The notes beneath the pieces are model-generated. The model did no database searches, was not told the DNA's origin, and saw only the letters and a list, made by a program, of their open reading frames with translations. A stretch of 64,000 bases of DNA from Adineta vaga (Eukaryota; Animalia; Rotifera), in NCBI GenBank assembly GCA_021613535.1, contig CP075496.1:3534001-3598000 (forward strand). Reading direction: 5' to 3'. Within the stretch, counting starts at the first letter, position 1, and each line of letters opens with the position of its first letter. A program made the position numbers and the translations under genes. Of the stretch, positions 1 to 64,000 are shown one piece after another.

Positions 1-108
1 ATCAGCTCGTGCTCGAAAACCAGCTGTTCCATAACCCATAATAATGCCTTCTGGTTTCGGATATTCCAATAAAAGTGTCATGAGTTTTTCTTTTACAATA
101 TGTGTCAT
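1..108 (-). CDS. PGM3: Phosphoacetylglucosamine mutase, N-terminal part (runs off window)
   Basis: Manual translation MTHIVKEKLMTLLLEYPKPEGIIMGYGTAGFRARAD; YGTAGFR is the PGM3/AGM1 N-terminal signature. Confidence 0.88.
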   Translation of the reverse strand, partial: MTHIVKEKLMTLLLEYPKPEGIIMGYGTAGFRARAD

Positions 109-290
109 GATGATCAATTCTCTTTTTATTCTTCAACTGATTGCTATGATCTAAAATAAATGTAGAATCATCATCAACATCGAATGATATTTATTTCGAT
201 AAACTTTAAACTAACAAAACTATATGCCTTTTCGTGTGTATGCAAACTATTACGTGAGGATAAAATCAATTATAGAAAACTAAGATTTAT

Positions 291-1135
291 TTATTTGGAG
301 GCAACTTTGATTTCCATTGAATACTTTAAATTATTATCACCATTCAATCCAGCTTCAATTCGATCTCCTCTTTTAACTGCACCTACACCAGCCGGTGTAC
401 CAGTTAAAATTAAATCTCCATGTTCAAGAGTAATATATTTGGAAATATAGGCAATTAAATCCGGAACAGAAAAGATCATATCACGTGTATGACCATTTTG
501 TTTCATCTTTCCATTAACACTCAACCAGATATTGACGGATGATGAAAGACTAATTTTATTTTTATCAATAAAATCTCCACATGGACATGATGTATCGAAA
601 CCTTTCGCAAGTAACCATGGATGACCTTGCTTTTTCAATTCATCTTGAACTTTACGACTAGTCATATCTATTGCAACACAATATCCACCAACATTCTGTT
701 CGGCTTGTTCTTTCGTAACATTTTGACATTGCTTATCAATAATAACACCTAATTCAACTTCATAATGAAGTTCATCCCAATCAGATGGAACCTAATTAAC
801 GAAGAGAAGTTTGTTCTCATCTCTTAAATGAAAAATCTTGATTTTCTTTCGTACTTTAATTTCACTAGGTGGCACAACAAAAGCACTAGGTGGTTTCATA
901 AAAATCATTGGTTTAGTTGGTATAGCCTGAAGAAAAGATGTTTTAGATATTGACGAAAAAATTAAAGTGAAAATCTTTTATTACATTGCCCAATTCATTA
1001 GCATGTTCACTGAAAAATGTTAGAATTTAATCTTTAAAGTAATCAAAAGTATTTATTCTACCTGTAATTTCGTCCAATACAAATAATTTTCTTACAAATT
1101 GATCGAAAGTTTTTCAATGTACCCGCCGCTGCCAT
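291..1135 (-). CDS. FAHD1: Fumarylacetoacetate hydrolase domain protein 1 (acylpyruvase/oxaloacetate decarboxylase), 4 exons
   Basis: Spliced MAAAGTLKNFRSICKKIICIGRNY.. PMIFMKPPS.. LHYEVELGVII.. AKGFDTSCP.. GDLILTGTPAGVG; short GT-AG introns. Confidence 0.95.
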
Positions 1136-1335
1136 TTACGAAAAGCTTATCTTTGTTTCGTTTCGTTTGCTCTATAGTCAATAGATCTGAAATTTGAATC
1201 TGAATTATCGTCGTGTCTGTCTGTTCTATACCATAATTTTGATTGATGCATACAATCGATCAATTGGAGTGAAGATAGATGTCTTTCTTTTTCATCTGTT
1301 TACTCGTCAATCAATTCTTTTGATTAGTAGTCAAC
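1136..1335. promoter_or_regulatory. Probable bidirectional promoter between FAHD1 and the metaxin-like gene
   Basis: Head-to-head start codons ~200 bp apart; inferred from geometry only. Confidence 0.5.
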
Positions 1336-2615
1336 ATGGAATCAACTATTTCAGAAGTAATTCTTTTGCAAATGAATTTTCTTCTAGAAATATGATTGAA
1401 TTTTTAGAATCAAGTACGAGAAAATTTAGTACTTTCAGTATGGCCTAACTCAAAGCATTTGTTGACAATTGATCCAACTTGTTTAGCTACTTCCGTATGA
1501 AAAAGAATTTCGTCTATTTATATATTTATTTCTTTGGATTGATAGTTATGGCTTCGAACTCAAGGATATTCTTATTCAATTATCAGTGCCAATCGACAAT
1601 TAGCAATGATCTTTGGTAAGATTAAAAAATATTCTATTTTCAAAAAAAAAAGAATTATTTATTTGATTATTCTCGAAAAAGGAACTTATCCAACATTACA
1701 TGATGTTGTAAATAAGAAACATTATGTTGGTTTTGATTCAATATATCAATACAGTCGAACATCGGATGTCAGTATTGATTGTTAATTTATTAAATCTAAA
1801 CAAAATCTTGTTTTTCTTTTCTAGCCAACAGCTGATGAACTTGCTTTATTAGCGACATTTAAACGACTATTTGTTCCAGCATTTGTATGTATTCTTTTGA
1901 TATCTTTCATTTAGTATCGTATTGTTCATTATAGATGCATTCACAATGGATTGATGAAACGAATAAATCATCAGTTCATACTTTATATCATTATACGATT
2001 GGTTTACCAAGTAGTCTATTTTATATTCGCAGAAAATTTTCATCAGCTCGACTATGGTTTAATATTATTCGCAATAAATGTTCTCATTCTAATGAAGAAC
2101 AAAGTCGAGTGAGAATACAATTGTATCATGTAAAAAAATGTTTTGTATCGTATTTTCATAGATTTATACAGATGCTGCTCGATGTTTAACAATACTTGAC
2201 AATGAATTAGCTAAACATAATCAACCATATATTGGCGGAGCAAAGTAAGAAACAAGAAGATAAGTTAACAGATTGATAAGTATCATATTCTTTTTTTTTA
2301 ATTAGATTTTCATTTACTGATGCTTGGATTAGTGCGTATCTTCTCGTACTTGTACATCAAACCTCGGAAAAATCTCAATTACGAACATTATTAACTCAAC
2401 ATAATCGACTTATTGATTATATTCAACGAATTGATGAAGAACAATTACTATTATTAAAAGAGAATGAAAATCATACTCTTATATCTTCATCATCCTCAGA
2501 AAATTCTGTTAATACTGTATCGATATTATATGTTATTTCACAAGTTATTTCATTTTCGATCTTCTTTTTTATGTTAACAAGAATTGGTGCCAATTATCAT
2601 ACGATTACATCCTAA
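1336..2615 (+). CDS. Metaxin-1/3-like mitochondrial outer membrane protein, ~8 exons
   Basis: Exons read LVLSVWPNSKHLLTIDPTCLAT, IYTDAARCLTILDNEL..YIGG, FTDAWISAYL, and a C-terminal hydrophobic anchor; exon 1 is out of phase by 1 nt as assembled. Confidence 0.75.
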
Positions 2616-3192
2616 ATGATCATATTTTTCGTTTTTTTCTCTTTGACTTTTCAGCAACGCAAAATTTTTTATAGATAGAATACATTGAACGATTTTTTTA
2701 ATGATAAATTAGTTGTGTAATTAGAGTCCTTTTTTTTATAAATTAGAAAAATAAATTTGCTATATTAGAACATGATGAACACATCTCCTGAAATTGGAAA
2801 CTAAATTTACAAAGATTAAGTCTATATGATCTTATATACATATATATCATGTGAATAGCGACATCTATTGACGCATTTCTCTTTTCATACATAGATTTAA
2901 CTGTCAAGCACCAATTAAATGAACTTGTGATCTCTTTGTTTGTTATGCTTTGTTAAGTTTTTTTATCTTTTTCTCGTAGTATATGTATGACTCATCTATA
3001 GATTTTTTTTCTTAATGTTAAAAACGTCAGCTGATTTGATTTGCCTTCATAAATATTTTTGTATTGTCTTATGACAAATACTTTCTATACAATATATATT
3101 AAACGAATGCATTCTTTCTTTGTATATATACATTTCTTTTTAGAATACAAACATATCGATACTTTTTTTGTTGAAGAACATTAGCTGCTTGA

Positions 3193-6100
3193 ATGTCCTA
3201 TGTATCTTCAATTGAATTACGTAAAGTTCGACCGGAAGCAGTCAAGTGAGAGACATTTCTTGTGATTGATTCATCTATTTTGTAATTTTTAGTGAAAAAA
3301 GTGTGATTGAATCTGTTGTGGATCTGTTTCATGATGTCGTAGAAAAAGTTCCACAAGTATGTTTGTGTTGTTTTCTTGATAAATTAGAAGAAGAATATTT
3401 CAACAAATGCTACTTTTACTTATTTAGGCTTATGCAATATCTTCACGACCAATTAATAGTGATCAATTAGAACCAATTGAATGGGTTCGTTTTCTTTCCA
3501 ATGCACATGAATGGCTCCATCAATACGTAATGATACATTGGTTCTATTGATAGCTTATAAAAGTGGTTTAACATTTTGGACAATTGAAAATAACGGAATT
3601 GCAAATGAATTATTTTCAATTCGTGAACATAATATTTGTTCGGCTTGTTTATTAGATATCAAATCATCTCAAGATGACCCTTATATATCCCATCGACCTT
3701 TAATTGCATTGGCAAAATCTGCTGGTCCACCATCAATACAAATTCGTTCATTAAAAAATGATCAACAAATGATTAAAATTCTGACTTTACCTGGTAATAC
3801 ACTTCAAAATGAACCAGTTTTGATTGAATCCAATAGTTCAGTTTTGATTTGTGCTACACATACATTCATTGTTGGTTATGATATTATTAAATTTGATGAG
3901 AAATTTTTTCTTGCAAATCTTTATTCACCTTTACCTTTATCATTGTCAACAAGATGGCTAGCATTTGTTGATTATCGTTTACATTTAATTCATCAGTCAG
4001 CAGGTGGAATTAATGGAAATATATCAGAACAACATGCATCATACACAGGTGTGATGTTAAATGCAGCGAAATCTTTATCAAAAAGTGTTGTGAAAATTGG
4101 TGAAAGTGTCCTTGGTTATAGTGGACAACAAGTGAATAATTCGAATATAAATGAAAAATCATCACCACCCAAACAACAATTATTAACGACAATGCATAAT
4201 AATAATAATAATAACGGTAATGGTACAAATTCATCACGTCATCGGCATGGTTCAGGTAAAGAAGAAGCACAAACAGGAATTGTAACAATTATTGATACAG
4301 TTAAATTATTTGGAGTAAGAAATAATAAACAAAATTTTTTCTTTTTTCTTAATCGATGTTTTTTTCTCCATAGTCATCAATTCATGATGAAAGACAAAAT
4401 TGGATTATTGCTCATTTTCAAGCTCATACAGAACCAATTGGATATTTACAATTCAATCCAAGTGGACATTTACTTGTTACCTGTGATACAAGTGGCCATT
4501 ATTTTAATGTATTAGAAATTCAAGCATCACCTTATCGATGTACACGAACCTATATTAAACATTTGTATACTTTATTTCGAGGTGATACTGATTGTCGAGG
4601 TAAGAAGAAGTTAAAGATCAATTCAATACATGTATCTTTTGATTTAGTATCTCATATTACGTTTACAACTGATAGTCGATGGCTTGCTGTATCAACAAAA
4701 CGAGGAACGACACATTTATTTGCGATCAATCCATATGGAGGTAAAGATAAATGAATTGTTCGAAAATAAATTAATTTTGTTTGATTTCAGGTGCTGTGAA
4801 CATTCGAAGTCATACAAAGAATTATGTTGTTAATAAAGCAAGTCGTTATCATCGTACTGCTGGTTTAGATGAACAATCAACACGTCTAACTAATACAAAT
4901 GGAATGGATAATAATTTAAAAGATAGTTCATCAAATTCTTCCACAAATGCTTCATTAAATATTGTTAATGGTAATGGAAATAATTATTCATCATCAACAC
5001 GTACGAAACGAACACAACACGAAGTGATATTTTCAACAGCAGTTGCAATCATTCGACAACCAACGGATAATTTCGTTACTGGTCTTAGTGTACCATTTAA
5101 TATGGATTCATTATGTATGGCAACAACATTTGGAATTTCACGTGGTTTTCTTAATCCAGAAGATATGATTAATCATCAAGAACATGTTCCACGTGCATGT
5201 AGTTCATTATATATCATCAGTTGGTATGGTCGATTGATTGAATATGTTCTTGAACCAATACCTGGTAAATTATTTTCATAAGTTGACGTCTTTTTCTTGA
5301 GTAATATCTGTTCCATCATTAGATACAAGTAAACATGGTACACGAATTACATCGGAAACTCCACTTGCTGTCAAAGCTTTTCCGAAAGCTCAATGGCCAC
5401 TTCAAAGGTAATGAAAAAAAGAAAACTTTTTTTTCTCAATTGACAATCTTTATATAGATTATTAACATGGCCAGAAGTTCGAATGTCTGTTGCGAATTCC
5501 TTTCTATCACAAGGACATCGTCCAACATCTGCTAATAAAGTAAATTCAAAAGATGATTGGCTTCGACAAGTAAAAAATGAAGTTTTTTTAATTCTATTTT
5601 CAAATTAAAATGATTTTATTAGGTTGAAATGAATACACATATTGGTCCACATCGTCGTTTATGGATGGGACCACAATTTCAATTTAAACATTATTCTGAA
5701 GCAACAGTAAGTGTTTGTCATCCAAATTCGAATGTATGTACAGCTGATACACCACAAACATCAATGAATTTTGTTGAAGCGGATTTGAAAAGTTTACCGT
5801 AAGTTTAATCATAGTTTTTTCTTTCAAAAAAAATCTATTGTTATAGAATACAATGGTCAAAATCAACACCACTTCGCGTACCAAATGCACAAAAAGATAT
5901 CGCTCCTGCTTATATTGAAGTTGGTTCGGGTAGTTTTCAAGTAGGAGAAACAAAAGAATATCAATTGATTAAAACTAAGTTCTTTCCTCTATAGGATGCA
6001 CCATCATTGAGTGTGTATGGCAGTTCGTTGGATAGTTTAAAATCTGATTTTGAACTTGAATTAATGGAAAAATTAGCTGATGCTGCTGTGGATATCTCAT

Positions 6101-6298
6101 TACGAAATAGTTTGTTGATTTTGTTTTGATTTTTATAGAAAAAAAAACATTATTTGAATGTATTTAGATGGTATTATTGATGCAACTGATTCTTTAACAT
6201 CGTCATCGTGTAGTAGTACAGCTACACGTACATTACAAACTAATAATTCAATGGAAAATATGATTCCATTTCCTGATACAGGCGATCCAACTGATTAA
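3193..6298 (+). CDS. BCAS3: BCAS3/Rudhira WD40 microtubule- and autophagy-associated protein, multi-exon
   Basis: [68 protein letters not shown] motifs. Confidence 0.93.
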
Positions 6299-7886
6299 GA
6301 ATTGTCGTTTTTTTTCTACGTATTCATATAATATTCATAGCTCAGGTTGAATACCTTCCGTTATCTATTTTATTTGGAAAAGATCGCAACTATTTTTTTT
6401 CCTTTCTACGCCCGGTTTTTGTGCATGTCTAAAGACTAGTCTGTGTGGATTTCTCTGAAGATATTGAAAATCAAGAGAACAGTGAGGTAATCAATCGGGA
6501 TATTAGACTTGTTTTTACAGTCTCTAATTGCACATCTGTTTCATCCCGATTCTATTTGTCATTTTTGTTTTCTTTATTCAATGTATTTACGGTTTCCTTG
6601 TTTCATTCTTTCTCTCTTCTTTTGTAAATATACAAAACTATGATATATTTCTTCTTTTCTTGTTCTTTATTCTTTAATAAAACCAAACATGCATATATTT
6701 ATTCATGCTAAACAAAAAAATGCCAATGTTGTGTGATTTAAGCTTGAATGAATATCGGGCGTGGGACTTCTCTCATAAAGTACTCAAACATCGATCGTAT
6801 TTCATATTTTTGAACTAATAAGTATTCAGTTATGTTCTTTGAACTTTACAAATAATTCTGTAAATATGACTGATACATGTAATAAAAGTGTTCCAATATC
6901 TTGATGAACAATGTGAAAAAATAATCATTTCTCATATCTTATTCTCATTCTAGATGACATTCGAGTCAAATAAGCATTTTGACCAACAGGAATATATCAT
7001 TAAATCATTAATTGTAACATGTAACTATAAGAAACTATATTAAGCTTTTTATCTGCTTGCATGACGAGTAAATTTGACATAGACGAAATTATTCAATTAT
7101 TAGCTGAAATAGCCTACATCATTGGAAAGAAGAAGACAAATCTAATTGTTCTCGTGCATGAAATCAATGTAAAAAAGAAGACAAGAAATTAAAATAGTAT
7201 CACAAGATATTTCCAATTAATTGGCATACGAAAATGAGATGAATGATGATTAGTCGAAATCTCGTCGTTGTTTCCTTTACATCTCTTATTTACAATCATA
7301 AGATGAACATTTAAGACTTTTACGATGACTAACAACTTTATCTTCTAATTCTAGATTGTCAATGAAGAAAATTGTTCTTCATGATAATTGTCATCATTTG
7401 ATAATAATAGTAACACGTAGAAACGTTTTCTGTTTTTTGTTTTATAACTAAATTATTCAACGCAAAAAAAAACCCTTCACTTTTTTTCCTGTAATAATCA
7501 CGAACATTGCAGATGATGTTAAGTGCGTATTATTTTAGACAGACTTTCCGGTAAGAATCATTGACTAATCTCTTCATTTCTACTATTTAGTCCTTTTTAT
7601 ATCAATTGATTACTAGGATAGTAAAACCTCGAAATATCTAGGAAATAAATTCAATGTATTTCCATTTAATGATCTTGTAAGCAGCATTTATATTCTAATA
7701 AATGAGAGTAATACATTTGAATTTTATTTCTACGAAGAAGATATATTTCATTACTCTTTACAAAATAAATTAATATTTGATATTTATCTTCTTTTCTTTT
7801 TTGCTTTTCAATATTTTGTTTTCAATTTCTGCAAGAAAATTCATTTGAATGTGTTCACTTAGTTCAATAATTCGTCAGTATAGAAT

Positions 7887-8708
7887 TTAAGACGTCAGCA
7901 TAATCGGGGATTTTTTAGCAACATGAAATCGTAAAGATTGTCCACGATGGAATGAATTACGTTGTGGGTGAGATTTAGTAGTATTTTCTCCATCTTGTTT
8001 ATGGTTTGCATCCTAAAGAAAAACACTCTTTAAAATCTTTTTTTTCATGAAACAATTCTAATCATACTCGTCGAACTCGCCGAGCACGTTTCAAAACACC
8101 TCCTGAGGCACTATTCGACGGAACATTTTGCTAAAATCAAAGAAAATATTATTGAAATCTTCAAAACAATATCTTTATTTACCATCATATTATTCAAATA
8201 ACATTCATCATGATCATTGTCACATTGACAGTCTTGTTCAGTTTGATATAATCGGCTGTATTCAGCATTGAACTTTGACATCGGTGATGCGTCACAATCA
8301 TCGGCTAGAAATATACACATATATAAGTCAATGATTTTTCGACTTTTATCTTCATTTACCTTCGAACCCTAATGGACACGGATTTGGTGGAGCACAATAT
8401 GATGGTAATTCTTCATCGGTTTTCACTTCTGGATGATTAGGTATTTGTCCACTAGGACTTAAATGCTGCCGACCTTCACCTGCTCCACCTGATACATATT
8501 TGTAACCGGTTATTAGAGGGCTATGTATTTCTTGTTCTTCATCACGTGTCAATGCGCTTAAATACTGATCAGAATCATCATCAAAAGCTGTAGCAACATT
8601 TGGTGATGGTTCCCCATAATCAGTCCAATCTGTTCCTTCACTACTCTTACTCATCATTAGAATTAATGCTGCTGTTGTTAATGTTGAGATACCATACCAC
8701 ATGATCAT
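7887..8708 (-). CDS. SCG5: Neuroendocrine protein 7B2 (prohormone convertase 2 chaperone), 4 exons
   Basis: Signal peptide, GYKYVSGGAGEGRQHL, LPSYCAPPNPCPLG, basic cleavage cluster KRARRVRR, C-terminal HVAKKSP. Confidence 0.93.
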
Positions 8709-9917
8709 CTTGTCGTTTTTGTTTTCGATGTGATGTTTTCCCCAACGGTGTGACGACTGAGATGAAAAACAAGGAAGTTCGTCTGGAAAAGAGGAGAAAA
8801 AGTATTCCTTTTTTCTTTTCTCTCGTCCTGTTTTTCTCTTTGTTACTGCGAGTTTTCCAAGCACTTTCAATATAGAAAAACGGAAAGAATCATTCTTTTT
8901 TTGTCGATTCTGTCTGAAGAATGAGTGTGTTCATGGTAGAAAATGAGAAAAGCAACGATGAAAAAACTATTATCGGAAGAAAACAACATAGAACGAGGAT
9001 AGATGATATAGAGTACTGGATGAAACTCCAGTAACGACGAGGGAAAAATGTTATTAACACAAGAATAGAGGAAAAGAAATATAATATGAATAAAAATATA
9101 TGCGACTAATGGAATTATTGATTTTTGTACGTTTAATATTTCGACGAAAAGAAATTGTCACGTCAAATGTTTAAAGCAACATTAAAAAAAATAAAGAATA
9201 CAAAAATCTTTTTTTCCTCTATGTCGGAGAGAGTCAACAAATACGCTAAAACGTTCTAAACTATGCAATAAACTGCACGATAGAAAACTAGAACGAAAAT
9301 GAATATGTAGTAGGATACCGTTTTTGATCAGTTTCTTTTACATATATGAATGTATTAAATAATCCTACACCCAATATTAATAACTTCAAAAGATATTTAT
9401 AGAGCATATTACTGGCTAATAAATGAATCAAACCTGTGCATTAAAACATTTGATAATAAGATTACTTTTCTTACTATATGTACCTAGGACATATTTACTG
9501 AACAGCGACAGACTATTTTATTTATTTAGAGAAGCATGTTGAATAATTTTTGATCGGTATTCTTTTTTTTTAAATACTCATTCAATTATAAAATTTTCAT
9601 CTTTTTTTCTCCATAACCTGTTCATTGAGTGTCATACAAACTGGTTTTTTTGTTTATCACGCATACATAGACAAACATACATATACACGTACACACGTAC
9701 AGAAAAAGTCAATAAAGAACAGAAAAGCACAAGTTTTTATATGTTATGCGTAGTATTCAAAAAAAGAAATTATTGTTTTTTTTTATACAATATCATTCCA
9801 GTCTGACGATATATGAAATAGATCAGTAACAATTGTGTCATCTAGCTTTGAAAAAGAACACAACATTGTCAGAAGAAAGAAACCAAAATAAAAGTTTTAT
9901 TTTCATATGAAAATTTG

Positions 9918-11320
9918 TTATCGACGCGATCGTGCTGAACTTGATGACGGTGGCGGTGATCTTCTTGAAGGACGACGAGAAGATGACGATCGGGATGGTG
10001 ATCCATAACGTCCAGATCCATTACGCGATGATGATGATGGCGGTGGCGAAGCAGCATAACGACTAATGTAAGAATATAGATATACGAAGGACGAAAGATT
10101 CGATTTTAGTTTGTATTCTCTCTCTGATATTTGTGTATATGTAACTCTCGTGAAAGATTATGTAATACGACCAAATTTTTCATTCAATTAAGAATCAATG
10201 AATCGAATGTTTTATCTTTTTTGTTTATAAATGTCTTGCTTACCTCCGTGGTGGTCCCATTGAACTCGGTCCAGGTGGATATCCAGCGTAGCCATCATAA
10301 GCAGACCTGAAACGGATTACGACCAATCGGTATTTTCGAACGAACGAATACATATATATATATATATTGATAAGGAGAAGGAGGGAGAGAGAGACAGAGA
10401 GATATTTAAACAATATATCGACGAATTCGTGATATAAAATTCTTTTTTTTCTCAATATGCACGAATAGCGACATACCGCATTGGTGGTCCACGTCCATAA
10501 TGATCAGGCATAGGCATAGGTGGTGCTCGTTGATGATAGAAATCTTCACGACCATACGGATCAACGCCGCCACTACGTATACTGTAAGGATCACCGCCGG
10601 CACGATTGTATAGATCGGGATAATTCATAGGTGGTGGTGGCGGCATACGTTGACGTTCATAAGGCGAATCATACGGACGAGATCGTGCATCCATGTAACT
10701 ACTACGCATACTCGGGTACGATCGATCAGGACCACCGCCACCTGAATAACCACCATTTCGACTAGACGACATTGACGGATAGTCACGATTTCTATTGAAA
10801 AACAGATCGAATAAAATATACATAATTATTCTACGAAAACCAAACAAACCGAGATGATCTCATTGGTCCAGAATCATATCGTGGTGATTCTCCTCGTCGA
10901 CTAAAGTTAAATTAAAAAAAGAAAAGATAAATATGAAATCTTTATTTAATTTTGCATGAAATCTTACGATGAGCGACCAGCATTTCGAAGTTGCGTAGTT
11001 GATATCTAATCAATAGGTCAATCAATATTATTCAAAAACAAATTCTCTTGAAAAATAACATACTTCGACTCTAATTCGACTGCCTTTCAAATTGAAATCA
11101 TTTAAAGCTGCTATGGATGCTTTTGCTTTGCTTGCATCTTCCATATGCTATAAAAAAAATAAAAGAAGTAATTCAAACTTATGTTCAAATAACTTACAAC
11201 AAATGCATAATCTTTGACAATGTCACATTCTAGAACTTTGCCATATTTTTCAAATAATTCTTTCAATTCAGTTGAACTGACTGATGGAGAAATATTTCCA
11301 ATATAAAGTTTCGTTGGCAT
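9918..11320 (-). CDS. RBM4/Lark-like RNA-binding protein: single RRM plus R/S/P/Y/G low-complexity tail, 7 coding exons
   Basis: [36 protein letters not shown] resembles RBM4 RRM2; exon phases consistent through to stop at 9918. Confidence 0.8.
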
Positions 11321-14300
11321 TGCACAAATGAACAAAAGGAAAATAGAATAAAAATATATAATAATGATACACAATCTACAATAAAGACAAATTTGTCTTC
11401 AACGATACTGACATGAGGAAATATGTCGTTTACATATAAAAAGAATAATTTCACCAATCGTATTGCAATACTTTTGTTTATTCCACCATAGGACACGAAA
11501 CAATGTCTTCGAAATGATGCAATCAGATTTATATAAATTACTTTTTAAACATATTTTTATTCTTCTCTATTATATCGATTGAGTAAACTCAAAAAATAAA
11601 TAATAATGAAATATTTATCTATAAATTTCCTGTAGATGTCCTCCTCGTTCGATAAAGACTCATATGCTTTCAATTAAGAGTATAGAATGAAGAAAGGTAT
11701 TTTATTAAATTTCACATTTAGGAACAGCGAAGAGGTAAAAGCAGGGGAGAGTGAGTATAGACCAAAGTGAGAGAAAAATCCCTCGCACAGTTGCACCGTC
11801 CTTATCTCATCATGTTGATATCTGTTACGCGATTATAATGCAAATATATATAATATTTCTGTAAGATTGCAACGATCAATTAAATACGATTGATTTGTCA
11901 AACATCTGTTTATCATTTTCTTTGATGTAAAAAAATGCTAATGAACCACTCGATATTGTTCGAAATAGATGCAATAATTTGAAGTGGTAAAAGAAATAAA
12001 TTCTGCATATAATATTCAACAAGCAGAAATCGATTTATAATAGAAGAAACATACATTTGAATCAGCCACGAGAACTCAATCGAAGTTATTCGTTTCCAAT
12101 TCTAATGAGTATCCAGTTGAAAATTTCAAAATCCATTTTTATTTAGATACATAAAAGATACAATGACAACAGCGAAGAATAGGTAATAGTAATTTGTATC
12201 TTATTTAATCTAGAATCTATAGAATAACGTGCTTTCTTTTTTCCAAAGATATTTATACATGAACTACTGATTATGAATAATTGGAAAAAAAGTTCTCCTT
12301 GAGGAAACTAGAATGACTATTTGTGAATTAATAAATCTATATCTGTTAAAAGTAAATATTGATTTTCATCAGTAAATTGAATCAGAAAAAAGGAAGAAAA
12401 CAGGTTTTCTTATACTCATTCTCGCGCATCGACCGTTTTTTGATTATGTAATAAAATAATCATTAAGAGAAAGCTAGATACACGAGAAAATGTATTGAAT
12501 ACATACCTTGATCGGATTGGAAAATAATTAAATGTCGATGAGTGAAAAAAAGAACATTTCTATGTAATGATCTACTTGTTTAATACCTTGGTGATTTTGA
12601 CTAAGATTGGTTGAATTTAAATAGAGAAACTAAGGAGACATTGCTTGTTATGATCAATCCTGATTTATGATTGAAAATGTCGGAAATAAAAGGATTTTCC
12701 TTTCAGTTCTGGGTACAATTATTTCCGGATATGATTTTTGAAAAGTTCTCTTCGCCGCCTTCGTTAGATGGATTGTTTAAATTAACACATAACTTATTTT
12801 GATGTTTTTTCTCTTTTTTCCAGACTATTCAGAAAAGCAAAAAAAAATATCGTTATTAATAAATGTTCTTTTTTCTTGCATATTAATGTGTTTTAAAATA
12901 GAAAAAAACCCCGTTCGAAATCGTAATCTCAATAATAAACTTCAAGAGAATAAACAGATGATGAAGATTGAAGTTCTTTACTTCATTGTGACATCGAGTA
13001 TTGCTTCTTTAGAATGATCTATAGAACTGGTATTAAATCATACCGTTGGATAGACTCGACTTATAGTATCTATAAGATTGTAATAATCAGTACTTTATTT
13101 TTAATCCATCGAAGAAGTCATCAATGGATTTGATGTCTTTGTCTTAGGGGTTGTAATCTTTTTGAAGATAGTCTTATTGAAGATTAACTGTTCTGTCAAC
13201 GATTAACAATGAGAAAATATTGATGCATGAGAAGATTAATTTTGAACTGATCTAATTGAAATTTGAGTCGAATATGTTCATCGAACTAGGAACATTTCGA
13301 AGGCGATGGAATGATTTATTTCCGTAGAAGAAAAAAAAATCATTTCTCCTTTTCTTTTCTTCCGTCTTCGAGCAACGGTGACACATTTCCTGAATAATCT
13401 TTTTTTTTCAATAGATTCATAAGAAGAAAAAAAATCAGCTGGTCATTTTTTTTTCTTTCAATCTACCGATTTGTTTTTTTCAATAGATTAAATGGACTGG
13501 AAATTAAATCGTTGATTAGCATAAAACATCGACAAAAACTAATCTTTAACTTCTTTTCTCTCGAGAGAATGATCTCAATACATTTCAATTTCTAGGGCTA
13601 CACAGATACAACATGTCATATATGACTTCACGAATCCATCAAGTTTCATTTCATTTTTTTCTTCTCTTCATTACAGATTTAATTCGATATTTTCTTTTTC
13701 GAGTCAAGTGAATTTGAAATTGATAAATGACTTGTCATTTCTTCATTTTAGAACAAATAAACTATCGAAATATTCATGCAGATGAAGATGAAGCATGAGA
13801 GTATGTACTTGATCAAATTCGACAAGAAGAAGAAGAACAACTCGAGTGAATAGCATGCGGAAAAAGAACATCAAAGTGAAGCTTTTTTTCGGCTAATTTT
13901 ATTGATTAAATACATTGATTTTGTTGATGTTGTTGTTGTTGTTGTTGCCTCTTATGGGAGGAAAAATATTTCTCAATTATCTAATTGTAGATATTATCGA
14001 TTTCAACTTATTGAATGAATTTACTAGCTTATCATCTAATAAATGAATCTGGTAAGTTCATCTAAGTATATATTGACATTGCACTTGAACGAACGATCTT
14101 TCTTCGGCATTTTTTTCCTGTTTATACAAGACGAACGATAAGGAAGAAAACGATAAACATATACACAATAATGATTAGAAAGCATGCTAGACAGTGGTAG
14201 CAAACAAGCTGAAAAGACGTTTTTCATTCCATTTTTTTTCTTAGGCTTTTTTTTATTTGCGAGCGCATTCCATTCCGTTCTTTTTTATGTCTCAGATGAA

Positions 14301-16475
14301 TTATGGATTGAACGCAAGAGGGAATGTTCTCTACACGATATATATATATATATAGAAAGAGATGAGAAGAATACAGGAAAAAAAAGCAAGAAAGAAAATG
14401 GTCGATGTCTGAAAGAAAGAGACGTTTTTTTTTCGCCATAACAGTAGAAAAGTGGAAACAAAACGGCGACATCGTAGAGAGGAAAAAGAGAGCGGCACGT
14501 CATTTCATCTACTTCTCTTGCTTGTTTCAGTAGCATACAATATCGTGGCATGGTCATGAACATAGAACAGCAGACAACCACTGCTCCAACAACCACAACT
14601 ACCAATGTACTGGTAAAAAACTCTCTTTTTTTCGATAGTGTCATAAATGTCATTGTTTTATTATTTATCGAATTAATAACTTATTCTTAACATAATTAAC
14701 ACACTACAAGCAAGATTTAATCAGACAGAATCTTAAGGATAGTATTTAGTTTTCTAAAATTAACAAACTAGTTATTATATGTTAAAACAAGAATATGATA
14801 CAGCTGTTTATCGTTTCTTATTAGATTTACCTTGAGTTTATCGAAGTATTCTGTTTTCGTACTTGTATCAGCGTGAATAATAATTCGATTAGAGAAAATA
14901 TTTAACTTAAGATTTCGAAACTTTTTCTTCTTCTTCTTCTTGTTCTTTCTAGTAGAATATCTTCAGTTGAAAATTGAAATTCGAGACATACTTATTCAAA
15001 TAAATGATTGTACAATGAAGAGCTTGTTTGGCTACAATAATAACTTAAATCATAACGGTATATAGATTTTTCATATCGTGAATGATTCTTTTTCTCTTTC
15101 GCTATTAAAAGAACTGTAGATCAGATTGATTGTATACATAGGTTTTAGATGACTTTGCCTATTTCTTCTCTGAAAAAAAAAAGCTTTTTAACATAAAAAT
15201 GAATAATTACAAGTCACGATCGATACGTCTAATACAATGAATTGAAGAATAGAAAAGAATACGATTGATACATTTGCCTGAGGTTATCAATGATTTTTCT
15301 CTTTTGTAATCTAAAAATGAAGAAAAGACTTGCATTAAAACACGAGAAAGAAGAGGAGAAAAAAATCAAATACTACATTCAGTAGTTAAAATTTTATTTT
15401 ATAGTCTTTATGTATATTTAATTATTGTAATAGAATTTTCATTTTTTCATGATAAATAATTGAGATAGAAAAATTTATTATTGAAAACAAAATATTATTT
15501 TGATTAAATAAAAATCTCGTCATTTTTTCTATTCTAATAAAAGAAATATCTTCCTGTATTTTATCAAATGTCTGCTATCGAGTATGACTATGTCATTTCT
15601 GACATTTGTTCCTTTCGTGCAATTAAATTATGATCATCTAATAGAATCAGAATGAAATTTCGAATAAATTTTTAATTAAGATATTCAAAGATACATTTGT
15701 TTTCTTACATATTTTATATGATTATTTGACAATTGTCAATATAAAAATCGAATAGTGTTCGAATTTATAGACACACACATATATATCTTTTGGTATATTG
15801 TACATAGACGAGATCTTATTTGATTGATTGATGATAGTCCTTCGTGTGAGATAATTGTATATAGATGTGGGCTTGTCCAATTAAGTATTTGTTTCTTGGT
15901 ATATACTGTTGTTAAGAAAAAAAAACCACAATTACCCTTTTTTCATAGATCAGTCAGTTTTTCTTTCTCTCCTTCATCTTTCTTTCCTTCTGTCTTCGGG
16001 TTTTTTCTGTTGTCGATATTGTTCTGTGACATGATCCACTCGGTATGTGAGCATACTCGTATGTATTGCCTTGTGTATCATATTCTGTTGTTCGCTACAT
16101 CATCTGTACTATATTGAGAAGGATTATTATCAAGAAAAAAAAGAACATATTCGCTTCATTTTGCTACAGGCAAGGGACGACATAAGGAGAAAAAGAGAGA
16201 GAATATTGGCAAACGGGACTCATCGTAGTAAATAATATTGACAGAGAGAAAAGAGAAAACGATTGCAGCTCAATACATATGCTAGTCTATTTCTTTCTTT
16301 CTCTCTCTCTTCTCCTTTCTCTTCTCTCTCTCTCTCTCTACTCGCGTTTACCTTCACTTAGTATATAGAAAGAACTAAATTGTCCGTATTAATGAAATGT
16401 GCGTACTCAATATAGTCGATTATTTTTACTGTATTTGAATCTTATCGTTGACGTTTGTTCTACTTGTTCAACGAA

Positions 16476-19400
16476 ATGACCCATTCAAAACCAAGCTCAT
16501 CCACAGTAAGTAACAAGAACTAATTTCATACATGCAGAGATGCATTTGCATCCACGCACAGATGTTCCTGAATATATATATATATATATTTCTTTCCTGA
16601 TTTTATATTTATTCACCGTTTCTTTTTTCTTTTTTGTATAATATTTAAAAACGTATTAGTAGTGTAATTGATCCTATCCTGAGGAAGGCATGAGAACATT
16701 CTTGTTTAATTTTTTGCCTATCGATTTTCTTCATTGCCTTGTCTAATTCACATGAGAAGCAATGTTCGTTCAATCAATAGACTTTTTTCCCTGACTAATG
16801 GAATAGAAGAGAAAAAAAGAGAAGTTTTAATAAAATTATTTGGATTATTGCTTGTTAGAGCAAGTTCTTTTTCTCTACATCGTCATACTATATTGTGACA
16901 CAATTGTCTCTATAATGTTATTGCTTCTTCTTCTTTTTCTTCTTCTGCTTTATTCGTATCTAGATTGCAATTCTAGTAGTAGTAGTTACTGATCGATGTC
17001 GCCGGAACATAGTTCGTTCAGTATAGACGAACAATTCGTTAATCCAAAAAGGAAATTCGAAGGCATAACAAATGGAGAGAGAGAGAGAGGAGAAAAGAAG
17101 AAGAATCGGTCTCTACGACTAGCCTCTACGCATCTTTTGCCAACAGATGATGACGGCTGATTATTAACAATATTTCTTCTGACGCTAAACAGTATTTCCA
17201 GTCAATGCTTATAGGAATGGAATGATAGAAAAGAATTACTTGTTTTTCATCAAGTAGTTTTTGATAGTAGATCGTCTCTTGATACTATCCTAGAGATAAT
17301 ACAAAAAAACTATTGTTTTTTATGCGTATTTATTGATAAACAAAGATCTTTTGATCAAAAACGATGTCCGATCTGACATCAACTAAAAATATTCAATCAT
17401 CAATACATCGTCCAACAACTATCAACCTATCTTCATTGCCGCAAGCCATCGATTTTCATCATCATCACCATCAAGTACAAGTGAGAAAGAGAATATAAAT
17501 ATGTGCATTTCACTTGTAATAAAAGAAAAACTCTACATATAGTTCGAACTCGTCGTAATCTTGGACAATTATGAAACATACATATACATATGTCACTGAC
17601 ACTTTACGGGGAATAGTTTTCGTTTAGATTATATAATCCATTCGAGTATACTCATATCTACAATAGAACATTTCGATGACTTCTTTCTTCTCTTTTTTGT
17701 TTTGTGTAACTATTATTCACCTATAAATATAAAAATAAGTAAGTGAGAACACGAAACCTTATATTTCTATACATCGACTTGTGCGAAAAGAAAACGTTAT
17801 TAAACTTTAAAAAATCGTGTTGTTTTTTCTATTATTATTTTCACTAATTCTATTTTCTAATGGTGACATGATAAGACGGCGAAGAGAATGAAACGCGCAA
17901 GTCATCTCATCACCATCATTTGTTTTCCATTCGCATACAACATCGATAGATATTTCCCATGATAATGTTCGTGCGTTGATGTAAGCGCACGCATTGCATT
18001 TGCATTTAGTCTCTTACATTCGCAATATTTGTACGATCGAACAGAACGAACAGTCAGTTGAGATTTTCAATGTTACTTGAAAATAGAAAAAAAACTTGTT
18101 TGCGAGAAAAGAAAAAAAGAAAATCTTATTATGTAGTTGTTGTTATTGTTATTAGATGTTTTAATGAAAAACACAAAAAAAAGAACAAAACCGCTTAAAA
18201 CAATAAAAGCAAATTATTTTTTACATACACAAAAATTCCTTTGCTTTGTTATTTGCGGTGGCAAAAATGAAATGACTAACTTTTTTCTTTCCTCCTCTCT
18301 CTCTCTCTCTCTCTCTCATATTTTGTCATTATGACTCATTATCATACAATTGAATATTTTAACATTTAACTCTTCTTCAACTATTTTTTTCGAGAACAGA
18401 TGTTGCATTCTGGACTAGTTTTCTTCTTCGTTCTGTCTAGCGAGCCAGATGTTACCCATGCTTTCAGTTCAATTTCTTAATGGAAAAAAAGGAAGAAAAA
18501 GGAAAAAAGAATTGATGCGTTTTACTAGTATAAAAAGTGCGTTCTAACGAGAGAAAAAAAAGAAGAAGGAGAAATGAAGAATACAATAATCTAACGAGCA
18601 TCAGGAGAGAGAGAGAGACAGAGAGGAAAAAAGTGAGGCGTGTATGCTCGTCGCGTTCATACACTTTGAATACTTTGTCTGTCTGAATAGTTGACGAGAG
18701 TAGTGCTGCCACAATTTTTCAGTCTTCTTTCTTTTTCTTTTCTTTCTTGTTATATTCACTGTTTGCTTCTAGAGTTGCTTTCATTATAATACATACAGTT
18801 TCTCTTTTTCTTCATTCATTCATTCATTCATACACTATATTTTAATCTTCATTCTGTCACATACGAACACGCAAAACGTGCGAAAAGAAGCTTTCCAAAT
18901 GCCAATTATTTCATTTCGTTCAATATGACAGTGGTATGTTGATAAATTTAATTTTTCGATTTCTTTTTTTTTTGCAAATCGAATAAGTTTTGTTTTGATT
19001 GAAATTATTTGAAAGAAAAATATCTGTTAATCGTATTTATTTACGAAGGACAACGTTTGTTTTCATTGGCAAGTCTATTTAGCTGCCGGTCATATATCCG
19101 TTTTTTTGCTTGTTGATAATACTTATTTCTTTGGCCTTTGCTTCCTTGTCTATTCAATCGATCAATCGGGGATATATATGATGAACGCATTAAGGCAGAG
19201 GACAAGCAGCAATAGAGGAAGAAGATAACGATAGGAACGATCAATAGGTTCAGTTAGTAAGCATGCTGTTACTATTGATTGTTTGTTCTGTTTCCTTTTC
19301 TTTCTTACTCGACATATTCTTTTTCCTGCTGTGTTAGTTATATTTTTGGGAATGTTCTTCTTAACTGTTGGTTGGCACTCTAGCATATATCTAAACATAC

Positions 19401-22400
19401 GCAATCGAGAAATACATATGCATGTATAAAAGCGAAGGAAAAAACGAGAGGAAGAGAGAAAGAGAAGAGAAAAAGGAGATACTGGAAGTATGGATATAAA
19501 AAGAAAATCGAGCGTTATCTTGATTATACACTAGTTTCTTCTTCTTCGTCATGTTCGTATTCTCTCACTCTCGTTGAGTGTCGTCTTATTCACAAGAATT
19601 TTATTACGACGACGCACCGTGATCATTAGTTGCTCGTAATTTTTCATTTCAATCCGAGATATTTGTTATTCAAGAGAAGATTGCTATTCATGGGTCGACA
19701 TTTGTCGAATAAAGTTCGATGCACCTTCGTGAGTACACCAATATCATTATTTGTTAACCTTGAAAACAAAAAACCGATGATTTCTTAGTTTAAATAATCA
19801 TTAGAAGACATGTCATAACTATAAATGATAAATGATTGCTATTTTTCTTGCCGATTTCGATCTCTCTTTTTTCGGTAAATAAGGAAATAGAATAATTTGC
19901 AGTACTTTCGGGGTTTTTTTCATTTATTTACAATTTTTTTAATATGTATTTATATGGCCGGAAAAGATCTCTAGACAGGTCAATAAGAGAAGTTGTCACT
20001 GAATTAGAAAAGAAATTTATGCCTGATAGATAAGAACAACTGTATCAGATTTTTCTCGCTTCTTTCGAAATCTGTTTTCTAGCTTAGAATAAAAGCTGCA
20101 GCAAAATGACTGTCTAAGACACACGATCAATTGTATCTTATCATGATATACGTTTTCTGTCTATAAATGTATAGTAAAAGAAATGATTGTTGATTGTATT
20201 GATTGCCAGATTGCATAATCTTAAGCACAAAAAACAAAAGAAATATTCGTCATTCATATGTAGACAATCGATTGTTATGTCAGTTGGAATATCAAACTTA
20301 ATTGTATTTAATTGCCGAATAAATTTGATGTTTTGTTTTCTAGTCTGATGGAAATTCGGGCTTTTTACGAGCAGCACGAGCAGGAAATCTTGAGAAGGTT
20401 TTGGAATACCTTCGCTCATCAATTGATATCAATACGAGTAATGCTGATGTATTTCTGTCTTTGATTACTTGAAATCAAGAGAAGATCTCATCTTTCATGA
20501 TATTTTTATCGCTTTAGAATGGATTAAATGCACTTCATTTAGCATCAAAGTATGTTAAGATGATTTTTCTTATTAAATGATTAAATGATATTTTTATTTA
20601 GAGAGGGTCATGTAAATATCGTCCAAGAGCTTCTTTCACGTGGTGCCAATGTTAATGCAGCAACGAAGGTCTTTCAGATGTCTTTATGACAAGGATTAGT
20701 CATTAATCATTTTTCTCTCGATTTAGAAAGGAAATACAGCTCTTCATATTGCATCTTTGGCGGGTCAAGAAGAAGTTGTTAAACTATTAATTAAACATAA
20801 TGCTAATATTAATTGTCAATCACAGAATGGATTCTCTCCTTTGTACATGGCTGCACGTATGTTAAACAAAAGAAGAAAGTCTTTTCTTAGAATAACATTT
20901 TCATTATGATATTTATAGAGGAGAATCATCTTGAAGTAGTTAAATTTCTGCTCGCTAATGGCGCTAATCAAAGTCTAGCAACTGAGGTAATTTATCTTTT
21001 TTTTGCTTTCATAGAATTTCGTTAATAGAAGGTTCCATTTAGGATGGATTTACGCCTTTAGCTGTTAGTCTCCAACAAGGACACGATAAAGTGGTTGCTA
21101 TACTCTTAGAAAATGATTCAAAAGGTTCGAAAGTTCGTTTACCAGCATTACATATTGCCGCGAAGAAGAATGATACCAAAGCTGCTGCTTTATTATTACA
21201 AGGCGATAGTCAACCTGATCTTAATTATAAGGTTTGTACTTCTAAAACTATGACGATTATTTTCATATCAATACTTCATAATGAATAGGGAGGAGGTTTT
21301 GTTAATTGTACAACAAAGGTTTGTTTTCTCAATGTCTATCTAGATGGGTGTCTTTTGCTTCCATATTCTATTGTCTATCTGTTGGTGATGGAGTCATTTT
21401 AATGTTTCGATGTTGTTGTTATTATTATTATTGTTTTGTTCGTCTGTTAATTATAATTTTTATTTCTCTTGATTTCAGCTGGGAAGAGTAAGCATTAGAA
21501 TATTGATATAGACTAATCTTCAACTAATTGTTCGAAATAGTTAGAACAATATATACACATACATGTAAAAATTTATGACATCATGTCAGTTAACATATTT
21601 GTATAGATTATTGTAGTATGTTCATATCAAAATATTTCGATTTGATTGAATATGACATGGCCATATATATAAATATATAATAGCGTCTTTTTCTCTTTCT
21701 TTTAGTCTGGTTTTACTCCTTTACATATTGCAGCACATTATGGAAATTTCGAAGTAGCTCAATTATTGATTAGTCGTGGTGCAGACGTCAATTATGCTGC
21801 TAGTGTAAGCATGTGTATAAATATAAACTTGAGATGAAAATGAACTTGTACTTGAGATATGAAGTGTATATTAAAACATGTTACTTTTACGAATTCAATT
21901 TGATTGCATCATAAAACAAGAAAAGATGAAGAAGATGAAAATTAGTTTTTATATACAGATGCATTCAAATGCCGTCGGCAATACGACGTTAATTTATCAG
22001 ATGTTTTGGATTAATCAGACGATTCTCGAGAGATGAATAACTATCCTCTAGATATTATAGAAGCAAAAGAAGAAGAAGATTACTAATATGTTTAATTTGT
22101 GTTTGTTTTTCTTTTAGCAAAATATAACACCATTACACGTCGCATCAAAATGGGGAAAAGACAAGTTAGTTCGATTATTACTTGAAAAAGGTGCACAAAT
22201 TGATGTTAAAACAAAAGATGGACTTAGTAAGTGATTTCAATGAAGATTATTAAGATGATTGAAGAAATCATTTGTAATCTATTTTTAGCACCTTTACATT
22301 GTGCTGCTCGATCCGGTCATGATCAAGTTGTTGATATATTACTTGAAAATGGTGCTCCATTTGGTGCAAAAACAAAAAACGGTCTCTCAGCTCTTCATAT

Positions 22401-25400
22401 GGGTAAATAATAATTTCTATGTTTTCATTTTGTTTTTCAATGAATTTCATTCGATTTTAGCTGCCCAAGGCGATCATGTTGATGCAGCACGTATTTTGCT
22501 TTATTATAAATCGACACTTGTCGATGATGTTAGTTCGGTAAGTTGACAATTGATTATTTTTCAATCATTTAAAATCAAACATATTTGCTTCTTTTTCTTC
22601 AAAAGGATTATCTTTCACCATTACATGTTGCTTCTCATTGTGGCAATTATAATGTTGCTAAACTTCTATGTGAACGACGTGCGGATGTCAATGCCAAAGC
22701 ATTAAATGGTTTTTCTTGTTTACATATTGCATGCAAAAAAAATCGTTTAAAACTAGTCGAATTATTAATTGCAAATGGTGTTGATATTGAAGCAAAAACT
22801 GAATCGGGTTTAACAAGTCTCCATGTTGCTGCATTTGTTGGTAGTCTTGAAATCGTTGTGTATTTATTACAACATGGTGCAAATATAAATGCAACAACGA
22901 TACGTGGTGAAACACCGTTACATTTAGCAACACGAAATAACCAAATTGAAGTTGTTCAAACATTACTTCGTTATGGTGCATTAGTTGATACAAAAGCTAA
23001 AGAAGCACAAACATGTTTACATTTAGCAACACGTTTGGGAAATATTGAAATTGTCAAATTATTATTACGAGCAAATACACAAGTTGATAGTACAACTAAA
23101 GATGGATATTCAAGTTTACATATTGCAGCAAAAGAAGGACATGATGAAATTGCTCATTTATTAATTGATCATGGAGCAAATTTGAATCTGTTTACGAAAG
23201 TATGAAAAAGAAATTTGATTGAAATAGAAAAAGTCAAAAACTTTTGTTTTTCTTTTCTTTCTTCTAGCGTAATTTTTCGGCATTACATATTTGTGCTAAA
23301 TATGGTAATCTTAAAGTTGCCAATCTTCTTCTACAGAAAGGAGCAACTGCAGATATTCAAGGCAAAGTAAGAATACTCTATAGCAAATTGAATACATCTC
23401 CAATTTCATAACTATTCTCTCTAGAATGAATTAACACCATTACATTGTGCTGTTCATTATAATCATGCAAATATAGCATTACTTTTATTACAACATGCTG
23501 CTAGTCCACATGTCACAGCGCGTAATGGTTATACACCATTACATATTGCCGCAAAGAAAAATGCATTGGCTATTTCGGAAACATTATTAGAATATAATGC
23601 AAATACCAATGCTCAATCAACGGGTGGTTTTACACCATTACATTTAAGTTGTCAAGATGGTCAACTCGATGTAACAACACTTCTTCTAGCTAATCAAGCA
23701 AATCCAAATGTTGGATCGAAAAGTCAATTAACACCATTACATTTATGTGCACAAGAAGATCGAGTTCAATGTGCTGAAGCATTAGTTCATAAAAATGCAG
23801 ATATTAATGCTGAAACACTTGTAAGAATATAATTTATTAACTAATTACTTTATAAATAATCATATCTACTCCCTTGTTATTTATGATTGTTTGATCAAAA
23901 CTCTTAGGGATCTCCTTTCATAATTTTCATCAGATATTGAATTCCAAAACAGAACGTACTATTCTTTCATTAAAAGATCCTTGGATAATAGAACTTAATT
24001 ATGAAATTTTAATATTTAAATTAATAAGATCTACTCAAATATACTCCTCAACTGTTGATAGTCTAGAGAGTTGAGATATTTTTGTTTTAAATATACATGT
24101 TTATTTTAAATATTTTCACTTTCTATCTAGAGTGGTTACACAAGTTTACATGTTGCTTGTCATTTTGGTCAAATCAATATGGTTCGATATTTACTTCAAC
24201 TCGGTGCCAATGTTAATGCAGAAACAAATGTAAACAAAATCCTTTTGTTTTTCTCAATTATCATCGATATTTTTTTCTTTATTCATTCAGCTCATGTTCA
24301 CTCCACTTCATTCAGCTGCTCAACAAGGACATGTTATGATTGTTAAGTTATTACTAGAACATGGTGCTTTACCAAATAAAACAAACAAAGTAATCATATG
24401 TTATGTTTTCTTTACGGTTATATTACATCATATTGATTTCTTTAGCATGGAATGACCGCTTTATCTATTGCGCAACGTCTTGGTTATATATCTGTTGTCG
24501 AAGAATTGAAAGGTGTTACTGAAACAACTCTTACGAATAAACAAGAAACATTGAGCGAAGAACGTTATAAGGTATGTATCAGTTAAAACGTTTAAATAAA
24601 TTTGATTTGAACTTGTTGTTATCTGTAAATTATAGATTCAAGCTCCCGAAGTTTCCCATGAAGAACATCCATTAACTGATTCTGATGATGAAGCAGGTAA
24701 ATTTTATTCTAATGAAAAGAAAAATGAGACAATCGATAGACTAAAGAATTTTATCAATACATATCATCTACTTGTCTAGATGATAAAAAAGCAGTTGAAG
24801 ATGATATTGTTTATCCTGAACTTGGATATTTCGAAATGGCGACTGCTATAAATAATCTAAAAGCTCAACAAAAAACGACTCAAGGTTGTCGTGTGTCTGA
24901 AGTTTGAACTTTTGTTTTCTGCCTGTCAAAAGAATGATAACAGATGAAATTCCTCTGCTTCTTTTTTTTACCCCCTACAGATACGCGCGCATGAATTCTG
25001 CTAATTATCTATTGGTCCAATTAAGAAATCTATTCTAACAAACTTTTTATCTCTCTGTATATATATAGACATGCTTGGTGATGCAAGTTCAAATGTGCAT
25101 ATGCAATATTTACGTGAAGGTGTACTCATGAATGAAACAGAGGATAATAAACTTCATCCAGCATCATTTGTCAAAGTAAGTAAAACTATTCATGTGAATT
25201 TGAATGATCTTTCTTTGCTGATTGTTTGTTTATAGGAAGATTCAGAATATCCAATGTTAGCAACCAAAGATAATTGGAATGAAAGTCGAGATAATCTTCT
25301 TGATCATCAACAAACACCTGTTAAAATTTCTCAAACAATGCCTGCAGATAATGATATGATTACTAGACCACGTCATGGAGGGTGAGTTATATTGATTAAC

Positions 25401-28400
25401 TGTGTGCGATCTTTGTTTTATTGGTATTTTCGAAATCAATACGTGATGAATGAGATTTGTTGATTAGCATGTGTGCGATGTGTATCTATTATATTTTTCT
25501 AGGGATCGTTTTCATTGCCGATCGTAAGTGCTCTCACATGCTTAGTTTGTCTTTTTCAAACTAACTTCTTAAAATAACTAACAAATTTTGCCTTCGTTTT
25601 TTTTTTCTTGTGACGCTGACATTTTGCCATGTAATTTACTAAATGATCTGTTTCTATGTATAGATTTTTGGTAAGCTTCTTGGTCGATGCTCGTGGTGGT
25701 GCTATGCGTGGATGTCGACATTCGGGTGTACGAGTTATTATACCACCGAAACGTGCTAGTATGCCGACAAGAATTACATGTCGATTTATCAAACGTGATA
25801 AATTAGCTGTACCACCACCAATAAATGAAGGTGAAGCGTTAGCAGCAAGAGTTTTGGAAGTTGGACCTGTGAATTGCAAATTTCTTGGGTAAGTTTTCTT
25901 TTTCTCAGTTGAATAGAATCTTGATGAAATATGAAATTTATGAGAAAGAGATCTGTACATATATATAGTATGAGAATTTTTCTACGGATAAATTTGATAA
26001 TATTCCGATCTTGAAGACGATTGAATCGGAGTAATCTGTAGAATGATTCTTGTCTTCTTTTTAGACCTGTTATTCTTGAAATTCCTCATTTCGCTTCATT
26101 ACGTAATCGTGAACGTGAAATCATTGTTTTACGAAGTGATAATGGTGAAAAATGGACAGAACATACAGGTCCAACTACTGATGATGCTGTACGTGAAACA
26201 CTTGGTGATGTCTTTGATTCCGAAGGTAAAATTTATCATTCGATGACAGTTTATCTCTCTTTACAAATATTTTCTCTTCACATCTTAGGACTTGAAAATA
26301 TTGAACAACTTAGTTCACGTCGAATAACACGTATCATCACAAATGATTTTCCACGTTATTTTGCATTAGTAACACGTTTACGTCAAGAAGCACATTTCGT
26401 CGACGAACATGGTGGTTTATTGATATCATCAATAATTCCTACTTGTCAAGCTCATATACCTGACAAAGCTTTACAAAAACGTATTCGCGTATCACTTCAT
26501 GTTTTACCTATTCCATCTCAATTGATTCAAAATATCTATGGTTCACGTGTTAATCTCAGTCCTGTCGTTACAGTTGAACCACGTCGAAGAAAATTTCATA
26601 AACCAATTACAGTTACAATTCCATTACCAATAAAGTCAAACAAACAAAGTCATTCAAAAGATTCACAACATGGCAATGCATATACGAGTGATTCTCAAAC
26701 ATTACGATTACTATGCAGTATTACTGGTGGTACACATGCAGCACAATTCGATGATATTACAGGACATACACCATTGACCTTTTCAAATGATTGTGCTACA
26801 TTTACAACAACAGTTTCAGCAAGGTATACAGTTGTTTCTTTATGATTATATTTTGAAAATCCAATGTAGATAAAAGTGTGGGTGTGTAGGCGTGAAAATT
26901 TTAGATTGACTATTATGAATACTAGCTTTTTGAAATTTTTACTACTGCAAAAAGAATACTATTCTTCCTGGCGTCGTCTAGAATCGTTTGAAACTAACGT
27001 CAGATTATATCTAGTGTTAAATCATGCTATGCATTCGTAAAAGTATAAAAATACGTTTCTTCTTTCATATTCAAATAGTTCTTGGCAAATGTCATTCCTT
27101 AAACTATGATTATCGTCGCTAGATGAAGTTGAACACATTCTATTTTTCCCTTTTACAGATTTTGGTTAATCGATGCACAAGGTGTTCCCGATGTCTTGAA
27201 AATAGCTCATGAAATCTATCGGGAAGCATCTTCAGTTCCGTATATGTCTCGTTTTGTTGTATTTGCAAAACGAAATGATCCTAACGAAGCATTAGCACGT
27301 CTTTTCTGTATTACCGATGATAAAGAAAATAAAACATTAGAAATGCAAGAACATTTTATTGAAATCGCAAAATCAAAAGAAGTTGAAGTTGTGAATGGAA
27401 ATACAATTTATATGGATTTACAATCGAATAATTTACAAACGATTACAAAATCTAATGAACAATTAACATTTACATTTCGAGCATTTCGAGAAAATCGTTT
27501 ACCGTGTGTCATTCGTATACGTGATCAACAACAAGAACCATCAGGACGTGTTGTCTTTTTAAAAGATAATGGAAAATTAACACCATTACCAAGAACATCA
27601 TCGGCTACACTGACAAATGGGCATGCACCATCGATTATTACTATCGATCCACAAACCTTACAAGCAATTTGTAATTTGAATATTATTCTTCCACCTTACG
27701 ATAAGGTATGAAAAGAATTGTATAAGTTTGTTTTTACTAATCCTTTTTAATTTTTTCTCTTATATAGGATGCACTTGGAGTAAGTTTATTTTAAATAGTA
27801 AATTGTTTTGATTAAATTGAAATTGAATTTAGAATGAAGAACGTCTTCGTAATCTTCGTTCCGTCGATCGAGAACCACGTTCAGAAAGTAAGAATAGTGG
27901 ATGAAATTATTCAAAATATAATGATTAAATTTTATATTTAGGCTGGAGATCCGATGATATGTATCGAAAGGGTGAAATTCGTCTAACTGATATCGCTAAA
28001 TTACTTGGCTCGGAATGGCCAGCACTTGCTGCTGAACTTGAATTAACCGAAGAGGAAGTAACAAAATTAATGGATGAATATGGACAAAATGCTGCTTTAC
28101 ATATGTTACGTTATTGGCTTAAATCACGAGGTCCTGACGCAACAGGTACGAATTATCTTTTTGAATATGGAAAGATAATATTCAAACATATAAATATATA
28201 TATATATATGATTTGAAATATCTAAACTCAAACGATAATCAATTCTTTCTCATTAACGAAAATTTGTGTATCATTAGGTAATTGTCTTCAACTAGCTCTA
28301 CGTAAAATCAATAAAGAAACTATTGTGAACAATTGTGTCTTTAATATCGAATGGGTCACTGATGCTGCAGAAAAAGAAGTTGCTAAAGCTCGTTTAACAA

Positions 28401-31400
28401 GTCGTGGTGGCAGTATTGAAGGATCAGGACATGGTGGACGTCGTGTATGTTGCTTTATTCTGAGATTTTATTTTCTATTCAATCAATGTTTTGTTTTTAT
28501 TTTCTAGTTAGATGAAGGTTTTGAAAGTGATGAAGAATATGAACGTCGTCGTTATGGAAGATCTAGTAAGTTTGAAAACTAGAACATGAAAGAAAGAGTT
28601 TTCTTTAGACTAATTCATACGGGTATTTCTATATATTTATTTTCTTTCGTAACAACTAAAGATTTTGTCGTTGATAATGGAAATCGTTCTCGAACAATAA
28701 TAAAAACTATCACATATGAAGAACCAACAGAAGAAGAATTAGGAGAACAAACAAACGAGAAAGTTTCTTCTCAACCGAATCAAATTTTACAATTTAAACA
28801 ATTAGAACCACTTAAAATGGTTAAAAGAGATATTTCGAGAGAACACATTCCTTCATCATCATCAACATCAAGTGCAGATACAATTATAAATGCACGAATT
28901 TTTGACAGAAAACTAGGTTCATAAAAATCGATATTGTCTTTGATGTTGTTTCGTAAAAACGAAAACTAATTTAACTATTGTCTATTGTTTTGTCAATGTT
29001 GTTTGTATGTATTTTTTCAAGGTGAACGTGATGCTCCTCTACATTTTGTTGATTCAAGTAAAGCACCAACGCCTGCATCACGTTATGGTGGTTATTATTC
29101 CATCTATCAACCATTTAGTAAATCAGGTTCAATGACACCATTGAGTTGTTATGCACATCCATTCGAATTAACTCATCTTGAAAGTTTAAGAGACAAATTA
29201 AATCGTTTAACACGTGATAAAGGTTCTTTTCGTTTGATGTGCTTTTTTTCTATTATTAAGCATGCAATATCGATCGATTTGCTGTGATTTTTTTATATTC
29301 AATTAATTATTAACACGATATATCTCATAACTTTATTTTTATCTTTAGCTGATCATGATGATTCGACAACAAAACGACGAAGTGCAGATATTGGTGAAGG
29401 ACGAATCACGCCATTAACAACGGGTAAGATTCTTTTCTCTATTCATATAACTATTCATATTAGAATCATTTACTTATCAGTATGTCTCAAGAGAAACAAA
29501 AAAATAAGAAGAAAGACGCTTTTTTTTCTTTCATTAACAAACATTCAATTATAAGAATAAAGGAAAGGAAACTGCGAGTTGTGCTATCTGAATTAATGAA
29601 TAATCAATCGAAGAAGAGAAGAAATAGTACACGAAAAAAAAAATACAAACAATTTTCTATTGATAGATAAAATCAAATAAAAGATAATAATCGTAATAAT
29701 ATTTTCTTTGATAAGGAAACTGCTAATAGATTATTTATAATATTAATTTGAGGGTGGAGTAAATCCTACTATGAACGATTCAAACGTAACTTTTTTTGTG
29801 AAGAAAATTCGAGATTCTGTTGCTTGAGAAAAAGAAAGAATCCGTTTCAATGAGTAGAAGTGTGTGAATGAAGAAGATTTATAATTCTTTCGGTTCAGCA
29901 ACTCTATTGAGTCTAAAAATAATTAATATCAGAGATTGTTTTTCTTGATTAATTTTACTATTATTTAATATTGCTAATTTCTCGGTTCTTTTCTTTTCTT
30001 TTCTTTCTAAAGATTATTACAAGAAAAAAGCATCCGTACCAAAACAAGATGATTTTAGTATTGTTCATATCGCTAAAGAAACAACACCAGGCGCAGTAGA
30101 TTATGATGTATTATCAAAACCGTATATTCCACCTATTATGGATACAATTGTTCAAGAAACTTACGTTTCTCCAGCTAAATTAGATGTAAATCAATTCAAT
30201 GAAGATTTATCACAAACACAACATATAACAACAGCAACTGAACAGTTAGCTGAACAAACAGCTCAACTACTTGATGATATTCGTAAGTACTGGCCTAACA
30301 TTTTTCTAAGTCTATTTATATTTTTTTTAAAACACTAATAATTTTTTTCCAGCACCTACACGTGCTGTTTCATCTCAGGCAGCACCTGCTGTAGGTGAAC
30401 GCTTAATAAAATCGAAAATAATACCCGATCAAGCACGTGCATTAGCACATGCATTAAAACATGCTGTTGTTAAACCGTTGAAAAAATCGATGATGACAAA
30501 AAAGAAATCTGTTGATATTAGTTCGTATGAACCTCAAATAACACAGCCAATATCGACTCGACCAACAAGTGTCAATGAAATTTCCGAACCATTGCTAAGT
30601 GAAACACCTATTGATTCAGTTGAATCAACTACTCCTCTTCCATTAACACCACCACCAGCTAAACCACCTCGTCATGGCGATGAGTCAGGTTCATCTTCAT
30701 CTACTGAGATTAGTTCACCACCTGCGAAACCACCGCGACATTTTCCATCATATAGTAGTAGTAGTAATAATTCTAATAATAATACTGATCCCACGCTCAT
30801 TCAACAAACTGATAATGTCGTTAAAAAAGTTCTAAATCTTGTCGATACATTTGGTATCATATCGGAAAATGATACTGATATGAATATTCTTCGACAAACA
30901 TCACCTCCACCAATCTATGTTCAACAACCGTCATATACTAGTGAGCTCGCTGATGAAAATCTCGCTATAAATCAAACTGCTGAAATATTTACTGTTGATC
31001 CAGCACGAGTAACTTTAAATACTGAAACACCATTGATATCAAAATCTCTTGATGAACCTTTAACTATCATCTCATCAGCGCCATTAAAATCTACTCCTAT
31101 TCCTACTGAACATTCATCTACTAACATGACTGAACCTATATCATTGGAACAGAATTCGACGCCGAATGAAATTACTCGATTAGCAACACTTTTAACTGAC
31201 AATATTTTTCAACAAGTTGAAAAAGAATTTGAAAAACATGATCTATCAACCAAAAATCTATATACGAATCAACAAGATTTACCCGTTACATATTCAATAC
31301 AAACATCATCAACAGATAATACATCTCGCGATATTTTACAAACATTACCTGATATTAAAACAACATCACGTCCTCTCGCACGCGTTTCAATTGACTCAGG

Positions 31401-34400
31401 ATCGAATACAACAAAAACAGCTTCGCCGTTACTTGATATTGTTACAACAAAAACAACTCCAAGAATAACAACATCAGTTACTGTTATTAGTCCACCACAA
31501 CCCGAAGTAACATCTACAACAACAAATATCAATTCCGATGAAGAAGATATATCAACAAGTACTTCAACATTAATGCCAAATAGTATCACCTCTGATCGTT
31601 CGAAAGCTTTACTAAGTAGTAGTAAAGAAAGTAGTGTTGATTCAAATGATACGAATCCATACGATACATCAATCCCACAACAATTAAATACAGGTAGTGC
31701 AACACCCGCACGTTCACTCCTATCTGATTATGACAATTTACATGGTTCATATGGAAGTCTAAATGATGATACTCAACATCCATTCCCTGCTGTACTTCCA
31801 GCATCCTTAACAACATCAGAAACAGCTACATCTATTGCACCAACGAATGCATCATCAATATCAACTATATACGAAACGGCAGATTCGTCACAAGCATCAT
31901 CCACGCCAACATATGTAACAGCTAAGAATAGCAATACTAATGTAACCTCAAGTAATTCAACATTATCGGCAACACGTATAAATTCAGATATAAGTGATGA
32001 AGATCTTGTTGAAACATATGACGTTGAAACACCAGTATTAGCATCAAACAATCCATTTGGATCATCTCAAGGTAGAATCACATCAGATTGTATTTCATGC
32101 AAATACACAAGCACGAAACGATTGAATTCTTTGTCCTGGCATGTCTTGAACACCTTCCTTTTTTTTGGATCGGCGCATGTATATTGAATTGTTCTCATAA
32201 TCATATTCTTTTCCTCTTTCTCTCTCGCTCTCTCGCTCTCTGTCTACATCTATGTTAATCATGGAAAAAGCACATTTCTTTGTACCGATATAATATACTA
32301 TCAAGGTTTTTCCCCAGGATAAATTAATGCAAAATTCATCCAGCTAATAGATGTAATGTATTAATTTTACATCTCGTTTTTAAGGCTATAAATGTAATCT
32401 TCATTATCAATGTTTCGGTACACAGCATGTTTAATAACAAAAAAGTGTGCGCATGAAGATGATTTGATATAAATTTTTATCGATTATAAGTACAACAATC
32501 AATATTTAATAATGTCTACTTTTTATTTAGATAATCTGGAGACCAGTATCGGTACTAGTGAACAACCAGCAACTACTTCAAATAAAGAAGGTAAGATATT
32601 AGCTAAATAGATTTGTTTTGAAATACCACTGATCCTGCTGCTACTACTACTACTACTCAGTAAACTAGTGCTCATAGTTAAAATCTGCATGTTATATTCT
32701 AAAACTTAATTGTCTAATTGACATAATTATTCTAGTTCAAAATTAATCGAGAAATCCATAATGTAAGCAATCAGATTTGAAAACAAAAACGCATGAATTT
32801 TGAGAATGAAAATTATGATTATAATATAGCATAACAAAACGCTAGCATGTAGCTATGAAAAATTTCTTTGGTCTTCTTTGTGAGAAACTAAATGCATGGA
32901 TTTGATTTTCTTCATTGATTTATTTCTGCATTTTCAATAAATATTGGATAATGAAAGACATGAATGTATGATGCGGTTTTGCATGGTTCGCTTAATCTCA
33001 TCTTTTTTCTTTATTCTTTCATAGTTCTCACTTCCATTCTTTGAGAATATATATTCAACAGTAGATTTTCTTCTCTTCTCTCATCGTTCAATCACATTCA
33101 AGTCGAACAACATCGATATATTTCAATTAATACTTCTTCTCCTACGAATTTTCAATTTATTCTATATGATGTTACGATAAGAGAAATTCTCTCATTGATC
33201 TCTTATTTCATAATGTCACAAACCGTATCATACATTTTTTGTCCATTGTCTATCAAATCTCATTTTTATTTCTAAAAATAGATGCAATTCTGCGTACATT
33301 GGGCAGATTTTTTTCTTCTATATTACAGCTTTTGTTCTCGTTCTTTTTCCAAGCAAATTCATCAAAGAGAATAAGCAGCAGAATCAAAAGGAATAAAGTC
33401 ACTATTAAGCTACTACATCTCTCGATTTTCCTTGTTTTCTCTTGTTTACAGCTATTCTTACCGGCAAAGGAGAAGAAGCGCCATCATCATCATCATCATC
33501 ATCAAAAGCATCGTCATTATTAATCTCTTCTCCTTCTACTATTGTTCCTTCTCTTTCTCCTACTTCTTCTTCATCTCATATGAACACTAAGATAGAGTCT
33601 AATCTTTCGTCATCAATATCAAACAAAACATCGACAATGCCGTTTCAACAATTAAATCAAACTCCATTTACAATATCAACTACAAATGAAGAGAAAATGA
33701 CACCAATCAGATCATCTAAAATTGATACGATTCCACAATCACCAATTCATCAACGACGCTTACCATTACCTACTAAATTAACATTTGAACAAAACATTAC
33801 TAATCTTCTCGAAAAAGAATCTCCATTATTACAATCAGAATTATTAACAGCCGAACATGAATTATCTGTATTACGTTCACGTTTAGCTGTTAATGAAGGT
33901 GTCACAGCTGTAACTGGTTCAATACTTGAATCACTTAAAGGACACTTTGAACCACATCATAAAGTTGATATTGCTACTTCACCACTTGATATTTATAAAC
34001 ATAGTTTATTTCATCAATCATTAGCTAGTCAAACATCACCAATGATCGAATCATTTCCTGAAATACCTGAATCCGTTGAAATACATTATGATGCTCAAGC
34101 ACCCAAAAATCCATATTTACTTGTTAAAACAAAAAATTCATTTTGGATTGCTCAACCAATTCCAATATCTGAAGCAGAAACACGTTTACAAAAATTTTCA
34201 TCACCTATTATGAAACGTGCAACAGTGAAATTACCAAAATCATTTGATCAAACATTTTTAACCGATAGTGAAACTGAAGAGGAACCTATTCCAGTAGAAG
34301 AACCAAACAAACGACAATCAGTTGTCGAAGAAAAACCATTGACGATAGCAAATGTTCAACGTTTAGCTGAAAAACAAATTCATAAATTGAAAGAAAGTGA

Positions 34401-37400
34401 AAATAGCTGGTCAATGGAAGTTTTACCACCATCAAACGTTGAAGAAGTACCTAGTCCAACGACTGAAAAACCTCTTCGTCAAGATTCATCCGTTACTTTC
34501 GAAGAAAATCTTTCTTCACCATCAATAAAATCAACGTCAAAATATGTGGATGAGAATGTTAAAACTCAAATCTCACCAGAAGATGAACGTTCACTTCCGG
34601 ATGTCAAAGAACATATATCCGAAATGAAAGCCATTCGTTCTTCATCTCTTCTTCAAACTGAAGATCAAATTGAACAATTCGATGATAAAATCGATGAATT
34701 ATATTCGATTATTGACTATTTGAAACATAACCAATTAACAGCAACAAATTTTAAAAATATTCACACAAAAATTGATGATTTAAAAACAATTATGTCTGAT
34801 ATTCAATTAAATAAAACTGATGAATTACGTATTGAATATGAATTAGATGAATTAGAAAATTTATTTCAAACAATGAATGACAATTTAATAAATAATATTC
34901 ATCAAGAAGATTATAGTTTAATTGAATTATTCGAACAAAATGTAAATGAATTACGTCGAATTATCAATGATATTAAATCAAATAAAATTGAAGAATCATT
35001 ATCAAATATTAAGGATCTTCCCGAACATGAATCAACACAATTAACAGAAAATGATTGGACACCAGAACAAATGGCTGAATATTTTCATCGTGGACCTGAT
35101 GGTCGATTATTATCACCACGGCAATCACATCTTATCCCTGAAGATCCAGTCATTACGCGTGAAGTCTTTTTTGAAGGTGATAAACAACATCGAGAAAAGA
35201 AACCTTCAATCACACATGTTACTCATCTAATTCCAGAAGAAGCTCGTATTAGTGCAGAAAGTTTTTATGAAGGTGATATTCATCGTTCATTGTATCACAA
35301 GGAAAAAGACAAAGATACTGTTATACATGAAAAACCACTCATACCTGAAAGTCCTCTTGTGTCAAGCGACGTATTCTACGAAGGTGATGCACAACGCTCG
35401 ATGTTCTCTGAACGTTCATCATTAATTCATACTGAACCAACAATAGCAACAACGTTATCATCATCATCGTCATCATCACCACCGCCACCACCCTCGATTG
35501 ATAATCTTAGAGAAATCATGAGTGATTTGATGTTGGCAGCTTCATGGTCGAAAAAACCAACAAAAATCGAAGAACAACCAACAGTCGACGATGAAGAAGT
35601 TGTAGCTGAATCATTCATTACTACTGAACAACATTATCCAACTGCATCCTTATGTGAAATTGTTCATGAAATTGAGAATTTTCCTCTCGCTTCATCAAAA
35701 CGTTTATCTCATCCAGCAATTCAAATTGATGAACGTGATACAATCTCACCATTTAGTTCTGAAACACCCATTATTATACATCGAACGATTTTAACTCGAC
35801 AAGAAACAGATCGATGGCCACAAGAAGAATCACAAATAATTGAAGAATCAACAGAAGAATTAGAAAAGATTGAACATGAAGTTCGATCACATGCTGATGA
35901 TTGGACGAATTCATCAAATCAAAGAAAAGAAGTCTATGGAGAACATTATCGACCTGAAAGAAAGTTTAGTCAAGAATCTCCAACTGAAGAAATTCAATCA
36001 AAATATGATACTGAACAATTCGAGGATCAAACAACAAGAAATATATTGCACGATACAGAAGAACGAGATGAAAATGAACAATCACATATCGAACGAACTT
36101 GGAGTACAGAAAAGATTCTCGAACCGTCATCAACAATTGAATCTGAACATGAATCACTCATTACTTCACCTTATGAAGTTCATGAAAAATTAATTTCAAA
36201 CGATGATATTATCACTACAGATAAAGATCAACAATCGGATAAATTTTATATTCAGTCACCGCAAACGATTGCATATGAACAATCTTCAACGCCAAAACAA
36301 TCCTTGATTGAAACTCAACAAGGAAGTCATGAAGAAGATTCAGATGCAGAAGATCATTTTAAACTTGAAACGCAATTTAGCGATGAAAAACTTATTATCG
36401 AATCTTCGCCATCTCGAGAAGAGGAAGATCGAGAATCTCATCAGATGAACAGACTAACTGAAGAAAAAGTCGAAGAAGACGAACAAATTCTTGAAGAAAT
36501 AACTGAAGGAGCAGATGCACACAAACTACAAACAAAACTAAACACTGAAAAGATCGATTATGAATCTCCTCAACTAAGTGAACATGAAGATGAAGCAGAT
36601 AAATTGGATCAATCAATAGAATCTAAGAAATCTCTTATTGAAGATGAACATGAATTTCAACCTACATCAAGTACTGAAAATATTAAGTTACAATCACATT
36701 ATGAAAGTGATCATGAAGAAGAAGCGAAAGAACTGTACGAATCGAAACGAAAACATATTACTGATGAAATCATTCGAGAGACTTCTCCAAATATCGAACA
36801 AAAACAATTTCAACATCCTGCATTAGTACAACAAAACGTTCAAGAAGAAACATCAGATGAAGAAATGCATCGTGAAACCGAATCCAACATTCAGACACAT
36901 GAAGCATCAAGTTATAAATCAGAGAAGCAATTTAGTCCCGTACAAACAGTAGCTAAATCTTCATTCATTTCCGACGAAGACGACCAATCTGAACCTTTTC
37001 TAAATGATAAAGAAACTGTGATTATACCTGGTGAAGTATCGGAACAAGAAACACGTGATAAAGTAGATGATTACAAACTTGAACAAAGAAGAAGCTCTGA
37101 AAGACCAAAAACTGAATCTCCTCAACCCCGTGAACACGACGATGAAACACATCAATTTCAATATACTACGAAGTCTAAACAAATTCTGTTTGATGAAAAA
37201 TCTGAAACTGAAGAAAAGCCAAGTTCTAGGAGTATTAGTAACATCTCGTCGCAGCATAGTGAACATGAGGACAAACAAGAAGACGATCATCATCTTGAAC
37301 GACAACGTAGCGTCGAAGAAACTGCTTTAGAATCATCTCAGAGTATTGAACGAACCTCACATGAAGACACACGACGATCCAGCATTGATGAAGCTCCAAT

Positions 37401-40400
37401 TACACCTCATGAAGAAGTACGTGAACTTAGCTTCGAAAAGCATAGAACTGAATCATTACAACACAGTGAAGATGAAGATGAACATCATCTTGAACGACAA
37501 CGTAGCGTCGAAGAAACTGCTTTAGAATCATCTCAGAGTATTGAACGAACCTCACATGAAGACACACGACGATCCAGCATTGATGAAGCTCCAATTACAT
37601 CTCATGAAGAAGTACGTGAACTTAGCTTCGAAAAGCATAGAACTGAATCATTACAACACAGTGAAGATGAAGATGAACATCATGTTGAACGACAACGTAG
37701 CGTGGAAGAAACTGTTTTAGAATCATCTCAGAGTATTGAACGAACCTCACATGAAGACACACGACGATCCAGCATTGAGAAGTTCCGATTACACCCTCAT
37801 GAAGAAGTACGCAAATCCAGCTTTGAAAAGCAGAGCACCGAATCTCTACAGCACAGTGAACATGAAGACGAACAAGAAGAAGATCATCATCTAGAACGAC
37901 AACATAGTTCTGAAGAACTATCAACTACATCTCAGAAAATGGTGGAAACTGAAGAATATGATTTAATGAGAAAAGGAATTTCTGAGGAGCTTCGTTCTGA
38001 CATTACTCAATTTAGTAAGCACACACAAGACGAAGATGTTAGTCCACACCAAGATGAAGTACTTGTTAGAGATCAGCAAAAATCACCTGAACACGAAGAA
38101 CATCAACTCGAACGACAACGTAGCATCTGAAACCAATGTTGAACAATCATCCCTTATCAAACATGAAGAAAAAGATGATGAACATAAACTGATAGGAACA
38201 GTTGGTTTCGAAAGATCTCGTTCTCTGTCTCCACAATTAAGTGAACACGAGGAAAAAGAAGAAGAAGGACATACAATTCATCATGGTGACCAGATTGTCG
38301 TTGAAGCTCAACATGAGTCAGACAAAGATGAAGACGAAAATAAAGATTATCATCTTGAACCACAACATAGCACTGAAGAACCAACTATTACACTTCACCA
38401 AGTGATAGAAACAGAAGAACATGATTTGACAACTACTCAATTTAGTGAACAAAGAGAAGGAGAAGAAGATGTTCCTCCCAACTATGCTGAAATTTCGGTC
38501 AGAGCTCAAGATCGGTCACGAGAAGATGAAAAAGACGATCATTACCTACAACAACAACATATCATCGATGAAACTAATGCTGAACCATTTTTCAATGTCA
38601 CACATGAAGAAGACAAAGATGATTATGAACTGATAGGAACAACTGGTGTCGAAAGATCTCGTTCTACATCTCCACGACCAAGTGAACATGAAGAAGAAGA
38701 GACTATTCATCATGGTGACCAGATTGTGGTTAAAACTCAACATGAGTCAGACAAAGATGAAGATGACAATGAAGATCGTCATCTTGAACGACAACATAGC
38801 ACCGAAGAAACTATTTTAGAATTATCTCAGAATATTGTACGTCCATCAAATGAAGACGAAAGACGATTCAGTACTGACGAAGTTCCAACTACACCTCATG
38901 AAGAAGTACGCATATCCAGCTTCGAAAAACACATCACTGCATCCTCACAACACAGTGAACATGAAAAGGAACAGGACGAAGGTCATCACCTTCAACAACA
39001 TCAACAACCCACCATCGATGAAACTAATGCTGAACCATTTTTCAACGTCACACATGAAGAAGACAAAGATGATTATGAACTGATAGGAACAACTGGTGTC
39101 GAAAGATCTCGTTCTGAATCTCCACGATCAAGTAAACATGAAGATGAAGAAGAAGAGACTATTCATCATGGTGACCAGATTGTGGTTAAAACTCAACATG
39201 AGTCAGACAAAGATGAAGATGACAATGAAGAACATCATCTTGAACGACAGAGTAGCTTCGAGGAAACAACTGCTCAATCTTCTCAAAATATTCCACATGA
39301 AGACGATAAGCAAGAAGAACAAATGCACATTGAAGAAACGTTGGCCACACGTCGAGAAGACGTAGAAGCTGAAGAAGAACCCCACACTGAATCACCTCAA
39401 TTCAGTGAACATGAAAGTGAAAATGAAGCAACACATCATTCTATTGAAAAAACAACCGAATCTCAATCTACAATTGATCAAACACAACATCGACGAAGCA
39501 CAGAAATAGGAGAGCTTCAATCTTTTCCAACAATCGAACAGGAAGAGTTTCGACAAGTAAGATTTCCCAGTGATAAAGAATCTGTGATCAGTCCACAAGA
39601 AGAAAATCTACCACAAAAAGATGAATATAAATTAGACAAAAGATTCAGTGTTGAACATATTGATGTGGAATCGCCTCAATTTAATGAACATGAAGATGAA
39701 CAAGATCAATTAGAAAAATCATTCAGTCCAAAACAAACATTTACTGAAGAAAAACATGTACTCGAACAACCATCAAACTTTGAAACTGTCCATACCGAAC
39801 CACATCAATTGAGTGAAGATGAAAGACAAACAAAACTAGCAGATAATGATCATGATGAATATAAATATGAAACTACAACAGAATCTTCGCGTACAATTGA
39901 ACCAAATCAATATGATTTTCGAGAACAATTGACTAACAATGAAATTCGTGCTGAATCACCATCAACACTTACAGATGAAGAAGATCAAACTGAGCACAAA
40001 TTAAGTACCGAAAAATCTCATCATGAAAGTGAACATGAACAAGAAGAAGAAGAAGAAGAAGAGCAGTATAGACCTGAAAGAAAATCTAGTTTGGATCAAG
40101 TAAGTCTTCAATCATCACCAAAAGTCGAACAACAGAAAGATTTTTATGAACGATATCCAAGTACTCATAGTACTACAGACGAAAAGTCTGAAAACGAAGG
40201 TGATATTCATTTGGAACGAAAATTAAGTTCTGGAAAAATTAGTACCAAGTCTCCTCGTGTAAGTGAACGCGATCAAGATGAAGTAGAAGATCAATATCAG
40301 CAACAGTTTAGTGCAGATGAATCGTCATTGAACAGTTCACAAAAAATTGTCGAAGAACAGATAGTTGCTCCTGATGACGATGATGATGTTATCATGGAAA

Positions 40401-43400
40401 TATCGCATGATAGCCGTCAAAATCAATATAAAAATGAAGAAATCATTCAAACTGCTGCATTGATCCGAGTAGATTCACAAAAATCTGAAGATGAACATGA
40501 ACAAGAAGCTCCACGAAAATTCAGCGAAGGTCAAGTTATCATGAAATTGATTCCAGCATCGGACACGGAAGATGAAAGCCAATTGAGTACTGAACAGGTT
40601 TCCACTGAAACTTATCCAGTAACTCAAGAATATGAAAATCAACAACATACAGCACATCATGATAAAACTTCGGTTGAAACACCTCATATGATCGAAGACG
40701 ATATCACTGATCAAAAAGATAACAAAACAAGTAATGTTAAATTTATTGTTGCATCTGCTCCATCATCATTCGAAGAGGACCGAGATTCACAAGAATTTAA
40801 CACCGAATCATCTTCTAAACTAACTGAAGAAACAGAAGAAAAACATCAACAACAACAACAACATCGAGCAGATAGTTCTGAACAGACACATTTCGACCAA
40901 CCAGGTACATCACAACGTAAATCTACCAGTGAATCATCCGATGATCATGATGATAATGAAGATAAACCTGACAATAAAGTAGCAGTACATGAAACTGAAC
41001 AATCACAGAAGTTTTCTACTGTACACAGTCAATCAGATGAAGACGAGCAATATCCATCTGATCGTAAACAAAGTACTGAAGAAGTCATCGTGAAATCTTC
41101 TCCAGTAAGTGAAACTATTCAACATGAACAATCACCTATAAGTCAACAATCATCTGTCATCTCTCATGATGAAATTGAAGAACATGAATCTAGAACTGAA
41201 AATGATTATAAACCTTCACATAATTTGACCTTGGAAAATATCGACAGAAAATCTCCTTTAACAGCTGAACATGAAGAAGATCAATATCCAGATGAATTTA
41301 TTATTGAACAAACTCACGAAACTGATGAAGATGAAGAAGATCAACATCACAAACGATTCGCAACATCTGATCAACAAAGTGAAGAAATCAAAGACGAACA
41401 AAAATCGATTGCAGATCAATCATTTACTCATTCATCACATGAAAGTGAACATGAAGAGGATGATAAACATCGAGGAGAAATTATTAGTACATCTCATTTA
41501 TCAGACGAAGACGAACATTACCAACCTGAACATAAACACAGTTCAGATCATATTGTACCAGAAATATCTCCTACAATTGAATCAAAACACTTTGAATCAT
41601 CGACAGCGTTTCAACGATTACCATCTACATCTCATGAAGAATCAGATCAACTTATTGTTGAACAAACAGAAATAATAGCAAAAGATGAAAAAGATCAATA
41701 TGAACATCCAGTTGAACATGAACCTGTACGACGATTAAGTGATGATAAAACAACTACAAAATCAGATATCGAAAGTGAACCTGAAGAAGAACCAAAACAT
41801 TATGATGAAATTGATCGAAAATCCGATACCGAAAAAATGACTACTCAAACATCACAGTTAAGTGACAAAGAAGACAATGAACAACAAGAACAAGATATTC
41901 TTGCTCATTCACAAGAAATTGAAGAACAAAAAGAAACAACCGATCATAGCATTACCGAATCTCTGGACCATACACAAGAAAGTACTGATTTTCAAAGATT
42001 AGTAAGTGCAGGACACGTTGCTCTGTCTTTTCCTCGACAACTTGCTGAAAATCAAGACGAACGTCGTTCAAGCATTGAAGAAAAATCTACTATTCCATTC
42101 CTGACGAAAATGAATCAGAAGAACATAATCTGGCTGAAACTCATTCTCCTAAAAATTTCGAACGAGAAATTAGTGATGATAATTTTGTCAATCTACAATC
42201 AGCATCCTTTAATCAAGACGAAGATGATCAAGTAAAACGGCCAGAACCATGGACAGAATCACCATTTCAACGTGAAGAAATCTATGGTGACAAATATCGA
42301 CCAGCTAAATATACTCATGAATCACCAGATACAGAACCTCAATCTTCAATAATCTCACATATACAACATTCAAGTATTATATCTCGTACAATTCCGTCAT
42401 ATCAAGATGAAGAAGAATTAGAGCATGAAGAATTTCGTCCGACACATCTTGATATTTCAATTGGTGACGAAAATGAAAAGAACTTATGCACAACGTCAAC
42501 ACCTGAAACTGAACATATTCTTTCAGAATCTAATCAAGACAATCAATATGAAAAAGTTCTTGAACAAACATCGAATGAGTTTGTTAATCGAATTCTAGAC
42601 GAAGCTATTAATGAAACTATTGAACAAGATAAAAATTATACTATATATCAAACAGCAACCGGTATTGTCAATAATGTATTCGATAATGTCTATACAAAAT
42701 TTGATGATGAAGTACTTTCTTCACAACGTGACGAAGCAACTAGTGCCGATGTATCTATTAGTGATTTAACTGATTGGTCATCTTTAGTAAAGAATGTTCC
42801 AGATGTTATAACAGAAGAAACATCAACTAGAATTACAAGTAGTGAAAGTGATCGAATTGAAGTAAAAGAGCAAGAACATTCAACATCCGATGACGAAGAA
42901 AATGAAAAATTAGTTAAAAATATTACTGACGAACTATACTTATCTGTTGCAGATGCTGAAACAACCAAATCTACAAATGAACTCGCCGATCTCGTTCAAG
43001 ATTTACATCGATTTGAACAAGAAATCAATGATAATATCGATATTATTCGTTCTTCCTCACCTTCAGAATCATCGTCAATGTCGGATAATGATGAAATTCA
43101 TCATTATGATATAACTGTTCCATCGATACCCGAACCGCAATCTACCGAAGAAAAACTTCACTTACCAATCTCATCTAAATCTTCGAATGAAACTGATGAT
43201 CATGTTAGTGATTTGAAAGATACTAATGTAGAAAAACTCGAATCAACAAATATCGATTCACTATCACGTGATATTCTTCAATATCGTCGTGATTCACAAT
43301 CCAATCAATCAGAAAATCATTCACATGAAATAGAACGTCGACCATCAAGTCCACCCACATCACCACTACTCAAAGAACAATTTGTTCAAGTTACATGTTC

Positions 43401-46400
43401 ATCCATGAATGATGTTGATCAAGTACGAGAACAATTAGTAAATGAAATAGACGATCCTTCCGGTTTACAAGAAATGATCAGTGCAGCTATTCAACAAGCA
43501 CAACAAAATATTCATTCAGATGTAAGTTCAAGAAAAAGAAAGATATTTTCAAGTTTCTTTTTCATCGTTTTAGCATTTGGATATTCCTCGTCCAAGAACA
43601 AAATCAATTCCAACGATTGTTGCTGATCAACGTCATCCACCTCATATTCACTCATCAGCAACGAGTATATCAGATGAATTAGACCTTTCTCATGAAGATA
43701 GTACCGGTGATCGATCAAGTGAATTAGCTGCTCAACTTGATTATCTTCGACGAATGTCACGTTACGAACACTTAATGGACGAACAACAACGTGAAGCAAC
43801 CAATTTAGAAAATAATCAAATACATGATATAGATCCTGCATTTCATACAACATTCAGTGATGAAGATGCGGAGTTATTGGCAAGTAATTATTTAAAGAGT
43901 GTTCGTGAAGAACAACCAACATCTGATGAACATGAAGACGAGGACGACAACGAAAAAGATGAAGATAAGAAGAAAACAAAACGTCCATCGTCGACTGATG
44001 ATCACAATAAATCATTATCGAAACATCATGATTCCGATGACGATGATGATCATGATCATGATCATAAAGGTAACAAACCATTAATATCATCAACCATTCA
44101 AGAAACAACTTCATCTGAATCATATCAACAACCGACTTCGAATGAGTCAAATCAAAAACAAACCTATCAATCTTCACAGCAACAAATGGACATGAGTACT
44201 GATTCAATCAATGAATCAATGGCCATTAGTCAAGATTCTCTTAAACGACATTCATCTGATTCTCTCGATTCCGAACAAGAATTGAAACTTCTTTCATCTG
44301 CAACTCCTCTTCTACCTTCTAATGACACAGATGATTTCATTATGAGACAACATCAAAGTGAACCAACACCAAGTCAAATGATGAAAAAATATGATGACGA
44401 TAGTTTAAATGATCTCAAATCAACAAATATTCAATATCCATTAATATCCAATGAAATCGATATTGGACAACTGCCTGTTATTCATGCACGACGTACAGCA
44501 AGTGAAAATAGTCTTTTCAGTTCATCATCATCATCATTACATATGTATGATGGGCATTCATTATCAGCATCATGTTTAGCTGATAAAGATGATTTAACAC
44601 CCTCGAATGAATATATTGATTATCAACAACAAATTCTATATGATGATACACACAAAAATCAACAAATTTATCGTGAAACAACTCGAAAAGATGTTGATGA
44701 TGATAATAATGATTTCAATCAAAGTTCATCTCCATCCACGAGTGGAGGTGGCTTTTTTGATCGTGTCAAAGCATTTGTTAGTAAACCAGTTGAAATTGTA
44801 CAAGAAGTTATGGAAAATCGTCGTAAACAACGATCAACATCGTCGTTAAATAGTAATCCAGATTTTAATGAAAAACAACTTATGGACAATGAAAATGACT
44901 CATTAACATCTTCATTACAACAACATTTTCATTCTGCTTATGAATTACATGATGATGAACAAAGTAAACTTGTTCGTAGTCCCGAATTATATGAAATGGA
45001 TCATGTTAACAATCCGAATCAAACAGATTTATTACCACATTTACATATTCAAAATCGTACACAATCAGAAACACTACTGAAAACTGATGATTCGAAGCGT
45101 AATAGTCTAGTAACAGGTAGTAATGAAATATTTGAAGAATTCCTACCAACACTTTCAAAAGAGAATTCATTGGAATTTATGCAACAACAGCAACGACTTT
45201 CAACACCATATGATGATGTGGTGGAAAAAGAATCCAGTCCTGAACATTCGGAATCTTTTAATTTACCGACAACAGCATTTTTAGATACATTTGAACCGAC
45301 AAGTAGTTGTCAAAGACCATTAGCACTCAGCGTACCTAGCCAACCACAAAAAGCAGATGAACCAATGACAGAAGAAGAATTCGATGTACTTACATCAGAT
45401 TACGTCAATCAAGTATTAACCGATGTTGTAGCTCAAATGACTGGAGACCATGATGATTCTTCTCACAGTAACAAAAGCGATAATCTATCAGCGAATAATA
45501 CTTCATCTGATAACGATGACGATGAACTTCATGAAGACGATGAACACGAACAAAAACAAAATCAAATTCCAACAGATACAAGTTCATTTGGTTTTAATGA
45601 TCGATATAGTGCTGATGAATCTTCAAATACTCGTGATCAATCTGCTGATGAAGATCATTCAGCTCGATCATCAAGAACAACAACACCAACAAAAAGTTTC
45701 CAACATTCATATACAGATATTGAAATTCTCAATACCGAAAACGCTTCAAATAGATTAGCATCACCACCACAACCACCACCTCCGCCGCCAGTTATTGTCC
45801 GTCATGGTTCTCAATCTGATACGGGAACATATTTTAGTGCAATATCACCATCAAGTGGCGGTGAATATGTCGATGCTCATGGTAAAAGTTCAACAGTTGA
45901 TGAAGATAAAATACATCTTCAACCACCTACACAATCCAATTCTAGTCAATATTTAACTGCTGATGATGAAACACCAAATTTCTTGACATCAGATGATAAT
46001 GAATATGCGGATGAAAGTGGAACAATTAATCCTGGTTATGATGATTCTAGTTCCGATGAAAAACATTCGAATGAAACTCGTTCACAAATTTCTACAACAA
46101 CGAATGAAAAATTATCGCAAGATAAGTACTCTGGTGAAGGTGAAGAAAGTAGTGGTGGAAATCTAGAAACAACTCAACGGCGAAAACGTTCTAATGAACA
46201 ACGAATATCTTTACCAATTGACACAATAAGTAATAATTCGGAAAATGTTACATCGAAAAGTGTTTCATTTAAATTAGAAGCTAATGATAATTCACCACGT
46301 TCACCTCGTCTATCACCAGGGAGTAGTGGATTTGTAGGAGGAAGTTATTTTCGAGAGGAAAGTGTTGACTCACCGATTGACGATTCGAATGAAAAACAGT

Positions 46401-48741
46401 TAATCAAAAGTATTCAAGAAGATATTCTTCGAACTAATCTTGCAACATTAAAAACTGATCTAGAATTAATTGAAAATGAAAATGAAAATGAACAACAAAC
46501 GTATCGATTAACATCAACTCCACTACCAACTACATCAACATCAACAACAAAGAAATCTTCATCTTATTCCGATTATGATGCTGGTGATGAAAGTGATCGT
46601 GATTCTTCATTAATGGATTCAATTAAATCAAGTATTCAAATACAATTAGATGATATTTATCAAGAAAAAGAATCTTTAATCGATAGAATTAAACTTAAAT
46701 TTGAACGTTCATTAGATCGTCTAGTAGAAAAAACGTTAGCTGGCGATGATGATACTAATAAATCTGACATTATTTCACCATTCACTGATCAAAGTCTTAA
46801 TCGTTCCTTACCAACAAGTGAACCAGTAACAACAACAACAACTGGTCTTATTCATGCACATAGCGAACAACATTTACAAGCTTGTCCAGATGAACTTGAT
46901 TATGGAACATTACAACGTTTTAGTTCAGATAGTTGTATAATTATTCGTGTACCTGAACAATATACACCATCATCAACATTATTTTTTGATCAATTAAGAA
47001 ATGAACAACTTGAACAAAAACCTTCCGCTGTTAATAAACAACCATCAGCATTTAGTTTTTACACAAAACAACAAGAACAACAACAGCAACAGCAGCAACA
47101 TCCTCAACCTTCAAGTAGTCCAATTGAAATGTTAACAACCAAAACTGAATTAATTGAAAATATTTCGCCTATTAATCGTTATACACCACGTTCATTAGAT
47201 GATTCATCTTTAGAATTTGGTGAACGTGATACAGGCGAAATGTCCGATGAATTTGTTCTTGTGAAAAATATTTCTCCGTCAACAAATTCGAAAGAAATCA
47301 AACATGATACACCATCACATTCATCCTCAAGTTCATCTGATAAACATGAAAGTCCAGATTTAATTGATATTCTTCAACATCAATGTGAATATCCACCACT
47401 TGATACTGGCTTCGATTTACGTTCAGGTACAACATTAGAAACTGTTTATGAAAGTCCAGAATTACGACAAGATGAAATTAAACCTGCTCTAAGTACGTTA
47501 AGTTTAACAACAAGTGATATTCTTCGTCCATTTTCAGCTGATCATAATTCATCGAATACACCAAATACAGATGATTCATTATTGGAATTTGAACGTATTG
47601 AAATGGAATTATTGAAAAATACTTCAACAACAAATATTATTGATACAGCACGTGAAATACGTTCATCAGTTGATTCATTAATACAACAACATGAGAACAA
47701 TAATGATAAAGTTGAATCATTTATTGAAAAACATTTTCCATCTATTGATAATGATGTTCAAAATGTTCTCAGTGATATTCTTGATATGGCAGGTGATTTA
47801 ACAAATTCTATTTCATCTCAATCTGATGCAACAACTGTCATTGAAAAATCTCAACGTCATTCAATTGATGATGATTTCGTCGAGATAACACATGATGATC
47901 TACAAAATCAAGAACATAATTTATTTTCATCTGATGACGATATTCGTCAGCATCAAATGAATCCATCTAGTCATGACAAACGTCGTTTATCGGCACCTAC
48001 ACATGATCCAACAACAAGACGTATTAAAACTCCTTCATCAAGTTCATCATCTTCTTCATCATTTTCTTCGACATCCCGTTCTGTGATATATTCTCAACAA
48101 AATTCAGCATCAGGCTATTCTCAACATCGTGTATTACAAGCTGAAACTGATCTTGTTAGTTTTAGACAACAAACTCAAACACAATCGGCAACAGATTTAC
48201 CATTTTTACCACCATTTGTAAATACTAATCCGATTCGAACAAAACATCAATCAACAGCATCAGTTTCATCAACTCCATCTCTTACTCATACAGAATTATC
48301 GACCGGTCATTCGAAGAAAAAAACTCATTCACATCCCGGTTCGTTAGGAGGTCATCAACAATCTCCTCGATCAACATTATCCAAAGAAGGAATCTCTTCT
48401 TCACCTTTGACATCTATGTCTTCACATTCTTCATCATCTTCTCATCATTCCGACGATTGCTATTGTGCAGATCCCTCAACTAGTCAGCAACATTAGATTA
48501 TTTTACTTGGTAAAAATCAATGGAATAAATCTCCTTCTCTCTGTCTCTTAGTCATACTTCTTCTTTATTATCGCAATTAATCATCCTTCTTCGCGCCTTT
48601 AAATTATCACTAATGCATGGTTTTCTTAGCTTGCTTGTTGTGGTTAACCATACTCATATCTAACCATCACCAACATCACATATACTTAGGCAAATGAATA
48701 TCATCTCTCTTTTGTTTATTTCAGGTGAACATCATCGTTGA
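16476..48741 (+). CDS. ANK2: Ankyrin (ANK2/UNC-44-like) locus: ankyrin repeats, ZU5-ZU5-UPA, death domain, alternatively spliced tail with giant exons
   Basis: [13 protein letters not shown] (from 20344), repeated TPLH motifs to ~24570, [21 protein letters not shown] (ZU5), [22 protein letters not shown] (UPA), death domain 27942-28445; first exon choice uncertain; symbol denotes family, not strict orthology. Confidence 0.93.
30353..32071 (+). CDS. Ankyrin large S/T/P-rich cassette exon (1.7 kb)
   Basis: CAG acceptor and GT donor, phase 1-1, open frame matching ORF 30478..32187. Confidence 0.8.
32139..32985 (+). promoter_or_regulatory. Intronic (T)GCATG cluster, putative Rbfox splicing elements
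   Basis: Nine GCATG at 32139, 32175, 32425, 32451, 32687, 32791, 32845, 32894, 32981. Confidence 0.7.
33451..43521 (+). CDS. Ankyrin giant exon (~10.07 kb, ~3,360 aa, acidic E/S/T/H-rich) with two apparent frameshifts
   Basis: TTTACAG acceptor at 33450 in phase with upstream exon; ORFs 33442..38130, 38036..42235 and an open frame from ~42097 to 43521 share composition; GTAAGT donor at 43522. Confidence 0.85.
37288..37872 (+). repeat. Coding tandem repeat, 3 x 195 nt (65 aa)
   Basis: ACTG(C/T)TTTAGAATC recurs at 37321, 37516, 37711; unit [32 protein letters not shown]... Confidence 0.95.
38125..39250 (+). repeat. Coding higher-order repeat, ~450 nt period
   Basis: ATCGATGAAACTAATGCTGAACC at 38564 and 39014; diverged copy from ~38125. 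Confidence 0.9.
43574..48496 (+). CDS. Ankyrin terminal giant exon (4.9 kb, ~1,640 aa)
   Basis: 52-nt phase-0 intron 43522-43573 joins it in frame to the giant exon; ORF 43577..48496. Confidence 0.88.
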   Translation, partial: HLDIPRPRTKSIPTIVADQRHPPHIHSSATSISDELDLSHEDSTGDRSSELAAQLDYLRRMSRYEHLMDEQQREATNLENNQIHDIDPAFHTTFSDEDAELLASNYLKSVREEQPTSDEHEDEDDNEKDEDKKKTKRPSSTDDHNKSLSKHHDSDDDDDHDHDHKGNKPLISSTIQETTSSESYQQPTSNESNQKQTYQSSQQQMDMSTDSINESMAISQDSLKRHSSDSLDSEQELKLLSSATPLLPSNDTDDFIMRQHQSEPTPSQMMKKYDDDSLNDLKSTNIQYPLISNEIDIGQLPVIHARRTASENSLFSSSSSSLHMYDGHSLSASCLADKDDLTPSNEYIDYQQQILYDDTHKNQQIYRETTRKDVDDDNNDFNQSSSPSTSGGGFFDRVKAFVSKPVEIVQEVMENRRKQRSTSSLNSNPDFNEKQLMDNENDSLTSSLQQHFHSAYELHDDEQSKLVRSPELYEMDHVNNPNQTDLLPHLHIQNRTQSETLLKTDDSKRNSLVTGSNEIFEEFLPTLSKENSLEFMQQQQRLSTPYDDVVEKESSPEHSESFNLPTTAFLDTFEPTSSCQRPLALSVPSQPQKADEPMTEEEFDVLTSDYVNQVLTDVVAQMTGDHDDSSHSNKSDNLSANNTSSDNDDDELHEDDEHEQKQNQIPTDTSSFGFNDRYSADESSNTRDQSADEDHSARSSRTTTPTKSFQHSYTDIEILNTENASNRLASPPQPPPPPPVIVRHGSQSDTGTYFSAISPSSGGEYVDAHGKSSTVDEDKIHLQPPTQSNSSQYLTADDETPNFLTSDDNEYADESGTINPGYDDSSSDEKHSNETRSQISTTTNEKLSQDKYSGEGEESSGGNLETTQRRKRSNEQRISLPIDTISNNSENVTSKSVSFKLEANDNSPRSPRLSPGSSGFVGGSYFREESVDSPIDDSNEKQLIKSIQEDILRTNLATLKTDLELIENENENEQQTYRLTSTPLPTTSTSTTKKSSSYSDYDAGDESDRDSSLMDSIKSSIQIQLDDIYQEKESLIDRIKLKFERSLDRLVEKTLAGDDDTNKSDIISPFTDQSLNRSLPTSEPVTTTTTGLIHAHSEQHLQACPDELDYGTLQRFSSDSCIIIRVPEQYTPSSTLFFDQLRNEQLEQKPSAVNKQPSAFSFYTKQQEQQQQQQQHPQPSSSPIEMLTTKTELIENISPINRYTPRSLDDSSLEFGERDTGEMSDEFVLVKNISPSTNSKEIKHDTPSHSSSSSSDKHESPDLIDILQHQCEYPPLDTGFDLRSGTTLETVYESPELRQDEIKPALSTLSLTTSDILRPFSADHNSSNTPNTDDSLLEFERIEMELLKNTSTTNIIDTAREIRSSVDSLIQQHENNNDKVESFIEKHFPSIDNDVQNVLSDILDMAGDLTNSISSQSDATTVIEKSQRHSIDDDFVEITHDDLQNQEHNLFSSDDDIRQHQMNPSSHDKRRLSAPTHDPTTRRIKTPSSSSSSSSSFSSTSRSVIYSQQNSASGYSQHRVLQAETDLVSFRQQTQTQSATDLPFLPPFVNTNPIRTKHQSTASVSSTPSLTHTELSTGHSKKKTHSHPGSLGGHQQSPRSTLSKEGISSSPLTSMSSHSSSSSHHSDDCYCADPSTSQQH
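48725..48741 (+). CDS. Ankyrin short-isoform terminal exon (..GEHHR*)
   Basis: Pyrimidine tract plus TTTCAG acceptor; in frame with the phase-1 donors (e.g. 32590). Confidence 0.6.
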
Positions 48742-48966
48742 AGATTCTGTTTACATGAAGGGGTAGTCTTGTATCATGTATCGACAATAATCGTTTTTGT
48801 TTTTTCATTATTTGTGTGTTTAATTGAAATTAATTTTCTTTTTGTCTCTGTATGCTATTTATAATATAGGAGCATAATTGGTTGAAAAAAAAGAACTCTT
48901 AATGACGACAAAAACATTATTAAATACGTGTGAAACACGTCTTATTATATATCAAAATTAAAGTCA

Positions 48967-48967
<1 letters not shown>

Positions 48968-48999
<32 letters not shown>
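48968..48999. repeat. (TAT)n microsatellite in the ankyrin 3' region
   Basis: About 10 tandem TAT units. Confidence 0.85.
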
Positions 49000-49355
49000 C
49001 TTCTTCTTACAAATAAAAACGAGATACATTTTTTCATTATCTTTATATATCAAATTATTTCTCGTTTTTTCTTATACAAACTGTCGTCGTGTTTCTTCAA
49101 TCTTTCATGCGATTTATAATTTGCTGCTTCTTTGTTTCTTTTCATTCTTTCTTTCTTCTCTACGTCTTTGCTTTGCTATGTATGTTCATTTGCATTATTA
49201 TCTTTCAGAACAAAATACACAAACTCAATTCTAATAATAGTCTATGAACAAAACCAAAAGACTTTCTTTTTCTTTGTATATATGTATAATATAAAGAGAA
49301 CCGAATTACAAAGAAAAATGTAAAAGACATTGCCATGAATTTGGAAAATCAAAGA

Positions 49356-52009
49356 TTAATCCTAAAAGAAAAAAGAAGAATAATAATGGTCGAGTTTATT
49401 TTAAATTTATTTACGTATGGAGGAATTTTGTATAGATCTCTGGATTTTGGTACCAAAGTTGTATTTGATTGATCAGCTGCATCACGAAGATTGACTAATC
49501 GATAATGTAATTCGGCATGTCCAAACTAGAAATACAGAGATCATTATAAGATTTGCATTTGATATTGATGATAAAGAACAATCGGTTATTTAAAAATAAG
49601 TTTACTTACGTTTGAAAGTGTACTGATAATTGAGAGTCGTTCATCATGTTGAATAGGTAAGGATTTTAATGGCAATCTCCATCGGCCAGTTAATAAACGA
49701 GTTCTATGATCGAAAATTGGCATTTTAACCCAAGCAGCTGTAAGAAATGGTTCATATGATGCTTGTTTCGATGTTGCTTGAATTTCAACAATAATCTTCA
49801 ATGATTGTTGTGGTGGACATCTACAAAAAGAGTAAATTTGTTTTTTTATGTATAAAGAAATAAAAATTATTTCATTAATAAACCTCGGTACAGGTTGTTT
49901 TGTAGCCACATAAGCGGTTCGCATAGTATCATTACTTAATTCATCAACGGACAATTCACATTTACAAGGATCTAATTGTGTTGGTTCACCGAGACCTGTT
50001 TGTTCATGATGAAGACAAGTAATTAATCGAATTTGATCAATAGTTGGTGATAAATTTGAAATATAATCGAAAAAGATTACAAAACCATCTGTAGCATCAT
50101 ATGGTGGAGTGTTTTGTCTTGAAACAAAAGGATCATAAGCTGGCGATGATATACGATTCGTACGTTGAAAATGATCATTTTGACGAGTTGATGAATGAAT
50201 CAATGAATTCATCGGTTGATTTCCATGTACTCTTGGTATAGAATAACTATGATCATCATTTGTAAAGACAGGATCAGGTACTCGACTTGATGATGAGCCG
50301 AATTCTAATTTTTTAGTTCCTGAACAACAAGAAAGTTAAGATCTTTGTTTCTTAAAAGATATTACTTACGTGAATCTAATCCTTGAAATCGAAATTGCAA
50401 TTCATCAAGTTCATTTCGAAGTCGTTGATTTTCATTTTTAACTACTGTTAATTTACTGGATGTAAGATCAACTCCTGGAAATGGTGGAACTGGTTGAACT
50501 ATAAGAAGAAAAAGGACACAAAATTGAATATTCGAAAAATAAATCAAATATAGTTTCATACATTTCTGACGTATTAAAGGTTCGGGATTATCTTTGATAA
50601 TTGGATAATGTTCATATCGACTTAATCTCCGTTCTATATCCGAATAACCAACAAGTACGGCTGGATTGTGACCACCCGATTGTAGATATGAATTACGCAT
50701 ATTTCTAGAATTAGAATTCATTTTTAAAGAATTGATTTCATTAGTTCTACCTGATATCATCACCAGATGTTCGTCGTTGTGGTGGAAGATATGGTAACGA
50801 TGGTAATTCAGTTGAGTATGCTCGTCGACTAAAGAAAAATATTTTTAAATAAAATATTTGCAGTACAATTTAATACTTGTTAAGAGGATCTGTAAGTATA
50901 TGTAAATTTCTCTGACTCTGATCTCGTTGTTCTTTCATATCACGTAAAATTTTATGTGCTTCATAATTTGGTACAGTGGTTAGTTGATCATTGTTAAGGG
51001 TTAGTTTTTTAAGTTTGATTTGAATAACTACAAAAAAAAATGAAATAAAATCATTTACTTAGATGTAGGATCGAAACTAGTTTGAAAATTACGTCGACGT
51101 TCTTGTTCAAGACGAGCATTTTCTCGTTTTAAACCTTCTAATTGATTTCGTTCATGATTGCTTAAACCATTTGTTTGATACGACTACAAGTCGAAGCAAA
51201 AAACTAAATTTCAAAGAAAAATTTTGAAAGAAAATTTACATATGATCCAGGTGGATCTTGTAAATATGACATTTGTTTTAAAATATCACGTTCTTGTACT
51301 TCTAATCGTTCATACTATAGAAGAAGAATATTGAAAAACAAATGAATTCAATTGAAAGTGTATATTTACTTCAGATAAAATATGATCACGATCATCCTTG
51401 TATTTTCTATGTGTAACAGGTTTTCGTACTTTTTGTGCGTTGTAATAAGCTTGATCTTCCATGTCTTTGATATTTTGAAGCATAGATCGTTTATTTTTCC
51501 AATTGTTAACTTCATTTCGTTTCTAAAATCAAAAACTTTGTTTTACTATTATAGATCAGCAAAGCTATTCTTTTAAATATGATTGACACTTCTAGTTGTT
51601 AAAGTAACTTTCATGGAACAGATAAAGCATAGAATTTCCAAACAATTCTTTCTACAACAAATGAATCCACTCAAAAAAAGTCTCTATTGTCTCATCAGCA
51701 AATGAATTATCACTATCTTAATGAATATGTCAATTTGATATACATTAAAAACTTTATAATTAAAACGTTTCATATTACTCTGTTGATTGATGTTTGATAG
51801 TTAGCACCTCGTCTTGATGAGGGTCGATCGCGTACATAATTTGCCTTTGGATATCGACTAGCAATTTCATCATCAGAACTATGATATTTTCTTCCTATAC
51901 CAGAATCCTTCACACCCACACAAAATTTTGTTTTATGTTTGGCTAAAGCTTCATCATTAGGAAATGTCATTCCACACTGAGCACATTTAATCGTTTGATA
52001 TAATGGCAT
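49356..52009 (-). CDS. CCDC17: CCDC17-like protein, multi-exon
   Basis: N-terminal CAQCGMTF..LAKHKTKFCVG zinc-finger-like motif, central coiled coil, C-terminal YDATDGFVIFFDY..AAWVKMPIFD..LLTGRWRLP domain. Confidence 0.8.
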
Positions 52010-54931
52010 TTCTTCGAAACTGATTGGAATTCTTCTTGCGTAGTTAATGATCCTGGACAAGCATAAAAATCCGGATTGTTTTTGTCTAAATTATTTGAAT
52101 ATGATTTAATCGATGTTTACGTATATTGAGACACAAGCAAATGTAAAGATTTTTTACTTGACAAAGATTTCATTTTTTTCTTTTCTAATTTCAATCAATA
52201 GGATGAAAGGTTTCATTTTCTTTCTCTGTCATCTTTCAAGTTGATAATGAATGCTTGAGGGTTTAGTTCACTTTTTTTCCTCTCTCTCTGTTTAACTTCA
52301 ATTGTTAGTTAATTCACCTACACTTACCTTCACGTCAAAATACAAATCTGTATGAAACTTTGATGTTATGGTAATATTTTTCTTTTTCCATTCATTCATT
52401 CTTTTACTTCTCTCTCACTTTTTTTCTTCGAGATTACGAACAGAAAAATAATATATAAACTCAAAAGATTGTTTGCATTTTAATTATATACTTTCTTTTT
52501 TATTTTGCTTGACCATGTGTTTCATATTCAAAAAAATGAATTCGTTCGTTCTATTCAAACACTTGAGTATATATGCGTACAATTCCATCTGACATTTATC
52601 TTTCTTAGCAACGACAATACAATTCTCTTTTCCTAATGAAAAAAATGTTGATGTTTAGGTATTGTTGACACATTCTTTTGATGGTAAAGAATAAACAAAT
52701 GATCAGAAAATTTCAAATGTTTGATGTTATTAAGAGAAAATAATAGAAATCGTGATGAAAAGTTTAATAGTCGCTATGGATTGAATTTGATGAGAGGCGT
52801 GTGTATAAAGTCACTATATTGGACAATAAAATACTTTGCAATTGCATTTCATTAAGAGAATGAAGATTTATGTTGGTAATATATCTCTACAAATAAGTAA
52901 TAGAAGAAACTCAAATATATGCAGAAGATTGCAATACGATCTCTAAAAGACCATTTGTTATTTCGACGAATGAATCTCCAAAGATTTCGGTACAAATAAG
53001 ATAAGAAATGCTGTTAGATCGATTAATCGAAAAGAATATTTCATTGCAATTTTCTTCTACATACTCAAAACTGATCAATGGATTAGACATTCATGATTTA
53101 TTCTATTTCTCTAATTAAAAGGATATCATCTGTCCTTCGGTTATTTTTATAAATACATCGTCTTTGTCAGATAACGACTTTTTTTTTCTCTCAATAAAAT
53201 CAACTTATTTCGATACGTAGTTATTCAAACTATTATTTCTTATATCTCATGTTTATTCTGAACTAAATCAACAAATGAACTCCTTTTTGGACAAATATAA
53301 CACCTAACAACGTCCTTTTCTCGTACATATTTGTATTTGATGAATGTCCTCTTGAACGACATTGAAATGGTTTGAACTAATTTTAGTCGTTATTTTAAAT
53401 TCTAAAAATCAAACAAGACATTTATGAACAAGTTTATACGCAAAAAAAATGATGTATGCTATCGATATCTAATACAATATTTGCATGAAATCTAATCATT
53501 TATTGACTAGAATGAATTTTACCTGCGTACTTTCGAATGATAGATTATACTTATCAAATTTCTTAATTATTGTGCATATAGAAGCGATATGTTATGCATA
53601 GTTTTATTATGATAGTAGCACATTTTACAAGCGATTCTTCGACGTGAATTCATACTCGATATATGTTAAAAATAGACGATTTCTATTTCATCGAAGCATT
53701 TCTTTATGAAAAGGTCGAATCTTTTGAAATGTATTCAAAAAAATCAATATCGATTTCTTTTTATCTATTGACATTTTATTAATTAGACAATATTTATCTT
53801 CTAAAAGCTATACTAGTCCCAAGAACTGAAATAAATATCCTTTATCTGATGAGTCTTTCAAGGCTATACGAATGAAAAGAAAAACGATCTATTAGATGGA
53901 AATTGAATAGTGTATATTTTTTGTACTAGGTAATATTCATTCATTCTTAGTTTTAACCGATTGGATAGATATAATTTCATTCTTATCAATTGATACAATC
54001 AATTCGTCAAATAATATGTTAATTTCGAAATAAAATACTGAGTTTTTTTTTTAATTTTGATATACAATATTTATACTTGTCAAGTCTTGTTTGTCGTATA
54101 TTTAGTTTGAAGTTGATATAAATAGTCAGATGAATTGTAAGTAAATTATATTAGAATTGACTATCGATGAATTTCTTGTCAACAAACAGGTATAAATGTT
54201 GTTCTGAATCGATCGATGAATGCGTAAATTATGATGTTTTATTGATTGAATGAAGCCTTGAAATTTAAAGAAATAGTTTGTTGACGAACTGAATCGATTC
54301 TTTTCCTCTTTTCCTTTTCTTTAGTCTCTACGAGAATAATGCATACATGAATATATATATATATATATATTGAGAAAGAGAGAGAGAGAAAAAGTCAGAA
54401 AAACTTACTTCTGCCAGTCATTTTTTTGTTTTTATTACATTTCTATAGCCTTCATCGTCATTGTATTATTCTTGATCTTTTTTAGTCTCTTTATCATCGA
54501 TGCCGCGAAAATATTATTATTTTCTTCTTCTTCTTTGTTGTCTGCAACTCATAATGTTATATAGTCAGCTCATCCCCTTAAGGCTTTATGTACATAACCT
54601 TCATGTTTTTTGTTCTATTACTATCACTTATACCAAATATTATCGTTTATTCATACAAAGTGCTCCTACTATCTTCCTAGAATGCCCTTCTTATTTTGTC
54701 TTATTTCGCACGAAATTAGTTCTTATTAGTCTCCATGCATGTAACAAGTTATTGAAAAGAACATTATCAATAAAAATGATCAAAAAATAAATCTTTTCCT
54801 TCACTTCATTAGTTCCCTTTTGACATATACTATACCTTATATTGAATAGAGATACGTTATTTCTAGATATAATCTCTTTTGAAGGATAAATGAATATATA
54901 TTTCGATTGGAAATCATGACGTTCTTTCGAG

Positions 54932-57900
54932 ATGTACATTAACATGATATTTTTGATCATTCTATTTTCTTTATCTGTTGTTTACTCGTGTAATTATCAA
55001 TTGACAAATATCACTGGTACAATTTCGTTACTATCCTATGAAAATAATATTGAATGTAGTTGGATATTTAATCTATCGGATGTAATTAATTCTACTTCAT
55101 TTCGTTATTTTTTAATAACATTTCATCATTTTGATACGGAATTTGGTCATGATGAATTATTCATTGGTGAAACAATAACGGATGTTTCGAAATATAACTC
55201 GAAATTATATCAATTTTCCGGTTCAAAATTACCTGATCCTTGTTTAATTCCACTTCGTAGTGATATTCAAACTCGTTCAATATGGATGCAATTTTTAAGT
55301 GATCAAACAACAACTGCCTCAGGTTTTACTCTTGATTATGTATTTCTAGTCAATCAATGTAAGTTTTCTTTCTTCATTATTTACAAAATACAATATTCTG
55401 TTTATATAACGAAAGAAATCCTTCAAAATTTCACGAAATTTTTCTTCACATGTCATTATTGAAATCGTGTTTACAATCTATTGTAGCTTTTCCTCTAACA
55501 TCGAAATCTCGGAAACTTTTGATCAATGCTGATATTCGTCAAAAATCGAAATCATCTTATTCATTTCCCTATGGAAATCTTTCAAGTCCAAATTATCCAC
55601 AAAATTATTCCAATAATATCGTGAGAAAAATTTTCCTATAAATTTTATAATAAACATAGAATTTCTAGATTTGTCGTTGGCATTTCTTTCATCGTCATGC
55701 ATTTATTCGATTAAATATTGAACATTTTCAAACGGAATATCATTATGATACATTTACGATTTCTTATGGTCAAAATTTTCAAAATCGTGCAATGATTCTA
55801 TATGAATGGTCAGGAAATGAAATGGATAATAAACATTTATTCATTCCCAATGATGACATATATCTCATTTTTCAAAGCGATAAAACAAATAATGCTTCGG
55901 GATTTTTTCTTCAATATGAAATCATTGAAAAAGGTTTTTAATTCTTGTTCAACTCTTCTAAAACTAATCATTTTTCTTGTAAATAGAACTATTGACAATG
56001 AATCTTGATGAAAATTCTCGAATGATATATTCAAATAATTATCCAAATTTTCTTCGAACTAATGTTGAATATATATGGATTATTCATATGAATTCTTCCA
56101 ATGAAATTGAGATCAATCTAATCGATATTCATCTAGATTATGAACATGATTATTTACAAATAAATACAGGTAACTAACGAATAAATACAAAAATTCTTGA
56201 GTCTATATGATCTTTACTTTGATTGATATTTTGTAATCACAATATGTATCTTGTATCGATTCCATCCAAGGTCGAACATACCAATTAGAGATTTGATAAG
56301 GTCTAGTCAGATGCATAAACATGCGTATAAAATAGCATGATCATCAATAGAATTGTTTTTCTTTAGGTAATTTAATTCATACATTGGAAATTGCAAAAAC
56401 CTATCGATTTCAAACAACTAATGAAACAAAACTAATCCTTCGAACGAAACATGCAGATGATGATTATCGATATCGTGGTTTTAATCTGACCTATCAAAGT
56501 ATGTAAATGATAATTCAATAATTAAAATTTGTTATTTCCATTTAGAATGGAATACAACACGTGAAAATACGATTGAATTAAAGAATTTTCCATGTGGAAA
56601 AAAATATTCATCACCAAATGGAACAATTGAATTTTCTCATCAAACTTTAACTTCATTTGATTGTTTAATTTTCATTGAAGTTGATGATGGACAAAATATT
56701 TTCTTACGTTTTGATCATTTCAATGGCGATAAGGAAGAAAATTATATGGAAATTGGTCTTTTTCATAATGCAGATGAATTTCACATATTTCATCTATCAG
56801 GTTAATTTTCTTCATTATTCTTTTCTAATTATTTGTAGTTTCTTCAGACACATTGCCTGGTACGTGGTTTATTGCAAATGAGAGTCAGATATGGATTCGA
56901 TTTCATTCCAGTCAATTCTCTTTCGGTATCTCTTCATTTCGTTTATTTTATACTGAAACAATTCAATGTAAAACTTTCAAAACTATATTTCCGCGTTATC
57001 AAATCATTCCATGTTTCTTCTAGGGTCAACAGTTACACTAAAACCTTATGTACAGATTTTAGATGATCATCGATTATTTCCCTATCGATTAATCAGTTTA
57101 CCTACAAACAATATCTACCATAATCTTAGTCAAGTATTTGAAAAACATTCAACTAAATTTTCATTTCTTCTAACTTTCGTCTAGGCATATATTTGGCATA
57201 TTGAGGCATTAAATGATGAATGTATACAAATTCGATTTGAATCTTTTCAAACAATTGATAATCGACATATATGTTTTCATATCAAAGATTCATCTCAAAC
57301 ATGGTATATATGTAATCATGAACAATTTCCCTTCGTATATCATCATATTGGATCATGTATATTATCCATTGAACCAGAATTTATTTGGATGTTAGTTCAA
57401 TATGATATTCAAATAAATAAATTCAAAAAATGTAAGGAAATTACTTTTTTCATTCAAATATATTCTCTTTCTTTAAATAGTAATATGGATTCATTATTTA
57501 ACTTTTAATGGCGATAACATGACATTAATACCATCATTAGCATTTGAACCATATGTTCAGATTGAATGGATAATAACTTTAAATGATACTTCGACAATTA
57601 TTTTCGATATTGAAAATTTGGACAGAAAAATATCAGCTGAATTAATTCTTCCTCAAAGTAAAATTTTTTTATGTTAAATAATCGAAACTATACAAAAAAT
57701 CTGTTTTCCTTTTACATCTCTAGATAAAAATACAACGAAAAGTTATTCATTAGGAACAATATCAACAACACGTTTTGCTCATGTACTATTATCTTCATCA
57801 TTGTCTTTACGAATTATTTATACTTCTTTACCATTACTATTTCATAATCAAAAACGTTTATTTCGGTTAAATCTATTCAAACTTTCGAAACCATATTTCA

Positions 57901-60900
57901 ACATTGGCAATTTTCATTATATTTCTTATACGACAAATCAATCGGTATGTAAAAAAACTAAGATTTTGTCCAAAATTAATCTTTCTTTTTCTCTCAATAG
58001 AAATCACAATGGTCTATTCATGGTCTATATGAAGATTCAATATTCTTCGCGAATGTATTTTCTCGCAATCAAAATGTCTTACTTCAAACAACAGCAAATA
58101 CAAATCTTTCGTTAACAAATTCATCGATATCTATTCCAAGTTCAAATTTTGATATCCGATATAATAGGAGAGAAAAGAATGTGAAAAATTCCGATTTTAT
58201 TGTTATTCTTTACGAACAAGAACAGAGAAATCATTCTCAACCTATTCTTCTTAATAAAACTTCAAATTTAATTGAAACAAATGATTTCACACTTTATGAT
58301 ATTCATCTTCAATCAATAAATTCTAATTCGATTGATTTTATCATAATTCAAGGTGATAATGGTACATTGATTCGTTTATATGATTTAAGTAAGTTCTCAT
58401 TTGTTAATATATATCTTGTTTGATTTGTCAGAATGTATAATCAATCATAAAGAAACCGATATACAAATTGGAATTTGATTGATATTCCATTTAATCTAAA
58501 ACGAAACAGATTTTGGGTACTAACATAACATTTCTAGTTCTTCCAACTCTAGTTTTTATATTCATCGATGATAATTAATAGCTATAAGTACGATCATTTT
58601 GACATTAAATGAAATTGCTTCTTTATTTGATTAGAGTCTAGATAGATGAACTTCAACAAAATTTATCTCGAAGGCATTCTCTTTCACTTTGTGCTATTAG
58701 AAATAAAATGGCTTGAGATGTCGAAGAGAGAGAGAGAGAGAGTATTGATATATAATACTTCGATTTCAATGTATAGTTTGTCTGATCAGAAGAAATAGAA
58801 GAAAGATATAATTGATATTGAATAATTAAAGATTTGATTCAAAATATTAATTGCATAGGTTAGAAATAGTGGTGCTTCTTCTTCATTTTGTTTATCGATC
58901 AAGGACAATGTGAAGCTTAGATTGTTTATATTTATAGAAGAATTTGAATTGATCTCTTTTGTGGTTAGTGAAAAGAAAGAAGGCGTTCACCCATCAGCGG
59001 CACTTTTTGGTTTTTTTCCTCTTTTACGTTATTTGAATACGTTGAGCTAATGGCGATATTTCATGTATTCGTATTAAAGGTATTAGGATAAGCGACCTTT
59101 TTTTTCTTTCTCTCGTTCTCTTATCATTAGCTTTGACGTTGTTTTAGTAGTCGAAAGAACGTGTCAGTATTCTCACTTCTCTTCTCATCAATTGTACAAG
59201 ATAGAGAAAGAACGGTAATTATACTCTTTTTTTTTGTCTAGATATGTCGAGACAGTTAAGAGTGTATGAGTAGTGAATAGATGCTTAATGTAGTCAATTT
59301 ATGGCTCATTTAACGAACATGTAACATCAATGTATAATCTCATTTTTTTCTCGTTTTCAGACACTCCAAATAATGACTATTTTCTATTAAATTTTTCGTC
59401 GATTAAAACCAAACATATTTCATCATCGATTGGATTACGTTTTTCAATCAAAAGCTTACATATTCAAATTGAATTAAAATCATTAAGAAAAACTCCCATA
59501 CAATTACGATATAAAAGTCAACTTTCATCAATTCAAACAAACACTTCAAGTAAATATAAATAAAAATCTTCAACTACCAATGAATTTTCTTGACACTTAA
59601 ATTCTTAGTTTATTGTTTAATACCAAACATAAATTTGTGTGACAAGAATACTTCTCATCATAGTCAAACGTGTATTGATTCATGCGTGAGTATTTAAAAC
59701 AGTTATATGATCTAATGAAAGGCTTTTTCTCTCTCTCTCTCTTCCTCCCTCTGTCTACTTATATTTCTTCTATAGTCGAATATATTTGATCATATATCAT
59801 CGTCAGCAATGAATAACACGCGAAGAAACCATTTTTGGCCATATGCATTACGTGGTAGTGTAACATTGATAATTGAAAATACAACAATGGAAAATTTCGA
59901 AAAGATAATCTATCGAAATTTACGTCAAAGTATAGCAAAAATTGTGCGAAAATTCTGTTCAAAATATGAACCAACTTGTTTAAGTAAAGATACAGATTCC
60001 ATTAGGTAAAGTAGAAGAGATGTCGTTGTTGGTTTTTTTTACATCGTCGAAACTATTTTCTTCTAGAGCTGATCATGTCATTATACAAAGTTATGAAGAA
60101 GAATTAACTGATCAACGTTTATTTGTTGCAATATTCATTAAAGATCCTTATCGTCAAACAATAGCGTTAACAAATGATCAATTTTTACTTGCACTTACAC
60201 GTTATCAACAAGATATCTATCAAGATATTAAACATCATGTATAATTGAACACAATAATACGATTTTAATCATTCGTTTCATTTGTTTTATTAGATTCATC
60301 TACCATCAAATCTTTTAGAACATACTTCCTTAGATCCAATTTGGTTATATGGTGTTTGTCTACTTGTTTTATTTGTTTTAATTGTCGTTTTGTTAATATT
60401 AATTCTAATCCTAGCAAAGAAAACGTATGTCTTCTCTTTTGAAATATCCAATTGTAAAATTCATCATTCTCATTAATTTAGATTTTATTCAACGAATCCT
60501 AACAATCAACGAATGAATAGATCCATACAAAAAACCAAACCAGAAAGAGATCGGTAAAAATCAGATGGAATTCAATTTTTCATCACTATAATAAAAACTT
60601 TGTTTTTCTAGTCTAATTATATCATCACCCTTACAGTTAGCGACTGAAGAAGATGAACAAATCTCCTCGACATGTTACAATGAAACTGAACCATCACATG
60701 CATCAAATTTTACAGCAACAGTCAATTTACTTCCACCATTAACAACGACAACATCTTCCCATTATCATCATTATATAAACAATCGTCCTTCGTATTTTCA
60801 TAGTACAATTGAAAGTGCTATCAAACAACATTTAGACAATGATGATAATGAACCAATTCCATTTATTGATGATAATCTTTCGACTGCTCGTAGTCGAAAG

Positions 60901-61098
60901 AGTAGTGCATGTTGGAGCGATCGAACAAGTTTAAGTAGTCGATTTAGTTTAGCATGGAAATTTCATTCTCGCCGTTCTATATCACAAAATCGTTCGACAA
61001 TTTCGACTAATAATGAAAAACGACGAAAATATTCTCATCGACCATTACGATATACAATTTCAGCAGCACAACAAAGTCAACCTAATGATGAATTGTAA
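54932..61098 (+). CDS. Multi-CUB-domain type I membrane protein
   Basis: Signal peptide; CUB motifs (YENNIECSW, FDTEFGHDELF, SPNYPQNY, FQTEYHYDTL, FQSD..ASGF); TM helix at ~60335-60415; Ser-rich cytoplasmic tail ending at 61098. Confidence 0.82.
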
Positions 61099-61625
61099 AT
61101 TTTTGAACACGAATCATTCTTTGTCTGTTTTGTATAGTTTCAAAAAGAAAGCAATTCTTTGCATTAAAAAAACGCAAAAAAATTACTTCATACAATAGAC
61201 GAAAAAGAAAAGCACTTCATATAAATATCTTCAGGATAATCATAAGAGCTTAAATACTTGAACTATTCGAATAAATAATGCTATATGAAACTTCTTTTCA
61301 CATAATAAAACAACGAAATCAGCGTTTAATTATTAAATTTGTCAAAAAAAGGAATAAAAACATTGTTTTATTATTATATTAGTAATCATTTACACACACA
61401 CACAAACTCAAAAATATATCAGGATATAAATAGTCGAGCAGAAGGCAAATGCGCACATCTATTTCATAGAGAACAAGCAATGAATACACATACACACCCA
61501 GAAGAATTCCTTAAAAGATTTCAGTGTAATTATACTAAAAAAAAGAAGAATTTCAAAGAAAAGGAAAAACAAATCGGATGTGAATGCAAAATAAGAAATT
61601 GAAAATAATTATGTTGATGTTGCTT

Positions 61626-63387
61626 TTAATATGTTTCATCATCACCAGCCACTAAACCAGACGCAGTTCCATTATTAATATTTTCATTATCGAATTCATC
61701 ATGGTCGTTCTCTTGTTCAGGTTGCACAAAGCCTTCCTATAATAAAAGAAAGAAAAAAACAATAACTAAGAAATTTCTGTAAAATCATAAAGAAAATTGT
61801 ATTCTTTTTCAACATGCACACAATCAACAGAAAGCAACAAATAACCACAATAAACAAACAGGGATAGAGAAAACACACCGTCTCCTTATCAAAAATCTTG
61901 TTCGCTGTTATGTTGTTGATCATTTTCATCGGGAATCTCAAAACCTTCCTTGAAAATATTGTTTAAGTTAGTCAGAGAAAAGATGATTGTTTATCGAGAA
62001 AAACGAAGCAAAACATTATTTTTCAACGTACTTCTGTTGCATATAAAATTTCGAGAACTTTTTGTACGCTTGGTACTGATTCATGTTCGGGTTCTTGACA
62101 AATCGTTTCAACATCACGTAATTTTTGATAATAAAAATCACGTTCTTTTTCTAAACTAGCAACTTGAATTGCATGTTGTTGAATAATTTCGTGTAAATTA
62201 TCAATCTGTAACGAAAAGTTTATATAAAATAGAAACTCAATCGATTCATCATACTTCATGTTGTAAGCGTATCGTTTCATTATTATGAATTCCTTGATTA
62301 TGATGATCACTTATTGTTGTACTATGATTAGATGGGACAGCGGGTCGATGAATAGCAGGTGAAACTTTAGGCGGATGTTGTTGGACTGGTTTAGCTACGA
62401 AGAAGAAAACAATCATATGTATTAGTGAATTTTTGTCTTTTAACTTACTGGTAGCTACTGGTTTCTGTGGTACAGGAGCGGCAACTTTTGCTACTGGTGC
62501 TCGAGCTGCAGGTGGTGCTCGAATACCAGAACCACCACTAGCACCTGTTGCTTTGCCACCACTACCTAATGGTCTTTAATAGGATCAATTGTTAGATCAT
62601 GTGTCAATGGGAAAATGAAGATTTTACTTACTGTCCATCACGAGCAGCAACAGGATCATAATCACTTGCATCCGTATAATTCGCATCAAAAAATTTTTTA
62701 AACCATTGAACAAATTCAAAATTATCTTGAAATTTACCCTTAACTAATTTTTCAACAGGGACAATCTATGAGAATGAAAATATGCGAAATCAAGTGAGAA
62801 TTTTGTTTATAATTATATCAAACACACATATATATATATATACAATCAATCTTTCTTTCTCGTGCGCACCTTTTCTATCATTTGTTTTTCGATACAACTA
62901 CTAAATCTATATGTAATTAGCAAAATCCCGTTCTTCAATATTCGAAAGATTGAATATACATATGTAAATATTTATATAATCAAACTACAATCTACCTTTT
63001 CTACAGAAAGTGCTTTAAAATATTCTTGTAATACTTTAAAATTATTAATATATTCGTGCTCAAGTTTTGTATTCCATTTCACTCGTTTTGATCGTGTACC
63101 TATCGAACCTAAAAGAAAATTTATATTAAGAAATTCTACTTGTTAGTTTGAAACATGCATGAGTATATCAAACTCACCCGGAAACATCATTTCCATGAAT
63201 TGGCAATATGCAGCACCTAATCAAAGAAAAAATGATGATTAATTTACGAATTCGATTCAATACCGGAACAGAGATCTTCAATCTTAACAAAATTTGCATC
63301 AAGAGCAGAATTTATCCATTGTAAAATGTCATTTCGACTAAGATTTTCTGTAGTTACACTTGTATGATATACGTTTATCGCAGCCAT
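61626..63387 (-). CDS. MAPRE1: Microtubule end-binding protein EB1 (RP/EB family), multi-exon
   Basis: [63 protein letters not shown], acidic-aromatic C-terminus DDETY*. Confidence 0.96.
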
Positions 63388-64000
63388 CTAGAATAAAAAG
63401 CAGACTATACTTTCTTCATACTTGTTTGATCGATATCGTAAAAGAATAACAACATATCCTCATAGTGACATTTATCATGCTCGTTCGATAAATGTCGATG
63501 TGAAGAATTATATTAGATCATATTGAACTAATAGATGTTATGCTCAAGAATATGTTGTCAATCAACAAAGTTGCAGTAGCAAAAAAAGAACTAAAATGAG
63601 AAAGTGTTTACGTATGATATACAAGAAAAACTTTAAATTATTGATGTATGTAGGATATGAATAATGTTTTTGAACGTCAATAGCGACCAGAAAGACAAAA
63701 TATGGTCATCCGATAAATAAAAAGTAAATACGAAATCAAACATTAATATTCATTCATACAGATATTTTTCGTATTTTTTTTCTTTATATCATTGGAGAAA
63801 ACGTGTTTTTGCAGAGGAAAAAACAATGGACGAAAGAGGACGCTAATTACCAATAAACCGTTCCGTGGCGCGTTGAATAATTATCTTCGTTTTTTTCATA
63901 TAATATGTTTTGTAATAATGAAATTCTTGATTGTACATTTTATCAAACGACTGATACATGTCAAACAAGTTCCTATTCCAATCGATCAATTTCATCATCG

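What the first reader, a model, noticed from the sequence alone, without database searches (positions are those of the whole stretch)
33451..48496. Giant ankyrin (~7,000-7,500 aa) with giant exons placed after the death domain
Seen: two huge exons (10.07 and 4.92 kb) splice in phase downstream of the death domain, while introns between UPA and the death domain (27706-27941) are tiny. Known: vertebrate giant AnkB/AnkG insert the giant exon between UPA and the death domain, whereas nematode UNC-44L extends after it. Inference: a spiralian giant ankyrin of the nematode-like layout, relevant to whether giant ankyrins arose once or several times. Automated annotation would probably split it into several unknown ORFs.
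Basis: partly seen in the sequence, partly recalled or inferred. Interest (0 to 1): 0.85.

Follow-up and report, generated by a model that had tools for sequence, protein, structure and literature searches.

The report
Giant ankyrin gene of a rotifer
This is the giant, probably nerve-cell, version of the ankyrin gene of the bdelloid rotifer Adineta vaga: two very long exons follow the death domain, which is the layout already known as typical for invertebrates, so it is a solid but expected find.

Summary
Largely confirmed, but ordinary. The window (Adineta vaga, chromosome-scale contig C4) holds a canonical ankyrin gene: ANK repeats, ZU5-ZU5-UPA and a death domain. About 15 kb of long open frames follow on the same strand.

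RNA contigs from three studies splice the death-domain exons through seven GT..AG introns to a 60-nt microexon (32531-32590). From there transcripts go one of two ways:
- to 32736, giving V-Q-N-stop and a short isoform of about 2,440 aa;
- to 33452, the first long exon.

Gene models in Rotaria, Didymodactylos and the A. vaga ohnolog on C1 already fuse Ank+ZU5+UPA+Death with the homologous tail.

- The exons start at 33452 and 27942, one base later than stated.
- The "10.07 kb exon" is not one open frame in this assembly. It is broken by a 2-nt gap at 38126 and a 1-nt gap at about 42095-42099. In A. ricciae the same exon is one open frame of 3,235 codons. I could not tell whether the breaks are assembly errors or real.
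- The 43521|43574 junction is conserved but was not tested with RNA.

Long exons after the death domain are already published as the general protostome and echinoderm layout (Jegla 2016, PMC5135030). This is therefore a new member (phylum Rotifera) of a known kind. I sent no joined spliced protein to any search tool.

The parts
17364..17474 (+). Putative first coding exon of the ankyrin gene (MSDLTSTKN...HHHHHQ, followed by GT)
   Evidence: Inferred from position and similarity to residues 1-36 of the annotated C1 ohnolog P0050. No RNA evidence was collected here.
20344..24600 (+). Exons encoding the ANK-repeat membrane-binding domain
   Evidence: Pfam Ank, Ank_2 and related families hit every open piece, E down to 6e-52. 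Collinear with P0050. I did not count the repeats.
25647..26842 (+). Exons encoding ZU5-ZU5
   Evidence: PF00791 at E 6e-19 (25647-25889) and 4e-13 (26042-26842).
27133..27705 (+). UPA exon
   Evidence: PF17809 UPA_2 at E 1e-40. The exon ends ...PPYDK|GT at 27705.
27768..27887 (+). Two small exons between UPA and the death domain (27768-27779, 12 nt; 27833-27887, 55 nt)
   Evidence: Both are flanked by AG/GT and are homologous to 'ENEERLRALHSVERDRNSES' of P0050. Inferred; not covered by the laid reads.
27942..28444 (+). Death domain, two exons (27942-28145 and 28278-28444)
   Evidence: PF00531 Death at E 2e-7, 31.4 bits against a cut-off of 22.6. The 132-nt intron 28146-28277 is seen as a GT..AG joint in three RNA runs and not in the DNA run.
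28508..32071 (+). Post-DD exons shared by both isoforms: 28508-28565, 29022-29222, 29349-29423, 30013-30282, 30353-32071
   Evidence: All junctions are GT..AG joints in RNA runs X11, X7 and X8 and are absent from DNA run X1. The spliced frame has no stop. The donor at 32071 lies inside the 618-codon open frame, 113 nt before its stop at 32185. The large exon is S/T/P-rich.
32531..32590 (+). 60-nt microexon whose donor is the short/giant isoform switch point
   Evidence: The joint 32071|32531 is present in all three RNA runs. From the microexon there is a joint 32590|32736 (X11, X7) or continuation into 33452 (X8 record 23).
32736..32760 (+). Start of the alternative terminal exon of the short isoform (adds V-Q-N-stop); its 3' end was not determined
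   Evidence: GT..AG joint 32590|32736 in RNA runs X11 and X7; translation.
33452..43521 (+). Long exon 1 (10,070 nt). It is acidic and mostly disordered, and in this assembly has frame breaks at 38126 and at about 42095-42099
   Evidence: - The acceptor is TTGTTTACAG|CT, and no ATG lies between the preceding in-frame stop (33406-08) and the acceptor.
- An RNA contig joins the microexon to it.
- RNA runs hold 58-72% of its sampled words, against 63-76% for DNA runs.
- RNA depth is zero over 32850-33449 and resumes at 33450.
- It is homologous to a single 972-codon frame in the C1 ohnolog and a single 3,235-codon frame in A. ricciae.
34639..35004 (+). Conserved four-helix bundle inside long exon 1. 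Three LIPE..F[FY]EGD motifs follow it about 100 residues further on (roughly 35,100-35,400).
   Evidence: Alignment A1 of 20 bdelloid sequences has many invariant columns. AlphaFold pLDDT is 66-88 only for model residues about 363-478. Structural matches are to generic helical bundles only.
37279..39416 (+). Tandem acidic repeats (195 nt x 3.1 at 37279-37874; 450 nt x 1.9 at 38548-39416) flanking the first frame break
   Evidence: Tandem Repeats Finder; paralog alignment across the break.
38125..38130 (+). Frame break 1: 2 nt missing relative to the exon's own paralogous repeat copies, which creates TGA at 38128
   Evidence: The annotated protein P0016 ends here.
42095..42099 (+). Frame break 2: 1 nt missing relative to A. 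ricciae
   Evidence: Residue 2819 of P0041 maps to 42094 in frame 2 and residue 2822 to 42100 in frame 1. The blastn alignment shows a 1-nt gap.
43522..43573 (+). 52-nt phase-0 intron between the two long exons
   Evidence: GTAAGT..TTTTAG. A 57-nt intron sits at the homologous place in A. ricciae. Not tested with RNA here.
43574..48496 (+). Long exon 2 (1,640 codons plus TAG), the conserved C-terminus of the giant isoform
   Evidence: The frame is unbroken. Identity is 77% to A. ricciae, 70% to A. steineri and 66% to Rotaria sp. Silwood1, and the steineri and Rotaria proteins end at the same residue. AATAAA lies at 48524.

Best explanation
The window carries one ankyrin gene of Adineta vaga, about 31 kb long (17364-48496, + strand). 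It makes at least two classes of product by a choice of 3' exons.

All transcripts share these parts:
- the ANK repeats;
- ZU5-ZU5-UPA;
- the death domain;
- about 850 residues of post-DD sequence, ending in a 60-nt microexon.

From the microexon donor (32590) there are two routes:
- Splicing to 32736 adds V-Q-N-stop and gives a conventional ankyrin of about 2,440 aa.
- Splicing to 33452 appends two very long exons (10.07 kb and 4.92 kb). These encode an acidic, serine-rich and mostly unstructured tail of about 5,000 aa, for a total near 7,400 aa.

By analogy with Drosophila Ank2-L/XL, C. elegans UNC-44L and vertebrate 480/440-kDa ankyrins, I infer the giant form to be neuronal. In that reading the membrane- and spectrin-binding core anchors it to the axonal membrane skeleton, and the long tail reaches into the axoplasm to organise microtubules and other partners.

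Shown here: the domain content, the splice chain, the two fates of the microexon, transcription of the long exon, and conservation across Bdelloidea. Inferred: neuronal expression, the function of the tail, and control of the switch by the strand-specific GCATG cluster in the intron before the long exon.

The two frame breaks in long exon 1 are either consensus errors of the assembly or genuine lesions, possibly on one haplotype. I put this at roughly even odds.
For: - Domains: Ank, ZU5, UPA_2 and Death are all found by Pfam.
- Splice chain: the joints 28145|28278, 28444|28508, 28565|29022, 29222|29349, 29423|30013, 30282|30353, 32071|32531 and 32590|32736 are all GT..AG. They occur in RNA runs from three studies and are absent from the DNA run.
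- Link to the long exon: X8 contig 23 runs 31252-32069, then 123 nt, then 33516-34049 and on. The 123 nt equal 2 + 60 (microexon) + 64 (33452-33515) minus one CAT unit.
- Link to the core: X8 contig 21 runs from more than 1.9 kb upstream of 28050 through the DD exons to 31246, and X7 contig 18 covers 30353-32069 whole.
- Reading frame: it is continuous from the DD exon to ...NKE|AILTGKGEE.
- Not DNA contamination: RNA depth is 0 over 32850-33449, where the DNA run has 220-309, and resumes at 33450.
- Transcription of the long exon: RNA runs hold 58-72% of the words of 33451-43450.
- Ohnolog: the C1 copy has the same layout and is annotated as one 4,287-aa protein (I4U23_002824) that uses the homologous microexon-to-'ATLAGKGEE' junction.
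- Other genera: fused models place Death before the tail homology (P0049: Death 1447-1520, tail from 2472; P0052: Death 605-678, exon 1 at 2269-4196, exon 2 at 4229-5880).
- Selection: dN/dS between ohnologs is 0.44-0.56 in the tail and 0.15-0.23 in the core.
- Chance: open frames of up to 1,640 codons compare with 217 at most in shuffles.
Against: - Contigs, not single reads, carry the link, and no single contig spans from the ANK repeats to the long exon.
- The 32590|33452 joint was not listed in the joints table, because the adjacent CAT repeat was masked. I reconstructed it from the arithmetic of one contig in one run (X8).
- In X11 and X7 the microexon joins 32736 instead.
- Long exon 1 has two frame breaks in this assembly. 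If they are real, the protein ends at 38127 (about 3,990 aa).
- The 43521|43574 junction and the 3' end were not tested with RNA.
- There is no evidence here on tissue or function.
Confidence: 0.9

Rival explanations
1. The frame breaks are real. In the sequenced clone, or on the haplotype chosen for the assembly, long exon 1 carries a 2-nt and a 1-nt deletion. The giant isoform of this copy then stops at 38127 (about 3,990 aa), and the remaining 10 kb is a very recently disabled coding sequence carried as 3' UTR.
For: - The 2-nt gap is not in a homopolymer (ATC--TGAAAC).
- The public annotation of this assembly has a protein ending at that stop (P0016).
- Natural indels are frequent at this locus: five in the non-coding parts of 6 kb between the DNA-run contigs and the assembly, plus in-frame indels in RNA contigs.
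- An asexual genome with a second ohnolog could tolerate such a loss.
- Two indels and no new stop codon in about 3,400 codons fits a very recent loss of constraint (my estimate).
Against: - About 3,435 codons downstream of the first break stay open in the expected frames.
- A. ricciae (both copies), A. steineri, Rotaria and Didymodactylos keep continuous frames.
- Exon 2 is the best-conserved part of the tail.
- The first break lies next to tandem repeats, where polishing of long-read assemblies is weakest.
- P0016 comes from the same assembly, so it is not independent.
Confidence: 0.4
2. The long open frames are one or more separate genes downstream of ankyrin, with their own promoter, and merely lie next to it.
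For: - Annotators called them separately in this genome, in A. ricciae and in R. sordida.
- No Pfam domain ties them to ankyrin.
- There is a 1.3-kb gap between the stop at 32185 and 33452.
Against: - 33452 is preceded by a strong acceptor, with no ATG between the preceding in-frame stop (33406-08) and the acceptor; the first Met is about 45 codons into the exon.
- An RNA contig joins the microexon to it in frame.
- RNA depth is zero in the 600 nt upstream.
- Five independent gene models in other bdelloids and the C1 ohnolog fuse core and tail.
Confidence: 0.03
3. The two frame switches are bridged biologically, by very short introns or by programmed frameshifting, so the exon is really three exons.
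For: A GTAAGC...TTGTTAG candidate of 55 nt (38015-38069) would shift frame 1 to frame 2.
Against: - Frame 1 downstream of that candidate still reads the repeat motif [10 protein letters not shown] up to 38127, and the repeat unit continues in frame 2 right after it.
- No GT..AG pair of workable length and phase exists at the second site.
- A. ricciae has no intron at either place.
Confidence: 0.03

Closest known systems
Drosophila melanogaster Ank2-L / Ank2-XL (giant neuronal ankyrin)
   Same: - The canonical ankyrin core is followed, after the death domain, by two tandem long exons that are alternatively included.
- The tail is long, repeat-rich and low in complexity (PMC5135030).
- The same gene also makes a short isoform.
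   Different: - There is no detectable sequence similarity between the tails: the search against representative proteins found only bdelloid proteins.
- The repeat units differ: 195-nt and 450-nt acidic units here, against 93 conserved repeats in the fly XL exon.
- Function and neuronal expression were not tested here.
Caenorhabditis elegans UNC-44 long isoform
   Same: The long exon lies downstream of the death domain, and one locus gives both short and giant forms.
   Different: There are two long exons here rather than one, the tails share no similarity, and the phyla differ.
Vertebrate 480-kDa ankyrin-G and 440-kDa ankyrin-B
   Same: A giant isoform of a canonical ankyrin is made by alternative inclusion of a single very long exon encoding an extended, largely unstructured region.
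   Different: In vertebrates the long exon sits between UPA and the death domain. Here that interval is 236 nt, holds two small exons, and has no long open frame.
Mollusc, annelid, brachiopod, arthropod and echinoderm giant ankyrins (Jegla et al. 2016; public models such as Lingula anatina 7,021 aa and tick ankyrins of 7,266-7,423 aa)
   Same: - The long exon lies after the DD.
- 8 of 23 loci have two tandem long exons.
- Long exons average 8.1 +/- 4.9 kb.
- Total protein sizes of 5,000-7,400 aa are common.
   Different: Rotifers (Gnathifera) were not sampled in that study ('rotifer' occurs 0 times). Here a whole-genome-duplicate pair shows a fivefold difference in the length of exon 1 (3,357 against 972 codons).
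Adineta vaga I4U23_002824 (C1 ohnolog, 4,287 aa) and bdelloid orthologs (Rotaria, Didymodactylos, A. ricciae, A. steineri)
   Same: They are true homologues, collinear from the ANK repeats to the C-terminus, with the same microexon-to-long-exon junction and the same intron between the long exons.
   Different: - The C1 tail is only about 1,810 aa and lacks the acidic repeat expansion.
- The window's copy is not annotated as one gene.
- The window's copy has two frame breaks that the relatives lack.

Membership tests
Canonical ankyrin (ANK1-3 / Ank2 / UNC-44 family) | N-terminal array of ANK repeats (24 in the family) | tested here: met
   Pfam Ank and Ank_2 hits lie on every open piece from 20.7 to 24.5 kb. 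The repeat number was not counted.
Canonical ankyrin (ANK1-3 / Ank2 / UNC-44 family) | ZU5-ZU5-UPA spectrin-binding supermodule | tested here: met
   PF00791 hits two exons (E 6e-19 and 4e-13) and PF17809 hits at E 1e-40.
Canonical ankyrin (ANK1-3 / Ank2 / UNC-44 family) | Death domain after UPA | tested here: met
   PF00531 at E 2e-7, 31.4 bits, above the cut-off of 22.6.
Giant ankyrin isoform (bilaterian long-exon ankyrins, Jegla 2016) | Unusually long exon or exons inside the ankyrin locus, between UPA and the next gene | tested here: met
   10,070-nt and 4,920-nt exons. The longest open frames are 1,573-1,640 codons, against 217 at most in shuffles.
Giant ankyrin isoform (bilaterian long-exon ankyrins, Jegla 2016) | Long exon spliced to the ankyrin core in transcripts | tested here: met
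   A chain of RNA contigs runs from the DD exons to 33452, in frame. The last joint rests on one contig of one run.
Giant ankyrin isoform (bilaterian long-exon ankyrins, Jegla 2016) | Alternative inclusion: a short isoform comes from the same gene | tested here: met
   32590|32736 (V-Q-N-stop) in runs X11 and X7, against 32590|33452 in X8. Bdelloid short-isoform models of 2,394-2,504 aa exist.
Giant ankyrin isoform (bilaterian long-exon ankyrins, Jegla 2016) | One continuous reading frame through the long exon | tested here: inconclusive
   There are two frame breaks in this assembly, while the frame is continuous in A. ricciae. No more reads could be laid, so no reads could be laid on these sites.
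Giant ankyrin isoform (bilaterian long-exon ankyrins, Jegla 2016) | Neuronal expression and axonal localisation | not testable with these tools
   The runs are of whole animals, and contigs give no tissue information.
Protostome/echinoderm-type layout (long exon after the DD) | Long exon downstream of the death domain | tested here: met
   The DD lies at 27942-28444 and the long exon starts at 33452, about 850 codons later in the mRNA.
Chordate-type layout (long exon between UPA and the DD) | Long exon between UPA and the death domain | tested here: not met
   The 236-nt interval 27706-27941 holds only a 12-nt and a 55-nt exon.

The most novel reading that the evidence does not exclude
The two frame-breaking deletions in long exon 1 are genuine. 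In that case this asexual rotifer is caught in the act of truncating the longest of its ankyrin tails, on one haplotype or both, while the ohnolog on C1 keeps a much shorter tail. That would be a live example of giant-exon loss, the step that Jegla et al. infer happened repeatedly in bilaterian history.
Probability: 0.35. Interest if true: 0.4.

Novelty: new member of a known kind. Interest (0 to 1): 0.3.

Why it matters
It gives a transcript-supported gene structure for a giant ankyrin in Rotifera, a phylum in the Gnathifera, which by my own knowledge is an early branch of Spiralia. The published survey of giant ankyrins did not sample this phylum. The long exons sit after the death domain, as that survey's single-origin model predicts, so the find adds support rather than surprise.

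Practical value:
- The A. vaga annotation of this locus should be merged into one gene.
- The exact short/giant switch point (the microexon donor at 32590, going to 32736 or to 33452) is now known.
- The two ohnologs, with tails of about 5,000 and about 1,800 aa, offer a natural comparison of tail length.

No long-standing question becomes newly testable.

Tried and rejected
- Pfam on the four long open frames found no family.
- Pfam on the tail-only homologues P0015, P0008, P0002, P0013 and P0039 found none either.
- A short query just after frame break 1 (38129-38800) against the 5.8-billion protein set, meant to find read-derived ORFs crossing the break, gave no hit.
- The look-up of encoding contigs for P0016 found nothing on record. 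P0016 lies on a 15.2-Mb NCBI contig, which I take to be this same assembly, so it is not independent evidence for the frame break.
- The ESM Atlas feature search on the conserved start of the long exon gave no usable hit.
- A profile search of alignment A1 against PDB sequences gave no hit.
- The AlphaFold model of the conserved 751 aa has mean pLDDT 48.6, and only a four-helix bundle is confident. Its structural matches (Z up to 16) are to designed and generic helical bundles, which shows no function.
- Searching the genome for Fox-1_C (PF12414), to look for an Rbfox gene, found nothing here or in any control genome, so it is uninformative.
- I rejected a 55-nt intron at 38015-38069 as the explanation for frame switch 1, because frame 1 still reads the repeat motif after it.
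- A literature search for ankyrin + rotifer + giant found nothing relevant.
- I joined exons only inside a script, to check the frame.
Full report
**What is in the sequence**

- The window is G000:C4:3534001-3598000 of a 100.8-Mb genome in six contigs.
- A homologue on contig C1 (18,146,847 bp) is the NCBI protein "hypothetical protein I4U23_002824 [Adineta vaga]". The organism is therefore the bdelloid rotifer Adineta vaga.
- On the + strand lies a canonical ankyrin gene:
  - ANK-repeat exons at 20.3-24.6 kb;
  - two ZU5 exons (25647-25889, 26042-26842);
  - a UPA exon (27133-27705);
  - a death domain (PF00531, E 2e-7, above the cut-off) starting at 27942.
- Between UPA and the death domain there are only 236 nt, holding a 12-nt and a 55-nt exon. 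The chordate position for a long exon is therefore empty.

**The long open frames**

- Downstream, on the same strand, stop-to-stop open frames of 618, 1,573, 1,421, 515 and 1,640 codons follow.
- In 200 shuffles of 33452-48493 the longest frame was 217 codons.
- The encoded sequence is acidic (pI 4.3-4.8; D+E 18-27%), serine/threonine-rich and without Pfam matches.
- It contains tandem 195-nt and 450-nt repeats.

**Is it part of the ankyrin transcript?**

I used the single read-laying run on 28050-34049, the stretch that links the death domain to the first long exon.

- Three runs from three studies (X11, X7, X8) show GT..AG joints that the DNA run X1 lacks, so they are RNA.
- The joints are 28145|28278, 28444|28508, 28565|29022 (with an alternative 28565|29349), 29222|29349, 29423|30013, 30282|30353 and 32071|32531.
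- The donor at 32071 lies inside the 618-codon frame, before its stop.
- The next exon is a 60-nt microexon (32531-32590).
- From the microexon, X11 and X7 join 32736, which adds V-Q-N-stop.
- In X8, a 1,888-nt contig runs 31252-32069, then 123 nt, then 33516-34049 and on. The 123 nt equal 2 + 60 + 64 (33452-33515) minus one unit of the CAT repeat that the tool masked. The microexon is therefore joined to 33452.
- Another X8 contig runs from more than 1.9 kb upstream of 28050 through all the DD and post-DD exons to 31246.
- An X7 contig covers 30353-32069 whole.
- RNA depth is zero over 32850-33449, where the DNA run has more than 220, and resumes at 33450. Coverage of the long exon is therefore not DNA contamination.
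- The same RNA runs hold 58-72% of the sampled words of 33451-43450, against 63-76% for DNA runs.
- In a script, the spliced frame is open from the DD exon to ...NKE|AILTGKGEE. I sent no joined sequence to any search tool.

**Comparative evidence**

- The genome has an ohnologous copy on C1 with the same order of parts. It is annotated as one 4,287-aa protein that uses the homologous microexon and acceptor.
- An exhaustive HMMER search with the first 800 aa of the long exon found only 33 proteins. All those whose source I looked up come from bdelloid genera: Adineta, Rotaria and Didymodactylos.
- Several are fused models with Death before the tail:
  - Rotaria sp. Silwood2 P0049: Death at 1447-1520, tail homology from 2472.
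  - D. carnosus P0052 (6,899 aa, partial): Death at 605-678, exon 1 homology at 2269-4196, exon 2 at 4229-5880.
- In R. sordida the Ank gene and the tail gene are called separately, 1.2 kb apart on one strand.
- dN/dS between the A. vaga ohnologs is 0.15-0.23 in the core and 0.44-0.56 in the alignable tail.
- Exon 2 is the best-conserved tail part: 77% identity to A. ricciae and 66% to Rotaria. The A. steineri and Rotaria proteins share its C-terminus.

- The 10,070-nt exon (33452-43521) is not one frame in this assembly.
- At 38126 the sequence reads ATC--TGAAAC where the exon's own two paralogous repeat copies read ATCGATGAAAC. Frame 1 ends in TGA at 38128 and the repeat unit continues in frame 2.
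- At about 42095-42099 one letter is missing relative to A. ricciae. Residues 2819 and 2822 of P0041 map to 42094 (frame 2) and 42100 (frame 1).
- In A. ricciae (contig CAJNOR010003890.1) the homologous exon is one open frame of 3,235 codons. A 57-nt intron at the homologous place and another open frame of 1,418 codons follow it.
- The start and the end of the window's exon are both homologous to the single 972-codon frame of the C1 ohnolog.
- Whether the two breaks are consensus errors (they lie next to repeats, and in-frame indel variants are common in the RNA contigs) or true lesions cannot be decided here. The only protein ending at the first break (P0016) comes from the same assembly.
- About 3,400 codons downstream remain open, so any loss of constraint would be very recent.

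**How it most likely works**

- Shown: one gene gives two classes of product, and the choice is made at the donor of the microexon.
- Inferred from established knowledge of Ank2-L/XL, UNC-44L and the 480/440-kDa ankyrins:
  - the giant form is neuronal;
  - the ANK repeats bind membrane proteins;
  - ZU5-UPA binds spectrin;
  - the about 5,000-aa acidic tail extends from the membrane skeleton to organise axonal microtubules and partners.
- The interval between the donor at 32071 and the acceptor at 33452 carries 9 GCATG on the sense strand. Shuffles give 0.47, and 0 of 2,000 shuffles reached 9. The antisense strand has one. The ohnolog's interval has 7 and none. This fits control by an Rbfox-type splicing factor, but I did not test that.
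- The start of the long exon holds the only strongly conserved tail module:
  - an invariant helix ([27 protein letters not shown]);
  - a confident four-helix bundle (34639-35004);
  - three LIPE..F[FY]EGD motifs.
  The structural matches are generic bundles.

**Comparison with what is known**

- Jegla et al. 2016 (PMC5135030) found long exons in 23 of 36 bilaterian ankyrins.
- They report the after-DD position "quite broadly throughout protostomes" and in echinoderms.
- 8 of 23 loci had two tandem long exons, and exon length averaged 8.1 +/- 4.9 kb.
- They found no sequence homology between phyla.
- Public models of 5,000-7,400 aa exist for ticks, horseshoe crab, crustaceans and the brachiopod Lingula.
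- The rotifer gene fits all of this. Rotifers were not sampled in that paper, and I found no paper on a rotifer giant ankyrin.

**Verdict**

- The interpretation as a giant ankyrin of the after-DD type is supported by RNA and by comparative data.
- The evolutionary significance is modest, because this is the expected layout.
- It is a new member of a known kind; interest about 0.3.

Noticed in passing
window 32139-32981 (+): There are nine GCATG motifs on the sense strand in the 1.38 kb between donor 32071 and acceptor 33452, against 0.47 expected from shuffles (0 of 2,000 reach 9), and only one on the antisense strand. The homologous interval of the C1 ohnolog has seven and none. This looks like an Rbfox-type splicing-enhancer cluster at the short/giant switch. 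The scan already noted it as s1-482831.
   Followed up: partly
window 33337-33451 (+): The last ~115 nt of the intron before the long exon align with the C1 ohnolog at about 72% identity, as part of one alignment that runs on into the exon. Other introns of the gene mostly do not align. This suggests conserved splicing control elements.
   Followed up: partly
window 28565-29349 (+): An alternative joint 28565|29349 in RNA run X7 skips the 201-nt exon 29022-29222 in frame.
   Followed up: no
window 33468-33535 (+): RNA contigs carry in-frame length variants at the start of the long exon: one CAT unit fewer in X8 and a 6-nt insertion (CTACTC) after 33529 in X7.
   Followed up: no
G000:C1:8802100-8823300 (-), loci L011-L015: The ohnologous ankyrin gene has long exon 1 of only 972 codons, against 3,357 here. 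The window's copy and the A. ricciae orthologues gained several kilobases of acidic repeats. The two duplicates thus differ about threefold in tail length.
   Followed up: partly
window 3511-5278 (+): Open frames here have BCAS3 WD40-repeat similarity (PF21034, E 5e-18). This is an upstream neighbour gene.
   Followed up: no
window 49589-50844 (-): Two open frames of 249 and 160 codons lie on the opposite strand just after the ankyrin 3' end. They are probably the convergent neighbour gene. In R. sordida the gene after the tail is a CCDC17-like gene on the opposite strand.
   Followed up: no
window 32129-32312 (+): A low-depth RNA contig (X11, depth 2.8) runs through the region just downstream of the 32071 donor (32129-32312). 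This suggests some intron retention, or a third 3' end that would use the stop at 32185.
   Followed up: no
runs X18-X20: Three runs labelled as other organisms (B, C, D) hold 6-8% of the long exon's 31-letter words. They may be related Adineta species or contamination. I did not lay them.
   Followed up: no
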